DNA of 64,000 nucleotides from an uncultured Dehalococcoidales bacterium (GTDB lineage Bacteria; Chloroflexota; Dehalococcoidia; GIF9; UBA5629), in assembly GCA_964548415.1 (NCBI GenBank), contig CAZJQG010000009.1:2854-66853 (forward strand). The letters run 5' to 3'. The notes beneath the pieces are model-generated. The model was not told the DNA's origin and searched no databases. It saw only the letters and a list, made by a program, of their open reading frames with translations. This document shows, piece after piece, positions 1 through 64,000 of this stretch. The position numbers and the translations under genes are program-made. The stretch's first letter is position 1. Each line of letters begins with the position of its first letter.

Positions 1-1
1 A

Positions 2-460
2 GAAGCTGCCAGAGCAGCTGAGGCCGCGGGCGCTGATTTTGTGGGCAGCGACGACCTGGTTAAGAAAGTAGAGGACGGCTGGCTCGATTTCGACGTCAGT
101 ATAGCCACTCCCGACCTTATGGGTAAGGTCGGTAGGCTAGGTAAAATACTCGGACGGAAGGGGCTGATGCCTAATCCCAAGTCCGGCACGGTAGTTGCGG
201 GGGAAGATATAGGCAGGGCCATCGGCGAAGCCCGAAAGGGACGCGTGGAATTCCGTTTGGACAGAACAGCGATTATACATGTGCCGATTGGCAAGGTCGG
301 CTTCGATGAAGCTAAGCTTCTGGAAAACCTGACGGCTCTGGTGGAAGCTGTAAACAGAGCCAAGCCGGGCGGTGCCAAGGGGCAATATATTAAGAGTGCT
401 TTTTTAACCACGACGATGGGACCTGGCATCAGACTTGACTTAAGAACCCTGATGTCATAG
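2..460 (+). CDS. rplA: 50S ribosomal protein L1 (5' end lies outside the window)
   Basis: Frame is open from base 2 ([15 protein letters not shown]). L1 motifs [10 protein letters not shown] and TTTMGPG. Confidence 0.98.
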
Positions 461-496
461 TATATCTAAGCTCTTTATGAACTGAATACCTTAGGC

Positions 497-612
497 TGCC
501 AATGACAGCAGGCGCTAGCAAGCTTAATAGTATAGCCTGCCGAGGTACATAGCTTTAACCGGTGATATTGCCGGCTTGAAGTCCTTGTGTCATGGCAAGG
601 ACTTTTTTATTT
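497..612 (+). promoter_or_regulatory. L10 leader RNA with attenuator hairpin
   Basis: GACAGCAGG...TTAA...CCTGCCGAGG core typical of L10 leaders, then hairpin AAGTCCTTG-tgtcatgg-CAAGGACTT plus T-run (579-610) just before the rplJ RBS. Confidence 0.85.
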
Positions 613-626
613 ATAGGAGTGTGAGC

Positions 627-1151
627 ATGTTAAAACAGAAGAAAGAACAGATGATAGATGAGCTGACGGATAGCCTATCCCGGTGCACCATTGCTATAGC
701 TACTGACTATCGCGGTCTGACGGCGAAGGAAATGGTGCAGCTGCGGCGGAAGCTGACCACCATGGGCATTGAGTATAAGGTGATTAAAAATACCCTGACC
801 CGGTTCGCTGCCGACAAGGCTGCTAAAAAGCAGTTGGATCCGCTGCTCACCGGTCCGGTGGCTATTGCCTTTGGCTTCGACGATGTGTTGAAGCCAGCAC
901 AGGCTTTAAGGGAACACATCCGGACGGCGGGTTCTGTATTGCAGATAAAGGGCGGTATACTCGGCGATAAACTGCTTACTCCGGAGGATATCTTAGCCCT
1001 GGCTACCATGCCACCGAGAGAGGTCTTGATTGCCAGGTTCTTAGGACAATTGCAGGCTCCGATACAGGCTTTACATAATGTGTTAAGTGCGCCGATTCGG
1101 GGCTTTCTAAATGTAATGCAAGCCAGAGCCAAACAACTTGAAGGAGGATAG
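627..1151 (+). CDS. rplJ: 50S ribosomal protein L10
   Basis: DYRGLT and KNTL motifs. ATG at 627 after AGGAG is preferred to the track start at 576, which lies inside the leader. Confidence 0.97.
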
Positions 1152-1152
1152 T

Positions 1153-1632
1153 ATGGCAGAAGAACAGGCAGTAGCAGAAGAAACTAAAGTCGAAGGCGAA
1201 CCTAAAGCCAAGAAACAAACTAAAGCTAAGGAAACTTCAGCAGGAGCTAAAGGGATGACGAAGGAAGACATTATATCCATGGTGAAAAACATGACGGTGC
1301 TCGAGCTTTCCGACTTGGTAAAGGCACTAGAGGAGGAGTTCGGAGTAACCGCAGCTGCGCCGGTAGCGATGGCGGCAGTCGGCGGCGGACCAGCGGCGGC
1401 GGCAGCGCCGGAAGAGGAAAAGAGCGAGTTCACCGTAATACTAAAGGAAATCGGCGAAAACAAGATAAACGTTATTAAGGCCGTTCGAGAGGTGACGACT
1501 CTGGGCCTTAAAGAGGCCAAAGACCTGGTAGAGGGTGCGCCGAAACCGGTAAAAGAAGGCGTCAATAAAGAGGAAGCGGCTACAATGAAAAAGAAACTGG
1601 AAGAAGCCGGCGCTAAGGTAGAAGTCAAATAA
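1153..1632 (+). CDS. rplL: 50S ribosomal protein L7/L12 with N-terminal charged extension
   Basis: [30 protein letters not shown] and [17 protein letters not shown] precedes ATG 1153. Alternative in-frame ATG at 1255. Confidence 0.97.
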
Positions 1633-1685
1633 CTACGTGTCGCTAATAGTAGACCTCATTTTTGTAGCACTGTGGCTAGTATAGC

Positions 1686-1728
1686 AAGCCTGCCTTAGGT
1701 CGTATCTTTGACCTTTGGCGGGCTTTTC
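1686..1728 (+). terminator. Rho-independent terminator of the ribosomal protein operon
   Basis: AAGCCTGCC..AGGTC / GACCT..GGCGGGCTT stem followed by a short T-run. Confidence 0.7.
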
Positions 1729-1784
1729 AGTATCTTAAGCATGTAAGATTAATTTCTTAGCGTAATAGACGGAGAGACACACGT

Positions 1785-2057
1785 ATGGCAGAAGTGAAAT
1801 TTTATAAGGTATCGGCTACGATAATATCTCAGGAGGGAATATGTGAAGCCGGCCATAAGGTTGGTGATAAATATATCATCGCAGATAAGACGCCGGCCGG
1901 TATGTGTGCCTGGGCGTTTTATACTATTTTCCCGTTTGTTACGGCATTGCAGGCGGGTGGTTCCTTTCCGTGGGAAAAAGATAAAGAAGCAGCCATTGTC
2001 GCCTGTCCTGACCCGACCAACAAGGTGGTCTATGAGCTAAGGCGGCTTAGGAGCTAG
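1785..2057 (+). CDS. TIGR04076-family small Cys-containing protein
   Basis: CxxGHKVGD, MCxWAF and ACPD motifs. GGAGAG RBS. Confidence 0.8.
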   Translation: MAEVKFYKVSATIISQEGICEAGHKVGDKYIIADKTPAGMCAWAFYTIFPFVTALQAGGSFPWEKDKEAAIVACPDPTNKVVYELRRLRS

Positions 2058-2060
2058 GGT

Positions 2061-2447
2061 TTGAAAGTCGTGAGCGTTATTTTACTTGTCTTGGGCCTGA
2101 TTGGGCTGCTTCTGGATCTGATATTCTGGATGCCGGCGAAATTTAGTCCTATAATAGCGGCTGCAATCGGTGCCGTGTGCCTGGTGGCTGTTTGGGGTGG
2201 TGGCAAAATATCTCAACCCGAGCCAGCAACCTCGGGAACGGGCACGTACGAGGCTGCGTCGTCTCAATCGCAGTGGTCATTTCCGGCAGCAGCGGCGGCT
2301 TGCCCTAAATGCGGCAGCCAGATCATGCCTGGACAACAGTTCTGCGGTGGCTGTGGCTCCAGCCTGGTATCTTATTGTGCCAGGTGCGGAAACACCATTG
2401 TGGAGCCATCAAGATTCTGTGGACGGTGCGGAGCCAGACTGAGTTAG
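2061..2447 (+). CDS. Membrane protein with double zinc-ribbon domain
   Basis: Two N-terminal hydrophobic helices. CPKCG..FCGGCG..CARCG..FCGRCG. Confidence 0.8.
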   Translation: MKVVSVILLVLGLIGLLLDLIFWMPAKFSPIIAAAIGAVCLVAVWGGGKISQPEPATSGTGTYEAASSQSQWSFPAAAAACPKCGSQIMPGQQFCGGCGSSLVSYCARCGNTIVEPSRFCGRCGARLS

Positions 2448-2449
2448 AT

Positions 2450-3559
2450 ATGATAGGTATTCTGTATCAGGACGGACTGAAGGAATACGATTTCGGACCT
2501 GGTCATCCATTTCGCGGTATACGCGGGCCGGTGTTTATTAAATTCCTGCAGCAGCAGATAGCTCAAGATGATAATTACCGGATACTGGAAGCACCGACTG
2601 CGACCGAAGAAGACCTGCTGTTGATTTGCCGCAAGGACTACATCGACTTTACCAGAGATTTCTACAAAGCTGCTAACCTGGACCAGGAATATTCCCAGGC
2701 CGAACTGTTCTATGAATACCATAGCATGGACAATATGCCCATTGGCCGACCGGGAAAGCTTGAGGAGGCCGCCAGGTTGGTTATAGGCCAGGGTAAAAAG
2801 GCTTGCGAGCTGGTGCAGGAAGGTGGCTATAAAAAGGTGGTTTCGATTGGCGGCGGCCTACATCACGCTAAGGCGTCATATGGAGAAGGTTTCTGCCTGT
2901 ACAACGATGTGGCTTTCTGCGGCCGTTATCTTCTAAAGAAATATCAACTGGATAGAATTTTGATTCTGGATACCGATGCCCATGCCGGTAACGGCACTTG
3001 CGAATATTTCTACGATGAACCTAAGGTGTTATTTATCGATCTCCACCAGGATCCCAGGACTCTATATCCGGGGACGGGCTTTGCCGATCAAATTGGTACG
3101 GGGGCAGGCAAGGGATTTACTGCTAATATTCCCATGCCTGTGGGTGCCGGTAACGATTCCTACAAGCTTGTCTTCGAATCTATTGTTCAGCCTCTCGTTC
3201 ACGAGTTCAAGCCGCAGATTATCGTGCGCAACGGAGGCTCCGACCCGCATTTCGATGACCAGTTGACCGTTTTGGGATTGACCGTGGCAGGCTTCAGGAT
3301 GATAGGCGAAAAGACGAGAGAATTAGCTGAGATCTGTGACGGCAAGGTCGTTGATCTGATAGCCTCCGGTTACAACGAGAAGGTGTTGCCCTCCTCCTGG
3401 CTGGCTCTGGTCTCGGGCTTGGCCGGGTTCAAGCTCGAGATAAAAGACGCGGAGCCCGTGCCCCAGCATGTTACTGAAGATAATGCAGTGTCCGAGACCG
3501 GCAAGGTGATTGAGACTGTTAAAAGCCACCTTAAAGATTACTGGGCATGTCTGAGATAG
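2450..3559 (+). CDS. Histone deacetylase / AcuC-family Zn-dependent deacetylase
   Basis: YDFGPGHPF, GGLHHA, GFCLYND, DTDAHAGNG, GGSDPH. Start at ATG 2450 because the upstream part of the track ORF overlaps the previous gene. Confidence 0.92.
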   Translation: MIGILYQDGLKEYDFGPGHPFRGIRGPVFIKFLQQQIAQDDNYRILEAPTATEEDLLLICRKDYIDFTRDFYKAANLDQEYSQAELFYEYHSMDNMPIGRPGKLEEAARLVIGQGKKACELVQEGGYKKVVSIGGGLHHAKASYGEGFCLYNDVAFCGRYLLKKYQLDRILILDTDAHAGNGTCEYFYDEPKVLFIDLHQDPRTLYPGTGFADQIGTGAGKGFTANIPMPVGAGNDSYKLVFESIVQPLVHEFKPQIIVRNGGSDPHFDDQLTVLGLTVAGFRMIGEKTRELAEICDGKVVDLIASGYNEKVLPSSWLALVSGLAGFKLEIKDAEPVPQHVTEDNAVSETGKVIETVKSHLKDYWACLR

Positions 3560-3601
3560 GCCGCAAACGAACGTAAATCGCCCGGTTCCAGTCTTCAAAA
3601 A

Positions 3602-3655
3602 TTCACCTTAACCTTACCTAATCTTCATCAAAAATTCACATTCGCTTGCTATTAT
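3602..3655 (+). promoter_or_regulatory. Four 11-bp-spaced direct-repeat half-sites (OmpR/PhoB-type box) plus extended -10
   Basis: TTCAC(3602), CTTAC(3613), TTCAT(3624), TTCAC(3635), then TGcTATTAT (3647-3655). An OmpR-family regulator is encoded downstream. Confidence 0.6.
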
Positions 3656-3690
3656 TGAAGATAGTAAAACAAGGAAAGGAGGCAATGTAC

Positions 3691-3933
3691 TTGAGCAAGC
3701 TATTCAAAATCGGCATGCCAATCTTGATTGTTCTGCTGATGTTGATAGTCGTCGGCACCGGTATTGCGCTGGCCCAGGGACCGCTGACCGCGCCTTCTAC
3801 CGGACCTGTAACCGCCGATGCTGGTTACGCCAACGGGGGCTATGGTTATTGCCCTGGACCCTGCGGTGGCTGGGGTGGATGGAACGGAACTAGTACCGGG
3901 AACTACCCACCGTGTCATGCATATTGGCGCTAA
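3691..3933 (+). CDS. Small exported protein with Gly/Cys/aromatic-rich tail
   Basis: AGGAGG 8 nt before TTG 3691 (ATG 3685 is also possible). Signal peptide ending IALA-Q. Tail YGYCPGPCGGWGGW...PPCH. Confidence 0.7.
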   Translation: MSKLFKIGMPILIVLLMLIVVGTGIALAQGPLTAPSTGPVTADAGYANGGYGYCPGPCGGWGGWNGTSTGNYPPCHAYWR

Positions 3934-3990
3934 GCTATTTTGATTACTGTCTAGTCGGAGTACCGACTTATCAAATTACACCTCCTAAGC

Positions 3991-4030
3991 TAGGGGCGAA
4001 GGTCGACCACTTCGCCCCTATTATTTTGTT
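3991..4030 (+). terminator. Rho-independent terminator
   Basis: TAGGGGCGAAG...CTTCGCCCCTA followed by TTATTTTGTT. Confidence 0.8.
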
Positions 4031-4065
4031 TATGCTACAATCATCTACCGGAAGGTAAAAACAGC

Positions 4066-4752
4066 ATGGCGCATAATAAAATATTACTGGTCGAGGACGA
4101 ACCGAAAGTATGCGACCTTATCAAGGCCTATCTGGTTAAAGACGGAGACGATGTTGTCATAGCCGGCGACGGCAAAACGGCTGTCGAAAAGGCACAAAGC
4201 TATAAGCCGGACCTGATATTGCTGGATTTAAATTTACCGGAACTGGACGGGTTGGAGGTCTGCCGGATAATCAGAAAACAATCGAATGTGCCCATAATAA
4301 TGCTTACAGCCCGTGACGAAGAGGTGGATAAAGTGGTTGGCCTCGAGATAGGGGCCGATGATTATGTTACCAAGCCTTTCAGTCCGCGAGAGCTGGCTGC
4401 CAGGGTGAGCGCAGTTCTGCGAAGATACCGGGAAGGTGTGAAAAAGGGCGAACTTCTCATTGCCGGAGACCTTCGTCTCGACCCGGGCAAGCATGAAGCC
4501 ACCTATTTCGGTCAGCCGCTGAGCCTGACGGCCGCCGAATTCAAGCTGCTTTCAGTCCTGGCCCGCAATCCAGGCCGCGTGTGCACCAGGCTGCAGTTAA
4601 TGGACTCGGCCTTTGGAGAATCATACGAGGGTTACGAGCGGACCATAGACGCTCATATCAAGAATATCAGGCAGAAGATGGTTACAGCAGAGCCCAAAGC
4701 CGAAAATCCGCTGGCTACCATTCGGGGTGTCGGTTATAAGCTGGAGGCGTGA
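4066..4752 (+). CDS. OmpR/PhoB-family response regulator
   Basis: Receiver domain (LVEDE, LLDLNLP, GADDYVTKPF) plus winged helix (RTIDAHIKNIR, TIRGVGYK). Confidence 0.96.
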   Translation: MAHNKILLVEDEPKVCDLIKAYLVKDGDDVVIAGDGKTAVEKAQSYKPDLILLDLNLPELDGLEVCRIIRKQSNVPIIMLTARDEEVDKVVGLEIGADDYVTKPFSPRELAARVSAVLRRYREGVKKGELLIAGDLRLDPGKHEATYFGQPLSLTAAEFKLLSVLARNPGRVCTRLQLMDSAFGESYEGYERTIDAHIKNIRQKMVTAEPKAENPLATIRGVGYKLEA

Positions 4753-5891
4753 TGTTAAACAAGCTGTCGGTCAAACTTTCTCTTCTTTTTGTAGGTATCG
4801 CACTGGTGAGCGTCGGTGTGATAGCCTTTTGGGTCAATCGCTCTGTGCAGACTGAGTTCACCTGCTATTGCGAGAAAAATGCGCAGACTCTTACAGCTCC
4901 CGATGGCACTACAATTATGGTAATCCCTCCTAATGGAACTAACCCCGCCCCATCAATGGGTGCAGCTGAGCAGGCTTTCCTGACTTCGGTTCGTAATTCT
5001 TTATGGCTGGCGGCAGTGGTGGCTATAGTGACCGGCGTGGCCCTGGGATTCTTTTTCAGCCGTTTGATTAGCGGGCCCATGAAGCAATTGACTCTGGCCG
5101 CGCGTAAGGTGGCCAACGGGGATTTTTCACCCCGCGTTTCCACCAAGACCGACGACGAGATAGGGGAGGTTTCGGTAGCTTTCAACACCATGGCCGAGCA
5201 GCTGGAAGCGAAAGAGAAGAGCCGGCGGCAGCTTCTAGCCGATATAGCCCATGAATTAAGGAATCCGCTGAGTATTATTCAGGGGAATCTGGAAGCCTGG
5301 CTTGATGGTGTAATCACGCCCAGCTCCGAACAGGTAGCTTCTGTTTACGACGAGACGGTGTTGTTGTCGCGATTGGTAACGGACCTCAGGGACCTATCGC
5401 TGGCAGAAGCCGGACAGCTCAAGCTGTATCGGAGCCCTACAGAGCTGGGCGAGTTTATTTTCGCCGAAATAGCCAGCGTCGAGACCCGCTGCCGGGAGAA
5501 AAAGATATCGATTAGCGCCGACCTGCCTACCGGTCTGCCACTGGTGCTTATCGATAAAGACCGTATACGCCAGGTGCTGCACAACCTGGTGGAAAATGCA
5601 GTGAGATACACGCCCGAACGCGGCAGCATCAAAATAGGTGCCGACTATGACAAACCGGGCTGGGTGACCGTTTCTGTGGCAGATACTGGTGACGGTATTG
5701 CCCGAAAGGACCTGCCTCACGTTTTCGACCATTTCTACAAGGCAGACAGGTCGAGGCACAGGGGACATGGGGGGGCCGGAATCGGGCTGGCTATGGTCAG
5801 GCAGGTCGTGGAACTGCACGGTGGCAGAGTCTGGGTAAAGAGCCGGAGAGGTAAGGGAACCACCTTCTATTTCACATTACCGGTGGCATGA
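4749..5891 (+). CDS. HAMP-domain sensor histidine kinase (BaeS-like)
   Basis: Two TM helices, HAMP, H-box ADIAHELRNPL, N-box NLVENA, DTGDGI and GAGIGL. Overlaps the regulator stop codon. Confidence 0.95.
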   Translation: MMLNKLSVKLSLLFVGIALVSVGVIAFWVNRSVQTEFTCYCEKNAQTLTAPDGTTIMVIPPNGTNPAPSMGAAEQAFLTSVRNSLWLAAVVAIVTGVALGFFFSRLISGPMKQLTLAARKVANGDFSPRVSTKTDDEIGEVSVAFNTMAEQLEAKEKSRRQLLADIAHELRNPLSIIQGNLEAWLDGVITPSSEQVASVYDETVLLSRLVTDLRDLSLAEAGQLKLYRSPTELGEFIFAEIASVETRCREKKISISADLPTGLPLVLIDKDRIRQVLHNLVENAVRYTPERGSIKIGADYDKPGWVTVSVADTGDGIARKDLPHVFDHFYKADRSRHRGHGGAGIGLAMVRQVVELHGGRVWVKSRRGKGTTFYFTLPVA

Positions 5892-5898
5892 AAGTACC

Positions 5899-5985
5899 GA
5901 ATCCAACCACAAAATCTCAAACAATAGTCAAATCTGAAATTCCAAATTCAAAACTTGCGCTTCTAACATTGGCAATTTGAGATTT
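5899..5985 (+). repeat. A-rich heptamer-periodic dispersed repeat, copy 1
   Basis: AAAATCTCAAACAATAGTCAAATCTGAAATTCCAAATTCAAAA shares the core AAATCYYAAACAA with six other loci. Confidence 0.65.
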
Positions 5986-6614
5986 CAATCCTTCAGAAAA
6001 CCGTAAACTATCAGAAACAGCGAAGCGTAGTACGTAATCATGATGATGAAATCGGCTCCTACTACCGGCATCATGAACTTATTTACGGCCAGCACCGAAT
6101 CGGAAACTATAAAAGCAATGGCGCCGTAAAGCGTAAAATCATTCCTAACCGACCTCAGTGTCGCAAAGATAGCTACCAGTGTTAAGGCGGTCATATAAAC
6201 GTATACCGGAATCGCCATTTCTTTTAAAGACGGCGTAAGAATGAATGCCATCATCCCTGAATAAACGATGAACAGAAGTATTACCGGCATCTTTGAAGCT
6301 TGGAACTTGAAATCTCTGGAGAACGTTATTATGAAAAAGACATGGGCGACCAGGAAAAACCCGAGTCCGGCAACGAAGTACTGACCTCCAGCTAATTCCA
6401 GCGCAATATCGGCGGTGGCGCACAATAGCAGTGCAGTGAACAGCAGCTTGCCCCTTGAGCCGGACACGGCTATGAAGGACAGTATAGCCAGGCTAAGGGC
6501 AGGAATGGCTTTGATGGCGAAATTGCCGGGATAGGGCTCAAACGGCAGCAGCGCAATAAATATCACAGCGAAGACAGCGAAGAGGTATAGCCAGGTCTTT
6601 TGCACAGTGGTCAA
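5985..6614 (-). CDS. YhhN / lysoplasmalogenase-family membrane protein
   Basis: Multi-TM. ADIAL, FVAGLGFFLVAH, FIVSDSVLAVNKF, IMITYY. Confidence 0.88.
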   Translation of the reverse strand: MTTVQKTWLYLFAVFAVIFIALLPFEPYPGNFAIKAIPALSLAILSFIAVSGSRGKLLFTALLLCATADIALELAGGQYFVAGLGFFLVAHVFFIITFSRDFKFQASKMPVILLFIVYSGMMAFILTPSLKEMAIPVYVYMTALTLVAIFATLRSVRNDFTLYGAIAFIVSDSVLAVNKFMMPVVGADFIIMITYYASLFLIVYGFLKD

Positions 6615-6729
6615 ATTTCACCCCCGATGTTTTAATTTGCCTGCTTTTGTCACATTATAAACCACCTGTCAACTAGGTTTCTCGTCACTTATTCTCGGTA
6701 GGGGCAGCAAATAAAGATATCCCCAAAAA

Positions 6730-7110
6730 CCTCTCTCCTTCTTAAAAGTGAGATTTAATGTGACCAGTCCCTCTTAGAAGAATTCCTACCCGCTACCTTG
6801 TGGTGGAGTATAAGGGAAGACGAACCCAAATCCAAATAAGTACCCAACTACAGAAATAGATTTTTGAACGGCCACCTATAATAAAAGGGGGGTGTTAAAG
6901 AAGGGCACAGCCCCTCTTAAAAAACGCCATTCTCTCCCTTGAGGTAGGACATGAGGGTGAATCGAAACTTAATCCAAACAGAGATTCAAATTCGGAATTA
7001 CTATTTTTAAATGCTCGCCTCTTATAAAAATGGGAGTATAAGAGGGGCTTCGCCCCTTTTAAAAAATCTTTCCTCTCTCCTCAAGGGATAGGGTCAGGGT
7101 GAGGGTGGAA
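6730..7110. repeat. Degenerate ~143-bp tandem repeat (~2.6 copies) containing GC hairpins
   Basis: CCCTCTTA at about 6769 and 6912, CCCTTTTA at about 7054. AATCCAAA at 6829 and 6971. ATTTTTRA at 6860 and 7003. Confidence 0.5.
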
Positions 7111-7181
7111 CAAATTGACAAAAGCACTAAATCCTAACTAGTATATCCCTTTAGTATCACCAACTGGTCGGGAGGCATTTT

Positions 7182-7517
7182 ATGGACGCAAGACTGCTGG
7201 CGCTATATTTCTTTCTAGGAGGATCGATTGTTACCCTGATAACGTATTTCGGCACGCAGGGCAGGGGCCTGCTGGCAGCTTTTATCGGCTTTTTCCCCAG
7301 CATTACACTGGTCACATTGCTTACTATATACTTTAAGAGCGGCGTTGGCGCCACGGTGTCCTACTTCAAGGGTATGCTGTTCTTGATACCGGCCTGGGTC
7401 CTCTATGCCCTGGCAATGATATTTATCTTGCCCCGATGGGGAATTGTTCCGTCAGTGATCATCGGCGTGGGCTTATACGTGGGAATATCTTTCCTGGTAT
7501 TTCGATTTGTTCACTAG
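7182..7517 (+). CDS. Small four-TM membrane protein (DUF3147/GlpM-like)
   Basis: FFLGGSIV and AAFIGFFPS motifs, hydrophobic throughout. GGAGG RBS. Confidence 0.75.
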   Translation: MDARLLALYFFLGGSIVTLITYFGTQGRGLLAAFIGFFPSITLVTLLTIYFKSGVGATVSYFKGMLFLIPAWVLYALAMIFILPRWGIVPSVIIGVGLYVGISFLVFRFVH

Positions 7518-7551
7518 CTTTTAATATCTGCTATTGGATAGGAGGTTAAAT

Positions 7552-8310
7552 ATGGACATGAAACTAAAAGACAAATTCAGCCGGCTGTGGCCGAAGTATT
7601 TCGATGGTGCCAGCCTGCCCATTACCTTCTACTACACCGATGAAGCCGGCCGCGCCGAGCCCATGAAACCCACCTCCGGCCACCGCTGCATCATCGGCGA
7701 CCTCATCAAGGTCAGGGAAGGCACCTCTATCAGCTACAGCGCTGATTCTATAGGCTGCTTTGGTGGTAAGAGGTACCTGGGCTTCAGTAAGACCATCTCG
7801 CCAAACTTCGAATATTTCCTGTCTTGCGGTATTCCCGGCAAGCTGGAAGGCGAGCGTTACAAGAAATCACCTGAGCTTGTCAAGGAGGTCATGAAACAGC
7901 AGGCGGCGTTTACAGCACCGGCGCGGTTCATCGTGTTCAAACGCTGGGACCAACTGGAAAAGGAAGATACGCCGGAAGTCGTCATCTTCTTCGTGCCGCC
8001 CGACGTCCTTTCGGGACTGTTCACACTGGCTAATTACGATGAAGTCGAAGCCAATGGCGTAATAGCTCCATTTGGCGCCGGCTGCGGTTCGATTATCCAC
8101 CATCCCTATCTTGAGACTAAATCCAAGCGACCGCGGTGCGTTATCGGACTGTTCGATATCTCAGCGCGGCCGTACGTGCCGCCGGAAGTGCTTACTTTTT
8201 CCATGCCGATGAGCAAATTCACCCGGATGGTGGATAACATGGAGGAAAGCTTCCTAATCACCGGCTCCTGGAAAAAGATACAGAAGCGGATTAGTCCTAA
8301 AACTAAGTAG
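7552..8310 (+). CDS. DUF169-family protein
   Basis: GCFGGKRYLGF, PEVVIFF, FGAGC, GLFDISARP. AGGAGG before ATG 7552. Confidence 0.85.
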   Translation: MDMKLKDKFSRLWPKYFDGASLPITFYYTDEAGRAEPMKPTSGHRCIIGDLIKVREGTSISYSADSIGCFGGKRYLGFSKTISPNFEYFLSCGIPGKLEGERYKKSPELVKEVMKQQAAFTAPARFIVFKRWDQLEKEDTPEVVIFFVPPDVLSGLFTLANYDEVEANGVIAPFGAGCGSIIHHPYLETKSKRPRCVIGLFDISARPYVPPEVLTFSMPMSKFTRMVDNMEESFLITGSWKKIQKRISPKTK

Positions 8311-8314
8311 CTCG

Positions 8315-8457
8315 ATGCTAGAAGTTAAGAATCTCAGTAAAATTTACGGCCTGGGCGAAGTACAGGTCAGGGCGCTCGATGGCATAACGTTCACCATTGC
8401 CGATGGCGACATGGTCTGCATAATGGGCAAGGGCTGTTCCGGTAAGTCGACCTTACC
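8315..8457 (+). pseudogene. Truncated ABC transporter ATP-binding protein (LolD/MacB-like N-terminus only)
   Basis: MLEVKNLSKIYGLGEVQVRALDGITFTI...GKGCSGKSTL (Walker A), then an abrupt switch to unrelated AT-rich sequence. No Q-loop, signature motif or Walker B. Confidence 0.8.
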
Positions 8458-8858
8458 TAACTTGGTTTCTAAATTATTCAGCTTTTTTTTAGTTGAACGG
8501 TCTCCATGCCCCATCCATCTATCTAGTTCGTCCCTCCATTTGAGGTGTAGCGAGCAGATTAAGATTACAACAAAGAAAAGAATGGGCATTAATAGGAATA
8601 TTGTTATTAAGAGGACAGTGTTTATTGCCAATAACCAATCTTTGAGGAAAATACCGAAAATAAGTCCCCAATATGTAATATAGGCGGAACCAAAAGCGAG
8701 GATACCCTCCAATAATTCTTAAAAAAGAAGCGGATTCTTGTTTTGAAAAACTCACGCCATTCCCCAAATTTTGCGGGAAATTCTCTAGCCAATCTTCTAA
8801 ACGAGTCCCCAACCAATGCTGCGCAGTTTCTGATGGCAGTTTTAAATAGTAATTGCAT
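8458..8858 (-). pseudogene. Frameshifted, 3'-truncated AT-rich membrane protein remnant
   Basis: Overlapping minus-strand frames (8858 start and 8712 frame) give TM-like segments YWGLIFGIFL and LLITIFLLMPILFFVVILI. The frame runs into the ABC fragment without its own stop. Confidence 0.4.
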
Positions 8859-9045
8859 GATGAAACCTAATTATATATTCTTGTCCGCACATAATGAGAC
8901 ACTTTTTTAAGAGGAATAAATAGTTGCCTAAAAACGTGGACTTCTGAGGCAAAGCCCTTTATTGGGGTTACGGAGTAGGTGTTTTGTTGAATACTGAATA
9001 ATTTGAGGTAGCAAACCAATTGCTGAAAATTCGCTAGCGCTTATT

Positions 9046-9381
9046 TCAAAGAGACCTTACCGGAGTCCATAGAGTGCCACAATGAGGGCACCGACATTGT
9101 GGACCCTGTTCAGCGCACCAATCAATCAGACCGTGACATCGCCAGCACACAACCTTATGGACAGCGCCAGAGGGCTTAAGTCCCTGTTCTGACTCGGCTT
9201 TGGGTGCCTTTAACCGATCACCTGCTTCTGGTTTAAGCAGATCTGGGTACATTCTTTCTATCCAATCAGTGACTAATAGCCCCAAGATTTCTGACGATGA
9301 ACGCCCCTCTTTCTTGACTGCTTTTTCAAAGGCGGCCTTAATCTGTCGGCTAATTCGAATTTGAACAATCTCATCTGCCAT
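9046..9381 (-). CDS. Ribbon-helix-helix DNA-binding protein with C-terminal zinc ribbon
   Basis: VQIRIS..KAAFEKAVKKEGRSSSEIL (CopG/RHH pattern). CWRC...CPHCG. Confidence 0.65.
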   Translation of the reverse strand: MADEIVQIRISRQIKAAFEKAVKKEGRSSSEILGLLVTDWIERMYPDLLKPEAGDRLKAPKAESEQGLKPSGAVHKVVCWRCHGLIDWCAEQGPQCRCPHCGTLWTPVRSL

Positions 9382-9510
9382 ACTAAAGATTAATCATATT
9401 TGAAATAATTTGTCAAGAACGTGTACAACCGTGGTCGACGAAGCTTCTTTTTCGGACTCGGATATAGCTTAAGAGGTTTTTGTCCTATACACCAAAGCAG
9501 GTCTTGTTTC

Positions 9511-11031
9511 TTACCCAGCGCTACGCTGGCGGTACTGCAGAGCTTCGGCAAGGTGGTTGGCTTTGATGATATCGGCATTGTCCAGGTCGGCGATGGTGCG
9601 GGCTAATTTTAGAACGCGGTGGAAGGAGCGGGCAGTGAGGTGAAGTTGCTTCATAGCGGTACGAAGTAAACTCTGTGCTGCTGGTTCAACCCGGCAGAAT
9701 TCCCTGACCTCTACGGGAGTCATTTCGGCATTGCAGGTTAGCTTGGTCCCTTCGAATCGCTTTTGCTGAATCTGCCTGGCGGCCTCAACGCGACTCCGCA
9801 CTTTATCCGAACCTTCGCCTACGGAATCATCGGTAAGCTTCTCATATTCCACACGAGGTACTTCTATGAAGATGTCGATTCGGTCTAGAAGAGGCCCGCT
9901 GAGACGCTTCTGGTAGCGGGTAATCTCACTGGATGAGCACTTACATTCTTTGACAGGGTCACCGAAATAGCCGCAGGGACAGGGATTCATAGCGGCCACC
10001 AGCATGAAGTTAGCGGGAAAAGTGACGCTGCCCTGAGCGCGGCTGATGGTGACTACCTTGTCTTCCACCGGCTGACGCAAGGATTCCAATGCCATATGGC
10101 TGAACTCGGGGAACTCGTCAAGAAAAAGCACGCCGCGATGGCTTAGGCTGATCTCGCCGGGCCTGGGCCAGTGCCCGCCGCCGACCAGCCCCGCGTGCGA
10201 AATAGTGTAGTGCGGGGAGCGGAACGGACGCTGGTTTATAAGCGGCGTATCCTGGGACAGGAGCCCGCTTACGCTGTAGATTTTGGTCACTTCAAGTGCT
10301 TCTGGCAATGTCATGGCGGGCATAATCGAAGGCAGAGCACGGGCAAGCATGGTCTTGCCTGAGCCGGGAGGACCCTGCATAATTACGTTGTGGCCACCGG
10401 TGGCAGCGACTTCAAGGGCCCGCTTGGCATGTTCCTGCCCTTTGATATGTGCCAGGTCGGCATGGTCGAAATCGCCTTTGATCTGTCTCCAGTACTCATC
10501 GGACTGATAATATGGAATTGATATCTCGCTGCGCAGGTGGCTGACCAGCTGGGCCAGCGAAATGGACGGTATGACCTTGATGCTGTCCAGTAAGGAAGCC
10601 TCCTTTGCGTCCTCAGCAGGGACAAAGACTTCAGGCACGCCTTTTTCCTGCGCGAGGGCTACCATGGGCAGAATGCCCTGGGTGTGACGCAGACTGCCAT
10701 CTAGTGACAACTCACCCAGAAAAAGCGTTTTGGAGACATCGGCATATATCTGGTCGGAGCTGAGTAAAATACCTATAGCAATAGGCAGGTCATAAGCGGG
10801 TCCGGCTTTCTTCAGGTCGGCCGGTGCCAGATTGACCGTAATGCGCCTCATAGGGAAGGCGCAGCCAGAGTTGCGTATAGCGGCGCGGACCCGTTCCCGG
10901 GCCTCCTGGACCGCGGTATCGGGCAGGCCGACGACGGTGAAGGCGGGCAGACCCGGGGAGATATCGACCTCGACCTCGACGATGGCCCCCTCAAGGCCGA
11001 CAACGGCGCAGGACATTACCTTTGCAAGCAT
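9511..11031 (-). CDS. comM: ComM/YifB Mg-chelatase-like AAA+ ATPase
   Basis: VGLPDTAVQEARERV, NLAPADLKK, GPPGSGKT, GVLFLDEFPEF, AAMNPCPCG. Confidence 0.95.
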   Translation of the reverse strand: MLAKVMSCAVVGLEGAIVEVEVDISPGLPAFTVVGLPDTAVQEARERVRAAIRNSGCAFPMRRITVNLAPADLKKAGPAYDLPIAIGILLSSDQIYADVSKTLFLGELSLDGSLRHTQGILPMVALAQEKGVPEVFVPAEDAKEASLLDSIKVIPSISLAQLVSHLRSEISIPYYQSDEYWRQIKGDFDHADLAHIKGQEHAKRALEVAATGGHNVIMQGPPGSGKTMLARALPSIMPAMTLPEALEVTKIYSVSGLLSQDTPLINQRPFRSPHYTISHAGLVGGGHWPRPGEISLSHRGVLFLDEFPEFSHMALESLRQPVEDKVVTISRAQGSVTFPANFMLVAAMNPCPCGYFGDPVKECKCSSSEITRYQKRLSGPLLDRIDIFIEVPRVEYEKLTDDSVGEGSDKVRSRVEAARQIQQKRFEGTKLTCNAEMTPVEVREFCRVEPAAQSLLRTAMKQLHLTARSFHRVLKLARTIADLDNADIIKANHLAEALQYRQRSAG

Positions 11032-11037
11032 ACGTAT

Positions 11038-11100
11038 TAAATCCTAAATTCTAATTTCTCAAATCCTAAACAATATCAAATATTTAAAATCCCAAAATCC
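11038..11100 (+). repeat. A-rich heptamer-periodic dispersed repeat, copy 2
   Basis: TAAATCCTAAATTCTAATTTCTCAAATCCTAAACAATATCAAA. Confidence 0.7.
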
Positions 11101-11130
11101 TTCTCAATCTACCTTTGCGAAAGGGAGAAG
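11095..11130 (+). repeat. Short palindromic repeat (CCTTT..AAAGGGAGA type)
   Basis: AAATCCTTCTCAATCTACCTTTGCGAAAGGGAGA closely matches the reverse complement of 63025-63062. Confidence 0.6.
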
Positions 11131-11190
11131 CCCTAGCTGACTATGTTTTGTTCGTAGCACTGAGCAGATTATAACAGATAAGCGTGATAG

Positions 11191-11964
11191 CTATTTAGAT
11201 TTTAGTATCAGCGGACGTTGGCCTGCCGCATACTGGCGTAATTTCCCGGCTACCTCCGGCGATGATAAACTGCTGTGCTCGGAACTAGTCTCTAATTTCA
11301 GGCCTTTTTTCAGAGAAAGAGACAGTCCTTGAATAGCTGCCTGCCTGTCATTCGACAGCGATATTTGAGGATAGTTGGAAATGATCTCTGCCAGCTCTAA
11401 TGACCGTGACAGTGCCCGCCCACGCGGCACCACTTCCTGTACCAAACCCATAAGCAAAGCTCTTTCAGCATCAAAGGAGATTCCGGTCTCCATAAGATAT
11501 AGCGCGTTGCTCAAACCGATAATTTTAGGCAAGCGCTGCGTGCCACCGTCAATGAGGGGAATACCCCAGCGGCGGCCGGGATGGCCGAAGGTGGCGTTTC
11601 TGGAGGCAATGCGGAAATCGCACCAGCAGGCCAGCTCGAGGCCACCGGCTAGACAGTAACCGTTGACCGCAGCTATGGTTGGTTTTCGTACATCGGTTAT
11701 CCGGCTGATGCCCATGGGACCGGTCTTATCGGCACCTGGGCGTTCAATCAGGCTTTTTGTGTTTTTCAAATCTGCACCCGAGCAAAAGGAGATATTTCCG
11801 GAGCCAGTAAGTATCAGGACGTAAAAGTCGGGGTCGCGGTTGAATTCCTGCACGGCTTCGAGCAGCAGTTGCGCCGTTTCGCCATCGACGCAGTTGCGGA
11901 CTTCCGGGCGGTTTATGGTTACTAGAAAAGACCTGCCGATGCGTTCGGTTTTGACTTTGGCCAT
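11191..11964 (-). CDS. Enoyl-CoA hydratase/isomerase (crotonase) family
   Basis: INRPEVRN, FCSGADL, IAAVNGYCLAGGLELA, DGGTQRLP. Confidence 0.92.
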   Translation of the reverse strand: MAKVKTERIGRSFLVTINRPEVRNCVDGETAQLLLEAVQEFNRDPDFYVLILTGSGNISFCSGADLKNTKSLIERPGADKTGPMGISRITDVRKPTIAAVNGYCLAGGLELACWCDFRIASRNATFGHPGRRWGIPLIDGGTQRLPKIIGLSNALYLMETGISFDAERALLMGLVQEVVPRGRALSRSLELAEIISNYPQISLSNDRQAAIQGLSLSLKKGLKLETSSEHSSLSSPEVAGKLRQYAAGQRPLILKSK

Positions 11965-11977
11965 TTTTATTGCCGCT

Positions 11978-12895
11978 TTATTTTTTCACCCGGGCGAGCG
12001 CTTTAGCCAGTCCCGGGACGGTGTTAAATTTCTTGAGCTCCGAGGGCTTAATCCACCTGGCTTCGGTGTGTTCCCAGTCGATTTTTACTTTTTCGGGGGC
12101 TTTAACATGAAACAGGAAAGGGTGCACTATCCATTTGCGGTTGAGGTCTTTGTCGATTACTTCCAGGGGATTGCCCTTTTTTAACAGTTTTAAGTCCTTC
12201 TGGTATAGCTCTGTCTCCTCGGCGATTTCAGTGTAAGCCTGGTCGATGTCGTTTGTCTCGAGGTAGCCGCTAACGCCAGCCCAGCTCCGGCGGTAAGTGC
12301 CAACCTTGTTGCTGCGCCGCAGAATAAGTATCTTGCCGCCATGCTCTAAAAAACTGGTAACAACGTGTTTGGTCTCCATGGTGGTATCAGTTTTTTCTTC
12401 AAGCCTCTTTTCCAGGTAATCGATCAATAGGGTTAGCGTAGCTTCTACGGCTTTCTGCTTGTTTTCCTCGCGATTGTCGTGGAAACGGTGTTCTTTAGCC
12501 AGAGTGCTGTCTTTGGTCGATATGCCCACAAAAAACAATCCTACAGGCTTTCCCGGCGTGGCACCGGTGGGCCCGGCGATCCCGGTATCAGAAATACAGA
12601 TGTCTACTTTGAGCAGCTTCCTGCCGCCCTTGGCCATTTCCATGGCGGTCTGCCGGCTAACTGCGCCGTGCTTTCTAAGAGTCGTCTTCCTAACGCCGAC
12701 CAGGTCAGTTTTTACTTCGTTACTGTAGGAGACTATAGAGCCTTTGAAATAATCTGAGCTGCCGGGCACGTTGGTAATCTTGTCGCTGATTCTGCCGCCG
12801 GTGGCCGATTCTACAGTGCCTATGGTGAGCAGCTTGCCAGTACCGGCTTGATATTTTCTGAGAAGCCGGGCGATTTCATCCTGTAGGGTAGCCAT
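11978..12895 (-). CDS. pncC: NMN deamidase (CinA C-terminal/PncC) fused to a NUDIX hydrolase
   Basis: N-terminal half ESATGG, PGSSDYF, YSNEVK, TGIAGP. C-terminal half LILRRS..WAGVSGYLE...EIAEET (NUDIX-like box). Confidence 0.85.
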   Translation of the reverse strand: MATLQDEIARLLRKYQAGTGKLLTIGTVESATGGRISDKITNVPGSSDYFKGSIVSYSNEVKTDLVGVRKTTLRKHGAVSRQTAMEMAKGGRKLLKVDICISDTGIAGPTGATPGKPVGLFFVGISTKDSTLAKEHRFHDNREENKQKAVEATLTLLIDYLEKRLEEKTDTTMETKHVVTSFLEHGGKILILRRSNKVGTYRRSWAGVSGYLETNDIDQAYTEIAEETELYQKDLKLLKKGNPLEVIDKDLNRKWIVHPFLFHVKAPEKVKIDWEHTEARWIKPSELKKFNTVPGLAKALARVKK

Positions 12896-12966
12896 TTTGC
12901 CCAATTCTAACAGAAAGATGTTCGACTGTCATCGATAGAGGGGAATATGTTACCGGGGCTCTCTAA

Positions 12967-13022
12967 TAAATGCTAAATCCTGATTCCTATTGTTTGGAAT
13001 CTAGCATTTTAGAATTTAGTGT
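12967..13022 (-). repeat. A-rich heptamer-periodic dispersed repeat, copy 3 (minus strand)
   Basis: Reverse complement reads ACACTAAATTCTAAAATGCTAGATTCCAAACAAT. Confidence 0.6.
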
Positions 13023-13071
13023 TGGTGGGTTATGGGAAGGTGGGGTGAGGTTCTTGATATAATGAGAGGTT

Positions 13072-13854
13072 GTGGAAGAGCTATCCGATACTATAACTTT
13101 TTTGGGTACCGCGGGGGCCAGGTTTGTGGTGACCAAGCAGTTTCTGGCTTCTGGAGGCGCCTGGCTGAATCTGGGAGGGACACAAATACTTTTAGACCCC
13201 GGGCCCGGCTGCCTGGTGCAAAGCGTAAAACGGAAACTGGACGCTTTAAAACTGAAGGCAATAATCCTATCGCACAAGCATCTGGACCACTCCGGCGATA
13301 TAAATATTATGATAGAGGCCATGACCGAAGGGGGGCGGAGGCAGCGGGGAATACTTTTCGCACCGTCGGATGCTCTCGATAAAGAGGCGGTCATATTCCC
13401 GTATCTGCGAAATTTTCCGCAGAAAATTGAGATACTATCAGCGGGTGGTTCATATTCCGTTGACGGAATTACTTTTGAGACGCCGGTGAGGCATCGCCAT
13501 CCGGTAGAGACCTACGGACTCGTCTTTAAAACACCCAGACACACCTTTTCCTGGATTGCCGATACCAAATATTTTCCTGAACTCACCGGTTACTACAAAG
13601 CTGAATTGCTGGTCATGAATGTGGTATTGGTGGAGCCCCGAGAACCGGTCGACCATTTATCGCTTGTCGATGCGGCGAAGATAATTACCGAGGTGAAGCC
13701 GAAGGTGGCCATACTGACGCATTTTGGCATGTCGATATGGCGTTCCAGACCCTGGGAGCTGGCCGAAAAGATGAGCCAGGAAACGGGTATCAAGGTGATA
13801 GCGGCACGCGACGGGATGAAATTCGACCTGGCGAAACTAGATGAGGCAGATTAA
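13072..13854 (+). CDS. MBL-fold metallo-hydrolase (RNase Z/PhnP-like)
   Basis: FLGTAG, LDPGPG, SHKHLDH (HxHxDH), ADT, ILTHFG. Confidence 0.9.
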   Translation: MEELSDTITFLGTAGARFVVTKQFLASGGAWLNLGGTQILLDPGPGCLVQSVKRKLDALKLKAIILSHKHLDHSGDINIMIEAMTEGGRRQRGILFAPSDALDKEAVIFPYLRNFPQKIEILSAGGSYSVDGITFETPVRHRHPVETYGLVFKTPRHTFSWIADTKYFPELTGYYKAELLVMNVVLVEPREPVDHLSLVDAAKIITEVKPKVAILTHFGMSIWRSRPWELAEKMSQETGIKVIAARDGMKFDLAKLDEAD

Positions 13855-13906
13855 CTCTATACTATTCTGACGGTCTATGCTAAAGAAAAAAGGTAGGAAG
13901 CTAACT

Positions 13907-13955
13907 CGGGATTCTTTAGTCGTCCCTCGATGGGGGGACTCCCTCAGAATGACAT
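13907..13955. repeat. REP-like palindrome (GTCAT-ended family), half element
   Basis: GATTCTT..GTCCCTC-gat-GGGGGGAC..CTCAGAATGACA. The same ends occur at about 57750-57788. Confidence 0.6.
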
Positions 13956-13957
13956 GA

Positions 13958-14230
13958 TTAGGGCAAAGCCGTCTTTTTCAACCGGGGCAGGGACGCCAGC
14001 AGATTGAACATGACATAAAGCCCAAAGATAAGCAGTATTACGCCTATGAACAGTGCCAGCAACAGAAATTCCAGGAAGAATACAGGCGCCATAAGTACCG
14101 AGGAGACTCCCGAAAATCTGTGGGTTTTAATCGAGTCGCCCCGGCTTCTGAACCAGAGAATGCTCTGGTTAATTAGCTTCGGCGTAGTAACCGGAACTGG
14201 AAGTTTCGACTGGTTGTTTGGCTGATCCAT
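13958..14230 (-). CDS. Small hypothetical membrane protein
   Basis: ATG start and a long hydrophobic C-terminal segment. Fills the gap between two genes. Confidence 0.45.
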   Translation of the reverse strand: MDQPNNQSKLPVPVTTPKLINQSILWFRSRGDSIKTHRFSGVSSVLMAPVFFLEFLLLALFIGVILLIFGLYVMFNLLASLPRLKKTALP

Positions 14231-14268
14231 TAGAATTAATTATAGCTTCGTCACCGCGACTAAGTCCA

Positions 14269-15000
14269 ATGCCTGAGTACTTGATCGGAACCAGCGGCTG
14301 GCACTACGAGGACTGGAAAGGCCTTTTCTATCCACATGACCTGCCCAAATCAAGGTGGCTTGAATTCTACGCCCGGCATTTTCCAACGGTAGAACTGAAT
14401 AACAGTTTCTATCGCCTGCCTTCGGAAAAGGCTTTTACTAACTGGTGGAAATCTGCGCCAAATGGTTTTATCTTTGCTGTTAAGGCAAGCAGGTTCATAA
14501 CCCACGTTAAGAGACTAAAGGAGGTCGAAGAACCGCTTCATAATTTCCTGGAGCGGTCAGATTTGCTGGGAGACAAGGTCGGGCCAGTGCTGTATCAGCT
14601 GCCGCCTAATATGAGGCGCAACGATGACAGGCTGGAATCATTTTTAAGTATTCTACCGGAAGGCCATCGAAATGTCCTGGAGTTTCGCCACGAATCGTGG
14701 TTCGACAATGACGTGTTTAAGATTCTGAAAAGACACAATGCCGGGTGGTGTATCTTTGATATGCCGGAGTTGGCCAGTCCCCTGGTGGCTACTTCGGATT
14801 TTGCTTATGTGCGCTTTCATGGCAGTGACGGACTGTACTCGAGCAGCTATAGCGATAAACAGATTGCCGCTTGGGCGGAAAAGATCGCAGCTCTGAGTAA
14901 AGGTCTGAAAACGGTTTACGTTTATTTCAATAACGACGTGGCCGGGTATGCAATCGACAATGCCAGGACATTGACGAAAATCCTAAATCATAAATTCTAA
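14269..15000 (+). CDS. DUF72-family protein (TIM barrel)
   Basis: IGTSGW, TVELNNSFYRLP, LYQLPP, EFRHESW, YVRFHG, YFNND. Confidence 0.92.
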   Translation: MPEYLIGTSGWHYEDWKGLFYPHDLPKSRWLEFYARHFPTVELNNSFYRLPSEKAFTNWWKSAPNGFIFAVKASRFITHVKRLKEVEEPLHNFLERSDLLGDKVGPVLYQLPPNMRRNDDRLESFLSILPEGHRNVLEFRHESWFDNDVFKILKRHNAGWCIFDMPELASPLVATSDFAYVRFHGSDGLYSSSYSDKQIAAWAEKIAALSKGLKTVYVYFNNDVAGYAIDNARTLTKILNHKF

Positions 15001-15035
15001 ACAATATCGAAAATTCAAATTCCACAAATTGAAAA
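14977..15035 (+). repeat. A-rich heptamer-periodic dispersed repeat, copy 4 (supplies the DUF72 stop codon)
   Basis: AAAATCCTAAATCATAAATTCTAAACAATATCGAAAATTCAAATTCC. Confidence 0.65.
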
Positions 15036-15100
15036 CGGTTAAATAAATTTTTAATTAGAGCGTAGGATTTCGCCTTTGGTTGCAGTGAATGTTGTCTGGG

Positions 15101-16906
15101 TTAGAGGTATTCTCTGATCTTCTGGGCCACTTTAGCTGTTATTCCAGGTATCTGAGTCAGTTCTTCCAGTGACGATTCTTTGATGCTCCTGACCGAGCCG
15201 AACGTTTTTATGAGAGCTTTCTTTCGTTTGGGGCCGATGCCCGGCACACTGTCCAGTACTGAGGATATGCTTGCCTTTTGCCTCAGTGTGTGATGGTAAC
15301 CTATGGCAAACCGGTGAGCTTCATCTCTTATTCTCTGCAGAAGGTGCAGCGCCGCCGAAGTCCGCGGGATATTTAGTGGTTCGGACTTGCTTGGCACAAA
15401 TACTTCCTCGTTCTCTTTAGCCAGTGAGGCAGCGGAGACGGAGTCGGTTCCCATTTCTTTAAGCACTTCAAGCGCAGCATTGAGGTGGCCTTTACCGCCG
15501 TCGATTAGAATCAGGTCGGGCATTGCGGACCAATTGTCGTCTGTGCCCAGTGAGCGCTTGAAGCGCCGCCTCAGTACCTCCTGTATCATGGCGTAATCGT
15601 CGATGCGGGATACCGATTTTATTCTGAAGCGACGGTAGTGCGCTCGTTTGGGCAGGCCCTTGCTGAAAACGGCCATGCCGCCCGCTGCCTGATTGCCTCT
15701 AATGTTGGATATATCGTAACCCTCTATGCGCAGCGGCATGTGAGGTAGACCGAGCCTATCTTTCAGCTCTTCCAGGACCAGTGCTGATTCTATCATTTTC
15801 GATTGTTTAGCCTGGTACATAGTAAGACCCTGACGGGCGTTTTCTTCTACGATGTTCAACAGCTGTTTCTTGAGTCCTCGGAGTGGAACGCGTAACTCCA
15901 CCGAAGCCTTTCTCCGGTTTGCCAGCCATCCACTAATTATCTCGGTCTCGTCGACGGGATACTGAAGAAGAATCAATGGTGGGATTGACGAGGCGGAAGA
16001 ATAGTATTGTTTAATGAAGCTGGTCATTATCTGCCCGGGCTCCTCATCGCGGATGCCATCCAGCAGCGCGTAATCTCGCCCGGTTAGTTTATTGTTTCGT
16101 ATGAAGAAGATTTCGACGTAGGCCAGGTCCTTGGTCTGTGCTAGGGCGATAGCGTCTTCGTCACCCCTGATGGTTACTGCAATTCTCTGACTTTCGATAA
16201 CCTGCTCCACGGAGCGTATCTGGTCGCGCAGCAAAGCTGCCTTTTCGTACTGGAGCTGTTTTGAAGCTTCCCGCATTTTATTTTTCAAATCTTGAACAAC
16301 CACCTCTTGCTTGCCCTCCAGAAACAGTATTACTTCCTTTATTAAATCCTTATACTCTTCCGAGGTGACGGCTCCGATACATGGGGCCACACAGCTCTTG
16401 ATATGATATTCGAGGCACGGCCTAGCGTCTTTTCCCGTTATTGTCCTGCTGCAGGAACGGAAGGGGAAAATTTTGCGTATCAAATTTAGCGTCTGACGCA
16501 GGGAATAGGTGCTAATAAAGGGGCCGAAATACCTATCGCCGTCCTTATGGAATCGCCGGGTAATTCGGACCGTCGGCCATTCGCTCTTTACGTCTATCTT
16601 GAGGTAGGGGAAGGTCTTGTCGTCCTTCAGGCGAACGTTAAAAGCGGGACGATATTTTTTAATGAGGTCGTTTTCCAGTACCAGGGCTTCGTATTCCGTA
16701 TCGGTCACTATCGCATCCAGGTCGTTTATCCGGCTCACCAGGTGCTCTGTCTTAGGTGACAACTGGTTTTTGGTGCTGAAGTAAGACAGGACGCGATTGC
16801 GCAGGTTGGAGGCTTTACCGACATAAATAACCCTTGCTACATCATCTTTAAAAAGGTAAACGCCCGGCCTATCTGGGAGTACTTTTAATTGTTCTTTAAG
16901 CGGCAT
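15101..16906 (-). CDS. uvrC: Excinuclease ABC subunit C
   Basis: GIY-YIG domain (PGVYLF..YVGKA), UVR domain, IEGYDIS, LIDGGKG, RDEAHRFA, HhH (GIGPKR). GAGGAG RBS before ATG 16906. Confidence 0.97.
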   Translation of the reverse strand: MPLKEQLKVLPDRPGVYLFKDDVARVIYVGKASNLRNRVLSYFSTKNQLSPKTEHLVSRINDLDAIVTDTEYEALVLENDLIKKYRPAFNVRLKDDKTFPYLKIDVKSEWPTVRITRRFHKDGDRYFGPFISTYSLRQTLNLIRKIFPFRSCSRTITGKDARPCLEYHIKSCVAPCIGAVTSEEYKDLIKEVILFLEGKQEVVVQDLKNKMREASKQLQYEKAALLRDQIRSVEQVIESQRIAVTIRGDEDAIALAQTKDLAYVEIFFIRNNKLTGRDYALLDGIRDEEPGQIMTSFIKQYYSSASSIPPLILLQYPVDETEIISGWLANRRKASVELRVPLRGLKKQLLNIVEENARQGLTMYQAKQSKMIESALVLEELKDRLGLPHMPLRIEGYDISNIRGNQAAGGMAVFSKGLPKRAHYRRFRIKSVSRIDDYAMIQEVLRRRFKRSLGTDDNWSAMPDLILIDGGKGHLNAALEVLKEMGTDSVSAASLAKENEEVFVPSKSEPLNIPRTSAALHLLQRIRDEAHRFAIGYHHTLRQKASISSVLDSVPGIGPKRKKALIKTFGSVRSIKESSLEELTQIPGITAKVAQKIREYL

Positions 16907-17020
16907 AGTCTCCTCGTGCAGTTTATTGTAGCATTGGACGGGAAAAGTAGACAAAAACTCTTTAAAATCTTATCATATGCGTAGCTTTAACAGGCTCATT
17001 GTGATAGAATAAGCGAGAAC

Positions 17021-17890
17021 ATGGAAGAAGACATAAAGTCCTTCCTGAATTACTTAGTCAGCGAGAAGAAATATTCCAAAAATACCTTGGCGGCTTATAG
17101 AAACGATTTGGGCCAGCTGGCTGACTATGTAAAATCTCAGGATTCGGTTTCAGGTCCCGATTTTTCGGGGTCGAAGTTGAACGCACAAATTTTGTCCGGT
17201 TATCTTCAAAGCCTGAAAGTTAGAAAATACACACCCTCAACAATGGCCCGCAAGATTGCGGCGGCCAAATCGTTTTTAAAATTTATGGTAAACCGTGGCA
17301 GGCTGAGAAGCGATCTCACACCTAACCTGGCTTCTCCGCAGGTGAGCAAGCCATTACCCAGACCACTATCGGTGACCGAGGTCAGGCGTCTTCTTTCCGA
17401 ACCGGCAAAACAGTCAACCGTGGATGCCAAGAGAGATAAAACGATGCTGGAGTTGCTTTACGCTACCGGATTGAGGGCCAGTGAATTAATGGCATTGAAT
17501 GTGCGGGACGTAGACACTAAGAGAAACACTGTGCGATGTATCGGGCAAGGTTCTAAGATCCGGGTTGTCCCCATCGATACGCCGGTATCAAGGTTGGTTA
17601 AAGAATATATCGATGTAGTCCGTCCCGAACTTTTAAATGATGAGAAAGAGATCGCGTTGTTCCTTAACCGACGCGGCGAGCGGCTGACGCGTCAGGGTTT
17701 CTGGCAGATTGTGCAAGGTTACGCGGATAGGGTGGAGCTAAGCGGCAAGGTAACACCTCGCAGTTTGCGACACAGCTTCGCGGCGCATAAGCTGAAGAGT
17801 GGTGCCGATTTGCAGTCGGTTCAGGAACTATTGGGACACGCACATATTTCGACTACCCGTGCTTACACTCAAGTTGAGCTTCGTCCTTGA
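17021..17890 (+). CDS. xerD: XerD-like tyrosine recombinase
   Basis: SAM-like N-terminus (NTLAAYRNDL), LELLYATGLRASEL, LTRQGFW, LRHSFA, QELLGHA..TTRAY. Confidence 0.85.
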   Translation: MEEDIKSFLNYLVSEKKYSKNTLAAYRNDLGQLADYVKSQDSVSGPDFSGSKLNAQILSGYLQSLKVRKYTPSTMARKIAAAKSFLKFMVNRGRLRSDLTPNLASPQVSKPLPRPLSVTEVRRLLSEPAKQSTVDAKRDKTMLELLYATGLRASELMALNVRDVDTKRNTVRCIGQGSKIRVVPIDTPVSRLVKEYIDVVRPELLNDEKEIALFLNRRGERLTRQGFWQIVQGYADRVELSGKVTPRSLRHSFAAHKLKSGADLQSVQELLGHAHISTTRAYTQVELRP

Positions 17891-17938
17891 GTTAGGCCAC
17901 TAGAAAATATATAATTCTGCACTTTCTGGAGTAAAGAT

Positions 17939-18214
17939 ATGGGTAAAAAATCGCGACGTAAAGCCAAACTGCGAGCCGCTGCTCGAATGGCGCAGACAGC
18001 ATCGTTCCAGGCCTCCCCTCAGGCAAGGCCTGAGTCGAGATCTCTGGCTGCTGAAGTAACCCAACCGCGGGCTGTTGTGGCCCCTGTGCAACAGACCGTG
18101 TTGTCGAGTAAGGCAAGCCAGTTTGAGTATGTGGGGCCTGAACTTCGGCTGATAGCTATCATAGCCGGCGCCCTGTTTGTACTTCTGTTTATCTTAGCTT
18201 TCATTCTCAAGTAG
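17939..18214 (+). CDS. Small membrane-anchored hypothetical protein
   Basis: Basic N-terminus MGKKSRRKAK and a C-terminal TM helix. Lies in operon position between xerD and pcm. Confidence 0.7.
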   Translation: MGKKSRRKAKLRAAARMAQTASFQASPQARPESRSLAAEVTQPRAVVAPVQQTVLSSKASQFEYVGPELRLIAIIAGALFVLLFILAFILK

Positions 18215-18231
18215 AACTTAAGGTATAACGC

Positions 18232-18867
18232 GTGGGTGTAGATGCGGCCCGAACCAGACTGATTGAAGGTCTGAGACACGGAATCCGCGATAGACGTGTG
18301 CTGTCCGCTATAGCGAGCGTGCCTCGAGAGCTATTCGTACCACCAGACTACCAATCTCTCGCCTATGAAGATATGCCCTTGACCATAGGCTTCGGCCAGA
18401 CAATTTCTCAACCTTTCATTGTGGCTTTAATGACCCAAGCCTTAAAATTAAGAGGTGATGAAAAGGTGCTGGAGCTCGGTACCGGAAGCGGCTATCAGAC
18501 GGCCATACTGGCGGTTCTGGCAAAACGTGTGGTAAGCGTTGAACGAATTGGCGAACTGGCATCATCGGCGAAGATGGCACTAAATCGTCTGGGCTGCAAA
18601 AATGTGGTGGTCCATAATTCAGTGGCAACGCTTGGCTGGCCCAAAGATGCTCCGTACGATGCCATCATGGTTACCGCCGGCGCCCCACGCATCCCTGATA
18701 TTTTACTAGAGCAATTGATCGTGGGTGGCAGGATGGTAATTCCGGTGGGTTCGAGGTGGGAGCAGGACCTGCTTATGGTAAGGAAGAGGAAAAGAAAGCA
18801 CCTGATCACTAATCTCGGCGGCTGCCGCTTCGTACCGCTAATAGGGGACGAAGCCTGGGAGAGCTAG
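18232..18867 (+). CDS. pcm: Protein-L-isoaspartate O-methyltransferase
   Basis: VPRELFVP, GQTISQP, VLELGTGSGYQ, APYDAIMVTA, RFVPL. Confidence 0.95.
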   Translation: MGVDAARTRLIEGLRHGIRDRRVLSAIASVPRELFVPPDYQSLAYEDMPLTIGFGQTISQPFIVALMTQALKLRGDEKVLELGTGSGYQTAILAVLAKRVVSVERIGELASSAKMALNRLGCKNVVVHNSVATLGWPKDAPYDAIMVTAGAPRIPDILLEQLIVGGRMVIPVGSRWEQDLLMVRKRKRKHLITNLGGCRFVPLIGDEAWES

Positions 18868-18894
18868 GCTTTAGTGCTATCAATTAGACCTGCG

Positions 18895-19295
18895 CTACTG
18901 TGATTCGACTGAGGGGTTTTTAGAAGGTACTGTAATCTTACCTTCAAGTGGCAGGGAATTATTACCCGCACTATCTTCAGCCACGATACGGTATGAGTGC
19001 TCGCGCGCCGGTAGATTTAGGAGAACTCCCCAATCAGCATATTCCTGGCCCTTGTTTTCAATTTCCATTTTAGTCAGCGGTACCTTGTCCCTCTCGTTGA
19101 ATTGAATGTATACGTCTTTCACTCGGTATCAGAGGTCGTATGGACAGTCAGGTTTATGCTTTCGCCCTCGACTATGCTTACCGGCATATTGGACTCCTGA
19201 ATCACCGGAGGATTTACCTTAGCGGCGCAGCCGGCAGCTATAATTGCCCATGCGGCCAGCAATATTGCTGACAGAACAGGATTAATCTATTACAG
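18895..19295 (-). pseudogene. Frameshifted lipoprotein with beta-rich (Ig-like) domain
   Basis: Upstream frame LSAILLAAWAIIAAG-C (lipobox)...TTSDT stops at TGA near 19120. It continues in another frame as VKDVYIQF...YRIVAEDSAGN. Confidence 0.6.
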
Positions 19296-19320
19296 AGAAT
19301 CGAAGAACAAAGTATAAACT

Positions 19321-19818
19321 TTAACTCTTATGGGCCTTGATATAACCTTTATCCAGCAGGTCTGCTAGACCCTCGATATCATTGATGGCAAACTGTCTGG
19401 CAGATGTTTCCACCGGCTCGTCTGTGGCTACGGCAATAAGGTTGTCCAGATCATCTAACAGTGGGCCGGCCGTACGCTGGTGCACCTGCACCTTGGGTTC
19501 CTGGCTCTGCTTGAAACCTTCCGTTAGTATAATGTCGTAACCGGTACCCAGTAACCGAGCTATGTCATTAAGGCCCGGCTGGCTGGAAAGCTTTTCGATC
19601 AATACCAGCTGGTCTGGAGAAATGACGACAGTGGCGCTGCTGCCAGCTTCAATATGGCGCCAACTGTCTTTGCCGGTCTTATCGAAGTCTAAGTGATGCG
19701 CTGAATGCTTGATCGTGGCCACTTTGTAGCCGCGTGATTTTAGTTCCGATATCAGCTTTTCTATTAGTGTCGTCTTCCCTGATTTAGGTTTACCTACAAT
19801 TGAGATTATTGGCGGCAT
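19321..19818 (-). CDS. mobB: Molybdopterin-guanine dinucleotide biosynthesis protein B
   Basis: GKPKSGKTT, VATIKH, GKDSWRH, DIILTEGFK. Confidence 0.93.
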   Translation of the reverse strand: MPPIISIVGKPKSGKTTLIEKLISELKSRGYKVATIKHSAHHLDFDKTGKDSWRHIEAGSSATVVISPDQLVLIEKLSSQPGLNDIARLLGTGYDIILTEGFKQSQEPKVQVHQRTAGPLLDDLDNLIAVATDEPVETSARQFAINDIEGLADLLDKGYIKAHKS

Positions 19819-19851
19819 GTTATCAATGTGGAAGTTAATGGAAGATACTTT

Positions 19852-20301
19852 TCAACATTTGCGGTAGGCTTTTTTCCATGGTTCTTTTCTAATAGCCATG
19901 TAGTCGAGTGTGGCAGCTTTGACCGTATTGGCGGCTAGCAGGGCGCAGTGCTTATTAGCTTCTGGCAGTCCATCCAGAGCCTCTACGATATCGTTCTGAC
20001 TGATAGTCAGAGCCCGGGAGACATCTTTACCTTTGATCAACTCGGAGGCCATGCTGCCGCAGGCGACCGTGGTGCTGCAGCCGTTCGTCCAAAAAGAGGC
20101 ATTGGTTATCTTGCCGTCCGTGGCTTTAAGCCGTATTTCCATGATTTCGCCGCAGCCACTGGTAGCAGAACCGAAACCGTCCGGAGTTGTGATCTGTTCG
20201 AGATTACGCGGATTCATGGCATGGTCGATAACCGTCTCCGAATAGATTTTCTTCATGGTTTCCAGTATTTCTTTTTCCAGTTCGTCGAATTTATCAGGCA
20301 T
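19852..20301 (-). CDS. NifU/IscU-like Fe-S scaffold protein
   Basis: DHAMNPRN, SGCGE, NGC..TVACGS, GLP..KHCA. Confidence 0.9.
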   Translation of the reverse strand: MPDKFDELEKEILETMKKIYSETVIDHAMNPRNLEQITTPDGFGSATSGCGEIMEIRLKATDGKITNASFWTNGCSTTVACGSMASELIKGKDVSRALTISQNDIVEALDGLPEANKHCALLAANTVKAATLDYMAIRKEPWKKAYRKC

Positions 20302-20313
20302 GTCCGGTCTCCG

Positions 20314-21327
20314 CTACGATTTTCTAGCCCTTTCCGGCAGCGCCTTAATAAAGTTGCGGCTCAGGGTATCGAGAATTTCAGAACTATAGCGCTCGATGTT
20401 CCCCTCGTCGCAGAGTGTGGAGAGTTTGGGGTCGATGGGTATCTCAGCCAGAATTGGAGCACCGGTTATCTCCGACATTTCCTGGCTGCGGCTTTTGCCG
20501 AAGAGCTCCAGCTTCTTCTTACTGCCGGGCGGTACGAAATAGCTCATGTTTTCCACGATTCCAAGAATTGGGATGTCCAGCTGCCGCGCCATTCTGACGG
20601 CCTTCTTAACCACCATTGCTGCCAGTTCTTGCGGGCTGAAAACGATTACGGTGCCGGATACGGGGACGGTCTGTAAAACGGTCAGCGGTGCATCGGCGGT
20701 TCCCGGTGGCAGGTCAACTACCAGATAATCGAGCTTGCCCCAGAGAACTTCTTCCCAGAATTGCTGGATTACCCGGCTAATGATAGGACCGCGCCAGATA
20801 ACAGCATCGTCTTCATGTTCCAGTAGCAGATTGATTGACATAACGCTGATGCCTAGTTTGGACAATACCGGTAAAATACCTGATTCACTGCTTCGCGGTC
20901 GGGTGCCACCTAGACCGAACATCTTGGGTATGCTGGGGCCGGTGATATCGGCATCGAGTATGCCGACCTCTTTACCGGCACGGGTGAGAGCAATACTGAG
21001 CAACGCTGAAAGCAGGGATTTTCCGACGCCTCCCTTACCGCTCATAACGGCAATTACATAGCCGACCTCGTTGATCTCTTTGGGCATCGCTTCAACAAAG
21101 TCTATGGTTACCTGGCCGACGCCCTCCAGTTGCCCTACAGCAGCACTGACTTTGGTCTTGAGCCAATCCTGAGAAGCGGTGTCCAGAGCTGTCGAAGCCA
21201 GGATAATATTTACTCTATTATCTGAGACCTTAATTTCGCGGATTAAATTCAGTTTGACCGGGCTGCGCATAGCACCCGGGACCAATATATCTTCCAGGCT
21301 TCCTATTATCTGTTGTTCAGTGGCCAT
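20314..21327 (-). CDS. mrp: Mrp/ApbC/NBP35 Fe-S carrier ATPase with N-terminal DUF59-like domain
   Basis: SGKGGVGKS, DADITGPSIP, WRGP, DLPPGTAD, GIVENMS. Confidence 0.93.
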   Translation of the reverse strand: MATEQQIIGSLEDILVPGAMRSPVKLNLIREIKVSDNRVNIILASTALDTASQDWLKTKVSAAVGQLEGVGQVTIDFVEAMPKEINEVGYVIAVMSGKGGVGKSLLSALLSIALTRAGKEVGILDADITGPSIPKMFGLGGTRPRSSESGILPVLSKLGISVMSINLLLEHEDDAVIWRGPIISRVIQQFWEEVLWGKLDYLVVDLPPGTADAPLTVLQTVPVSGTVIVFSPQELAAMVVKKAVRMARQLDIPILGIVENMSYFVPPGSKKKLELFGKSRSQEMSEITGAPILAEIPIDPKLSTLCDEGNIERYSSEILDTLSRNFIKALPERARKS

Positions 21328-21391
21328 TTCGATTTATCGAACTACTAAGTTTACTAGTTTTAACCTTTGGATTCAAAATAGTTGCTCTGAT

Positions 21392-21430
21392 TAAAATGGT
21401 AGGGGCTCACTTTTGGTGGCCCCTACTTCA
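21392..21430 (-). terminator. Terminator after the hox-like operon
   Basis: Minus-strand GTAGGGGCCAC...GTGAGCCCCTAC followed by CATTTTAA. Confidence 0.6.
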
Positions 21431-21451
21431 AATTTTCTTTAAGACGATGAA

Positions 21452-22903
21452 TTATCTGGTTATCTCTTTGACGACCTCGCCGCCGGCTGAGACAATCTCG
21501 ACCTTGAACGGCATTTGGCCAAGTGCATGGGTCGAGCATGATAGACAAGGGTCGTAGCAGCGGATGGCTACCTCGACGCGGTTTAGTATACCTTCGGTGA
21601 TTTTGTTGTTCTTAATGAACTCCCGAGCCACTGTGTATACCGCCTTATTCATGGCGGCATTGTTATTGCCTGTGGCCACGATAAGGTTTACCCTGGTTAT
21701 TTTGCCGCTATCGTCGACCCAGTAATGATGGAACAGGGTTCCGCGCGGGGCTTCAAGAACACCAACGCCCTGCTCATTGAACTTGTTGGACGAAACCATC
21801 AGGTCGGTGGAACAAATGTCGTGGTCCTCCATGAGTTGCTGAGTTCTTTCCAGCGCGTAAAGCAGCTCTATCAGGCGGGCATAGTGATAATAAAGAGAGC
21901 CTTCGACGGGTGCGCCATTGCCGATCTTCTTGAAATTCTTAAGTTCGGCATTAGCCTTGGGTGTGGATATGCCCTGAGCGACGTTAAGACGGCCAAGTGG
22001 CCCACAACGATACGTACCTTCAGGGTATCCCATCTTCTTATAGAAGGGGAATTTCAAGTACGACCAGTCTTCCACGTGCTCGTTTATGTAATTGAGGTAG
22101 TTGGCAGGCTCGAATTTATCTTCCAGTACTTTACCCTTGGCATCGATTATGGTCAATTTGCCGTCATAAAGTTCCAGATTGTTGTCCTCATCAACCAGCC
22201 CCATATAACCACTTGGAAAGCTGGCGCATGTGCAAATAAAATCATTGTGCTGGTCGTAGTATCCTTTGAGTAGCTTAATGGCGGCTTCAGCGTCTGCTAT
22301 GGATGGAGCAATTTGCTTCAGGAATTTATCTCGGTCGGCAGCCGATAGAGGCGTATTCATACCTCCGGGTACAGCACCGTTCGGGTGTACCTTTTTCCCG
22401 CCAAGAGCCTGGATGATAGTCTGACCAAAGCTACGCAGTAACACGCCTTTAGTTGCCAGTTCCGGGTTCACTGCGATTAATCCGATTACGTTCCTTGTTG
22501 CAGGGTCGGAATCCACGCCCAATAGCAGGTCGGGGCTGGCCAGATGGAAGAAATGGAGGGCGTGAGATTGGATGGTTTGTCCCATGTGCATCAGTTCACG
22601 CAAAAGTTTAGCCGGGCGTGTAAGTTCGACTCCCAATATAGCATCGCCGGCCTTGGCCGCACCAAGGTGATGGCTTACCGGGCAGATACCGCATATTCTG
22701 GGTGTAATTGCTGGCATTTCCCAGAGCACTCTGCCTTCGCAGAACTTCTCGAAACCGCGGAACTGTGTAACGTTGAACCTGGCGTCGATGGCATTACCGG
22801 CTTCATCGAGCTGGATAGTAACCTTTCCATGCCCTTCAATACGGCTGACCGGGTTTATCTCTATTGTCCTTTTTCCGCTTGCCTTTTTAGTCTCAGTTAC
22901 CAT
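21452..22903 (-). CDS. hoxH: [NiFe]-hydrogenase large subunit, group 3d (HoxH/HydL-like)
   Basis: RIEGHG, L1 motif RICGICP, EAPRGTL, L2 motif DPCLSCSTH plus cleavable C-terminal tail. Confidence 0.95.
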
Positions 22904-22930
22904 GGCAACACCTCTCAGATTTAATCATAG

Positions 22931-23467
22931 TTAGTCAAAACGCATCATGTCCGGCGGTAAAACCGGTAGCCTGCCAGCCAGCAACTCTTTCAAGCCATAT
23001 AGTATGGCGCTGGCTTCAGGGGGACAGCCGGGTACGTAGCAATCCACTTTGACTACGTTGTTTACCGGCAGTACCTTGTCCAGAAGTGCCGGCACGCCAG
23101 GTGGGTGGGGTATCTTACCATTTACAGTGCTTTCAGACTCGATGTAGGCACGCCTGAGCACCTCGTCCTTGTCCAGACTACTGCGCATAGCACACACGCC
23201 GCCGAAGCAGGCACAGTCGCCCCAGGCCATAAGAATCTTGCAGTGAGCCCTTAAATCCTTCAATACCTCTTCCTCTTCGGCATTGCCTACCGAGCCTTCC
23301 ACTATACCGACATCCACCTGTGGGAACTCTTTAATATCTGTTATCGGCGTCCTGGTGAACTCGATGGCATTGGCTAAATCAATAATAGCGGCATCGATAT
23401 CTAAAAACGACATATGACAGCCGGAACAGCCTTCCAACCAGACTGAAGCTACTTTTACTTTTGCCAT
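22931..23467 (-). CDS. hoxY: [NiFe]-hydrogenase small subunit, short single-cluster type (HoxY/HydS)
   Basis: [23 protein letters not shown]. 178 aa with no medial or distal cluster motifs. Confidence 0.93.
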
Positions 23468-23486
23468 ATGATTTACTCCTTCCAGA

Positions 23487-25412
23487 TTACTTGAAACGCC
23501 TGGCGATTTCGCTTATCGTTTCCCAGTCTGCTCTTGTACCTTCGGCCGGTTTAACCAAACGTGAGACGGATATTGGAGAACCATCAAGCAGACTGAAATT
23601 TCCGCCAGTCTCAGTCCAGGTTGGCGACGGTAAGACCACGTCGGCTTTTTGAGCCAGGGGTGTTAGATAGCTGGTTTGAACTATCAGGAAATCCAGGCCC
23701 TTCGGCGCTGCCACGTCGTTTGCCCCGGCATAATCATCGGCCAGAAGCACATACAGGGCTTTTACTCCATTCTTGGCTAAATTGGCGGCAATTGATTCTG
23801 TGCCGTTGGAGACCCCTGAATCCCAGGCAAATCGGCTATTGCCCTTCGACTTTAAAACTACGACGTCGGCTTTGCCCTTGTTCTCCGTTCCCGAAACAGC
23901 GGCTAACTTATATAGAGCGGTTATAAGTGCGGCATTCTTCTGCTGCAGTACGCCCCCACCGTAAACGATGATAGTTCGCTTAGCCTTGCCCAGAATCTGG
24001 GTCGCTTCTTTCAGTTCTTTCTGCCCGATGCCAGTTGTAGCATCCTCCTTGACAGGGCCGCCACCGACTGACTTTGCCAGGTTGCTTAAAACTGAAGCTT
24101 CCTGTCCCTTCTTTGGTTTTAACCACATTGCCGCGTACTCGGGCAGCACATTGTGCGCCGGGTCGAGCACAATTAATTTTGCTTTATTCTTTCTTACTGC
24201 CCTCACGATATAAGAGCCGGCTACCGGATGGGTATCGAAAGGATTAGCACCTGCTAACAGTATGCAATCAGCGTTAAAAATCTCTTCCAGCGGGACCTCA
24301 GTCTTCAAATCCGCCTTACTATCGAAAGCCTTAATACCTTTCATAACCGCCCGGTATTCATCGCCGTCGAAAGTGTCGAATAGTTTGCTGCCCAGTGTTC
24401 CGCTGATTAAATCCTTAAAGGCTTTCAAGGCCTGGCTGCTGGCTTGACTTGAAGCCAGCCCGGCTATGCTGCCGGAGCCATTATGAGCCTTGAACTGGCT
24501 GAGCTTCTTGGCCACAGTTTCCAGGGCTTCGTTCACGGAGCAAGGTTCCAGCTTGCCCTGGGCATTTTTAACCATCGCTGTCTTTACCCTGGGGTGATCC
24601 TGGCTCAGAGGGCCGAAGCGTCCCATGTAGCAGAGCAGCCCGTCGTGCTGGGATGGGTCAGGGCTGTCTATCCGAAACAGAATATTGCTTTTTACAAACC
24701 CTTTAACAGCACAGCCAATACCGCATATAGGACAAACGGTAGTGACCTCCTTGGACTCAGGACGCTTACCTTTATATGCGCTCTTCTTGGAGTAAATGGC
24801 GCCAGTGGGACAAGCCTGGAAACAAGCTCCACAAGATATACAGGTTGACTTGCCCAGTGGTTGATTCAGGTCGGCCACCACGACATCTTTCCAGCCTCGA
24901 TAACCGAAGTCGAGTGTATGAACGCCGACTATTTCGTTACAGGTCCTTATACATCTGCCGCACAGTATGCAGCGGTTATGGTCGATAACCAGGTATTCGT
25001 GCTGGGAGTCTATAGGTAAGGCAGGCCAGGCGTAGGGATAGCGGGTACTGTCCATCTGATAGCGGTAACCAAGCTTCTGCAGTTCGCAGTCGCCGCTGGC
25101 TACGCACTGGGCGCAGAGATGGTTGCGCTCTGTGAACATGATTTCCAGTACGAGACGGCGATACTTTTCCAGTTTTTCATTTTGTGTCTGTATGACAAGT
25201 CCGTCTCGTGCCGGATAAGTACAGGCCGGAACGGGCCGTCTTTCTCTCTCGACTTCGACGATGCACATACGGCAGGCTGCCACGTCTGTCAGCCCTTTCA
25301 TATGGCACAGAGTCGGTACATTGATACCGTTAGCTTCACAGACCTCTAGGACGGTATCGCCCTCTTTTCCCTTGACCTGCTTGCCATCGATGGTTAATGT
25401 AATCTCTTTCAT
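23487..25412 (-). CDS. hoxU: NuoG/HoxU/HydA-like Fe-S subunit with cofactor-less molybdopterin-oxidoreductase scaffold
   Basis: [2Fe-2S] PTLC..CRMC..PAC, HxCxxC..C, two [4Fe-4S] (CILCGRC, CISCGAC), CPICGIGC..LC, and C-terminal ADVVLPS..E. Confidence 0.88.
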   Translation of the reverse strand: MKEITLTIDGKQVKGKEGDTVLEVCEANGINVPTLCHMKGLTDVAACRMCIVEVERERRPVPACTYPARDGLVIQTQNEKLEKYRRLVLEIMFTERNHLCAQCVASGDCELQKLGYRYQMDSTRYPYAWPALPIDSQHEYLVIDHNRCILCGRCIRTCNEIVGVHTLDFGYRGWKDVVVADLNQPLGKSTCISCGACFQACPTGAIYSKKSAYKGKRPESKEVTTVCPICGIGCAVKGFVKSNILFRIDSPDPSQHDGLLCYMGRFGPLSQDHPRVKTAMVKNAQGKLEPCSVNEALETVAKKLSQFKAHNGSGSIAGLASSQASSQALKAFKDLISGTLGSKLFDTFDGDEYRAVMKGIKAFDSKADLKTEVPLEEIFNADCILLAGANPFDTHPVAGSYIVRAVRKNKAKLIVLDPAHNVLPEYAAMWLKPKKGQEASVLSNLAKSVGGGPVKEDATTGIGQKELKEATQILGKAKRTIIVYGGGVLQQKNAALITALYKLAAVSGTENKGKADVVVLKSKGNSRFAWDSGVSNGTESIAANLAKNGVKALYVLLADDYAGANDVAAPKGLDFLIVQTSYLTPLAQKADVVLPSPTWTETGGNFSLLDGSPISVSRLVKPAEGTRADWETISEIARRFK

Positions 25413-25414
25413 GC

Positions 25415-28400
25415 TTATTCTCCTACCTCAAGGTCACATCTGAGACAACGGCTACCTTCGATTTGGGCCTCCTTAGGTGTGAATGGTATGGCTACTTCTT
25501 TGTAATTACCCTTTCTCTGGGCGCTACTCAATTCCTTCATTGCCACTCTCGGTCTTTCCTTTAATTCCTCCTCAGTCGGTGGAATTGGCGGGATTTCAAT
25601 GGGTTTGTAATCATTGCGTTCTACCAGTGGCGATAGCGGCTCGCCGCTGAGGAATCTTCTGATAGATGAAGCCGCCCTTTGTCCCTGGGCAATGGCTTCA
25701 ATTACTGTGGACGGTCCGGTGACGGCGTCACCTCCGGCGAATACACCTTCACGAGCCGTGACCAGGGTTCGCTTATCGGCGGCTATGGTGCCGCCCCTGC
25801 CGGTGCTAATATCTGAGCTCAAGAAGGAGGTATCCGGCCGTTGTCCGGTGGCTTCTATGACCATATCGAAATTCATGGTATATTCAGATCCTGATATGGG
25901 ATTTGGAGTCCTCCGGCCGCTGGTGTCGAAGTCTTTAAGCTCCATACGTACCATTTCGAGACCCGTTACGACGCCGTTACTACCCAGTATCTTGGTTGGT
26001 GTGGCGAGACAATTGATTTGAACGCCTTCTTCTTCAGCGGCTGTAATTTCATCCCGCAGTGCCGGCATATCTTGCTGTTCACGGCGATAGAGTATGTGAA
26101 CTTCCTTGGCACCTTCTCTTAATGCCACCCGTGCAGCATCGATGGCAGAGTTGCCACCACCGATGACCGCAACCTTCTGGCCTACTTTTACTTTCTTGCC
26201 CAGGTTTAACTCTCTCAAGAACTCAATGGCATCGTAGACTCCGGCTAACTCTTCACCCGGGATCCTCATCCTGTCGCCCTTGTGAGCTCCGGTTGCGATA
26301 AAAACAGCCTGGAATTTATTATCTTTCAGCAAGCTGTCTATGCTATCTACCCGTGAGTTCAATTTTATTTCAACTCCGAGCTTCTGAATGACCTCGATTT
26401 CGTTCTTCAACAGGTTTTTGGGCAGACGGTACTCGGGTATACCTACGGCCAGCATACCGCCGGCTACAGGTAAGGATTCGAATATAGTCACCTTATAGCC
26501 TTCATGGGCCAGGTCCCAGGCGGCCGCTAGGCCGGCAGGGCCGGCCCCAATGATAGCTACCTTTTCTTTCTTCGGTTCCTTCAATTGCGGCTTGTATTCG
26601 ATGCCGTGTTCAAATGCCCAGTCAGCGGCGAACCTGTGGAGATTTCTTATCGATATAGGTTCTTCGACCTGCTGTCTGCGACATTTCCTCTCACAGGGGT
26701 GTGGGCAAACTCTGCCCACGCTCAATGGTAAAGGTAAGCGTTCCATAATAACGCGGTAAGCCTGCTCGAAATTACCCTGCTTGATGAAAGCGATATAGCC
26801 CGGTGCATCCAAACCTACGGGGCAGGTGCCGGAGCACGGAGCTTTAAATAACGCCGAGCAAACAACAGCAGGACATTTCTTATCTATTATGTGAGCTTCA
26901 TACTCTTCTCTGAAATGACGAAGTGTGGTCAGTACGGGGTTGGGAGCTGTCTGCCCCAGGCCACAGATTGACGCAGAGCAGACCATATCAGCCAATTCTG
27001 AAAGCGTGACCAAATCTTCCATGGTAGCTTTGCCTTCGGTTATTTTGGTCAAGAAGGCAAGCATCTTGGGTATGCCACCGCGGCAGGGGGTACATTTACC
27101 GCAGGACTCGTCCCTGGTAAACTGCAGAAAGAATTTGGCCACATCGACCATACAGCTGTCCTCGTCCATTACCACCAGGCCGCCTGAACCCATAATTGCG
27201 CCTAGGGCGGTCACTGCTTCATAGTCTACCGGTGTATTCAGGTGTTCGATGGGTATAACCCCTCCTGAAGGCCCGCCGATTTGCACCGCCTTGAATTGCT
27301 TTCCTTTAGGTATGCCGCCGCCGATATCGAATACGATTTTTCCGAGCGGGGTACCCAACGGTACTTCGACCAGCCCGGTATTATTAACCTTGCCGACGAG
27401 ACACAGCGTCTTGGTGCCCTTGCTGGTGGCCGTGCCTACGCTACCGAACCAATCAGCACCTTTCCAGATTATCTGGGGTACATTTGACCAGGTTTCGACG
27501 TTGTTCAACGTTGTTGGTTTATCGAAAAGGCCTTTATTTGCCGGGAAAGGAGGGCGCTGGCGGGGGTTACCTCGTTTACCTTCGATTGAAGTTAATAGGG
27601 CGGTCTCTTCACCGCAGACGAAAGCACCGGCACCGGGGAATATATCCAGGTCAAATTCGAAGCCGGTTCCCAGTATGTTATTACCCAGCAGACCATATTC
27701 TCGAGCCTGACTTATTGCATGGTTTAGTGTCTCAATAGCCAGCGGGTATTCGGCACGCACATAGGCGTATCCCTGCCGCACATTGCCGATGGCATAAGCG
27801 CCTATGGCCATACCTTCGATTATCGAGTGCGGGTTACCTTCGAGGACAGCCCGGTTCATGTACGCGCCCGGGTCGCCCTCGTCACCGTTGCAGACAACGA
27901 ATTTTTCATCTCCGACAGCGTTACGAACGAAAGTCCATTTAGTGCCGGTAGGGAACCCTGCTCCTCCACGACCTCTGAGACCTGCCTTCCCTACTTCGGT
28001 TATTACGTCCTCGGGCTTCATTTGGGTTAGCGCCTTAGCCAGGCCCTGGTAGCCATCTCTGGCAATGTACTCGTTGATATTCATCGGATTAAGGTCCTGA
28101 TTGTGCATAACCCGTATTTCCTGTAGCTTGAGCAGCGGGTCGCCGCTGTCCAGCTTCCACTCATCGATTACCTTGCTGCCGACTAAATGTTTCTGAATTA
28201 TCTCGGATACTTTGGCCTCGGTAACATCGGAGTAAGTTGTTGTTCCCATCTTGGGATGTACTATTGTTACCACAGGTTCCCGGTCACAAAGGCCTATGCA
28301 AGCTGCTTTAAGCACGGATACATCCGACAATTTGCCGGTTTTAACGCCTTTCTCAAAGGCTTGAAGGACTTTGTTGGCGCCGGAAGATATGCCGCATGTG

Positions 28401-28504
28401 CCGAGATGAACCTTAACCTGGATCTTCTTCTCTTGTTGGGCCAACCTCCCTTGTACTTTATCTCTGAGCTGTGTCAGTTCTTTCACAGATGCAAGTGGTT
28501 TCAT
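25415..28504 (-). CDS. hoxF: NuoF/HoxF/HydB NADH-FMN subunit fused to a C-terminal GltD/NfnB-like FAD oxidoreductase
   Basis: N-terminal thioredoxin-like Fe-S domain, GLRGRGGAGFP, CNGDEGDPGA, FVCGEETAL, ESCGKCTPC. Then PCSGTCP..CPHPCERKC, IGAGPAGL, GIPEYRLP, GGGNSAID, YRR, GVFAGGD, RCLRC. Confidence 0.93.
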   Translation of the reverse strand: MKPLASVKELTQLRDKVQGRLAQQEKKIQVKVHLGTCGISSGANKVLQAFEKGVKTGKLSDVSVLKAACIGLCDREPVVTIVHPKMGTTTYSDVTEAKVSEIIQKHLVGSKVIDEWKLDSGDPLLKLQEIRVMHNQDLNPMNINEYIARDGYQGLAKALTQMKPEDVITEVGKAGLRGRGGAGFPTGTKWTFVRNAVGDEKFVVCNGDEGDPGAYMNRAVLEGNPHSIIEGMAIGAYAIGNVRQGYAYVRAEYPLAIETLNHAISQAREYGLLGNNILGTGFEFDLDIFPGAGAFVCGEETALLTSIEGKRGNPRQRPPFPANKGLFDKPTTLNNVETWSNVPQIIWKGADWFGSVGTATSKGTKTLCLVGKVNNTGLVEVPLGTPLGKIVFDIGGGIPKGKQFKAVQIGGPSGGVIPIEHLNTPVDYEAVTALGAIMGSGGLVVMDEDSCMVDVAKFFLQFTRDESCGKCTPCRGGIPKMLAFLTKITEGKATMEDLVTLSELADMVCSASICGLGQTAPNPVLTTLRHFREEYEAHIIDKKCPAVVCSALFKAPCSGTCPVGLDAPGYIAFIKQGNFEQAYRVIMERLPLPLSVGRVCPHPCERKCRRQQVEEPISIRNLHRFAADWAFEHGIEYKPQLKEPKKEKVAIIGAGPAGLAAAWDLAHEGYKVTIFESLPVAGGMLAVGIPEYRLPKNLLKNEIEVIQKLGVEIKLNSRVDSIDSLLKDNKFQAVFIATGAHKGDRMRIPGEELAGVYDAIEFLRELNLGKKVKVGQKVAVIGGGNSAIDAARVALREGAKEVHILYRREQQDMPALRDEITAAEEEGVQINCLATPTKILGSNGVVTGLEMVRMELKDFDTSGRRTPNPISGSEYTMNFDMVIEATGQRPDTSFLSSDISTGRGGTIAADKRTLVTAREGVFAGGDAVTGPSTVIEAIAQGQRAASSIRRFLSGEPLSPLVERNDYKPIEIPPIPPTEEELKERPRVAMKELSSAQRKGNYKEVAIPFTPKEAQIEGSRCLRCDLEVGE

Positions 28505-28515
28505 CGTACTTTCTC

Positions 28516-29028
28516 CTATTTATAAGAAGTCAGGATATCTTTTAACTGGCTTGGCTTAACCCTTCCATATACGTTATCTTTTATCGCCATGACCGGAGAT
28601 AGACCGCAGCAGCCGAGACATCTCACCTGTTCCAGTGAAAATTTACCGTCCGGGGTGATTCCGCCGGCCTCGAGTCCGTAGTCCTTCTTCAGCGCTTTTA
28701 GTATCCTTTCAGAACCTTTGACGTAGCAGCTGGTACCATTGCAAACCTGAAGCACATACTTGCCTTTGGGTACCAGTGAGAAAAACGAATAGAAACTGGT
28801 AATTCCGTATAGTTCGCTCAGAGGAATACCCATTTCATTGGAAACAGCCTTTAAGGCTGCCGGAGGCAGGTACCCGACCAGGCCCTGCACTTGCTGAAGT
28901 ACTCGAATGGGGGCGCCGGCCCGGCCATCCATGACTTCAACAATCTTTTTGATTTGCTGAAGCGTTTTGGTGCTCAATTCCGGGCTGGCTTTCGCCTTGG
29001 CGGTTGTTGTTTTAGTTGCTTGTTTCAA
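28516..29028 (-). CDS. hoxE: NuoE/HoxE/HydC [2Fe-2S] subunit
   Basis: GYLP, SFYSFF, CNGTSC, CLGCC. AGGAGG before TTG 29028. Confidence 0.93.
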   Translation of the reverse strand: MKQATKTTTAKAKASPELSTKTLQQIKKIVEVMDGRAGAPIRVLQQVQGLVGYLPPAALKAVSNEMGIPLSELYGITSFYSFFSLVPKGKYVLQVCNGTSCYVKGSERILKALKKDYGLEAGGITPDGKFSLEQVRCLGCCGLSPVMAIKDNVYGRVKPSQLKDILTSYK

Positions 29029-29378
29029 GGTAACCTCCTGGAATGTAGCTCATGTTTAACCCGTACGGAGTCTAACAGTGTACGAAGGTGCATAGCATCG
29101 CTCTTTGGCCCTAATCTATAAGGGACTTTAGTTTTAAGTTGGATGTTCAGAAAATTTACGAAATGTGGCTCGCTTAACCGATGAATTATACAGCTTCCTG
29201 TAAACTTGGCGCAATTATTTTTTAGCTTGAGGCAATTGGAAAATACCAGGCCGTGCACCTCAAGCCGTATTGAACTGGCGACGCAGTTATATTTTTATCA
29301 TTAACTATTTTTATATACAATTAGCTTTCTAAAAACAGGCATTATTGCTTATTTTTGTATAAAAATAGACTAAATTAC

Positions 29379-29407
29379 TTGTGTCACAGGGCTATAAAAG
29401 GTATAAT
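29379..29407 (+). promoter_or_regulatory. Putative sigma70 promoter for the mvh operon
   Basis: TTGTGT-17 nt-TATAAT in the AT-rich divergent region. Confidence 0.5.
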
Positions 29408-29560
29408 TCGGAGGTTTATTTTTTAAATGGCAATCGTCAACTGTAAACAACAAAAATTTTATATAACCGACTGTGAATTCATAGACTTCTATTGTGTTTC
29501 TTTAGCCTACATTTCAACTCATTTGCATAAATCTTATTTTATTAAGTAAGGAGGACTACT

Positions 29561-31354
29561 ATGTGGAAAACTGAAGCGGGCGGAGTGGCGCATGCCGAGA
29601 CGGCCGTTAAACAATGCCTGCCACCCTGTCAGATTAAATGCCCGATAAATGAGGATATACAGAGAACCAACGTGCTTATCTCTCTTCTTCCCGACGACCC
29701 TGAAGCGGCGCGAGAGGGCATACTTCAGATTGGCGACTATCTATACGAAAAGAATCCGTTTTTCAATATCTGTGGCTACATCTGTGGCATATGTGAACTC
29801 GAGTGCAATTATGGTTCAAAGGGTGGAGCCATTAGAAGAAGGCTGCTGAAAAGATTCTTATCGGATGTCTATACGGAACATATAAAAGACCGCGATGAGT
29901 TGGAGGTAAACAGGGACAAAGAGAATGTGGCCGTGATAGGTGGTGGACCGGGTGGCCTTATGTGTGCCTACCACCTTAGTAAAAGAGGATATCGTGTTAC
30001 CATAATAGAAGCCACGGGACGCCTGGGTGGCGCCTTGTGGTTGGTTCCCGATTACAGGTTGCCTAAGGATATTCTGCAAACCACGGTAGAAAATCTGGTC
30101 AGGATTGCCGGTGTGGATGTCAGGTATAACACCCGGCTGGGAACTGGCAAGTTGACGCTGGAGAAGTTGAGGAACGAGGGGTACAAAGCTGTGTTCCTGG
30201 GTACCGGGTTGCCTTATCCCAGGGTCCTGACGTTCGAAGGCAAATTCGTTGATGGCCAGGACTTATCGGGTGTAATGTACGGTCATACCTATCTATATGA
30301 GGTCAGCCACAATAATATCGCTGCTGACTATTTCAAGGGGAAGAAGGTCATTGTAACCGGCGGCGGCAACGTTGCCTTCGATGTAGCCAGGTCGGCACGT
30401 AGACAGGGGGCGGACGTAACGGTCATAGCCCTGGAGCGTGAAGACAAAGACCATAGAGATGGTATTCCCGCGGATGAAGAGGAAATACGCGGAGCCTGGG
30501 AAGAAGGTATCAGGATCGTTTACAGCCGTGGCGTAGACAAAATCATCGGGCAGAACGGTAAATTCAAAGGTATACATTGCCCGTCGTGCGTTAGCGTATT
30601 CGATAAGGAAGGATTCAATCCGAAATTTGATACAACTGATTGCATTGACCTGTCCGGTGATGTGCTTATTATCACCGTAGGCCAGGCTCCCGATAGGCCG
30701 CTCCTGGAAAAGGAAAACCTGCTGGATGAGCGGGGCAGGATTGCCATTGAACACCTCACCCTGCAAAGCCTGAATAAACCATGGGTATTTATAGGTGGTG
30801 ACGTAAGGCGTGTAGGCTTCATGGTAGAAGCTATGGCAGAGGGCTTCGAGGCAGCGGAGTCAATAGATAGGTATTTGAGGGGAGTGGATATGAAGAGCGG
30901 CAGGCGGAAGGACTACGAGGGTTATGAGATTCCGGTACGGAAAGATTATAAGCCGGAACCGGAAGTGCTCTGGATACCGCCTGAAAATCGAATGCACTTC
31001 CAGCTTTTTGAAACAGGACTGATGCTGAGAGAGGCAATAGATGAGGCCAAGCGATGTGTCACCTGCGGCCCCTGCGTTTCTTGTAAAGCCTGCATATCAA
31101 TAGGCTTTCAGAAATCATTGAGCCCGGTAGAAGTGGATGAGACCAGGTGCAGTGGCTGCGGCCATTGCGTTTACGTTTGCAACTACCATTCGGCTCATCT
31201 GGTTAATAACGGCGGCAAGATAACATCTGCGACAGACATGTTCAAGTGCAAATCCTGTGGTATGTGTGTTGTCGCCTGTCCGTCACAGGCCAGAAAAATG
31301 GTCGATGATGATACTGCAGAACGAATAGCTAAGGTCTACGCATCTTTGGCGTAG
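29561..31354 (+). CDS. GltD/NfnB-like FAD Fe-S oxidoreductase with HdrA/HdrL-type C-terminal ferredoxin domain
   Basis: PPCQIKCP..CGYICGICELEC, IGGGPGGL, VPDYRLP, GGGNVAFD, VFIGGD, RCVTCGPCVSC, CSGCGHC..C, CKSCGMC..CP. Confidence 0.88.
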   Translation: MWKTEAGGVAHAETAVKQCLPPCQIKCPINEDIQRTNVLISLLPDDPEAAREGILQIGDYLYEKNPFFNICGYICGICELECNYGSKGGAIRRRLLKRFLSDVYTEHIKDRDELEVNRDKENVAVIGGGPGGLMCAYHLSKRGYRVTIIEATGRLGGALWLVPDYRLPKDILQTTVENLVRIAGVDVRYNTRLGTGKLTLEKLRNEGYKAVFLGTGLPYPRVLTFEGKFVDGQDLSGVMYGHTYLYEVSHNNIAADYFKGKKVIVTGGGNVAFDVARSARRQGADVTVIALEREDKDHRDGIPADEEEIRGAWEEGIRIVYSRGVDKIIGQNGKFKGIHCPSCVSVFDKEGFNPKFDTTDCIDLSGDVLIITVGQAPDRPLLEKENLLDERGRIAIEHLTLQSLNKPWVFIGGDVRRVGFMVEAMAEGFEAAESIDRYLRGVDMKSGRRKDYEGYEIPVRKDYKPEPEVLWIPPENRMHFQLFETGLMLREAIDEAKRCVTCGPCVSCKACISIGFQKSLSPVEVDETRCSGCGHCVYVCNYHSAHLVNNGGKITSATDMFKCKSCGMCVVACPSQARKMVDDDTAERIAKVYASLA

Positions 31355-31387
31355 CTGCTGATGTAAACATTTTGTAGGAGGACGACA

Positions 31388-31837
31388 TTGAGCGAGAACA
31401 AACCGAAAATTGTGTGTTTTTCCTGTAAGTTTGGATGGGGCTATCTGACAGATGAGGCCACACTGTCCAAGCAAATAGAAAATTGGATACCAATTATTTG
31501 CACGGGTAAAATCGATACTACGGATATCATGAATGCCTTCGACCAGGGTGCCGATGGTGTTTTAATTCTTGGATGCCCGGAAGGCGATTGCCATTACCAG
31601 GACGGCAACTATGAAGCTAAGAAGCGAGTACACCTACTCAGCAGGCTTCTGGAGTCCATGGGTGTGGAAAAAGGCAGGATCAGAATAGAGCTTGGCACCG
31701 ATCCTGAGGGCAAGACAATTCCGCAGATAATTAAGGAAATGAGCAAGGACCTTACTAAACTCGGTTCGTCCAGGACCGGTGCGATAGCCGCGAAAAGGCC
31801 TGCCAGAGAGATGATAAAAGCTAAAGGGGGAAAATAG
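31388..31837 (+). CDS. mvhD: Methyl-viologen-reducing hydrogenase delta subunit ([2Fe-2S], MvhD/FlpD)
   Basis: FSC, ICTGKID, GADGVLILGCPEGDCHY..GN. AGGAGG RBS with TTG start. Confidence 0.92.
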   Translation: MSENKPKIVCFSCKFGWGYLTDEATLSKQIENWIPIICTGKIDTTDIMNAFDQGADGVLILGCPEGDCHYQDGNYEAKKRVHLLSRLLESMGVEKGRIRIELGTDPEGKTIPQIIKEMSKDLTKLGSSRTGAIAAKRPAREMIKAKGGK

Positions 31838-31838
31838 G

Positions 31839-32813
31839 ATGGCAAAACCAAAAGTTGCAATCTGCTGGTTGGGAGGTTGCGGTGGCTGTGATGAGGCGGT
31901 CGTCGATATAAACGAAGTGCTGCTAAGCGTCGCCGGTGCTGTGGATTTAGTCCTGTGGCCGGTGGCATTAGATTTCAAATACCACAGCATCGAAGCTATG
32001 AAAGATGGCGAGATAGCTTTGAGTATAATAAACGGCCATATTAGAAATTCTGAACAAGAGGAAGTCGCCGAATTGCTGAGAAAGAAATCTCAGATAGTGC
32101 TGGCTTTCGGTGCCTGTGCCTGTTTCGGTGGGACACCCGGGCTGGCGAATTTGACCACAAAAGAAGACATTTTTGATTGGGTATATAAGAATGCACCCAC
32201 AGTCATTAATCCCAAAGGCAATGTGCCGAAGACACATAGTCGGATTAATGGCAAGGATTTAACGCTGCCTGAGTTTTACGGGCAAGTTCAGGCGCTGAAG
32301 GATGTCATAGATGTCGATTATTACCTGCCCGGATGTCCGCCACCTCCTCACCTCATCATAGCTGCGATAAGCGCTGTGATCGAGAACAAGCTGCCACCTA
32401 AAGGTTCGACACTGGCGCCACACAGATCTCTATGTGATAGTTGCACGAGAAACAAGACTAAACCGGAACGGATGGCCATAACAGAAATTAAGCGGATTCA
32501 TGAAGTAGAGGCGAATCCGGACACCTGCTTTCTGGCACAGGGGATACTTTGTTTGGGACCGGCTACCCGGGATGGTTGCGGCGAGGCCTGCATGAATATC
32601 AACATCCCCTGTCGAGGATGCTTTGGTCCCGTGGAGGGAGTAGTTGATTCAGGCGCTAAGTACATTTCGGCGCTGGCATCTATATTGGATGTTCAGACCG
32701 ATGCCGATATGAACCGATTGACTGACCAGATCAAGGATCTAGCGGGGTACCTGTACCGGTTCTCGCTGCCGACTTCAATATTAAAGAAAAAAAGAGTTAA
32801 AGAATTAGCCTAA
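31839..32813 (+). CDS. mvhG: Group 3c [NiFe]-hydrogenase small subunit
   Basis: GCGGC, FGACA..GG, LPGCPP, LCDSC, CFLAQGILCLGPATR..C..C..PCRGCFG. Confidence 0.93.
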   Translation: MAKPKVAICWLGGCGGCDEAVVDINEVLLSVAGAVDLVLWPVALDFKYHSIEAMKDGEIALSIINGHIRNSEQEEVAELLRKKSQIVLAFGACACFGGTPGLANLTTKEDIFDWVYKNAPTVINPKGNVPKTHSRINGKDLTLPEFYGQVQALKDVIDVDYYLPGCPPPPHLIIAAISAVIENKLPPKGSTLAPHRSLCDSCTRNKTKPERMAITEIKRIHEVEANPDTCFLAQGILCLGPATRDGCGEACMNINIPCRGCFGPVEGVVDSGAKYISALASILDVQTDADMNRLTDQIKDLAGYLYRFSLPTSILKKKRVKELA

Positions 32814-32827
32814 GAAAGAGGTGCAAT

Positions 32828-34291
32828 GTGACCGAAAAGATAACCATCAATCCGATAACCAGACTTGAGGGACACGGAAAAATCGAGATTTTCCTGGATG
32901 ATAAGGGCAACGTGGACGATGCCTACTGGCAGGTAGTCGAACTGAGAGGGTTTGAGAGGTTTTGCCTGGGCAGGCCTGTTGAGGAACTGCCGCGAATCAT
33001 GCCCAATATATGTGGTGTTTGCCCCACACCTCACAACATGGCTTCGGTTAAAGCCCTGGATGACCTTTACGGCGTTGAGCCGACGCCTACTGCGAAGCTC
33101 ATTCGCAATCTCCATTACAACGCATTTATGGTGGAAGACCATTTGCTTCATTTCTTCATTCTGTCAGCGCCGGACTTTGTGCTCGGACCGGATGCCAATC
33201 CGGCAGAGCGGAATATCCTGGGTGTGGTAAACAAAGTGGGCCTGGAAATCGGCGGCAAAGTCATTGAAACCAGGAAAAGATGCCGCGAGATAATTCGATA
33301 TATCGGCAGTAAACCGCCTCATCCCGAAGGTGGACTGCCGGGTGGAGTTTCCAGGGGAGTTACCGAGGAAGACCGCAAATGGATGATTGATTCGGCCGAC
33401 TTCACAGTTGAATTTTGCCAGTTCGCACTCGAATTGTTTAAACAGACCGTTCTGGATAATAAGACGTATCTAAATCTAGTGTTAAACGACGCTTATAAGT
33501 TAAACACGTATTACATGGGCATGGTTGACGAAAGCAAAAGGGTGAACTTTTATGAAGGGAAATTGCGGGTAGTCGATCCCAAAGGAGTGGAATTTGCTCT
33601 GTTCGATTGTCATGACTATGCCAATCACGTGGGCGAATGGGTCGAACCGTGGACCTATATCAGGTTGACTCATCTAAGGAAAATAGGATGGAACGGCCTG
33701 AACGATGATGCCGGGACGTCACTTTACCGCGTTGGACCGCTGGCACGGTTAAATGCCGCGGATAGCATGTATACGCCTCTGGCTCAAAAGGAATACGAGG
33801 CGATGTTTGATATTCTCGGGGGCAAACCCAGCCACCATACTCTAGCCTATCACTGGGCAAGGCTGATCGAAGCCCTTCAGGCCGCGGAACACATGCAGCG
33901 GATTGTAAACGACCCGTTATTGACCAGCAAAGATATACGAAACATGAATCTCAAGTTGGGCAAGGTGGGTATCGGCGCAGTAGAAGCTGCGCGCGGAACC
34001 TTAATTCATCACTACGAGTCAGACGATGAGGGCAGAGCTACCAAAGTAAATCTTATCGTGGCCACGCAGCATAATGCGGCCCCTATATGTATGTCCGTCA
34101 AGAAGGCAGCCATGGAATTTGTGAAAGGACCTGAGGTTAAAGAAGGCCTGCTTAATATGGTGGAGATGGCTTTCCGGGCTTATGATCCGTGCCTGGGCTG
34201 CGCGACTCATGCGTTGCCGGGTAAAATGCCCTTGACGATCAACATAAGAGAGCCCAACGGCAACCTGATACGTACTGTCGAGAGACGCTAG
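32828..34291 (+). CDS. mvhA: Group 3c [NiFe]-hydrogenase large subunit
   Basis: TRLEGHG, ICGVCP, EAARGTLIHHY, EMAFRAYDPCLGCATH plus tail. Confidence 0.95.
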   Translation: MTEKITINPITRLEGHGKIEIFLDDKGNVDDAYWQVVELRGFERFCLGRPVEELPRIMPNICGVCPTPHNMASVKALDDLYGVEPTPTAKLIRNLHYNAFMVEDHLLHFFILSAPDFVLGPDANPAERNILGVVNKVGLEIGGKVIETRKRCREIIRYIGSKPPHPEGGLPGGVSRGVTEEDRKWMIDSADFTVEFCQFALELFKQTVLDNKTYLNLVLNDAYKLNTYYMGMVDESKRVNFYEGKLRVVDPKGVEFALFDCHDYANHVGEWVEPWTYIRLTHLRKIGWNGLNDDAGTSLYRVGPLARLNAADSMYTPLAQKEYEAMFDILGGKPSHHTLAYHWARLIEALQAAEHMQRIVNDPLLTSKDIRNMNLKLGKVGIGAVEAARGTLIHHYESDDEGRATKVNLIVATQHNAAPICMSVKKAAMEFVKGPEVKEGLLNMVEMAFRAYDPCLGCATHALPGKMPLTINIREPNGNLIRTVERR

Positions 34292-34487
34292 GCGTGTTCG
34301 GAGTTGCGCTGGACGCGTTCCAGAGTTATTATTTGTTTTGAGTAAGCGGTAAAGCTTCCTTCACGAATCCGCTGTCCTCAAGTAGCTGTTTACTAAAAAG
34401 CAGTTGCCGTAATTTTTAAGTTTGTAATGTTATCGTGACAAAATAGTCCTGCTATTACATACTGAGCCGCCGTAGGTAGCCCTGAAG

Positions 34488-35921
34488 ATGAATAGCTCGC
34501 AAGTGCAAGAGAAAACGACGGACTACTCTCCTGAAGAGAGAGCACTGATACTGCGGCTTAGGGTATACGTCAATCTTCGATGGCTGGCCGTCGTCGCCAT
34601 CTTTGCGGCGGTATGGGTCGCATCAACGGTATTCCATATTAGTTTTCCAACTCTTCCCGTTTATATTATTTGTGTTGCAATCATTATATATAATGCTATC
34701 CTGTTCTACCTTACGCTCCGGCTAGATAAGGAAAAACCGGAGTCTGTCATCCGGAAAGCTGAGCTATACGGCAATGTGCAGGTTTTTCTTGACCTGGTGA
34801 TTCTTACCCTGCTTCTACACTTTACCGGTGGAGTAGAAAATCCTTTCATATTTCTTTACATAATTCATATAAATGCAGCTGCTATATTTCTATCGAGACG
34901 AAGGGTTTATGAACTGACAACACTGGCCATGGCTATTTTGGCGATTATGGTTTTTTTAGAATACTTTGGTGTGATACCTCATGTAAATCTCGCGGGATTC
35001 GTGTCTCCGAACCGGTACAATGAATTAAGTTATGTCATTCCTGTTTTGGTTGCCTTGGCCACCCTGGCCTACGGTACGATTTATGTGACAACCGCTATAA
35101 ATGGTGAGTTGAGGAGGCGGCAACGTGAAGTTATGGTGTTGAAAGACCAGCTACTGGAGCAGAGGGCGAAGGAGCTGGAGCAGATATCGGGAGAGGTGCT
35201 TAAGCTGGTGGAGGAGAGACGGAGTTTCGTGCGATTTCTCAGTGTTGTGGCACACGACCTGCAGTCGCCCTTGGTGGCAACTCAAAGCTTGCTATCTTAT
35301 ATTGTTGATGGGTATACTGGGCAGATAACCGACGGGCAAAAGGACCTGATGCAGCGAGGCATCAGAAGAATCGATGCGCTGCTGACATTGATTACCGACC
35401 TGCTTGATATACCCCGGATAGAGGCGGGACAGCTAAGTCGCGAAATGAGGGAAATCCCGTTAAACGACGCAGTCAAGCAGGCAACGGATGGTCTGGATAA
35501 TGTAGCCAGACAGAAAGGGCTGACGCTTCAAGTAGAACTGCCGGAGCGTTCGCCTATAGTATACGGTTCAAACCGCAGGCTGGTACAGGTGGTGACTAAT
35601 CTGGCGAGCAATGCTATTAACTATACACGAGAAGGTACGGTATTAGTGAAAGCCGCAGACGGTAAAGACGAGGTAAAAGTTGAAGTAATAGATACTGGAA
35701 TCGGTATACCACCCGAGGAACTACCCCGGCTATTTAACGACTTCTTCCGCGGTAGCAACGTGGGAGCCAAAGGGACCGGATTGGGGCTATCGATATCTAA
35801 GAGGATAATCGAAGCTCACGGTGGTAAGATTTGGGCGGAGAGCCCGGCTCCTGAAACCGGGCAGGGAAGCAAGTTTACATTTACTTTGCCGAAAAATAGG
35901 TCTGCAGTACCTGATAAATAG
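34488..35921 (+). CDS. Multi-TM sensor histidine kinase
   Basis: About six N-terminal TM helices (LRW.., HFTGGVENPF), H-box VAHDLQSPL, NLASNA, DTGIGI, GTGLGL. Confidence 0.93.
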   Translation: MNSSQVQEKTTDYSPEERALILRLRVYVNLRWLAVVAIFAAVWVASTVFHISFPTLPVYIICVAIIIYNAILFYLTLRLDKEKPESVIRKAELYGNVQVFLDLVILTLLLHFTGGVENPFIFLYIIHINAAAIFLSRRRVYELTTLAMAILAIMVFLEYFGVIPHVNLAGFVSPNRYNELSYVIPVLVALATLAYGTIYVTTAINGELRRRQREVMVLKDQLLEQRAKELEQISGEVLKLVEERRSFVRFLSVVAHDLQSPLVATQSLLSYIVDGYTGQITDGQKDLMQRGIRRIDALLTLITDLLDIPRIEAGQLSREMREIPLNDAVKQATDGLDNVARQKGLTLQVELPERSPIVYGSNRRLVQVVTNLASNAINYTREGTVLVKAADGKDEVKVEVIDTGIGIPPEELPRLFNDFFRGSNVGAKGTGLGLSISKRIIEAHGGKIWAESPAPETGQGSKFTFTLPKNRSAVPDK

Positions 35922-35970
35922 ATGAAATATTGATTAAGCTTTCAACAGAAATAATTAAGGAGGATTAAAT

Positions 35971-36348
35971 ATGAATAAGAGACCGAAAATCTTGCTTGTC
36001 GACGATGATGTCGACCTGGTAACGGTAATGAGGGGTGCTCTGGAAAGTAAAGCGTATGAGGTAATCGTAGCCTATAACGGTAAAGAGGGGCTGGAAAAGG
36101 CCAAAAAAGAACAGCCTGATCTGGTAGTCCTCGATATACTGATGCCGGTGGCCGACGGTTTTACCTTCGCGGACCAGTTTCGCAAAGACCCGACTTTGGC
36201 AAAGACACCGGTGTTGGCGCTGACCAGCTTCTCAGAATCCTTGGGCCAGCCATTTGCCTTCGACGTCTCCGAGTTTATCTCGAAGCCAATCAAGCCAAGG
36301 GACCTGGTGGCCAAGGTCGAGACGTTTCTGAAAAAAGCCGGCAAATAA
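35971..36348 (+). CDS. Single-domain response regulator (receiver only)
   Basis: LVDDD, VLDILMP, ALT, ISKP. No output domain. Confidence 0.92.
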   Translation: MNKRPKILLVDDDVDLVTVMRGALESKAYEVIVAYNGKEGLEKAKKEQPDLVVLDILMPVADGFTFADQFRKDPTLAKTPVLALTSFSESLGQPFAFDVSEFISKPIKPRDLVAKVETFLKKAGK

Positions 36349-36406
36349 CGGAAGTACATTTTAGAGGTGGGGAGAATAGTCCAGAAAAAATCAGAGGCGC
36401 GTTTTA

Positions 36407-36631
36407 TCATGTCGTCCGGGTATAAATCCGGTATATGGCATCGTTATTTTCGGTAAAACACCGGCTGCAACCCGGGCACTGGTCTGGCTCCACCTCTTCT
36501 AGATATACCTCGAGTCCGAGCTCACGGTACATGTCCAGCGTCCGCTTTAGATGCTCGCCCGACGATATCGAAGCCATCTTCCAGCCTTCGGCTTCCGGCC
36601 GTCGTTTATCTGCCGAGTCACCGATGTTCAT
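36407..36631 (-). CDS. Small hypothetical protein with CxxCxxC motif
   Basis: EGW...YRELGLEVYLE..CPGCSRC..IYTR. Fills the gap. Confidence 0.6.
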   Translation of the reverse strand: MNIGDSADKRRPEAEGWKMASISSGEHLKRTLDMYRELGLEVYLEEVEPDQCPGCSRCFTENNDAIYRIYTRTT

Positions 36632-36675
36632 AAGCTAATGTTATCAGAAAGAGAAAATTATCGATAGGTGACCTG

Positions 36676-37566
36676 ATGTCAAAGAGCGAAGACAAATTTG
36701 AACATAAATTCGCAGACGTGAACAACGTGCGGCTTCACTACGTGGCTGCTGGCAGGGGCAAATTAATAATATTCCTGCACGGATTTCCCGAGTTCTGGTA
36801 TGCCTGGAAGCAACAGCTTATCGAGTTTGGCAGGGACTACCTGGCTGTGGCTCCCGATATGCGGGGTTACAACCTGTCATCGAAGCCGGCTGAGGTTGAA
36901 CAGTACCGGATGAAGTATTTGATAGAAGATATTCGTGCTCTCATAGAGCATTTAGATTATAAAAAGTGCTTCCTGGTAGCTCATGATTGGGGTGCCGGAG
37001 TGGCCTGGCCCTTCGCCATACGCTATCCGGACTACCTGGATAAACTGATTATTATCAACGGTCCCCATCCGGTAACCTTCACCCGGGAGCTGCGCGATAA
37101 CCCTCAGCAGCAGAAGGCCAGCCGGTATATACTTGTTCATCGCACGCCCGAGGCAGAGCAGATATTATCCAGAGACAACTACGGGGAGCTGGCCAAAAGT
37201 CTTCTGCAGGACGGATTGAAACAGGGATATTTTACGGAAGAAGATAGCAAGGCTTATCTGGCTGCCTGGTCGCAGCCGGGTGCGCTTACGGGCGGCCTGA
37301 ACTACTACAGGGCGGCGCGTCTCGGCCCGTTCACCGGCGAGGGCGATCATATGCTTTCAATGGACTCATCTTTGTTCACTGTCAAAGTGCCCACTCTGGT
37401 TATCTGGGGTGAGAAGGATAAGTGGCTGCTTCCGGGAAATCTGAACGGACTGGAGAAGTATGTACCGAACCTGACCATAAAACGTGTTCCCGATGGTTCG
37501 CACTGGGTGGTTCACGAAAAGCCGGAACTGGTCAATTCCTATATACGGCAATTTATCGAAAGCTAA
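36676..37566 (+). CDS. Alpha/beta hydrolase, epoxide-hydrolase-like
   Basis: HGFPEFW, PDMRGYN, AHDWG (Asp nucleophile), LNYYRA, SHWV. Confidence 0.92.
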   Translation: MSKSEDKFEHKFADVNNVRLHYVAAGRGKLIIFLHGFPEFWYAWKQQLIEFGRDYLAVAPDMRGYNLSSKPAEVEQYRMKYLIEDIRALIEHLDYKKCFLVAHDWGAGVAWPFAIRYPDYLDKLIIINGPHPVTFTRELRDNPQQQKASRYILVHRTPEAEQILSRDNYGELAKSLLQDGLKQGYFTEEDSKAYLAAWSQPGALTGGLNYYRAARLGPFTGEGDHMLSMDSSLFTVKVPTLVIWGEKDKWLLPGNLNGLEKYVPNLTIKRVPDGSHWVVHEKPELVNSYIRQFIES

Positions 37567-37578
37567 GGAGGAACATCT

Positions 37579-38316
37579 ATGAAAATTAGTACAGTCGGTA
37601 TAATAGGGGGTGGCGAGCTTGCTGATAAGCTTAAAGAAGTACTTGGCAAAGCAAACTTAAAGGTGGTTACCGCGAGTCTAAATGGAGATTTCGTTAAAGA
37701 AATAGCGGAATGCGACCTGGTTATAGAACTGGCCGAGGATGATTTTGCCGTTAAAAAGAATCTGATGAAAACTTGCGATACCAAGTGTAAAAAGGAGTCG
37801 ATTCTGGCGACTACTTCGTCTCATCCGTGGGTGACGCGTCTGGCGGGGGAGACAAAAAGACCGGATAAAGTCGTCGGACTTAATTTCACCAAGAACCCCT
37901 TTGAAGATAAATATTTAGTCCAGGTGGTTCAAGGACTGCAGACCTCTGCCGAGACCGTACAGGCAGCCAGAAAATTTCTTGCCGATACCGGAATCACCGC
38001 CGTTAAGCTTGAGGAGACGCCGGGGCTTATTCTAGACAGGGTGATTGCCTCCGTGGTCAATGAAGCGGCCGTAATGTATTCATCCAGGCTGGCCAGCAAA
38101 GAAGATATCGATAAAATGATGAAGGTCTGCGTGAACTGGCCGATGGGTCCCTTCGAATTTGCCGATTACATGGGAATCGACCGGGTGGTTGAGATTCTAG
38201 ACGAAATGACCGAGCAACTGGGGCCGAAGTTCCAGCCCTGTTTTTTGCTGAGAAGAATGGTCGATGCTGGCTGGTTGGGGAAGAAGAGGGGTAGGGGCTT
38301 CCACATTTACAGCTAA
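37579..38316 (+). CDS. 3-hydroxyacyl-CoA dehydrogenase family protein, degenerate
   Basis: DLVIELAED, PGLILDRV, NEA, WPMGPFE..D, GKKRGRGF. Rossmann and His motifs are altered. Confidence 0.85.
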   Translation: MKISTVGIIGGGELADKLKEVLGKANLKVVTASLNGDFVKEIAECDLVIELAEDDFAVKKNLMKTCDTKCKKESILATTSSHPWVTRLAGETKRPDKVVGLNFTKNPFEDKYLVQVVQGLQTSAETVQAARKFLADTGITAVKLEETPGLILDRVIASVVNEAAVMYSSRLASKEDIDKMMKVCVNWPMGPFEFADYMGIDRVVEILDEMTEQLGPKFQPCFLLRRMVDAGWLGKKRGRGFHIYS

Positions 38317-38337
38317 ATTGGTTGCTTTACAGGAGGG

Positions 38338-39198
38338 ATGAAAATGGAAATTAAAAAGATTGCAGTTCTGGGAGCCGGCGTTATGGGACATGGCATCGCC
38401 CAGGTCTGCGCCCAGGCGGGCTACGAAGTCAACATGCGTGATATCAAAGATGAGTTCGTCCAGTCGGGGATATCCAAAATTAAAAAGTTCCTGAGCGGCA
38501 GCGTGGAGAAGCAGAGGATGACGCAGACCCAGGCCGATGAGATAGTGGGGTGCATAAAAGGCCTGACCGATTTGAAAGCATCAGTCGGAGATGTTGAACT
38601 GGTAATCGAAGCCATCAGTGAAGATATAAATATTAAGAAGGATATGTATAAAGAGCTTGACCAGATATGCCGTCCCGATACCATATTTGCTTCCAACACT
38701 TCGGCGCAGTCGATAACCGAGATGGCCATGGTAACAAAGCGACCTGATAAGTTCATCGGCATGCACTGGTTCAACCCGGCCCAACTGATGCGTGGCGTCG
38801 AGGTGGTGGTGCAGGCCAAAACCTCTGACGAGACCAGGGATACGATAGTCGACCTGTGCAAGAAGCTGGGCAAGGAGCCCGGTGTTTGTCAGGACTCGCC
38901 GGGTTTCGTGGTCAACAGGCTGCTTCAAATCTGGTACAACGAAGGTCTTAATATGTACGACGAAGGTATAGCTGAGCCAATAGATATAGATTCGGCTTTG
39001 AAGGTAGGCTACAATTTCCGGATGGGTCCATTCGAGCTGCGCGACCTGGTTGGCATGGATATCGGCTACGCCAGTACCACCACGCACTACAGAGAGTTGA
39101 TGCGCGAGCAGTTCCGGCCGCCCAGATGTTTGATCATGAAGGTTAAAGCCGGAGACCTGGGTAGGAAGACCGGCAAGGGATTCTATGAGTATAAATAA
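38338..39198 (+). CDS. hbd: 3-hydroxybutyryl/3-hydroxyacyl-CoA dehydrogenase
   Basis: GAGVMGHGIAQ, ASNTS, GMHWFNP, PGFVVNR, MGPFEL, GRKTGKGFY. Confidence 0.93.
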   Translation: MKMEIKKIAVLGAGVMGHGIAQVCAQAGYEVNMRDIKDEFVQSGISKIKKFLSGSVEKQRMTQTQADEIVGCIKGLTDLKASVGDVELVIEAISEDINIKKDMYKELDQICRPDTIFASNTSAQSITEMAMVTKRPDKFIGMHWFNPAQLMRGVEVVVQAKTSDETRDTIVDLCKKLGKEPGVCQDSPGFVVNRLLQIWYNEGLNMYDEGIAEPIDIDSALKVGYNFRMGPFELRDLVGMDIGYASTTTHYRELMREQFRPPRCLIMKVKAGDLGRKTGKGFYEYK

Positions 39199-39201
39199 AA
39201 G

Positions 39202-39289
39202 GTGTCATTGGAAGCCAAGCGAATAATCTCGGGAGTGTGACGAGATTGCCACCTCGTCCCGATTTTATCGGGACTCCTCGCAATGACAC
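39202..39289. repeat. REP-like composite palindrome (GTCATTG...CAATGAC)
   Basis: Outer inverted repeat GTGTCATTG/CAATGACAC, inner AATCTC/GAGATT and a GTCCCGAT/ATCGGGAC hairpin. Confidence 0.7.
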
Positions 39290-39355
39290 AGAGCTTGTGG
39301 TTTTACAGACATTAATAGCCGGTGTTAAACTCAATGGCGTAACTAGGAGAGAGCT

Positions 39356-40027
39356 ATGAAAATCAACGTTATGACGGATATACTGGAGGCCAACGACCGT
39401 ATAGCTACGGCTAATTCGGAGGCCTTTAAAGAGAACGGTAACCTGGTGCTTAACCTTATTAGCTCACCGGGCTCGGGTAAAACGAGCTTGCTCGAGAAAA
39501 CCGGCGATGCCTTAAAAGGCAAACTTCGGCTAGGTGTTATTGCTGGTGACATCGAGACGATGAGGGATTCAGAGCGGCTGCAGAAGCATAAGATACCGGC
39601 GGTGCAGCTAACCACAGGCAGCGCCTGCCATCTGGATGCCAATATGGTTGCCTCGGCGCTGCCACATGTGGACCTGAAGAAAACGGACGTTCTGGTGATT
39701 GAAAACGTAGGCAATCTGGTCTGTCCTGCGGAGTTCAAGGTAGGAGAGGACCACAAGATTGTGATACTCAGTGTCACCGAGGGTGACGAAAAACCATTGA
39801 AGTATCCGCTGGTGTTTCGCGAGTCCTCACTGCTGCTGATAAACAAAATCGATCTGCTGAAATATACCAATTTCAATTTAAAAGAAGCCAAAGCAAATGC
39901 CAGACGCGTACATCCCGACCTGGAAATTATTGATGTCTCCTGCGTAACCGGCGAAGGGATGGACGAATGGATAGCTTGGCTTAATCGGCAGTATCAAAAG
40001 AAGTTCGGGACCAAACCCCGTGCATGA
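39356..40027 (+). CDS. hypB: Hydrogenase nickel incorporation GTPase HypB
   Basis: SSPGSGKTSL, ACHLDA, ENVGNLVCPA, EGDEKPLKYP, NKIDL. Confidence 0.97.
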   Translation: MKINVMTDILEANDRIATANSEAFKENGNLVLNLISSPGSGKTSLLEKTGDALKGKLRLGVIAGDIETMRDSERLQKHKIPAVQLTTGSACHLDANMVASALPHVDLKKTDVLVIENVGNLVCPAEFKVGEDHKIVILSVTEGDEKPLKYPLVFRESSLLLINKIDLLKYTNFNLKEAKANARRVHPDLEIIDVSCVTGEGMDEWIAWLNRQYQKKFGTKPRA

Positions 40028-40361
40028 GATGGCGATAGCCCGAAACATCGTCAATATCGCTGTCGCCGCCGCCGAAAAAGAAGGCGCCACTAAAATCACC
40101 CGGATTAATGTGGTGGCTGGTGAATTACGGGGAATCGTTCCGGAGCAGCTTACCTTTAGCTTCGGGCTGATGGCAGAGAATACCATCGCCAGCGGCGCTT
40201 ATCTTAACCTCGAGATAACTCCGGTCGTGTGCAGATGCCGTAAGTGCCAGGATGAGTTCGTGGTTAAAGGTTACCACTATCTCTGTACTAAATGCGGAAG
40301 CCAAGACGTCGAGACACTTAGCGGCATGGGATTGCGCGTTAAGGACATTGAGGTAGATTAA
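40020..40361 (+). CDS. hypA: Hydrogenase maturation nickel metallochaperone HypA
   Basis: MHE N-terminus, GEL, CRKC...CTKCGS. Confidence 0.96.
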   Translation: MHEMAIARNIVNIAVAAAEKEGATKITRINVVAGELRGIVPEQLTFSFGLMAENTIASGAYLNLEITPVVCRCRKCQDEFVVKGYHYLCTKCGSQDVETLSGMGLRVKDIEVD

Positions 40362-40389
40362 CTCGACTGGTCTACTTACCGGCTTCAGC

Positions 40390-41580
40390 TTAACTTTTTT
40401 CGAGGTACCTTCCCAGGATGGCTACAGCGCTGACCTGCGGCGGGCCGCCAAAGGTATGAGATAGTCCAAGCTTCACATCCTTAAGCTGTCGTTCCGGAAG
40501 CTGTGCCTTGCCCTGAATTTGTTTGTAGACCTCGTAGGTCATTCTAAGACCGCTGGCGCCTACCGGATGGCCGAAGCACTTGAGGCCGCCATCCGCGTTG
40601 ACCGGCAAGCCTCCGGTAAGCTCGAAGAAGCCGGCGTCTATGTCCTCTTTGGCCTTGCCCTTGGGACTGAAGCCGAAGTTCTCGTAAATAGCCAGTTCGG
40701 TAATGGTGAAGCAGTCGTGGACCTCGGCGATATCGAGCTCCTCGCGTGGATTCTTTATGCCGGCCTGCTCGTAGGCCTGGTGGGATGAGTTCTGTAAAGC
40801 ATCCCAGTTTACCCAGTCAAAGTTCGGGCGGGCGTGTGGCAGGAGGGGGTCGAAGGACTGGCCCAAACCTTTTATATAAACGGGATCGGAGCGAAATTTC
40901 TTGGCCTGGCTAGACGGGACCAGTATGGCCGCAGCGGCGCCATCGCTGTTGCCGCAGCAGTCAAACAGGCCGAGCGGCCAGGCGATAATCGGCGCGTTCA
41001 TTACCTGCTCCAGCGTGATTTTATTTCGAAAATGGGCTTTAGGGTTCATGCTGCCATTGTTATGGTTTTTAACGGCGATTTTACCGATGGTCTTTTTACC
41101 TTCCTCGGGGCTAAGATTGTAAGTATAGAAATATCTGGTAGCGATAAGTGAGAAGCTGCCGGGTGAAGTGCGCCGTGCTTCCAGAACGGGTCCCATGCCG
41201 CGACCTGTGCCCAGCCCGGGAAATCCGGTATCCTTTAGCTTTTCCACTCCCAGGGCAAGAACCACGTCGTACATTCCCGAGGCAATTCCGAAGCAGGCAT
41301 TACGCAGTGCCTCGTGGCCGGTGATGCACCAGTTTTCCACGCGGGTCATAGGAATCCGTAACTTCAGCGAATTACAGGCGTGGGTAGCACCGATGCCGGT
41401 CGCCGGCGCGGTTACCGTGCCGAACCAGCAGGCCTGTATATCCTTGGGCGATATGCCGGCGTCCTCATATGCTTCATAGGCTGCCTCGATAGCCAAATCG
41501 TCGAGGCCGGAGCTCCAGCGCTCGCCGAACTTGGTGCAGCCCATGCCTACTATGGCAACTTTATCTTTAATACTTTCCAT
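40390..41580 (-). CDS. Acetyl-CoA acetyltransferase (SCP2/archaeal-type thiolase)
   Basis: RVENWC (nucleophile Cys), SDGAAA, EVHDCF, GHPVGASG. Confidence 0.92.
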   Translation of the reverse strand: MESIKDKVAIVGMGCTKFGERWSSGLDDLAIEAAYEAYEDAGISPKDIQACWFGTVTAPATGIGATHACNSLKLRIPMTRVENWCITGHEALRNACFGIASGMYDVVLALGVEKLKDTGFPGLGTGRGMGPVLEARRTSPGSFSLIATRYFYTYNLSPEEGKKTIGKIAVKNHNNGSMNPKAHFRNKITLEQVMNAPIIAWPLGLFDCCGNSDGAAAAILVPSSQAKKFRSDPVYIKGLGQSFDPLLPHARPNFDWVNWDALQNSSHQAYEQAGIKNPREELDIAEVHDCFTITELAIYENFGFSPKGKAKEDIDAGFFELTGGLPVNADGGLKCFGHPVGASGLRMTYEVYKQIQGKAQLPERQLKDVKLGLSHTFGGPPQVSAVAILGRYLEKS

Positions 41581-41592
41581 TTCTAGAGCCTC

Positions 41593-43014
41593 CTATCTTA
41601 CGGGTCGACATTTCCAGAAGTAGTTGTACATGCCGCCCCCTTCATAAATTCGTCTAAACGTCATCTCCACTGGCATATCGATCTTTATTGTCCTGGGATC
41701 GCAATCGGTCATGATGCAGTAAATCCTGGCTTTTTCAAGGTCGGACTCTATAACCATCTGAGGAATAACGGGGTCATCGCTCCGGCCGGCCAGGTTGTCC
41801 AGTGAGAAGGTAAATACCTTGCCTTTTTTGTCCGAGAGCCTGACCTCTTCGAAGTCATCCTTGGACTGGCACTGGTAGCAGATGCGCTGTATGGGGAAGG
41901 TAACCGTCCCGCAGCTCTTGCACTTGCTGCCGTGGAGCCTGAGAGACCAGTTGCGGTCACGCCAGCTCACGCTGGCCGATGGAAACAGGCGGAAGGCTTC
42001 TCCCGGCTGCGGTTCCAGTATGCCTCGATAGCTCAGGAATCGCTCGTAGGTCGCCAGGGGCAGCTTGGAAGCCAGGAATCCCTTAACACCACGACGTCCG
42101 CTGGCCTTCGCCTCAGCTGTCACCTCGATTAGGAATGCATCGCTTCCATCGCCGTAGCTGGCGACGAGCAGGTTGTCACCGGCCTTGGCTTCTTCAAGAG
42201 CTGCTGCTAGGAGCAGCAAGGTGTGGGCGCACCCGCAGATGCCGACGTTGCTTGTCAGCAGGTCCTGCAGCTGTGACTTGGGGTCGAAGCCAAGCTGCCT
42301 GGCTAGCTGCTGCTGCGTTCGGGGGTTCGGCCCGTAAAGTACAGCTTTGGCTATAGAAGCCGGCGTCAGGTTCTGCTTTTTCAACAGGCCGTTTATGGCT
42401 TTGGACATGTTTTCGTTGTAGCCGTGCTCCACGATGAAACGGTCTTCCCAGGACTGCACGAATTTATCGGTGTCCAGCCTCCACACATCATACATCTCAT
42501 TGGCTACCGAATGGCTGGCTTTAACGTTGGCGATCGGTTTTCCCTTTTTACTGATGAGGAAGGCTGCAGCGGCATCGCCAAAGTGCTGCTCGTAGTCGGA
42601 GCGTGGGTAGGCCAGGCGGCAGTCGGAAGCGACCACGATTATATTTTCGGCCGAGCCACCGTTCACCGCATCCAACGCCGCTCTGAATGCCGAGGTGCCA
42701 GCACGCAAGCTGTTGCCAAAATCCGCAGTAATAATGTCCGTCTTTAGATCAGCGGCGCCGGCAATCATGGCGGCGCACTGTTTTTCCTTGAACGGCGCTG
42801 TGGTGGATGCAAAATATAAGCCGTCGATTGTATCTCTGTCGACTCCCGAGAGACAGTCGAGCACGGCCTCGACGGCCATGGTTAATGTATCCTCGTCATT
42901 ATTAGCCACGCTGCGTTCACCGCCGAAGGATGCTCTGCCCCAGGCGGCACCGATCGCGTCCCGGTTCAAGCGCCAGATGGGGATGTAAGCTCCGTACGAT
43001 GTTATTCCGGACAT
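41593..43014 (-). CDS. HMG-CoA synthase-like domain fused to DUF35 Zn-ribbon/OB-fold
   Basis: YGAYIP..RL, EDTLTMAVEA, GDAAAAF, SYGDG. C-terminal CKSC..CYQC and VEMTFRR..NYFWK. Confidence 0.88.
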   Translation of the reverse strand: MSGITSYGAYIPIWRLNRDAIGAAWGRASFGGERSVANNDEDTLTMAVEAVLDCLSGVDRDTIDGLYFASTTAPFKEKQCAAMIAGAADLKTDIITADFGNSLRAGTSAFRAALDAVNGGSAENIIVVASDCRLAYPRSDYEQHFGDAAAAFLISKKGKPIANVKASHSVANEMYDVWRLDTDKFVQSWEDRFIVEHGYNENMSKAINGLLKKQNLTPASIAKAVLYGPNPRTQQQLARQLGFDPKSQLQDLLTSNVGICGCAHTLLLLAAALEEAKAGDNLLVASYGDGSDAFLIEVTAEAKASGRRGVKGFLASKLPLATYERFLSYRGILEPQPGEAFRLFPSASVSWRDRNWSLRLHGSKCKSCGTVTFPIQRICYQCQSKDDFEEVRLSDKKGKVFTFSLDNLAGRSDDPVIPQMVIESDLEKARIYCIMTDCDPRTIKIDMPVEMTFRRIYEGGGMYNYFWKCRPVR

Positions 43015-43115
43015 AAGAAGCCTCCTCTTATAATGAATTTGTAAGGCATGGGAAGATTTTTAATATAAATCGGGTAAGTAAAAACCCGATCCTGAATAAT
43101 ACCATTTTTTTCTAA

Positions 43116-44123
43116 CTATTTCGCCTTTTTCTCTTTCTGCTCCATGACCAGGAACCGCGCTAACCGGTCGAGTTTAAAAATGGTATTAAACTCAAGGTTT
43201 TTGCTTATCCACAGCTTCTTGGTGATAATGGAATCGGTAATAGAGCCTTTATACATGAGGCCGTCGGCAAGAGTTTTCACGTCTTCACAGGCCATGACGA
43301 AGTCAGGCGAGGACAGCTTCTTTTCTTCAATCTTGAAGTTACCATCGTCGATAAGCATGGCCAATTCACCGGCCCCGGTCTTGACGGCTATTTTGCGCTT
43401 CCAACCTTCAATTGCCCTGCGGGCGCGCTTCGACTGGCTCATTTTCACTGCCAGCGCCTGCATCTCCTTGACCGACTGTTTGAAGTCAGCCTTATCCTTT
43501 TCGGTGGCTTTCGGGAACTGCGGCTCTTTGGGTGCCTCCCAGTTTATTTCAGATTCCAATAGTCCCTTTTTAGCCGCTTGCTCATTGGTCAGTTCCGATG
43601 CGGGTACACAGAAGATATCCGATATCTGGCCTACGCGCTCATTTCTGAAAACCACCTTGACCTTAGTGCCTTTTTTGATCAGGCCGGGGACCAGTATTCC
43701 GGTCGTGGTGTAAAGCATAACACTCAATGCGGTATCCGCTCCTTCCAGTATGACGCGGCCTCGACCGAATGGAGCTTTGTCGGCAAACATCGAGGTGGCG
43801 AAATATGTGATGGGCGGGGTCGAGTTCATGACACCGACCTGGCCCACTTCCAGCAGTTTGGTCGGCGCGAAGTCGCAGTCCGGACAGTGGGTCATCATCG
43901 GCGGCACCCTGACCAGGCCGCATCTGGTACACTTGCAGCCGAGTAGTTTCCTGTCGTCCCTGATGCCCAGAAAGAAAGGCGATAGTTCCCCGGCGGTCCG
44001 CTGGTAAAAGGTGAACATGGCATCGTTCTGCAACAGGTAATCCTGTTTGTCGATGGTGACGACTTTGCTGCTTACTTCCGGTATAAACTCGTCGGGTATA
44101 ATTTTTTGTTTCTTTGACGTCAT
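43116..44123 (-). CDS. DUF35 Zn-ribbon/OB-fold protein with C-terminal SCP2-like domain
   Basis: FF.GI..LLGCKCTRCG..PP..CPDC, KVKVVF. C-terminal PDFVM..TL..L...ITKKLWI resembles SCP2. Confidence 0.75.
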   Translation of the reverse strand: MTSKKQKIIPDEFIPEVSSKVVTIDKQDYLLQNDAMFTFYQRTAGELSPFFLGIRDDRKLLGCKCTRCGLVRVPPMMTHCPDCDFAPTKLLEVGQVGVMNSTPPITYFATSMFADKAPFGRGRVILEGADTALSVMLYTTTGILVPGLIKKGTKVKVVFRNERVGQISDIFCVPASELTNEQAAKKGLLESEINWEAPKEPQFPKATEKDKADFKQSVKEMQALAVKMSQSKRARRAIEGWKRKIAVKTGAGELAMLIDDGNFKIEEKKLSSPDFVMACEDVKTLADGLMYKGSITDSIITKKLWISKNLEFNTIFKLDRLARFLVMEQKEKKAK

Positions 44124-44139
44124 TGTTACACCTCCTCGG

Positions 44140-45336
44140 TTATTCGTGTTCCAGCACAGCGCAGGCCGTATACTGGGAAATAGTGCTTCCCGTACCGTGA
44201 ACTATGGCGGTTTTTAGTTTTCGGTCTATCAACTCTTTTCTGGCAGACCAGGCGGACATGATGTTGCTGGCGCCGACTGCATGGCCGCAGTACGTTAGGC
44301 CGCCGCAGGGATTTACCAGGTACTTGCCGCCGGGCAGCATCAGGCCGTCTTCAATTAGCGAGTCAACCGTTTCGTAAGGGACCAGGCCGAACTCCGCCAG
44401 GGTTATTTCCAGCTGATGCACAAAGGCATCGTGCAATTCCACTACCTGTATCGTTTTTGTCGGGTCCTTGATTCCCGCCATTTCATAGGCGCGGCGTGAG
44501 CCTACGTAATCCGAGACGATATGCGACATGTCTTTCTGGTTTTTACCGGCGAAGGAATGCTCGTTGGCTTCGCCCAAGCCGGTGATCCAGATTATCGGCT
44601 TGCCCGTGTTCTTGGATATGGCTTTGGCGGTTTCCTCCTCAGCCAGTATTAAAGCCGCCGCGCCCTCGCTGTAAACGCAGATTTCCAGCTCCTTGAAGGG
44701 GTAGACGATATATCTTGAGTTCATCACCTCTTCGGGAGTCACCTGATCGAACTGCCGTTGAGCGTATGGATTGCTCCTGGCCATCTCGCTGAGCAGCGAT
44801 GAGATACGGGCGGTGACTTCTGGTTTGAGTGTGCCGGGGTAGGCATCCATGTAGCCCAGGACCACCTCGGCGTAACTGTCCGAAGCGCTCCAGCCTATCT
44901 TCTGTTCGAAAAAGCTGTCACCCGACCAAGCGATGCTTTTGATTACTTCGGGAGTGGCCGACATCGACGAGAAATCGAAGCAATCGGTGGCTTTTTCAAC
45001 ACCGAGCACCAGGGCTGTCTTGAACCTTTCTCCGGCCAGGTAAGCGTGCGCCGCTGACAGCGTATAGGCTCCGGTGGCACCACCGTTGGACACGCGGATG
45101 CCGAACTTATTCTGCAGACCGATTATGCCCTGGAGCGGGCTCTCCGGAATACAGGCCCTTTCGAAGATGTCGTTGTAGATTCCGTAGAACACGGAATCTA
45201 CGTCCTTGATGGAAATAGCCGCGTCGGCGACCGCTTCCCTGGTGGCCATCTGTGCCAGCTCATAGTAGGTTTTTTGATACCATCGGCTTCGGAACGGCGT
45301 AATGGCGGCGCCCACAATACCAACTCGTTTTGCCAT
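44140..45336 (-). CDS. Thiolase-fold protein lacking catalytic cysteines
   Basis: Thiolase architecture (LGVEK, SEGAAAL, VNPCGG, GHAVGAS), but RVSNGGATG and VELHDAF occupy the two Cys positions. Confidence 0.85.
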   Translation of the reverse strand: MAKRVGIVGAAITPFRSRWYQKTYYELAQMATREAVADAAISIKDVDSVFYGIYNDIFERACIPESPLQGIIGLQNKFGIRVSNGGATGAYTLSAAHAYLAGERFKTALVLGVEKATDCFDFSSMSATPEVIKSIAWSGDSFFEQKIGWSASDSYAEVVLGYMDAYPGTLKPEVTARISSLLSEMARSNPYAQRQFDQVTPEEVMNSRYIVYPFKELEICVYSEGAAALILAEEETAKAISKNTGKPIIWITGLGEANEHSFAGKNQKDMSHIVSDYVGSRRAYEMAGIKDPTKTIQVVELHDAFVHQLEITLAEFGLVPYETVDSLIEDGLMLPGGKYLVNPCGGLTYCGHAVGASNIMSAWSARKELIDRKLKTAIVHGTGSTISQYTACAVLEHE

Positions 45337-45390
45337 ATTTTGACCTCCCTTGCTTCCGGTTTCGATCCTGCGTGCATTACCGGACTTAGA

Positions 45391-47181
45391 TTACATTTTA
45401 TCGGGCAACCAGTAACCCGTGAAAAACCCTCTGGGGTCGAATAACCTGAGCAGAGTTAATTCCTCTTTAGTAGGCGGTTGTGCTTTTTTCAGTTTTGGCG
45501 ATATGTCCAGTTCCCAGCCCACTTTGTCCCTCATGGCAGCTATGGCGTCATCAGCTTTCTGGCTTGGGTTCGAAGGAATGTAAGAAGTGAGTGTAAAGGT
45601 ATCGTCATCACCAAGTTTCTCGAAGACGCCGACATCTGTAACGAGAGTTCTTACTTTCTTGCCTGGGAAGGTTATATACGGAACTTTTTCCACCAGCCTG
45701 GGCTTACCCGAGTTGATGACGACTACGGTTTCCCGGTTATTTGTGGCTATATCGTTGGCGCCTCCGGAACCGACCAGGTAAGTCACGCCGGGAATTAGTG
45801 TGGAGTTTCCGTTGCCGAATTTATCCACCTGTCCCGCCGCCAGGACGCCCATACAGCTATTTGTGGGGCCGCTAACAAACACCCCCAGCATAGTCTCTAT
45901 GTTGTTCAGGATTTTGCAGGTCTGTATATTATGGTAGCTGAAAATAGAGGGGTCAGAGGCCCTGGGCAGGTAACCGTACATACCAACTTCGGCCATCAGG
46001 TCGACTTCATGATTTTGCGACCTGAGCTGGTGGATAGCCAGCCAGGTAGCCAGGTTGGACAGCCCGAGTCCGGTTAATATAGTTCTGTATCCAGCGGCCA
46101 GGTATTTATCGGCGATTACGTGTGCGCCGGTTACCACCATTGTTTCTGTTGGATTTGGCGGCTTATTGAAATCTATCTTGGGTATCTCAGCCGTTATTTC
46201 CGCTTTCCAGGAATCGGAGTGAGCCTTGCCTCTGAGGTAAAGCAGCCGGTCTCTACCGACTTTCTCCAGGTATTCGCGATGGTCTTTGCAGTCCAGTATC
46301 CAGTATTTTATCCAGTCCAGAAATTTCTTTTCGTCCCGTGATGCCATTCTGACGTCGGTGACGAAGTCGTAGTCATCGAAGTAATGCTCGAACTCCGGTA
46401 ATCCGCGGTTACTCATACCGCCGGGATGAGCGCCGTAAGGAATCTCGCACACCGCTTTGACCATATATGACGGGATACGGACGAGATGCGAGTGGCGGCG
46501 TATGTAGTCGGTGGAAACGATTTTCTCAGCGCCGACGATAACTCCGCTTTTGGCTCCCCAGGCGCCGAATACATCACCGCTTAGCGGATATGGCAGAATT
46601 AAATTGCCACAACGGTCAGCCACCAGGCCGTGAATAAGCGCGATGTCTGGCCTTAGTTCCTTGACCAGCCCTATTTTTTCTGCAGGATTAAACGGGTCGG
46701 TAATAACTTTGAATGAGTCCTTATTTTCCTTCTCCATAGAACTGCCGATAATGGACCTGGTCGGACTGAAGCCCCAGCCCATAGCGCCCGCGAGGAGCCG
46801 TTGCGGCACTGTGAGCATCGTCCAGTTCTCGAACTCAACTTTACCTGATAAAAAGGCTTTCTGGATGACCGGATTCGGCCCGGAGCTGGGATAACCATCG
46901 CCGGCGAAACTGATGATGGCCTTCTTTACCATTCTGCCCTGCAGCAAAGCAATAACGGTAGCGGCCAGGTTATTTATGATGGTGAACTGTGGGTCTTTCC
47001 CCCAGAATTCCCTGACGAGTTGATAGAATAAAGCCCCGCCGCGTCCGGCGAAATGGATGCTCATTCCCCTTTTTACGTTTTGGCGGATGGCCTCCTCGAC
47101 GGTGCAGAGCTTGTCTTCGCCTTCGACTACGGGCAGCCGGAACTTTGAGTCTATGATGGCGTTTAGTTCTTCGATGTTCAT
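45391..47181 (-). CDS. Fused alpha/beta CoA-transferase (glutaconate CoA-transferase GctAB-like)
   Basis: RPDIALIH..AD..GN, PYGAHP, AEVG, QVDKFGNGNS, GSGGANDI, VTDVGVF, LRLFDP. Confidence 0.88.
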   Translation of the reverse strand: MNIEELNAIIDSKFRLPVVEGEDKLCTVEEAIRQNVKRGMSIHFAGRGGALFYQLVREFWGKDPQFTIINNLAATVIALLQGRMVKKAIISFAGDGYPSSGPNPVIQKAFLSGKVEFENWTMLTVPQRLLAGAMGWGFSPTRSIIGSSMEKENKDSFKVITDPFNPAEKIGLVKELRPDIALIHGLVADRCGNLILPYPLSGDVFGAWGAKSGVIVGAEKIVSTDYIRRHSHLVRIPSYMVKAVCEIPYGAHPGGMSNRGLPEFEHYFDDYDFVTDVRMASRDEKKFLDWIKYWILDCKDHREYLEKVGRDRLLYLRGKAHSDSWKAEITAEIPKIDFNKPPNPTETMVVTGAHVIADKYLAAGYRTILTGLGLSNLATWLAIHQLRSQNHEVDLMAEVGMYGYLPRASDPSIFSYHNIQTCKILNNIETMLGVFVSGPTNSCMGVLAAGQVDKFGNGNSTLIPGVTYLVGSGGANDIATNNRETVVVINSGKPRLVEKVPYITFPGKKVRTLVTDVGVFEKLGDDDTFTLTSYIPSNPSQKADDAIAAMRDKVGWELDISPKLKKAQPPTKEELTLLRLFDPRGFFTGYWLPDKM

Positions 47182-47404
47182 AGCTTTTCGCCAGGACTTT
47201 TGTGGAGGTCTAAATTTCAGTTATTTTTAGAGAGTCAAGCAACCGACAACGGCTCTTATTTGATGGTTTCCGGGACTTTTCAGATGTTAGCATCTGCCTC
47301 GTTGGCTGTCAATGTCATTTTCCTGAACTATCTTGATTAAATCCAAGCATATTTCCGTCGTTTGCATTTAAAAGAAACATGCTGCTACAATGTCTTTCGA
47401 AGCT

Positions 47405-47980
47405 ATGGTGCTCAGCGACAGGACTATAAAAGCCGAAATTTCCAGGGGCAGAATCATTATTGAGCCTCTCAGTGAGGACTGCATCCAGCCTGCCAGCGTC
47501 GACCTCCATCTGGATAGAAAACTTCTAATTTTTAAGTCACAGCGGTATCCCACATATATAGATGTCAGGCACAATATGGACTATATGAATGAGTTGGTAG
47601 AAATCGAAGAAGACAGTCCATTTTTTCTCAATCCGGGCGAGTTTGTCCTAGCCAGTACTTTGGAATCCATAACGCTGCCCGATGATATCGTGGCCAGGCT
47701 GGAAGGTAAAAGCTCGCTGGGTAGGATAGGGCTACTGATTCATTCAACCGCTGGTTACGTTGATCCGGGATGGAGCGGGAACCTGACACTGGAGCTATCC
47801 AATGTGGCTAAATTGCCGATTACGCTTTACTATAAAATGAAAATCGGGCAGATATCTTTTCTCAGGTTAACGTCTCCTGTCGATAGGCCTTACGGAGCAG
47901 CTGAGCTGGGCAGTAAATATCAGGGACAGACCGAACCAACCGCCAGCAGGTATCACGAAAACTTCGTAAAGGGGACTTAG
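47405..47980 (+). CDS. dcd: dCTP deaminase
   Basis: MVLSD, IQPASVDL, EGKSSLGRIGL..HSTAGYVDPG, IGQISF, SKYQGQ. Confidence 0.96.
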   Translation: MVLSDRTIKAEISRGRIIIEPLSEDCIQPASVDLHLDRKLLIFKSQRYPTYIDVRHNMDYMNELVEIEEDSPFFLNPGEFVLASTLESITLPDDIVARLEGKSSLGRIGLLIHSTAGYVDPGWSGNLTLELSNVAKLPITLYYKMKIGQISFLRLTSPVDRPYGAAELGSKYQGQTEPTASRYHENFVKGT

Positions 47981-49093
47981 TTGTTAGCTCGCCCTAAAGA
48001 CTTCATGGAATGCGCATTGTCACTAGCCGGCCTGGCCTTGGGCTATACCAGCCCTAATCCGGCGGTCGGTGCCGTGGTGGTCAGGGATGGTGTGGTAGCC
48101 GGGTTGGGTCACACCCAGCCCCCGGGTTCGGAGCACGCTGAGGTTATGGCGCTCCGGCAGGCTGGGCCTAGGGCCAAGGGCGCAACCATGTACGTCACTC
48201 TGGAACCATGTTCCCACCAGGGGCGTACGCCGCCCTGTACGCAGGCCATAATCGATGCCGGTATCTCCGAAGTCCATGTCGCTTTGATTGACCCTAATCC
48301 TCTGGTATCGGGTAAAGGTCTTAAAGCACTGAAAACTGCCGGCATTAAGGTATTCACCGGACAGTATGAAGACAGGGCCAGGGAAATAAATGAAGGTTAT
48401 ATTAAGTATATTACCACTGGCATACCTTTTGTCATCGCCAAATTCGCCATGAGCCTGGATGGCAAGATTGCCACTAAAACCGGGGATTCCAAGTGGATAA
48501 GCAGCGATGAGTCCCAAAAGTTTGTCCATTATATGCGCCACGTAGTCGACGCTATTATGGTGGGAGCCAATACTGTAGCCACCGACGACCCTCAGCTCAC
48601 GGCCAGAGGTTGCAGCGGCAAGGGTGGCCGGACCAAGCTGCAACCTCTCAGAGTTATTGTTGACGGCAAAGGGCGAACACCGACATCAGCCAGGATATTT
48701 AAGGAGCCGGGGAAAACACTTATGGCGGTGGCTAAGCCTCTGAGAGCCAAAACCTCAGAGGTCCTGAAGCAGACGGGTGCTGAAATCGTCGAATTGCCGG
48801 CTGAAAAAGGTGTAATCGACCTGAAACAACTGCTGGCGCTTCTGGGCGAACGTGAGGTCACCAGCGTCATGGTCGAGGGAGGCAGCAATCTATTCGGCTC
48901 GCTATTCGATAACGACCTGGTGGACAAAGTTCTGGCCTTTGTGGCGCCCATCATTATTGGAGGTGACGAGGCTATGAGTGCTGTGGGAGGAAGCGGCGCT
49001 AAGAAAATGGCTGAAGCTCTGCGCCTGAAGCGCGTCAAGATAATGGAATTCGGCGACGACATAATGATTTCCGGCTACGTCAACGGGAAATGA
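47981..49093 (+). CDS. ribD: Bifunctional riboflavin deaminase/reductase
   Basis: PNPAVG, HAE, TLEPCSHQGRTPPC, SLDGKIA, VEGG. Confidence 0.96.
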   Translation: MLARPKDFMECALSLAGLALGYTSPNPAVGAVVVRDGVVAGLGHTQPPGSEHAEVMALRQAGPRAKGATMYVTLEPCSHQGRTPPCTQAIIDAGISEVHVALIDPNPLVSGKGLKALKTAGIKVFTGQYEDRAREINEGYIKYITTGIPFVIAKFAMSLDGKIATKTGDSKWISSDESQKFVHYMRHVVDAIMVGANTVATDDPQLTARGCSGKGGRTKLQPLRVIVDGKGRTPTSARIFKEPGKTLMAVAKPLRAKTSEVLKQTGAEIVELPAEKGVIDLKQLLALLGEREVTSVMVEGGSNLFGSLFDNDLVDKVLAFVAPIIIGGDEAMSAVGGSGAKKMAEALRLKRVKIMEFGDDIMISGYVNGK

Positions 49094-49719
49094 AGATGTT
49101 TACGGGTATAGTCGAAGAAATAGGTAAGGTAAAAGATATGAGCCCGGGCAGGCTAAGCATTGAGGCCAGGGACGTACTGGCAGGTACTAAGACCGGGGAT
49201 AGTATATCCGTAAGCGGCGCTTGCTTGACCGTTACCTCGATAGATAGTAAGGGTTTCGAAGTTGAGATCATGCCGGAGACAATCAGGCGTACCAACATAG
49301 GCAGGCTTCATTACGGTGACAAGGTGAATCTGGAAAGAGCTGTTCCGGCAGACGGCCGTTTCGGCGGCCATTTCGTACAGGGCCATGTAGATGATGTGGG
49401 CAAAGTTCTGTCTGTGAAGCCGGAGGAAGGGGCCTATATCGCTCGAATTTCCGTGCCGCCCAATTTGCTAAAGTATATCGTAATTAAGGGCTTTATCGCG
49501 GTCGATGGCGTCAGCTTGACCGTTACCGAATGTGACGATTTTTCATTTGCTGTCTCACTGGTGGATTTTACGCGAAAACATACCACTTTAGGTATAATTA
49601 AGCCTGGAGATACTGTAAACCTGGAAGTCGATATAATGGCGAAATACGTAGAAAAGCTCCACAAAGCGGATAAACGTAACCTGACGGTGGATTTTCTGGA
49701 AGAGTTAAAAGCGAGGTGA
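49090..49719 (+). CDS. ribE: Riboflavin synthase (alpha chain)
   Basis: MFTGIVE, GACLTV, VNLER, GGHFVQGHVD, DGVSLTV. Start could be 49096. Confidence 0.96.
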   Translation: MKMFTGIVEEIGKVKDMSPGRLSIEARDVLAGTKTGDSISVSGACLTVTSIDSKGFEVEIMPETIRRTNIGRLHYGDKVNLERAVPADGRFGGHFVQGHVDDVGKVLSVKPEEGAYIARISVPPNLLKYIVIKGFIAVDGVSLTVTECDDFSFAVSLVDFTRKHTTLGIIKPGDTVNLEVDIMAKYVEKLHKADKRNLTVDFLEELKAR

Positions 49720-49725
49720 ATTAAA

Positions 49726-50940
49726 GTGTTTGCTACCGTTCTTGAAGCAATTGAAGATATAAAGGCGGGCAAGTTCATCATCATCGTCGATGATGAGAAC
49801 CGAGAAAATGAAGGTGACCTGGCCATAGCCGCCGAAAAGGTCAACGCCGAGGCAGTAAATTTCATGGCCAAGCATGCCCGGGGATTGATATGTCTGCCCA
49901 TAATCGGTCACAGACTCGACGAGTTAAAGATACCGCTAATGGTGCAGGAGAATACAGCCAAGTTTTCCACTGCCTTTGCTGTGTCTATCGAGGCCAAGCA
50001 TAAAACCTCGAGCGGCATTTCGGCGCACGATCGTGCTGCTACCGTAAAAGTAGTGCTGGACCCGCAAACCAGACCGGATGATTTGGCCCGTCCCGGCCAT
50101 ATGTTCCCTATCAGGGCCAGGGAAGGCGGCGTACTGGTCCGCGCCGGCCATACCGAGGCCATTGTGGACCTGGCTAAGTTTGCCGGGCTTTATCCCGCAG
50201 GCGTCGTCTGTGAGATTATGAATGAAGACGGCAGCATGGCACGTCTGCCTCAACTCGAAAAACTGGCTGACAAGTTCGGCATCAGGATTATGAGCATTGC
50301 CGACCTGATAGCCTACCGTCGGCGCCATGAAAAATTGATAGAACGAGTGGCTGAGGCCAAGCTGCCTACTAAGTACGGTGAGTTTGTAGTTATCGCCTAC
50401 AGGAGCAAGGTCGACCCGGACCAGCACGTGGCGCTGGTTAAAGGCGACATCACCGGAGACGAACCGGTGCTGGTTAGGGTACACAGCGAATGCTTGACCG
50501 GCGATGTTTTCGGCAGCCTGCGCTGCGACTGCGGCGGACAGATAGTACTGGCTATGGAAAAAATTGCCGCCGAAGGCCGTGGTGTCTTCCTGTATATGAG
50601 GCAGGAAGGCAGGGGAATAGGCTTTCATAACAAGGTGCGTGCTTACGCGCTGCAGGACCAGGGGCTGGATACCGTGGAAGCCAACCTGGCACTTGGGTTT
50701 GATGCCGACCTCAGGGATTACGGTATCGGCGCACAAATCCTGGCGGACTTAGGTTTACATAATATCAAACTGCTGACCAACAATCCCAAGAAGGTAATAG
50801 GGCTAGAGAGCTACGGGCTTCACATCGTGGAGATTGTGGAATTGAAGACCTCGCCCACGCCCTACAATATGGAGTACTTGAAAACCAAACAGAAAAAACT
50901 AGGGCACCTGTTGGACGTTGATGAAGACAAGGAAGCGTAA
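49726..50940 (+). CDS. ribBA: DHBP synthase / GTP cyclohydrolase II
   Basis: [49 protein letters not shown]. Confidence 0.97.
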
Positions 50941-50966
50941 CTAGCGACATTAGGAGGGTAATATCT

Positions 50967-51434
50967 ATGGCTAAAAGTTACGAGGGTATGCTGCTTGGCA
51001 AAGGTTTAAAATTCGGTGTGGTCGTATCTCGTTTCAATGAAGTTATAACTACCAGGTTGCTCGATGGGGCGAAGGATGCTTTTGTACGCCATGGAGTGGC
51101 GGAGGCGGATATAGACGTGGCCTGGACGCCGGGAGCTCTAGAAATCCCGCTGGTGGCCAAGAAGCTGGTTCAGAGCGGCAACTACAGCGCCGTTATCTGT
51201 CTAGGGGCCGTAATCCGTGGAGGTACATCGCATTTTGAATATGTTGCCTCCGAAGTTAATCGTGGTATTGCCCGGGTCAGCCTGGACACCGGTGTGCCAG
51301 TTATTCAGGGTATTATAACTGCCGATACTCTGGAACAGGCTATTGAGCGGGCAGGGGCTAAAGTAGGCAACCGCGGCTTTACGGCGGCGCAAAACGCCAT
51401 CGAGATGGCTAACCTGCTTAAAAATATTGTCTAG
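50967..51434 (+). CDS. ribH: 6,7-dimethyl-8-ribityllumazine synthase
   Basis: [34 protein letters not shown]. Confidence 0.97.
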
Positions 51435-51439
51435 ATATA

Positions 51440-51691
51440 TCAGGTTACTTTGTAGACTTTATCGCCGGCTCTGACTCTGTCGGTCACTTTGACGCCGATG
51501 GCGTCTCCGGCCTTACCCTCGGTTACGTTTGCGTTGTTGACTTGCATTGAATCTACCGTCATTTCCAGGTCTGTGGTATGGCCTTTAATGTGAATTTTGT
51601 CACCCACTTTTAATGCGCCGGATAGGGTTATACCGGCTACCACAGGCCGGGCGAAGAAATCACTGACTACCCCGATTTCAACTTCTGGCAT
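51440..51691 (-). CDS. Small beta-barrel protein resembling EF-Tu domain II (translation-factor-like)
   Basis: IGVVSDFF..PVVAGI.L...LKVGDKIHIKGHTTD..VDSMQ..G..IGVKV..RVR.GDKVYK. Confidence 0.8.
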   Translation of the reverse strand: MPEVEIGVVSDFFARPVVAGITLSGALKVGDKIHIKGHTTDLEMTVDSMQVNNANVTEGKAGDAIGVKVTDRVRAGDKVYKVT

Positions 51692-51762
51692 CCCGGGTCA
51701 CCCCCTTCTCTAATTGATAGCCATAGTATATGGTCCCAAGTACAATAAATCAATACCTGTCA

Positions 51763-51802
51763 TAGACTTAAAGTACGTGTAATTTCTAGACTTAAAGTAC
51801 GT
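51763..51802. promoter_or_regulatory. Perfect 16-bp direct repeat (tandem operator)
   Basis: TAGACTTAAAGTACGT at 51763-51778 and 51787-51802. Each copy has a quasi-palindromic ACTTAAAGT core. Confidence 0.75.
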
Positions 51803-51830
51803 TGACAGGCAGGATTGCAGGTGTTAACAT
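51802..51830 (+). promoter_or_regulatory. sigma70 promoter for crt and the downstream dehydrogenase
   Basis: TTGACA-17 nt-TAACAT with an extended -10 TG. Confidence 0.7.
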
Positions 51831-51946
51831 TTCTTCGTAGCTCTTTTGCAGCGTTATATCAGCATTCCCTTAACTGAAAGGAGGCTGCATACGACTGGCT
51901 TTATTAATCTGGGAACGATATAAGAATTTCAAACAAGGAGGGTACC

Positions 51947-52723
51947 ATGGCTTACGAAACTTTAATTGTCGAACGAGAGGACAACATCGCAGTAATTACG
52001 CTAAACCGTCCGCCGGCTAATCCGGTAAATCTGACCGTACTGAATGAGCTGGAAGCAGTATTCAATGAGTTTAAGACGGACAAAGCGGTCAGGGCTATTA
52101 TTATCACCGGCGCCGGTGAAAAGGGTTTCTCGGCAGGATTTGATTTGAAGATTGGCGGTACCCCGGAGGGCGCCCAGGCCATGGATAAGGGCCAGAAGGT
52201 GTACAGCCAGATTGAGAAATTCCCCAAGCCTGTAATCGCTGCTATTAACGGCTTCGCGCTCGGCGGTGGCTGCGAGCTATCAATGGCCTGCCACTTCAGG
52301 ATAATAGCCGATTCCGACAAGGTGTTCATGGGACAGCCTGAAATCGAACGCGGCATTATACCTGGATGGGGCGGCACTCAGAGGTTGCCCAGGCTGGTGG
52401 GCAAGACAAAGGCACTGGAAATGATGCTGCTGGCAACCAGAGTCTACGCAGCCGAGGCACTACAAATCGGACTGGTGACTAAGGTATCCAAACCTGAAGA
52501 GTTGATGAAGGACGCCAAGGACTATGCCAGGACGCTGGCCAAGAAAGCGCCCATTGCTGTTGAAGTCATCATGGATGCGGTGACTCGCGGTCTGGAGACC
52601 ACCACGGACGAAGGTATAAAAATCGAGCTGGCCGGGTCCCAGCGTGTATCCAAGACAAAGGACGCTATGGAAGGAATCATGGCCTTTATCGAGAAGCGAG
52701 AGGCTAATTTTATAGGTGAATAA
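51947..52723 (+). CDS. crt: Enoyl-CoA hydratase (crotonase)
   Basis: TLNRPPAN, FSAGFDL, GGGCEL, GQPEI (both catalytic Glu), GWGGTQRLPRLVG. Confidence 0.93.
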   Translation: MAYETLIVEREDNIAVITLNRPPANPVNLTVLNELEAVFNEFKTDKAVRAIIITGAGEKGFSAGFDLKIGGTPEGAQAMDKGQKVYSQIEKFPKPVIAAINGFALGGGCELSMACHFRIIADSDKVFMGQPEIERGIIPGWGGTQRLPRLVGKTKALEMMLLATRVYAAEALQIGLVTKVSKPEELMKDAKDYARTLAKKAPIAVEVIMDAVTRGLETTTDEGIKIELAGSQRVSKTKDAMEGIMAFIEKREANFIGE

Positions 52724-52766
52724 TCCGCTGTAACGCGACACAAATAAATCGAGAGGAGACTATCAA

Positions 52767-53915
52767 ATGAAAGTTGAAGACATTAAAAAGATTGCGGTCA
52801 TGGGCGCTGGCGATATGGGGCACGGCATCGCCGAGGTCGCACTGCTCGCCGGCTACAAGGTATCCTTGAGGGACATCGAGCAGAGGTTTGTCGATAGGGG
52901 CCTATCCAGGATTAAAGAAAGCCTGGCTAAGCTGGTCGAGAAGCAGAGGATTACGGCTGATAACGAGAAAGCGATGCTGGCGAACATCCAGACTTTTATT
53001 GATGTGGGAGAAGCCGTTAAAGACGCTGATTTCGTTATCGAAGCCGTTCCGGAAGTTTTGAAGCTGAAGGAAGAGGTTTTCAAGGCGCTGGACGCATCAG
53101 CACCCAAACATGCCATCCTGGCTTCGAATACTTCCAACATGAGTATTTCAGATATAGCCGAGCATACTAAGAGACAGCCTCAGGTTGTAGGCATGCACTT
53201 TTTTAACCCCGCGGTTTTGATGAAGCTGGTTGAGGTAATCAAGGGGAAAAAGACCAGCGAAGAGACCATGCAGGTAGCATTCGACCTGGCCTTAAAAATG
53301 GGTAAGGTGCCGGTCAGGGTTGAGAAAGATTCTCCGGGTTTCATCTACAACAGGGTAAATGCGCCCACCGGAATCTTTCTTAATGCCATAATATCCACGA
53401 ATATGGCTAAACCCGAGGAAATCGATGCCAAGATGAGGAAAATAGGTATGCCTATGGGTCCTTACGAGTTAATGGACTACGTGGGCCTGGATGTTTACTA
53501 TCACGGAGCCAACTACTTTGCGGAGACACTCTCGCCTGACTATAAACCACCTAAATGGCTGAAAGATTTGATCGATGCCAATACATTGGGCAAGAAATCG
53601 GGCAAAGGCATTTTCGACTGGTCAAAGGGAAGACCGGAGATAGACCTATCGAAGGCCAAAGAGGACTTCGACCCGACCGATATGATTGCCATTCAGGTCA
53701 ACGAAGCCACCAAATTGCTAGAAGAAGGTGTAGCTAATAGCCCCGACGACATTGACAAGGCCATGATTAATGGCGGCGGCTCTGCGTTCGGCCCGTTCCA
53801 GCTGGCCAAAGGAATCGGATATGACAAGCTGGCGGCAAGGTTGGAAGAACTGGCTAAAAAGTTCAACACCAAGGTATTTGAGCCAACAAAGACGTTAAAG
53901 AGCGGGAAGATTTAA
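52767..53915 (+). CDS. 3-hydroxyacyl-CoA dehydrogenase with duplicated C-terminal domain
   Basis: GAGDMGHGIAE, ASNTS, GMHFFNP, MGPYEL, and a second NEA..GPF repeat. Confidence 0.92.
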   Translation: MKVEDIKKIAVMGAGDMGHGIAEVALLAGYKVSLRDIEQRFVDRGLSRIKESLAKLVEKQRITADNEKAMLANIQTFIDVGEAVKDADFVIEAVPEVLKLKEEVFKALDASAPKHAILASNTSNMSISDIAEHTKRQPQVVGMHFFNPAVLMKLVEVIKGKKTSEETMQVAFDLALKMGKVPVRVEKDSPGFIYNRVNAPTGIFLNAIISTNMAKPEEIDAKMRKIGMPMGPYELMDYVGLDVYYHGANYFAETLSPDYKPPKWLKDLIDANTLGKKSGKGIFDWSKGRPEIDLSKAKEDFDPTDMIAIQVNEATKLLEEGVANSPDDIDKAMINGGGSAFGPFQLAKGIGYDKLAARLEELAKKFNTKVFEPTKTLKSGKI

Positions 53916-53938
53916 TAGATTTACTTCTGAAGCAAATA

Positions 53939-53972
53939 GAAACGGGGCCTGTACCACAGGCCCCGTTTTTTT
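53939..53972. terminator. Bidirectional rho-independent terminator
   Basis: AAACGGGGCCTGT-acc-ACAGGCCCCGTTTTTTT between convergent genes. Confidence 0.85.
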
Positions 53973-54004
53973 ACGCAAGATTTCACACAGTCTGGACAGA
54001 GAAA

Positions 54005-54136
54005 TTACAGGTACCAGACGCAGGCGGTAATGGCCACACTCAGCAGGCCGATAACGGACAGAACCATACCGCTGAACAGGCTCGCGAGCTTCCTGTCATG
54101 AGAGATAACGGCGGTGAGTTTGTTTATCCTTTTCAT
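54005..54136 (-). CDS. 43-aa single-TM small protein (absent from the ORF track)
   Basis: AGGAGG 6 nt before ATG 54136. MKRINKLTAVISHDRKLASLFSGMVLSVIGLLSVAITACVWYL. Stop lies just before the terminator. Confidence 0.65.
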   Translation of the reverse strand: MKRINKLTAVISHDRKLASLFSGMVLSVIGLLSVAITACVWYL

Positions 54137-54415
54137 TTCTTGCCTCCTTATTGACCTCTCTATCAATATAACGATTTAATTACAGATTTGTTTATATTGT
54201 TAATCCTGTGTATATTATCCGTCTCATCCATCGTAACGTAAATCGGACAGGCGTATGATTTTAGGTCGGAGGTTGGGTTTAAGACTAACGGCGGCAATAG
54301 CTAATACATATGGCCGATAAATCGAATCTGCGGGTATTTTATTTTGTATTCAGTTATCGTATAATCGGAGCCATATTAACTAACCGAAGCTAGCGGAAGC
54401 TGAGCGGAGTCAACA

Positions 54416-56056
54416 ATGAGTTGGTTTGAGCGGCATCTGAACTGGAGTTTTGTTCTAGCTATTTGGATTATTCCAACCATAATTTTTATGATTTTGTACG
54501 CCGTATTTTTTGCAGCAATCTACGGTGCAATTCAATCTTTGAAGGCTTCAGGTGCCGGGGAGGAAGCCATTGTCCCAATGATTATGACCAGTGTAGGGTT
54601 GCCGTTTTTTGGTATATCTATACTTATATCTTTAGGGCTACTTGTGTTTGATATCCTGGCTACAATGTGGTATCTGGGACAAAAGGCTAGGAGTCGGTGG
54701 TGGACACTAGTATTATTTGCGCCGGCCGGCCTAATAATACTGCTTTGTTTAGAAAATCAATCAATCGGCGCCGTGGGTGATTACGGACTTGGATTACCAT
54801 CAGACCGATTGTCTCACGGCGGCGGGTATGGAAGCTACGGAGGGCAGCAGTATAGCAATCAGCCGTATACAGGCGTCTACGATGAACGTCTTACCAAGGA
54901 TCTCGACTACACCCCCACACAGAACGTTCTGGATATATCGGGCGCTGACGGAACGCCCGGCAGCATATATACCAGCGAGGTTGTTAAGGAAGAAAAGCCA
55001 GCCGTCAAAGCTGAAGCCAGTCCGATTTCGGAACCACCGGATAATGTTACTAGAGCCATAAGCCAGGAGAAGTCAACGTTGCCTATTCTACTAGATGATT
55101 CCGGTGCCGCAATTAAGTGCGGTTACCATCCCGAAAACGATGCAGTTAACAGGTGCTCCAGGTGCAGTCAGTACGTGTGCGCTGATTGCAATTATATAAC
55201 CGGAACGCATCCCATATGCCGCAATTGCTGGGAGAAGCGGACTATCGCGCCCCTGGCTCCGTCAACGGGAAAAGTCGAGAAACAAAAGCCCCAAAAGGCG
55301 GCTAAGCCGGAAAAAGGGAAAGCGCCGGAACAACAACCTCAGGCGGCCGAAGCTGTTGAAGTGACTACAGCGGAGCCGCCAGTGATGGCAGCGACGGTTG
55401 AACCTGAAAAGCCGGCCGGGGTTGAGTTGCCGCCGTCACCAACGCCAGCCGAGATGTCAGAGCTCCAGATGCCGACTAGACCGCTGGAGCCGCAGGTACC
55501 GGCTCAGGCCCTCGAACCGCAGATTACGATGCGACCAGTCGAGCCTAATGTGCCACCTGAACCGGTCGAGCCAGCGACGCCATCTTCGTTAAAAAAAGAG
55601 GAAGTCGTTGCCGCCGTGGAACAACCGAAGGTGATAATAAACGAAAAGGCCGCCAAACAGGAAGCGGAGAAAATACTATGGCAGCAGGAATTTATGGCGC
55701 TCTATCAGCAGGCGGCACCCATTGTAAACGTTATCGTCAGGAGGGACGCCGAGGGCATGCCGGCTTCGCCGCTGGACTTGATGGAAGGGCTGAAGCTGCG
55801 ACCCATGTTGGAAAGGGTCAAGAAGCTGTCCAAACCCAAAGACAAGGACATGCGAGAGGCCAAGAGCGAACTGGAGAATTTACTTTCCAGTTGCATTAAA
55901 ATCGCCGACGCAGCAGCCAATTTTATCAGCAGCGGGGGGCAGGCTTTGCTCGGCGGGCCGGATTTTAAAAAGATAGTCAGTGGTATCGAAACAGCCAGCG
56001 GGCTTCTGGAAAAGCTTTCCGGAAGAATACCCCAATTTGCCAGGCCACAGGAATAA
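54416..56056 (+). CDS. Membrane-anchored protein with B-box-like zinc finger, Pro/Glu-rich linker and helical C-terminal domain
   Basis: N-terminal TM helices, CGYHP..CSRCSQYVCADC..ICRNC, PxEP repeats. Confidence 0.8.
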   Translation: MSWFERHLNWSFVLAIWIIPTIIFMILYAVFFAAIYGAIQSLKASGAGEEAIVPMIMTSVGLPFFGISILISLGLLVFDILATMWYLGQKARSRWWTLVLFAPAGLIILLCLENQSIGAVGDYGLGLPSDRLSHGGGYGSYGGQQYSNQPYTGVYDERLTKDLDYTPTQNVLDISGADGTPGSIYTSEVVKEEKPAVKAEASPISEPPDNVTRAISQEKSTLPILLDDSGAAIKCGYHPENDAVNRCSRCSQYVCADCNYITGTHPICRNCWEKRTIAPLAPSTGKVEKQKPQKAAKPEKGKAPEQQPQAAEAVEVTTAEPPVMAATVEPEKPAGVELPPSPTPAEMSELQMPTRPLEPQVPAQALEPQITMRPVEPNVPPEPVEPATPSSLKKEEVVAAVEQPKVIINEKAAKQEAEKILWQQEFMALYQQAAPIVNVIVRRDAEGMPASPLDLMEGLKLRPMLERVKKLSKPKDKDMREAKSELENLLSSCIKIADAAANFISSGGQALLGGPDFKKIVSGIETASGLLEKLSGRIPQFARPQE

Positions 56057-56115
56057 ATCCTAAATCCCAAGCATCAAATCCCAAACAATTTTCAAATTCA
56101 AATTTCAAATATTAA
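56054..56115 (+). repeat. A-rich heptamer-periodic dispersed repeat, copy 5 (begins at the stop codon)
   Basis: TAAATCCTAAATCCCAAGCATCAAATCCCAAACAATTTTCAAATTCAAATTTCAAAT. Confidence 0.7.
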
Positions 56116-56174
56116 AGCGGAAACGACCGCCTTAGAGGTGGCAATCTCATCTTTAACTTCCTGCGTATATGGGG

Positions 56175-56203
56175 TTGTGCCCGGAGCGGATGCTCCAGGC
56201 TAC
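56175..56203 (-). repeat. GTAG-tagged REP palindrome, copy 1
   Basis: Reverse complement GTAGCCTGGAGCATCCGCTCCGGGCACAA. Near-identical copies at 57534 and 62893. Confidence 0.75.
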
Positions 56204-56220
56204 TAATGACGAGAAAAAAT

Positions 56221-57024
56221 CTACTTACTGGAACAGATGAACCAGGGATATCTGGTAATTTCACGATAGCCGATCTTCCTGTAGACCGGCTCGCCGAATT
56301 TACTGGCCTGGAGAATAACCTTGCGTGCTCCAAGCTCAAAGGCCGCGTTGCCAACCTGGCGCGTGCAATATTCACCTAATCCTCTGCCCCTTAGCTCTCT
56401 GGCGGTGGCTACCCAGTAAATACCGGCAATGCCGTGGCTGAGCATGGCCATGGTAACGCTGGCCGGCTCCTCCCCTAAATAGATGACAGCCAGAATGCAG
56501 TACGGATTGAGCACCTTACTTGCATCCAGAAAAAATCTCTCGCCCATCTGCTGGGGAAAGCCCAGGTCGGTGAAGGCTTCGGATGCGATATGTCCGAAAT
56601 CCCGCAGGCATTTTTCGTCGTTTACCCACCGCAGGCTGGCTCCCGCGGGCAACTTTCCTAATTTCACCGGTTCATCCAGGACCATTCCCGGTACCTCGCC
56701 TGTCAGCAGTAACTTATTTTCCTTGCAATATTGAATGTAGGGCTGGTCAGCGTGGCCGCGGAGTAGAATCGAAAAGTTAGGTTTTCGCGTTACGAAAAAA
56801 TCCTTAACCCTGGCCAGGAAATCGACGGGGCTTTCCTGAGATTCGATTGTCATGGTAAGTGCCAGATTGCTGGCCGGGAATTCGATGGCGGTATCGATGA
56901 ATACCGTATCATGAGAATAGACCACTTCGGTACCGGGTATCCATTTAGAACTATCCACCCAGAACTCCACCCGGTTGAGGTCGGCCAGCATAAGAAGTTC
57001 CGATTCGCTCAACTGCCGCTTCAT
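56221..57024 (-). CDS. GNAT-family N-acetyltransferase
   Basis: AGIYWVAT..RGRGLG, LQAS..GEPVYRKIGY. Confidence 0.9.
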   Translation of the reverse strand: MKRQLSESELLMLADLNRVEFWVDSSKWIPGTEVVYSHDTVFIDTAIEFPASNLALTMTIESQESPVDFLARVKDFFVTRKPNFSILLRGHADQPYIQYCKENKLLLTGEVPGMVLDEPVKLGKLPAGASLRWVNDEKCLRDFGHIASEAFTDLGFPQQMGERFFLDASKVLNPYCILAVIYLGEEPASVTMAMLSHGIAGIYWVATARELRGRGLGEYCTRQVGNAAFELGARKVILQASKFGEPVYRKIGYREITRYPWFICSSK

Positions 57025-57485
57025 TTAACCTCCGCTGCCAGTTCGGAGGTGCAGAAGGCGCATTTTTTAGCGCCTACAGGAACCTGGGACAGACAGTAAG
57101 GACACTCTTTGGTGCCAGGTGCCACCTCTTTTTTAGTTTCCAGCCGGCTTCGTGCATGCATAAAAGCACGTATTAAAAAGAAAAGTACCACGGCAACTAT
57201 CAGGAAGCTGACCAGGGTATTTATGAACACGCCGTAGTTGATGCTAACAGCACCGGCCGCCTGAGCGTCAGCCAGCGAAGCGTAAGGACCCGGTGGTGTA
57301 CCCTGCTTCAAAACCCCAAACAGGTTCGTAAAGTCCACGTTGCCCAGCACCAGGCCAATGGGTGGCATAATGATGTCATTGACGATGGAGCTGACGATGG
57401 TGCCGAAGGCGGCGCCGATTATTATACCCACTGCCATGTCCAGCACGTTGCCCCGCATGATAAAGTCACGGAAGTCCTTTAGCAT
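57021..57485 (-). CDS. mscL: Large-conductance mechanosensitive channel with C-terminal zinc ribbon
   Basis: FRDFIMRGNVLDMAVGIIIGAAF, DIIMPPIG, YGVFIN. Tail CPYC..CAFC. Confidence 0.95.
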   Translation of the reverse strand: MLKDFRDFIMRGNVLDMAVGIIIGAAFGTIVSSIVNDIIMPPIGLVLGNVDFTNLFGVLKQGTPPGPYASLADAQAAGAVSINYGVFINTLVSFLIVAVVLFFLIRAFMHARSRLETKKEVAPGTKECPYCLSQVPVGAKKCAFCTSELAAEVK

Positions 57486-57533
57486 TGTTATTCTCCTTTC
57501 CTTTTAACAACTATTCTCTACTAATCACCACTA

Positions 57534-57561
57534 TGCCTGGAGCAGATGCTCCAGGCTACCC
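57534..57561 (-). repeat. GTAG-tagged REP palindrome, copy 2
   Basis: Reverse complement GGGTAGCCTGGAGCATCTGCTCCAGGCA. Confidence 0.75.
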
Positions 57562-57569
57562 GCGTTATT

Positions 57570-57620
57570 TAATACTAAGTACTAAGCTCCAAATCCTAAA
57601 CAAATCCAAAATTCTAATTA
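57570..57620 (+). repeat. A-rich heptamer-periodic dispersed repeat, copy 6
   Basis: TAATACTAAGTACTAAGCTCCAAATCCTAAACAAATCCAAAATTCTAA. Confidence 0.65.
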
Positions 57621-57687
57621 CCTCTTAGGCGTCGCCTGCCCACAAGCGACCCGGTCACCCGTAGGCGGGTGACACGTAGCAACGGCT

Positions 57688-57790
57688 TTTTGTCATTGCG
57701 AGTCCTTCCGCAGAAGGACGTGGCAATCTCATCTTTGCCTCCCACCACCGAGATTCTTCGCCCTTCCATTGAAGGGCTCAGAATGACAAA
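57688..57790. repeat. REP-like composite palindrome (GTCATTGCGAG...CTCAGAATGAC)
   Basis: TTTGTCATT/AATGACAAA outer inverted repeat with two internal hairpins and an AATCTC/GAGATT pair. Confidence 0.75.
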
Positions 57791-57807
57791 GGCGTGGCGT
57801 TTAGCAG

Positions 57808-60800
57808 CTACTTTGGTGCCCCGGTTTCCTGGCTGCAGAACCGGATGACCTCGGCAAAGTTACTAATGCGCACCAGGTTATTGGTCTCTGAGAAGCCGTC
57901 GTATGTCAGGCTTATCCACGGCTTTTGATATTCGGTGCTCAGCTTCTCGGCAAAAGCCGCCACAATGCCGCCGGGCATGCATCCATGCGGCATCACCGAT
58001 ATGATGCCGGCATATTCGGGATTTTCCAGCCAGTGCACTGCGCTGCCTATGCTGAGCACCGCCTCGCTGCCGCATTTGGGCGATAGGTACCGGCTGGTCA
58101 ACTTCAATAGCTCGGCGGTCGTAAGTTCCCTGCTGTCAATCGAGCCGTCGAAATTCGCCGCTACCGAATGTTCGTCGTGCTCCTGTATCCGCTTCCTGAT
58201 GTAGCTGTTTAGCATTTTCTTAAACTTCCGGTCCCTGACGGCATCTTCCAGGTTGCGATACGAGGTGTACTTTATCCATTCGCCCATAGGAGCCACCACC
58301 ACTTCCAGGCCGGCGGCTTCGCAGGCCCGGACCAGGTGGCTGTTGCTGAACTTGTTGGAACGCAGATAGATTTCCCCGTTGATGCCCACCAGCGGCCTCC
58401 GGGGTAAAGTCAGGTCGACGATAGCACGGAACTCCGCCGATGCCTGTTTTAATAAATCGTCATAAACTTCTTGCCGGCGAATGCAATCGGTTATAAGCCT
58501 TAGATATTTGTCGAACAGTTCATCCGCATCACCGACGTGCTTTTCATAAGGCCGGCTACGCCACAGCAGCTTCTCCAGACAATCGACGGCCACGATGCCC
58601 CGCCAGGCCAGCCGCTCGAAACCCGGCCCCAGGCCGAGGTCCCGATAGGCGTTATTGGAAACCGTGCTCCGGACAGGCAGGTCGAAGCCGATTTCCTTTA
58701 GCAAGCGGTTCTGCTCGATAGCGTACTTGCCCAGCCGACAGGGACCGTAGGAACCGGCCATGAAGCCTTCGATGTTTCGGGTATCGGCGCCGTTTTCGTA
58801 GTAATAACGCATGAAGTCGCCCAGGGTAACGCGGTAGGGCAGGCATTCGGCACCGGTGGTCAACTGGTTGCTATAGAGTATGTTGCGCTCGTCGGGTTCG
58901 GGCAATATCTTGACTCTGGCGCCATTGGCTTCCATGGCCGCAGCCACGGCTGCCACGTAGGGCGCCATCATGGGAATCAGAATGGTTTTTTCAGAGCTTA
59001 CGGTAGCCACCGTGCCGCGGTAGATTTCCTGCGGGTGGGCTGCCGGCTTTTTGCCTGAACGGTGGAAACCGGCGATGGTATCCACGAAAGCTTCCAGGCG
59101 GGTGACGATGCCGGCCTCTGCGGCATGCTCGTCTATTTCCAGCTGTCCCAGCGGTTTGCCGGCCATTATATCCTCAACTATCCTGGTTATGAACGAATTG
59201 GGCCCGCAGCCGAAATTGGTCAGTACCAGCCCGTAAAGCTGTGGATCTGACTCGGTGATGGCCGCCACAGCTATCTGCTTGCTTTCGTAAAGCCAGTACG
59301 GCCGGTCGGAATATTTTCCCGGATTAATCCGGTCCAGCGGCAGAAAATCGAGCGGTACGGGCACCACACCCAGTTGAGCTAACTTTTCAGCTATACCGAG
59401 GTTGGCACCTGAGTCCTGGGACAGATAAGACCGGGCAAACAAGACCACGCCCAGCTTATTTCCCCGTCGCAGTTGCTTCAGTAGTCTGGCGCCTGCCTTC
59501 TGCATGTCTCTGTCAAATTTCTGCTGAGCAGCTATTCCGGCCAGAGCCGCCTTCCTGCCGAGATGTCTGCTGAATCCCATCCTGGCGGCCACACCGGACA
59601 GACTTTCGACAACATCGGCGTCGCCCCGGCTGAAATCGAGCACCGGGATTAATAGTTTTTCTTTCAGGTTCAGCACTTCGCGAATAATAAACGGTGAGGC
59701 CTGGACCAGCGGGCAGGAATATTTCTGGTTCTCGTCTTGCTCTTTCAGACCCAGGCGAATAGCGCAGGGATAAAGCATATAGTCCACATCTTTAAGGCTA
59801 TCGGCGTGGCCGTGCAGCAACTTAATGGGGAAGCAGCTGTCGCTGTAGCTCAGTTCCACGGCGTTCTCTATGGTCTCCCTGGTGGTGCTGCCGGAGAGCA
59901 CGACCCTGGTGCCCAGTGCGTTCAGGAAACCTATTAACAGGGGTGCGTAGTCATAGGTAAACAGCGCCCTGGGAATGCCTACCTTTGGACCGGTGCCAGA
60001 ACCCTCTTTATATTCGCGGAAGAGCAATTTCTCCCGTTCATCGAAGGCGGTGCTTATCTTGCCGGCAGCCACGGTGCTGTCGTAGCGGTCGCAGCGGCTG
60101 CCGTAGAAGGTAGACTTCTCGCCCGCCACCTGCATGCGGGTTATGGTGCAGTTGTTATCGCAGTGCTTGCACACGAACGTGGACAGCTTTGGCTGGCTGT
60201 CGATGATTGCCTGGAAACCTTTGAACTTAGACTTGCCTCGGGACATGCTCTCCCTGGCCAGCAGCGCGGCACCGATGGCGCCGCTGATTTCCTTGTGTTC
60301 GGGCACGGTCAGCGCCCTGTCTTTAAGCTGCTCACGGAAGGCAGACACCACCGCCTGGTTGTAGAACACGGCCCCGGTGAGAATGACCTTCTTGCCCAGC
60401 CTCCTGTTGCCGACCACCTTGGACAGGTAGTTCCGGGCTATGGAATTGGCCAGGCTGGCCGTTATCACCGGCAGCGGCACGCCTTCCTGCTGCGCGGATG
60501 CCACCGCCTGGCCCATGAAAGCAGCGCATCTGGTGCCTAAATCTACGGTATGAGGCGACTGGAAAGCGAGGTCCGCGAATTCACCGTTAGTCACCGATAT
60601 GTTCAGCATTTCAGCCAGCTCGTCGATGAAGCTGCCCGTACCGGCAGCACAAGCCTTGTTCATCTGGTAATCGACGACCACGCCGTTTATCTTGATAACC
60701 AGCTTGGAGTCCTGGCCGCCGATTTCGATGATATCGGCATCGGTGTCGATTTCTGCTGCGGCCCTGGTCTGGGCCGTTATCTCGTTTTTTATGAGGTCGG

Positions 60801-61947
60801 CGCCGATGAAGCTGCCGATAAGGTATCTGCCGGAGCCGGTTACACCAACGCCGGCCACTTGAACTTTTTCCGATCCACAGCGGAGAAGGTGGCGAAACAC
60901 CTCCCTGACGGCGTCGATAGGCCGGCCGGCTGTCATCAGGTAATGTTTGGCCAGCACCTTTTCTCCCTTTTCGTCCATTATGACGGCCTTGGTGCTGGTG
61001 GAGCCGACGTCTACGCCGAGATAGCCTGTAACGGGCTTCGATACCTGAAACTTAGTCTCGATTTCATTACACGCTTCTTTCTTAAGCGGCGGCATCTGAT
61101 AGTAGCGCTGGCTGGTCTCCGATTCGAGTAGCCCTATTGAGTCCGGCTGCTTGCCTCTGGATAGCAGCGCCGCGCCGATAGCGCCGAGATCAGAATAGTG
61201 CTCCGGAACCAGGACCGTGGTGGCACAGCCGTTCCTGGCGGAGAGGGCGTCTTCCAGCGCTTTAACAATGGCCTTGTTGGCTGCCACGCCGCCAACGAAA
61301 TAAACAGGCGGCCGGAAGGGGCCTTTCTTTATGGATGTAACCATCCGGGCCACGCTCTCGCACAGTGCGTAAAGCATGGATTCCACGGAGACGCCTTTTT
61401 GCTGCAGGTGAATCAGGTCGGTCTTGGCGAACACGCTGCACCTGGCGGCGATACGCGGCACCGTGCCCTGGCATTTCATGGCCAGGTCCGATAGCTCGTC
61501 CATGCTTATGCCCAGGCGGTAGGCCTGCTGCTCCATGAACCGGCCCGTACCGGCGGCGCACAGCGGATTGGAGGCCAGCTTCCACGGTTTCCTCAGGCCG
61601 TCCTCAAGTTCTATTACCACCGAGCTCTGGCCGCCGATTTGCACGATGGTCATGGCGTCGGGGTGGTATTGAAGCAGGCCGGCTGCGGTGGCCAGCGGGC
61701 TGCCGTACTCGGCCCATTTAAATTCTGCGGGAATTACAGCCTTGCCGGAACCGGATATGCCGGCTGAAGCAATCTGGTTCAGGTCGAAGTCGTGAGACAG
61801 CCGCGAGATAAGTGAGTTAAAGGCGGCTCTGGGGCTGGAGGTCACTTTCTCCGTATCGAGCTTAAATATTTCGCCGGCGTCGTCGATGACAGACAGCCTG
61901 GCATTGACGGAGCCGATATCTACCCCCAGAAGATAAGCCCTGTTCAT
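57808..61947 (-). CDS. CoA-substrate-specific enzyme activase (two BadF/BcrA/D ATPase domains plus DUF2229 and dehydratase-like region, YxcA-like)
   Basis: GVDIGS, CAAGTG and RCSVFAK, repeated as GVDVGSTSTK, EIGGQDSK and CAAGTG. Also CFPIK, FGCGP, IDEH, PHGCMP. Confidence 0.9.
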   Translation of the reverse strand: MNRAYLLGVDIGSVNARLSVIDDAGEIFKLDTEKVTSSPRAAFNSLISRLSHDFDLNQIASAGISGSGKAVIPAEFKWAEYGSPLATAAGLLQYHPDAMTIVQIGGQSSVVIELEDGLRKPWKLASNPLCAAGTGRFMEQQAYRLGISMDELSDLAMKCQGTVPRIAARCSVFAKTDLIHLQQKGVSVESMLYALCESVARMVTSIKKGPFRPPVYFVGGVAANKAIVKALEDALSARNGCATTVLVPEHYSDLGAIGAALLSRGKQPDSIGLLESETSQRYYQMPPLKKEACNEIETKFQVSKPVTGYLGVDVGSTSTKAVIMDEKGEKVLAKHYLMTAGRPIDAVREVFRHLLRCGSEKVQVAGVGVTGSGRYLIGSFIGADLIKNEITAQTRAAAEIDTDADIIEIGGQDSKLVIKINGVVVDYQMNKACAAGTGSFIDELAEMLNISVTNGEFADLAFQSPHTVDLGTRCAAFMGQAVASAQQEGVPLPVITASLANSIARNYLSKVVGNRRLGKKVILTGAVFYNQAVVSAFREQLKDRALTVPEHKEISGAIGAALLARESMSRGKSKFKGFQAIIDSQPKLSTFVCKHCDNNCTITRMQVAGEKSTFYGSRCDRYDSTVAAGKISTAFDEREKLLFREYKEGSGTGPKVGIPRALFTYDYAPLLIGFLNALGTRVVLSGSTTRETIENAVELSYSDSCFPIKLLHGHADSLKDVDYMLYPCAIRLGLKEQDENQKYSCPLVQASPFIIREVLNLKEKLLIPVLDFSRGDADVVESLSGVAARMGFSRHLGRKAALAGIAAQQKFDRDMQKAGARLLKQLRRGNKLGVVLFARSYLSQDSGANLGIAEKLAQLGVVPVPLDFLPLDRINPGKYSDRPYWLYESKQIAVAAITESDPQLYGLVLTNFGCGPNSFITRIVEDIMAGKPLGQLEIDEHAAEAGIVTRLEAFVDTIAGFHRSGKKPAAHPQEIYRGTVATVSSEKTILIPMMAPYVAAVAAAMEANGARVKILPEPDERNILYSNQLTTGAECLPYRVTLGDFMRYYYENGADTRNIEGFMAGSYGPCRLGKYAIEQNRLLKEIGFDLPVRSTVSNNAYRDLGLGPGFERLAWRGIVAVDCLEKLLWRSRPYEKHVGDADELFDKYLRLITDCIRRQEVYDDLLKQASAEFRAIVDLTLPRRPLVGINGEIYLRSNKFSNSHLVRACEAAGLEVVVAPMGEWIKYTSYRNLEDAVRDRKFKKMLNSYIRKRIQEHDEHSVAANFDGSIDSRELTTAELLKLTSRYLSPKCGSEAVLSIGSAVHWLENPEYAGIISVMPHGCMPGGIVAAFAEKLSTEYQKPWISLTYDGFSETNNLVRISNFAEVIRFCSQETGAPK

Positions 61948-61985
61948 AATCTAACTATAACGGAAACAGATTGCGGATTAAAGGT

Positions 61986-62768
61986 TCAGTGTCTGGATAC
62001 GAATTCAAGAAGCGTCTTATTAAACTCATCGGTGCGGTCACGGGGCGAGTGATGCCGTGAGTTATTTATGACGGCCACCCGAGCCCGCGGTATTCTGGAT
62101 GCATAGTTCTCCTTTACCGACACCGGCACGAAGTCTTCATCGCTGGCAAGCATCAGGGTAGGACATTTGATGGTATGCAGTCGGTCGACCACGCTCCATT
62201 TCAGCAGTGCGCCGAAAGCATTGGCATAGGCCAGCTTATTTTTCACGGCCATGCGCTGCAGCAGAGTCTGGTAGGTGTGCTCCAGTTCGGCTTCCGGTTT
62301 CGGCTCTGACCCGTTGTTCTGAAACCTGCGCTTCATGCCGTTGAACGGCAGCCACAGCATCTGTCTAAAACACTCCACGCCGTTGTTGAAGGAGCGTATG
62401 GAGCCTTCGGGACAGCTGTTCACGGCTGTAAGGCTTCTAACCAGGTCTGGTGCCTCTACGGCCAGTTGGAAGGCGATCATGCCTCCCATGGAGAAGCCGA
62501 CGATATGCGCCGAGTCTATGCCGAGGGCTCCGAGTAGCTCTACCGCATCCGCAGCGAAAAGTTCGATGCTGTACGGCTCCATGCGCTTGTCGGAGCGGCC
62601 GTGGCCGCGGATATCAAAGGTGATTACGCGGTAGCGTTCCGAAAAAAACGGCACCTGTTTTTTCCAGCTGCGGCTGCTGGAAGCCAGGCCGTGGATGAAA
62701 AGTAGAGGTTCGCCCTGGCCGGCCACCTCGTAGTAAATGCCCGTATTATTTACCAGAAGCTTTGGCAT
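61986..62768 (-). CDS. Alpha/beta hydrolase (enol-lactonase-like)
   Basis: FIHGL, DIRGHGRS, GFSMGG nucleophile elbow, C-terminal His. Confidence 0.9.
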   Translation of the reverse strand: MPKLLVNNTGIYYEVAGQGEPLLFIHGLASSSRSWKKQVPFFSERYRVITFDIRGHGRSDKRMEPYSIELFAADAVELLGALGIDSAHIVGFSMGGMIAFQLAVEAPDLVRSLTAVNSCPEGSIRSFNNGVECFRQMLWLPFNGMKRRFQNNGSEPKPEAELEHTYQTLLQRMAVKNKLAYANAFGALLKWSVVDRLHTIKCPTLMLASDEDFVPVSVKENYASRIPRARVAVINNSRHHSPRDRTDEFNKTLLEFVSRH

Positions 62769-62849
62769 AGAAATATTCAGTCATTATTGTGCTACAAAAA
62801 CGCCGGTGGATTCAAGTATACCTCGTTAGCCTACTGTCATACAGAACGA

Positions 62850-63288
62850 ATGTAGGGACAGGTTCTTTAGACCTGTCCGCCTAGAACCACTTGGGTAGCC
62901 TGGAGCATCCGCTCCAGGCACAATACCGTAGACGCTGGAAATTAAGACGAGATTGCCACAGCCTTCTTCGAATGGATTCGCAATGACAAAAAGCCCGCTC
63001 ATCCTGAGCTTGTCGAAGGATGAATCCTCTCCCTTTGGAAAAGGGAGATTGAGAGGGATTTTTATATTATCGCTGGCCAAGTGTGCCGATCTCAGCCGAA
63101 AAATCAACGTTGGTAACAGAGACTAGATTACCACGCTCCGATAGAATCCGGACTCGCAATAACACAAAAAACATGTCATCCTGAGGAGTCCTTCCAGGAA
63201 GGACGACGAAGGATCTCGGTGGTGTGTGGAGTGGGCTTGTAATATTTGAATTTGTTTGAGATTTAGTGTTTAGAATTTAGGATTTAAC
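62850..63288. repeat. Cluster of several REP-like and heptamer repeat families
   Basis: GTAG hairpins at 62852-62878 and 62893-62923. GAGATTGCC..GCAATGAC at 62948-62988 and a similar unit at 63125-63165. CCCTTT..AAAGGGAGA at 63025-63062. GTCATCCTGAG..GGATCTC at 63174-63217. Heptamer copy 7 (minus strand) at 63241-63288. Confidence 0.75.
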
Positions 63289-63338
63289 GTAATGGTATGT
63301 TAGTATAAACTATTACCTTCGTACGAAAGAGGTGCCCC

Positions 63339-64000
63339 ATGAATAGAAAGCTAAGATACGCGCTGTTTGCTATAGGAGCCGTACTTATATTGGCCGTTAC
63401 TTTTAACCTGGGCTACGCCATCGGCGGCGGTATGATACACGACCGCAGCGCCGGCTTGCCTGTGGTGGACGAAGCCTGGGACGCCATTGTCACAAACTAT
63501 GTGGAGCCGGCCAAGATAAATACCGACAACATGAGCGAAAGCGCCATCAGGGGCATGATGGCCGCCTTGAACGACCCGTATTCCGCCTATCTCGACCCCC
63601 AGATGTACAACCTTTTCGAGAGCGATCTTGAAGGTACGTTTCAGGGCATTGGCGCCCAGATAAACCTGAACAAGAGCGGACAGCCTGAAATAGTCGCCCC
63701 CCTGGAGAATTCACCGGCCCAGAAGGCGGGCATAAAGACCGGAGACGTTGTGCTGGCGGTTAACGGGCAATCGACCGCAGGCAAGAGCCTGACGGAGGTC
63801 GTCCTGGAGATACGCGGTCCTGCGGGGACCACGGTAAAGCTGACCATACTGCACCAGGGCGCAACAACTCCTGTCGATATAGAAGTGGTCAGGGCACAGA
63901 TTTCATCATTTACGGTTAGCTCGGAGATGAAAGGGGACATCGGTTATATAAAAATCAACCAGTTCGATACCAAGACCAACGATGAGTTCAACACCGCGTT
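63339..64000 (+). CDS. ctpA: S41 carboxyl-terminal processing protease (3' end lies outside the window)
   Basis: GAGGTG RBS, signal/TM helix, AIRGMM..LNDPYSAYL, PDZ domain (FQGIGA, SPAQKAGIK.GD), IGYIKINQF. Confidence 0.92.
   Translation, partial: MNRKLRYALFAIGAVLILAVTFNLGYAIGGGMIHDRSAGLPVVDEAWDAIVTNYVEPAKINTDNMSESAIRGMMAALNDPYSAYLDPQMYNLFESDLEGTFQGIGAQINLNKSGQPEIVAPLENSPAQKAGIKTGDVVLAVNGQSTAGKSLTEVVLEIRGPAGTTVKLTILHQGATTPVDIEVVRAQISSFTVSSEMKGDIGYIKINQFDTKTNDEFNTA

Follow-up and report, generated by a model that had tools for sequence, protein, structure and literature searches.

The 64,000-nucleotide stretch of DNA analysed here (the window), from an uncultured Dehalococcoidia bacterium, raises the question of why two [NiFe]-hydrogenase operons, each with a GltD-like flavoprotein module, stand back to back, and of what each enzyme couples to H2. 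Our reading, to which we give a probability of roughly 0.6, is that the two operons specify soluble [NiFe] hydrogenases, two uncharacterised combinations of known modules, and that the gene pair is kept in one order of the Dehalococcoidia. The left enzyme likely links H2 with NAD(H) and NADP(H), and the right enzyme H2 with NAD(H); the substrates, coupling, direction and regulation of both hydrogenases we infer from what is observed at the locus: the genes present, their exchanged domains and motifs, and their conservation and linkage. The nine hydrogenase genes were located with an open reading frame list, Pfam and NCBIfam, which bore out all of the positions given in the original prediction:

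21452-29028, minus strand: left operon, five genes
28516-29028, minus strand: NuoE/HoxE/HydC-like [2Fe-2S] subunit (BfuC), 170 aa, TTG start (PF01257)
25415-28504, minus strand: NuoF::GltD fusion, 1029 aa (Pfam, PDB matches)
23487-25412, minus strand: HydA/BfuA-like Fe-S subunit, 641 aa (Pfam, NCBIfam, 7t2r_A)
22931-23467, minus strand: [NiFe] small subunit, short HoxY/HydS type, 178 aa (PF01058)
21452-22903, minus strand: [NiFe] large subunit, HydL/HoxH-like, 483 aa (PF00374)
29029-29560: AT-rich spacer between the operons, 532 bp
29561-34291, plus strand: right operon, four genes
29561-31354, plus strand: GltD/NfnL/DsrL-like iron-sulfur flavoprotein, 597 aa (Pfam, NCBIfam, PDB)
31388-31837, plus strand: MvhD-like [2Fe-2S] subunit, 149 aa (PF02662, E 1.6e-30)
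31839-32813, plus strand: MvhG-like long small subunit, 324 aa (PF01058)
32828-34291, plus strand: MvhA-like [NiFe] large subunit, 487 aa, GTG start (PF00374)

The second gene of the left operon encodes the fusion protein, for which more than 120 protein clusters show at least 70% identity. Its residues from 1 to about 553 form a NuoF-like FMN/NAD(H) part, and those from about 554 to 1029 a GltD/NfnL-type module with two [4Fe-4S] sites, an FAD site and an NADP(H) site. In a search of solved structures, residues 30-556 matched 7t2r_B best (E 6e-200), and residues 554-1024 matched the GltD modules of 9bov_A, 8oh5_C and 9n5u_A. Alignments with BfuB end at a conserved His/Cys hinge near residue 553, where the GltD module takes over, and the ferredoxin domain with two clusters that BfuB usually has at its C-terminus is absent. 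The N-terminal 2Fe-2S-type domain has only three Cys and one His in this clade. In each of the 12 related loci that were mapped, the NuoE-like gene is conserved ahead of the fusion gene; PF01257 covers its product over the full length (E 2.6e-47), and the HoxE and NuoE NCBIfam models score slightly under their cut-offs.

The gene identities proposed originally held as named with one exception, the supposed hoxU. HoxU was rejected for this 641-aa protein, which far exceeds the approximately 240 aa of HoxU and is collinear with HydA: its residues 1-451 and 459-628 align with 7t2r_A, Cys motifs included (E 5.9e-124), and it comprises 2Fe-2S, His-ligated and 4Fe-4S motifs, with a NuoG-type Fe-S domain, followed by a molybdopterin-like scaffold. 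The small subunit (PF01058, E 1.8e-30) shares 64-90% identity with its counterparts in related operons, and the large subunit has a C-terminal extension beyond the last metal-binding motif. All five genes are conserved together in seven of eight clade-a loci and in three further loci.

These matches bear on the class of the left enzyme, originally given as group 3d. The solved-structure search covered the A, B and large subunits, for all of which NiFe-HydABCSL was the best match, while the NuoE-like and small subunits were placed with Pfam and NCBIfam only. For the large subunit, 7t2r_D (604 bits) led 5xf9_D of the NAD-reducing hydrogenase SH (457) and MvhA (411). A variant of HydABCSL (Bfu family) is a more fitting description of the left enzyme than a textbook group 3d Hox. 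HoxEFUYH (group 3d, 5xf9) does share a NuoE/NuoF-type diaphorase, a small subunit of the short type and a large subunit with the left operon, and supplies the second-best match of the large subunit; however, its HoxU is far shorter (5xf9_B, 242 aa), and its HoxF has no GltD module.

The electron-bifurcating NiFe-HydABCSL of Acetomicrobium mobile ('NiFe-Bfu', 7t2r/7t30) has five subunits with the same roles as those of the left operon, collinear and with aligned cluster motifs in the HydA-like subunit, and with the hinge of subunit B conserved. The left subunit B differs in that a GltD/NfnL module of about 475 aa, with FAD and NADP(H) sites, stands in place of the C-terminal ferredoxin-reducing domain with its two [4Fe-4S] clusters. 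The enzyme from A. mobile (Feng et al. 2022, as described in PMC9304861) works with NAD and with ferredoxin. A second precedent is provided by the Bfu-family transhydrogenases NfnABC/StnABC (9n5u, 9bov, 8oh5), which likewise join a GltD-type FAD-NADP(H) module to a NuoE/NuoF core, but with the module inside subunit A feeding electrons towards FMN, the ferredoxin domain kept on subunit B, and no hydrogenase (PMC11829005). Their GltD modules, with YRR, are the most similar to that of the left fusion (370-422 bits); in the left operon, by contrast, the module sits on subunit B replacing the ferredoxin domain, and HydS and HydL are present.

From these comparisons a working scheme can be proposed, in which H2 would be split at HydL/HydS and the HydA-like subunit would relay electrons along its clusters to the NuoF- and NuoE-like subunits, whose FMN/[4Fe-4S]/[2Fe-2S] centre would be the site of NAD(H) binding. 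In known Bfu enzymes the small two-cluster domain passes a low-potential electron to ferredoxin. Here, its place would be taken by a complete NfnL/GltD module with two [4Fe-4S] clusters, FAD and a YRR-type NADP(H) site, such that the enzyme may couple 2 H2 reversibly with NAD+ plus NADP+, NADP(H) replacing ferredoxin. We consider it less likely that the left enzyme is instead non-bifurcating, with electrons from H2 reaching FMN (and NAD+) or FAD (and NADP+) independently and the GltD module simply adding a second substrate. In Bfu enzymes the low-potential branch is defined by a domain that reduces ferredoxin; the absence of this domain would suit such an enzyme, as would the lack of a ferredoxin gene in the left operon (ORFs, Pfam) and the three-Cys, one-His N-terminal domain of the fusion. 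However, the NuoF and NuoE parts are nearest to the bifurcating HydB, NfnB and StnB rather than to the non-bifurcating SH or complex I (670 bits for 7t2r_B versus 357-367 for complex I NuoF chains), the hinge motif before the mobile domain is conserved, and the GltD module is found exactly at the site of the former low-potential exit domain.

The two GltD-like modules had been predicted to carry different NAD(P) fingerprints. The motifs in question, ILYRR on the left and IALER on the right, are present in the translations, and the difference extends to relatives: YRR occurs in 13 of 13 fusions, and Leu-Glu replaces Arg-Arg in six of six right flavoproteins. The left YRR aligns with that of five NADPH enzymes; the right flavoprotein lacks both arginines at this position, like the NAD(H)-specific DsrL-1. 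Enzyme assays on DsrL, a member of the same protein family, associate YRR with NADP(H) and its loss with NAD(H) (PMC7596348). The left module is therefore apparently of the NADP(H) type and the right flavoprotein of the NAD(H) type, as judged by motif.

In the right operon, the 597-aa flavoprotein consists, in order, of an N-terminal two-cluster region, an FAD site, a dinucleotide site, a linker and a C-terminal Cys-rich ferredoxin domain. Its PDB matches include 9n5u_A (E 5.8e-56) and 5jca_L (E 3.7e-53), and residues 503-579, in the C-terminal domain with its three conserved Cys motifs, resemble the ferredoxin domain of HdrA (5odc_A, E 4.6e-9). The MvhD-like subunit has four Cys that are invariant in nine sequences. 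The mvhD, mvhG and mvhA genes of the group 3c assignment were found; by sequence, however, the large subunit does not clearly belong to that group, being about equidistant from solved Bfu-type and Mvh enzymes (7t2r_D 386, MvhA 365, Vhu 351 and 343, SH 314 bits). The large subunits of the two operons share 40% identity. The VhuA model reached 388 bits (cut-off 800), and the VhuG model 204 bits over residues 3-318 of the MvhG-like subunit (cut-off 450).

MvhADG-HdrABC and VhuADG-Hdr of methanogens (group 3c, 5odc) share MvhD, a long MvhG and MvhA with the right operon, which, unlike them, has no HdrABC and carries a GltD/NfnL-type, NAD(H)-type flavoprotein in the place of HdrA. In a published case where a GltD-type NAD(H) module is joined to an Mvh system, the GltD domain forms an insertion within a complete HdrA and the Hdr chemistry persists, whereas the right operon lacks the HdrA core. 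Neither operon type was found described in the searchable literature, which also gave no characterised enzyme with either architecture; within that literature, the original claim of an undescribed system holds.

The simplest proposal, given an NAD(H)-type dinucleotide site, is that the right enzyme interconverts H2 and NAD(H), with MvhA, MvhG and MvhD giving electrons to, or receiving them from, the DsrL/NfnL-like flavoprotein. Bifurcation, in which electrons from H2 would be split via MvhD between NAD+ and a ferredoxin docked at the HdrA-like C-terminal domain, strikes us as improbable. The likeness of that domain to HdrA and its conserved Cys motifs favour the idea, as do the NfnL-type N-terminal clusters (in NfnSL, clusters of this kind lead to ferredoxin); yet one FAD on its own cannot serve both for bifurcation and for hydride transfer to NAD+. 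A second flavin or high-potential acceptor would be needed, and the operon encodes neither (ORFs, Pfam). The ferredoxin link suggested originally is thus putative. DsrL, compared here through its published description, has its domains in the order seen in the right flavoprotein, and such proteins act as plain NAD(P)H:acceptor oxidoreductases, which likewise speaks against bifurcation; DsrL, however, partners the sulfite reductase DsrAB, whereas the conserved neighbours of the right flavoprotein are hydrogenase subunits (PMC7596348).

That MvhADG might serve an Hdr-like complex encoded elsewhere, leaving the flavoprotein another role, appears more doubtful still. In methanogens mvh and hdr can be separate, and 18 CCG-domain matches and four further MvhD-domain genes lie elsewhere in this genome. 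Nevertheless, the flavoprotein gene adjoins mvhD, mvhG and mvhA in all eight orthologous loci mapped, in two different gene orders, and the three paralogous flavoproteins of like architecture that were examined all have an MvhD domain fused at the C-terminus. The simple exchange between H2 and NAD(H) remains our preferred reading of the right enzyme.

Whether the two operons are controlled together depends on the spacer, for which G+C is 0.354 over 29000-29499 compared with about 0.45-0.53 around it. An alignment of 11 divergent junctions gave the following elements:

29185-29190, minus strand: promoter-like -10 box of the left operon
29209-29214, minus strand: promoter-like -35 box of the left operon
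29379-29384: promoter-like -35 box of the right operon
29402-29407: promoter-like -10 box of the right operon
29088-29131: conserved block of about 40 nt in the left leader

Co-regulation through a shared promoter, as first proposed, is not supported by these putative promoters: each direction has its own conserved boxes across the 11 junctions. A generic promoter scan of the spacer did not pick the aligned boxes, an Rfam search of it gave no match, and no conserved RNA fold was found in it.

The pairing itself extends well beyond this genome. The left operon lies within 10 kb of a close right-type flavoprotein in 25 of 38 genomes of the order, which are related genomes and not independent samples; 18 of the linked pairs are divergent, six tandem and one convergent. 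This conserved pairing is new here, and its retention among relatives suggests that the two enzymes probably work as a unit. The pair is not obligatory, because the left operon often occurs alone (the right flavoprotein is found in none of 17 genomes of genus g2 and none of six of genus g3) and the flavoprotein is a pseudogene with eight stops in one genome (G234). A serious possibility is that adjacency has no mechanistic meaning, the two being alternative isoenzymes, for uptake and release or for different H2 pressures, in a hydrogenase island with common maturation and regulation. The separate promoter-like boxes, retained as promoter-like sequence in the tandem arrangement, are compatible with this, as are the many genomes with the left operon alone, the location of the two operons on different contigs in G118, and a kinase-receiver pair that stays with the right operon. 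On the other hand, the linkage has outlived three rearrangements across five genera and two families, and a left-type fusion is also present in 30 of 38 genomes with the right flavoprotein subclade.

The surrounding genes include regulatory and maturation functions:

34488-35921, plus strand: membrane histidine kinase with a 6-TM PilS-like N-terminus, HisKA and HATPase (Pfam)
35971-36348, plus strand: stand-alone response-regulator receiver, 125 aa, without output domain (PF00072)
39356-40027, plus strand: hypB, nickel insertion (PF02492)
40020-40361, plus strand: hypA, nickel insertion (PF01155)
20314-21327, minus strand: Mrp/NBP35-type Fe-S carrier ATPase (Pfam)
19852-20301, minus strand: NifU-like scaffold (Pfam)
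19321-19818, minus strand: MobB-like protein (Pfam)

The kinase resembles RegB/PrrB-type redox kinases over its full length, though below threshold (NF033792, 104 bits over 19-467, cut-off 350). Its gene follows mvhA in L001, L030 and L031 (78% identity), where the receiver is conserved with it (85-93%). The kinase and receiver come directly after the right operon, as originally predicted, but hypBA, placed with them, lies 3 kb past the receiver and is syntenic only in the same-genus genome L001. An alpha/beta hydrolase gene and two 3-hydroxyacyl-CoA dehydrogenase genes (Pfam) intervene; the suggested link to beta-oxidation genes is conserved within the genus, but only there. Downstream of the left large subunit (19321-21327) are the Mrp/NBP35-type, NifU-like and MobB-like genes, and in L029, whose two operons are in tandem, NifU and MobB homologues likewise come after the hydrogenase genes.

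The locus contains two uncharacterised hydrogenase variants whose pairing is real and conserved, and the original prediction of two divergent [NiFe] hydrogenases with different NAD(P) fingerprints is partly supported when taken as a whole. An ORF list combined with Pfam and NCBIfam searches places nine hydrogenase-related genes in two divergent operons, and both of the predicted dinucleotide-site motifs were found in the translations.

Genes and spacer of the two operons and the genes that follow them (window coordinates)
21452-22903, minus strand: large subunit, 483 aa (left operon)
22931-23467, minus strand: small subunit, 178 aa (left operon)
23487-25412, minus strand: Fe-S protein, 641 aa (left operon)
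25415-28504, minus strand: NuoF::GltD fusion, 1029 aa (left operon)
28516-29028, minus strand: NuoE-like subunit (left operon)
29029-29560: divergent spacer of 532 bp between the left and right operons
29561-31354, plus strand: GltD-like flavoprotein with a C-terminal cluster domain, 597 aa (right operon)
31388-31837, plus strand: MvhD (right operon)
31839-32813, plus strand: MvhG-like small subunit, 324 aa (right operon)
32828-34291, plus strand: large subunit, 487 aa (right operon)
34488-36348: histidine kinase and lone receiver, after the right operon
39356-40361: hypB and hypA, with three unrelated genes between the receiver and hypB

The left operon had been labelled a group 3d Hox hydrogenase. 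In a search of solved structures, the NuoF part of the fusion, the 641-aa protein and the large subunit each found their best match in NiFe-HydABCSL, the electron-bifurcating enzyme of Acetomicrobium mobile (PDB 7t2r); the NuoE-like and small subunits are identified from Pfam and NCBIfam only. The NuoF part aligns with 7t2r_B (E 6e-200, residues 30-556) and carries full-length PF01512 and PF10589 matches, so that the FMN/NAD(H) domain and the B1 [4Fe-4S] domain of BfuB are present, and PF01257 covers positions 1-145 of 145 in the NuoE-like subunit (E 2.6e-47), corresponding to the C1 [2Fe-2S] domain of Bfu subunit C. The 641-aa protein is collinear with 7t2r_A over nearly its whole length (E 5.9e-124), with Cys and His cluster motifs aligned, and is thus a HydA/BfuA-type subunit rather than the predicted HoxU, whose model covers residues 1-222 only. 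The operon therefore encodes a HydA-like subunit with the A-cluster chain, together with HydS and HydL, and its large subunit scores 604 bits against 7t2r_D, compared with 457 for the NAD-reducing SH and 411 for MvhA. HoxEFUYH enzymes, in contrast, have a HoxU of about 240 aa and a HoxF without extra flavin modules; both the short HoxU and the plain HoxF are missing here. In loci fetched from three relatives in other genera (L010:13049-13669, L012:4143-4766 and L029:16003-16632), the hydrogenase genes are followed by a further short, HoxU-like gene, which shares 32-36% identity with the N-terminus of the HydA-like subunit and is absent from the window.

What sets the left enzyme apart is a domain exchange within the fusion. 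In short-range searches over the junction, BfuB-type chains all align up to a conserved His/Cys hinge and end at residues 553-557, and the N-terminal two-cluster domain of the GltD module begins straight after that hinge (~residue 553). Residues 554-1024 match the GltD-type modules of the Bfu transhydrogenases NfnA and StnA with 370-422 bits; NfnL of NfnSL is also matched. According to PMC11829005, the hinge of BfuB is normally followed by a domain with clusters B3 and B4, through which the low-potential electron leaves for ferredoxin. Alignments over the junction found no such C-terminal two-[4Fe-4S] domain in the fusion, where the GltD N-terminal domain stands instead; since the defining B3/B4 domain is missing, we regard the left enzyme as a variant and not a plain member of the Bfu family. 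At the other end of the protein, PF01257 matches residues 25-105, the thioredoxin-like domain that holds the four-ligand B5 site in BfuB. The first of the four Cys of this domain (window 28330-28420) is replaced by His in the clade nearest the window; fusions more distant from it keep all four. The site may carry a cluster or zinc. In the GltD module, the YRR motif after the second dinucleotide fold aligns with that of five NADPH-using solved relatives (9bov_A, 8oh5_C, 9n5u_A, 5jca_L and 4ylf_B) and is kept in all 13 fusion proteins compared. In NfnA and StnA, a lysine ligates the FAD-proximal [4Fe-4S] cluster (PMC11829005). At the aligned position of the fusion (~622), the window and a locus of the same genus (L001) have His; a further 10 sequences have Lys there, and a single one has Arg.

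The same genome encodes two more NuoF::GltD fusions (C3:37711-40725 and C29:11570-14605), which share about 51-52% identity with that of the window. They belong to a second fusion clade, whose genes in relatives (L013-L016) lie beside NuoE-like and NuoG-like genes with no hydrogenase. This clade has the appearance of a transhydrogenase of the Nfn/Stn type in which subunit B, rather than A, bears the GltD module.

The right operon begins with a distant relative of GltD and NfnL (9n5u_A, 5.8e-56; 5jca_L, 3.7e-53), whose GltD core shares 31% identity with the left GltD module and whose Cys-rich C-terminal domain is similar to the HdrA ferredoxin domain (5odc_A, E 4.6e-9). This flavoprotein lacks the YRR motif in all six sequences compared, reading Ala-Leu-Glu in the window and Cys-Leu-Glu in relatives, followed by a conserved 5-residue insertion (6/6). 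Assays of DsrL enzymes (PMC7596348) found that a YRR enzyme takes NADP(H) only and that those with non-basic residues there, Leu and Glu among them, take NAD(H). DsrL proteins have the same domain order as the flavoprotein, and these assays back the predicted contrast between YRR on the left and Leu-Glu on the right; the right flavoprotein matches the NAD(H) pattern of DsrL-1 in particular (PMC7596348).

The flavoprotein gene stands beside mvhD, mvhG and mvhA in all eight orthologous loci mapped, in two gene orders. Paralogues that are 35-39% identical share its architecture and carry, in 3 of 3 examined (L032:6391-8508, minus strand; L033:6065-8203, plus strand; L035:5706-7787, minus strand), a fused MvhD (FlpD) domain, C-terminal to the two-cluster, FAD and dicluster part. 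These fusions lend Rosetta-stone support to a contact between the flavoprotein and MvhD. Within the 13-15 kb fetched for each, no hydrogenase subunit genes were found beside the fused paralogues. Flavoproteins fused to a receiver domain were also looked for, and the relatives of roughly 700 aa that were fetched proved to be MvhD fusions instead.

The group 3c assignment of this enzyme holds at the level of subunit composition, on which its Mvh label is based: MvhD (PF02662) and a long three-cluster MvhG, spanned by the VhuG model at 3-318, accompany MvhA. The large subunit itself is not decisively group 3c by sequence; VhuA is its best NCBIfam match but falls below the model cut-off, and its bit scores are 386 for 7t2r_D, 365 for MvhA, 351 and 343 for Vhu and 314 for SH. 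The left and right large subunits share 40% identity. Mvh and Vhu enzymes are partnered by HdrABC, whereas no HdrABC genes were found in the right operon at any of the eight loci. The genome has 18 CCG-domain matches elsewhere, along with four more MvhD-domain genes, so an Hdr-like partner could act in trans. One MvhD-domain gene (C3:106049-106417), located among CCG-domain (HdrB/D-like) genes, contains one in-frame TGA, which may be a selenocysteine codon or may mark a broken gene.

Both components are widespread. For the fusion, metagenomes contain more than 120 clusters with identities of 70% or more and a length of about 1029 aa; those with a named source come from MAGs of Dehalococcoidia or Chloroflexi. 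Of 8000 candidates scored for the flavoprotein, 2102 are relatives at E≤1e-30. A sparse class-level sample of 150 genomes had placed the divergent pairing in the window's genus only, with one further genome (G118) carrying both operons on different contigs; the genus-specific linkage that this suggested was overturned by order-level sampling of 200 genomes. There, 38 genomes encode a flavoprotein at least 65% identical, and its position was compared with those of left-type fusions among the matches listed. Within those matches, the two operons lie within 10 kb of each other in at least 25 of the 38 genomes, from two families. They are divergent neighbours in at least 18 (10 of the window's genus, 2 of genus g116, 5 of g137 and 1 of g139), tandem in at least six (five of g112, one of g137) and convergent in at least one (g137). 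In the other 13, the genes are on different or broken contigs, or the left-type fusion is not among the matches listed. When 15 linked places were fetched, both gene starts were present in 9 of 12 divergent junctions, the other three pieces holding too few flavoprotein codons, and the tandem and convergent maps were confirmed. The conserved divergent linkage that the original prediction proposed to look for is thus not unique to the window's genome. The genomes counted are akin and are not independent samples; linkage kept through three arrangements nevertheless argues for selection. In 20 genomes the flavoprotein belongs to a second subclade (50-55% identity), with the gene order mvhG-A-flavoprotein-D, and this subclade shows no link to the left operon, which itself often occurs alone (flavoprotein in 0 of 17 genomes of genus g2 and 0 of 6 of g3). 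In one genome of the window's genus (G234), the flavoprotein gene has 8 in-frame stops (C16:155261-157027) and the adjacent left fusion gene is intact.

The divergent spacer is AT-rich, with a G+C of 0.354 (29000-29499) against roughly 0.45-0.53 on both flanks. Aligning 11 divergent spacers revealed that the two directions have their own -10-like and -35-like boxes, all of them conserved; a shared control site, as the predicted common promoter region would imply, is not supported by this alignment.

Conserved elements of the spacer, from the alignment of 11 spacers
29088-29131: block of about 40 nt within the putative 5' leader of the left operon, conserved in 8 of 11 junctions
29185-29190 and 29209-29214, minus strand: left promoter-like boxes
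29379-29384 and 29402-29407: right promoter-like boxes

These promoters are inferred from sequence conservation; a generic promoter scan of the spacer returned 2 sites against 1.9 expected by chance, and the conserved boxes were not among them. The 29088-29131 block may serve to bind a protein. In Rfam, the left leader had only a match at chance level (E 0.19), and RNAalifold found no consensus structure across 11 leaders, with a z of +0.6 for the window's leader relative to simple mononucleotide shuffles. The tandem form retains promoter-like sequence before the flavoprotein gene.

In three other genomes, too, mvhA is followed by a kinase and receiver. The full length of the kinase is similar to redox kinases of the RegB/PrrB type, at an NCBIfam score far below the cut-off. 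The beta-oxidation and hypBA neighbours highlighted by the original prediction are syntenic within the genus, but only there. The PCMT-XerC-UvrC flank is kept more widely: UvrC, the XerC-like recombinase and PCMT (window 15101-18867) also lie next to the left operon in three further genera of the family (L010, L012 and L029). The left operon therefore occupies a conserved chromosomal place, and the recombinase is no sign of mobility. No HycI-type endopeptidase gene was found in the window; two are present elsewhere in the genome.

These features suggest a tentative mechanism. In the left enzyme, HydL and HydS would oxidise H2 and pass electrons through the HydA chain to the FMN centre and its NAD(H) site, from which a gated low-potential branch would lead through the two clusters and FAD of the GltD module to NADP(H). 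In the right enzyme, electrons would run from MvhA through MvhG and MvhD to the FAD of the flavoprotein and on to NAD(H). With potentials of about -280 mV for NAD, about -380 mV for NADP and about -325 mV for H2 at 100 Pa, we estimate that the summed left reaction, 2 H2 + NAD+ + NADP+, would lie near equilibrium at roughly 100 Pa H2, so that either direction is possible. On the most far-reaching interpretation, the left enzyme would be a ferredoxin-independent bifurcating or confurcating hydrogenase with NADP(H) in place of ferredoxin as its low-potential partner. With an Mvh-type enzyme that uses NAD(H) only, it would form a module of two hydrogenases through which the cell poises its NADH and NADPH pools against ambient H2, and the RegB-like kinase and receiver would act as the switch. 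We give this interpretation a probability of about one in four.

Neither operon has all the defining features of NiFe-HydABCSL, NfnABC/StnABC, HoxEFUYH, MvhADG-HdrABC or DsrL. NfnSL (NfnAB) requires NfnS, with its [2Fe-2S] cluster, FAD and NAD site, encoded beside NfnL, and no such gene occurs in either operon; DsrL goes with dsrAB, and there is no dsr gene in the window. In its available portion, a survey of Bfu enzymes lists Nfn modules in subunit A only and NiFe-Bfu in Synergistetes and Halorhabdus (PMC9304861). We found no description of either architecture or of their pairing in the literature searched; a brief mention may exist in the supplement of Nobu et al. 2022 (PMC9751293), which includes a GltD NADPH-site paper among its hydrogenase references, with a pointer to the Supplementary Results.

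If the left enzyme does couple H2 to NADH and NADPH without ferredoxin, as it may, this would be a new reaction type in the Bfu family, and would offer biotechnology a direct route from H2 to NADPH. For Mvh-type hydrogenases, the right enzyme points to a second partner other than Hdr. Dehalococcoidia rank with the most abundant bacteria in anoxic sediments and aquifers; to our knowledge, their hydrogen metabolism has been inferred almost wholly from gene names. Gene-name annotation currently labels the fusion and the flavoprotein ‘NuoF’ and ‘glutamate synthase beta subunit-like’, and both enzymes are thereby hidden in metabolic reconstructions. Their conserved pairing provides a defined unit in which to test how cells that ferment or oxidise fatty acids keep two nicotinamide pools in balance with trace H2. 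DNA of the window was matched in 7 DNA sequencing runs, from freshwater and freshwater-sediment metagenomes, with no RNA run among the matches. A complete riboflavin synthesis operon (ribD, ribE, ribBA, ribH; 47981-51434) lies 14 kb from the flavoenzyme genes.
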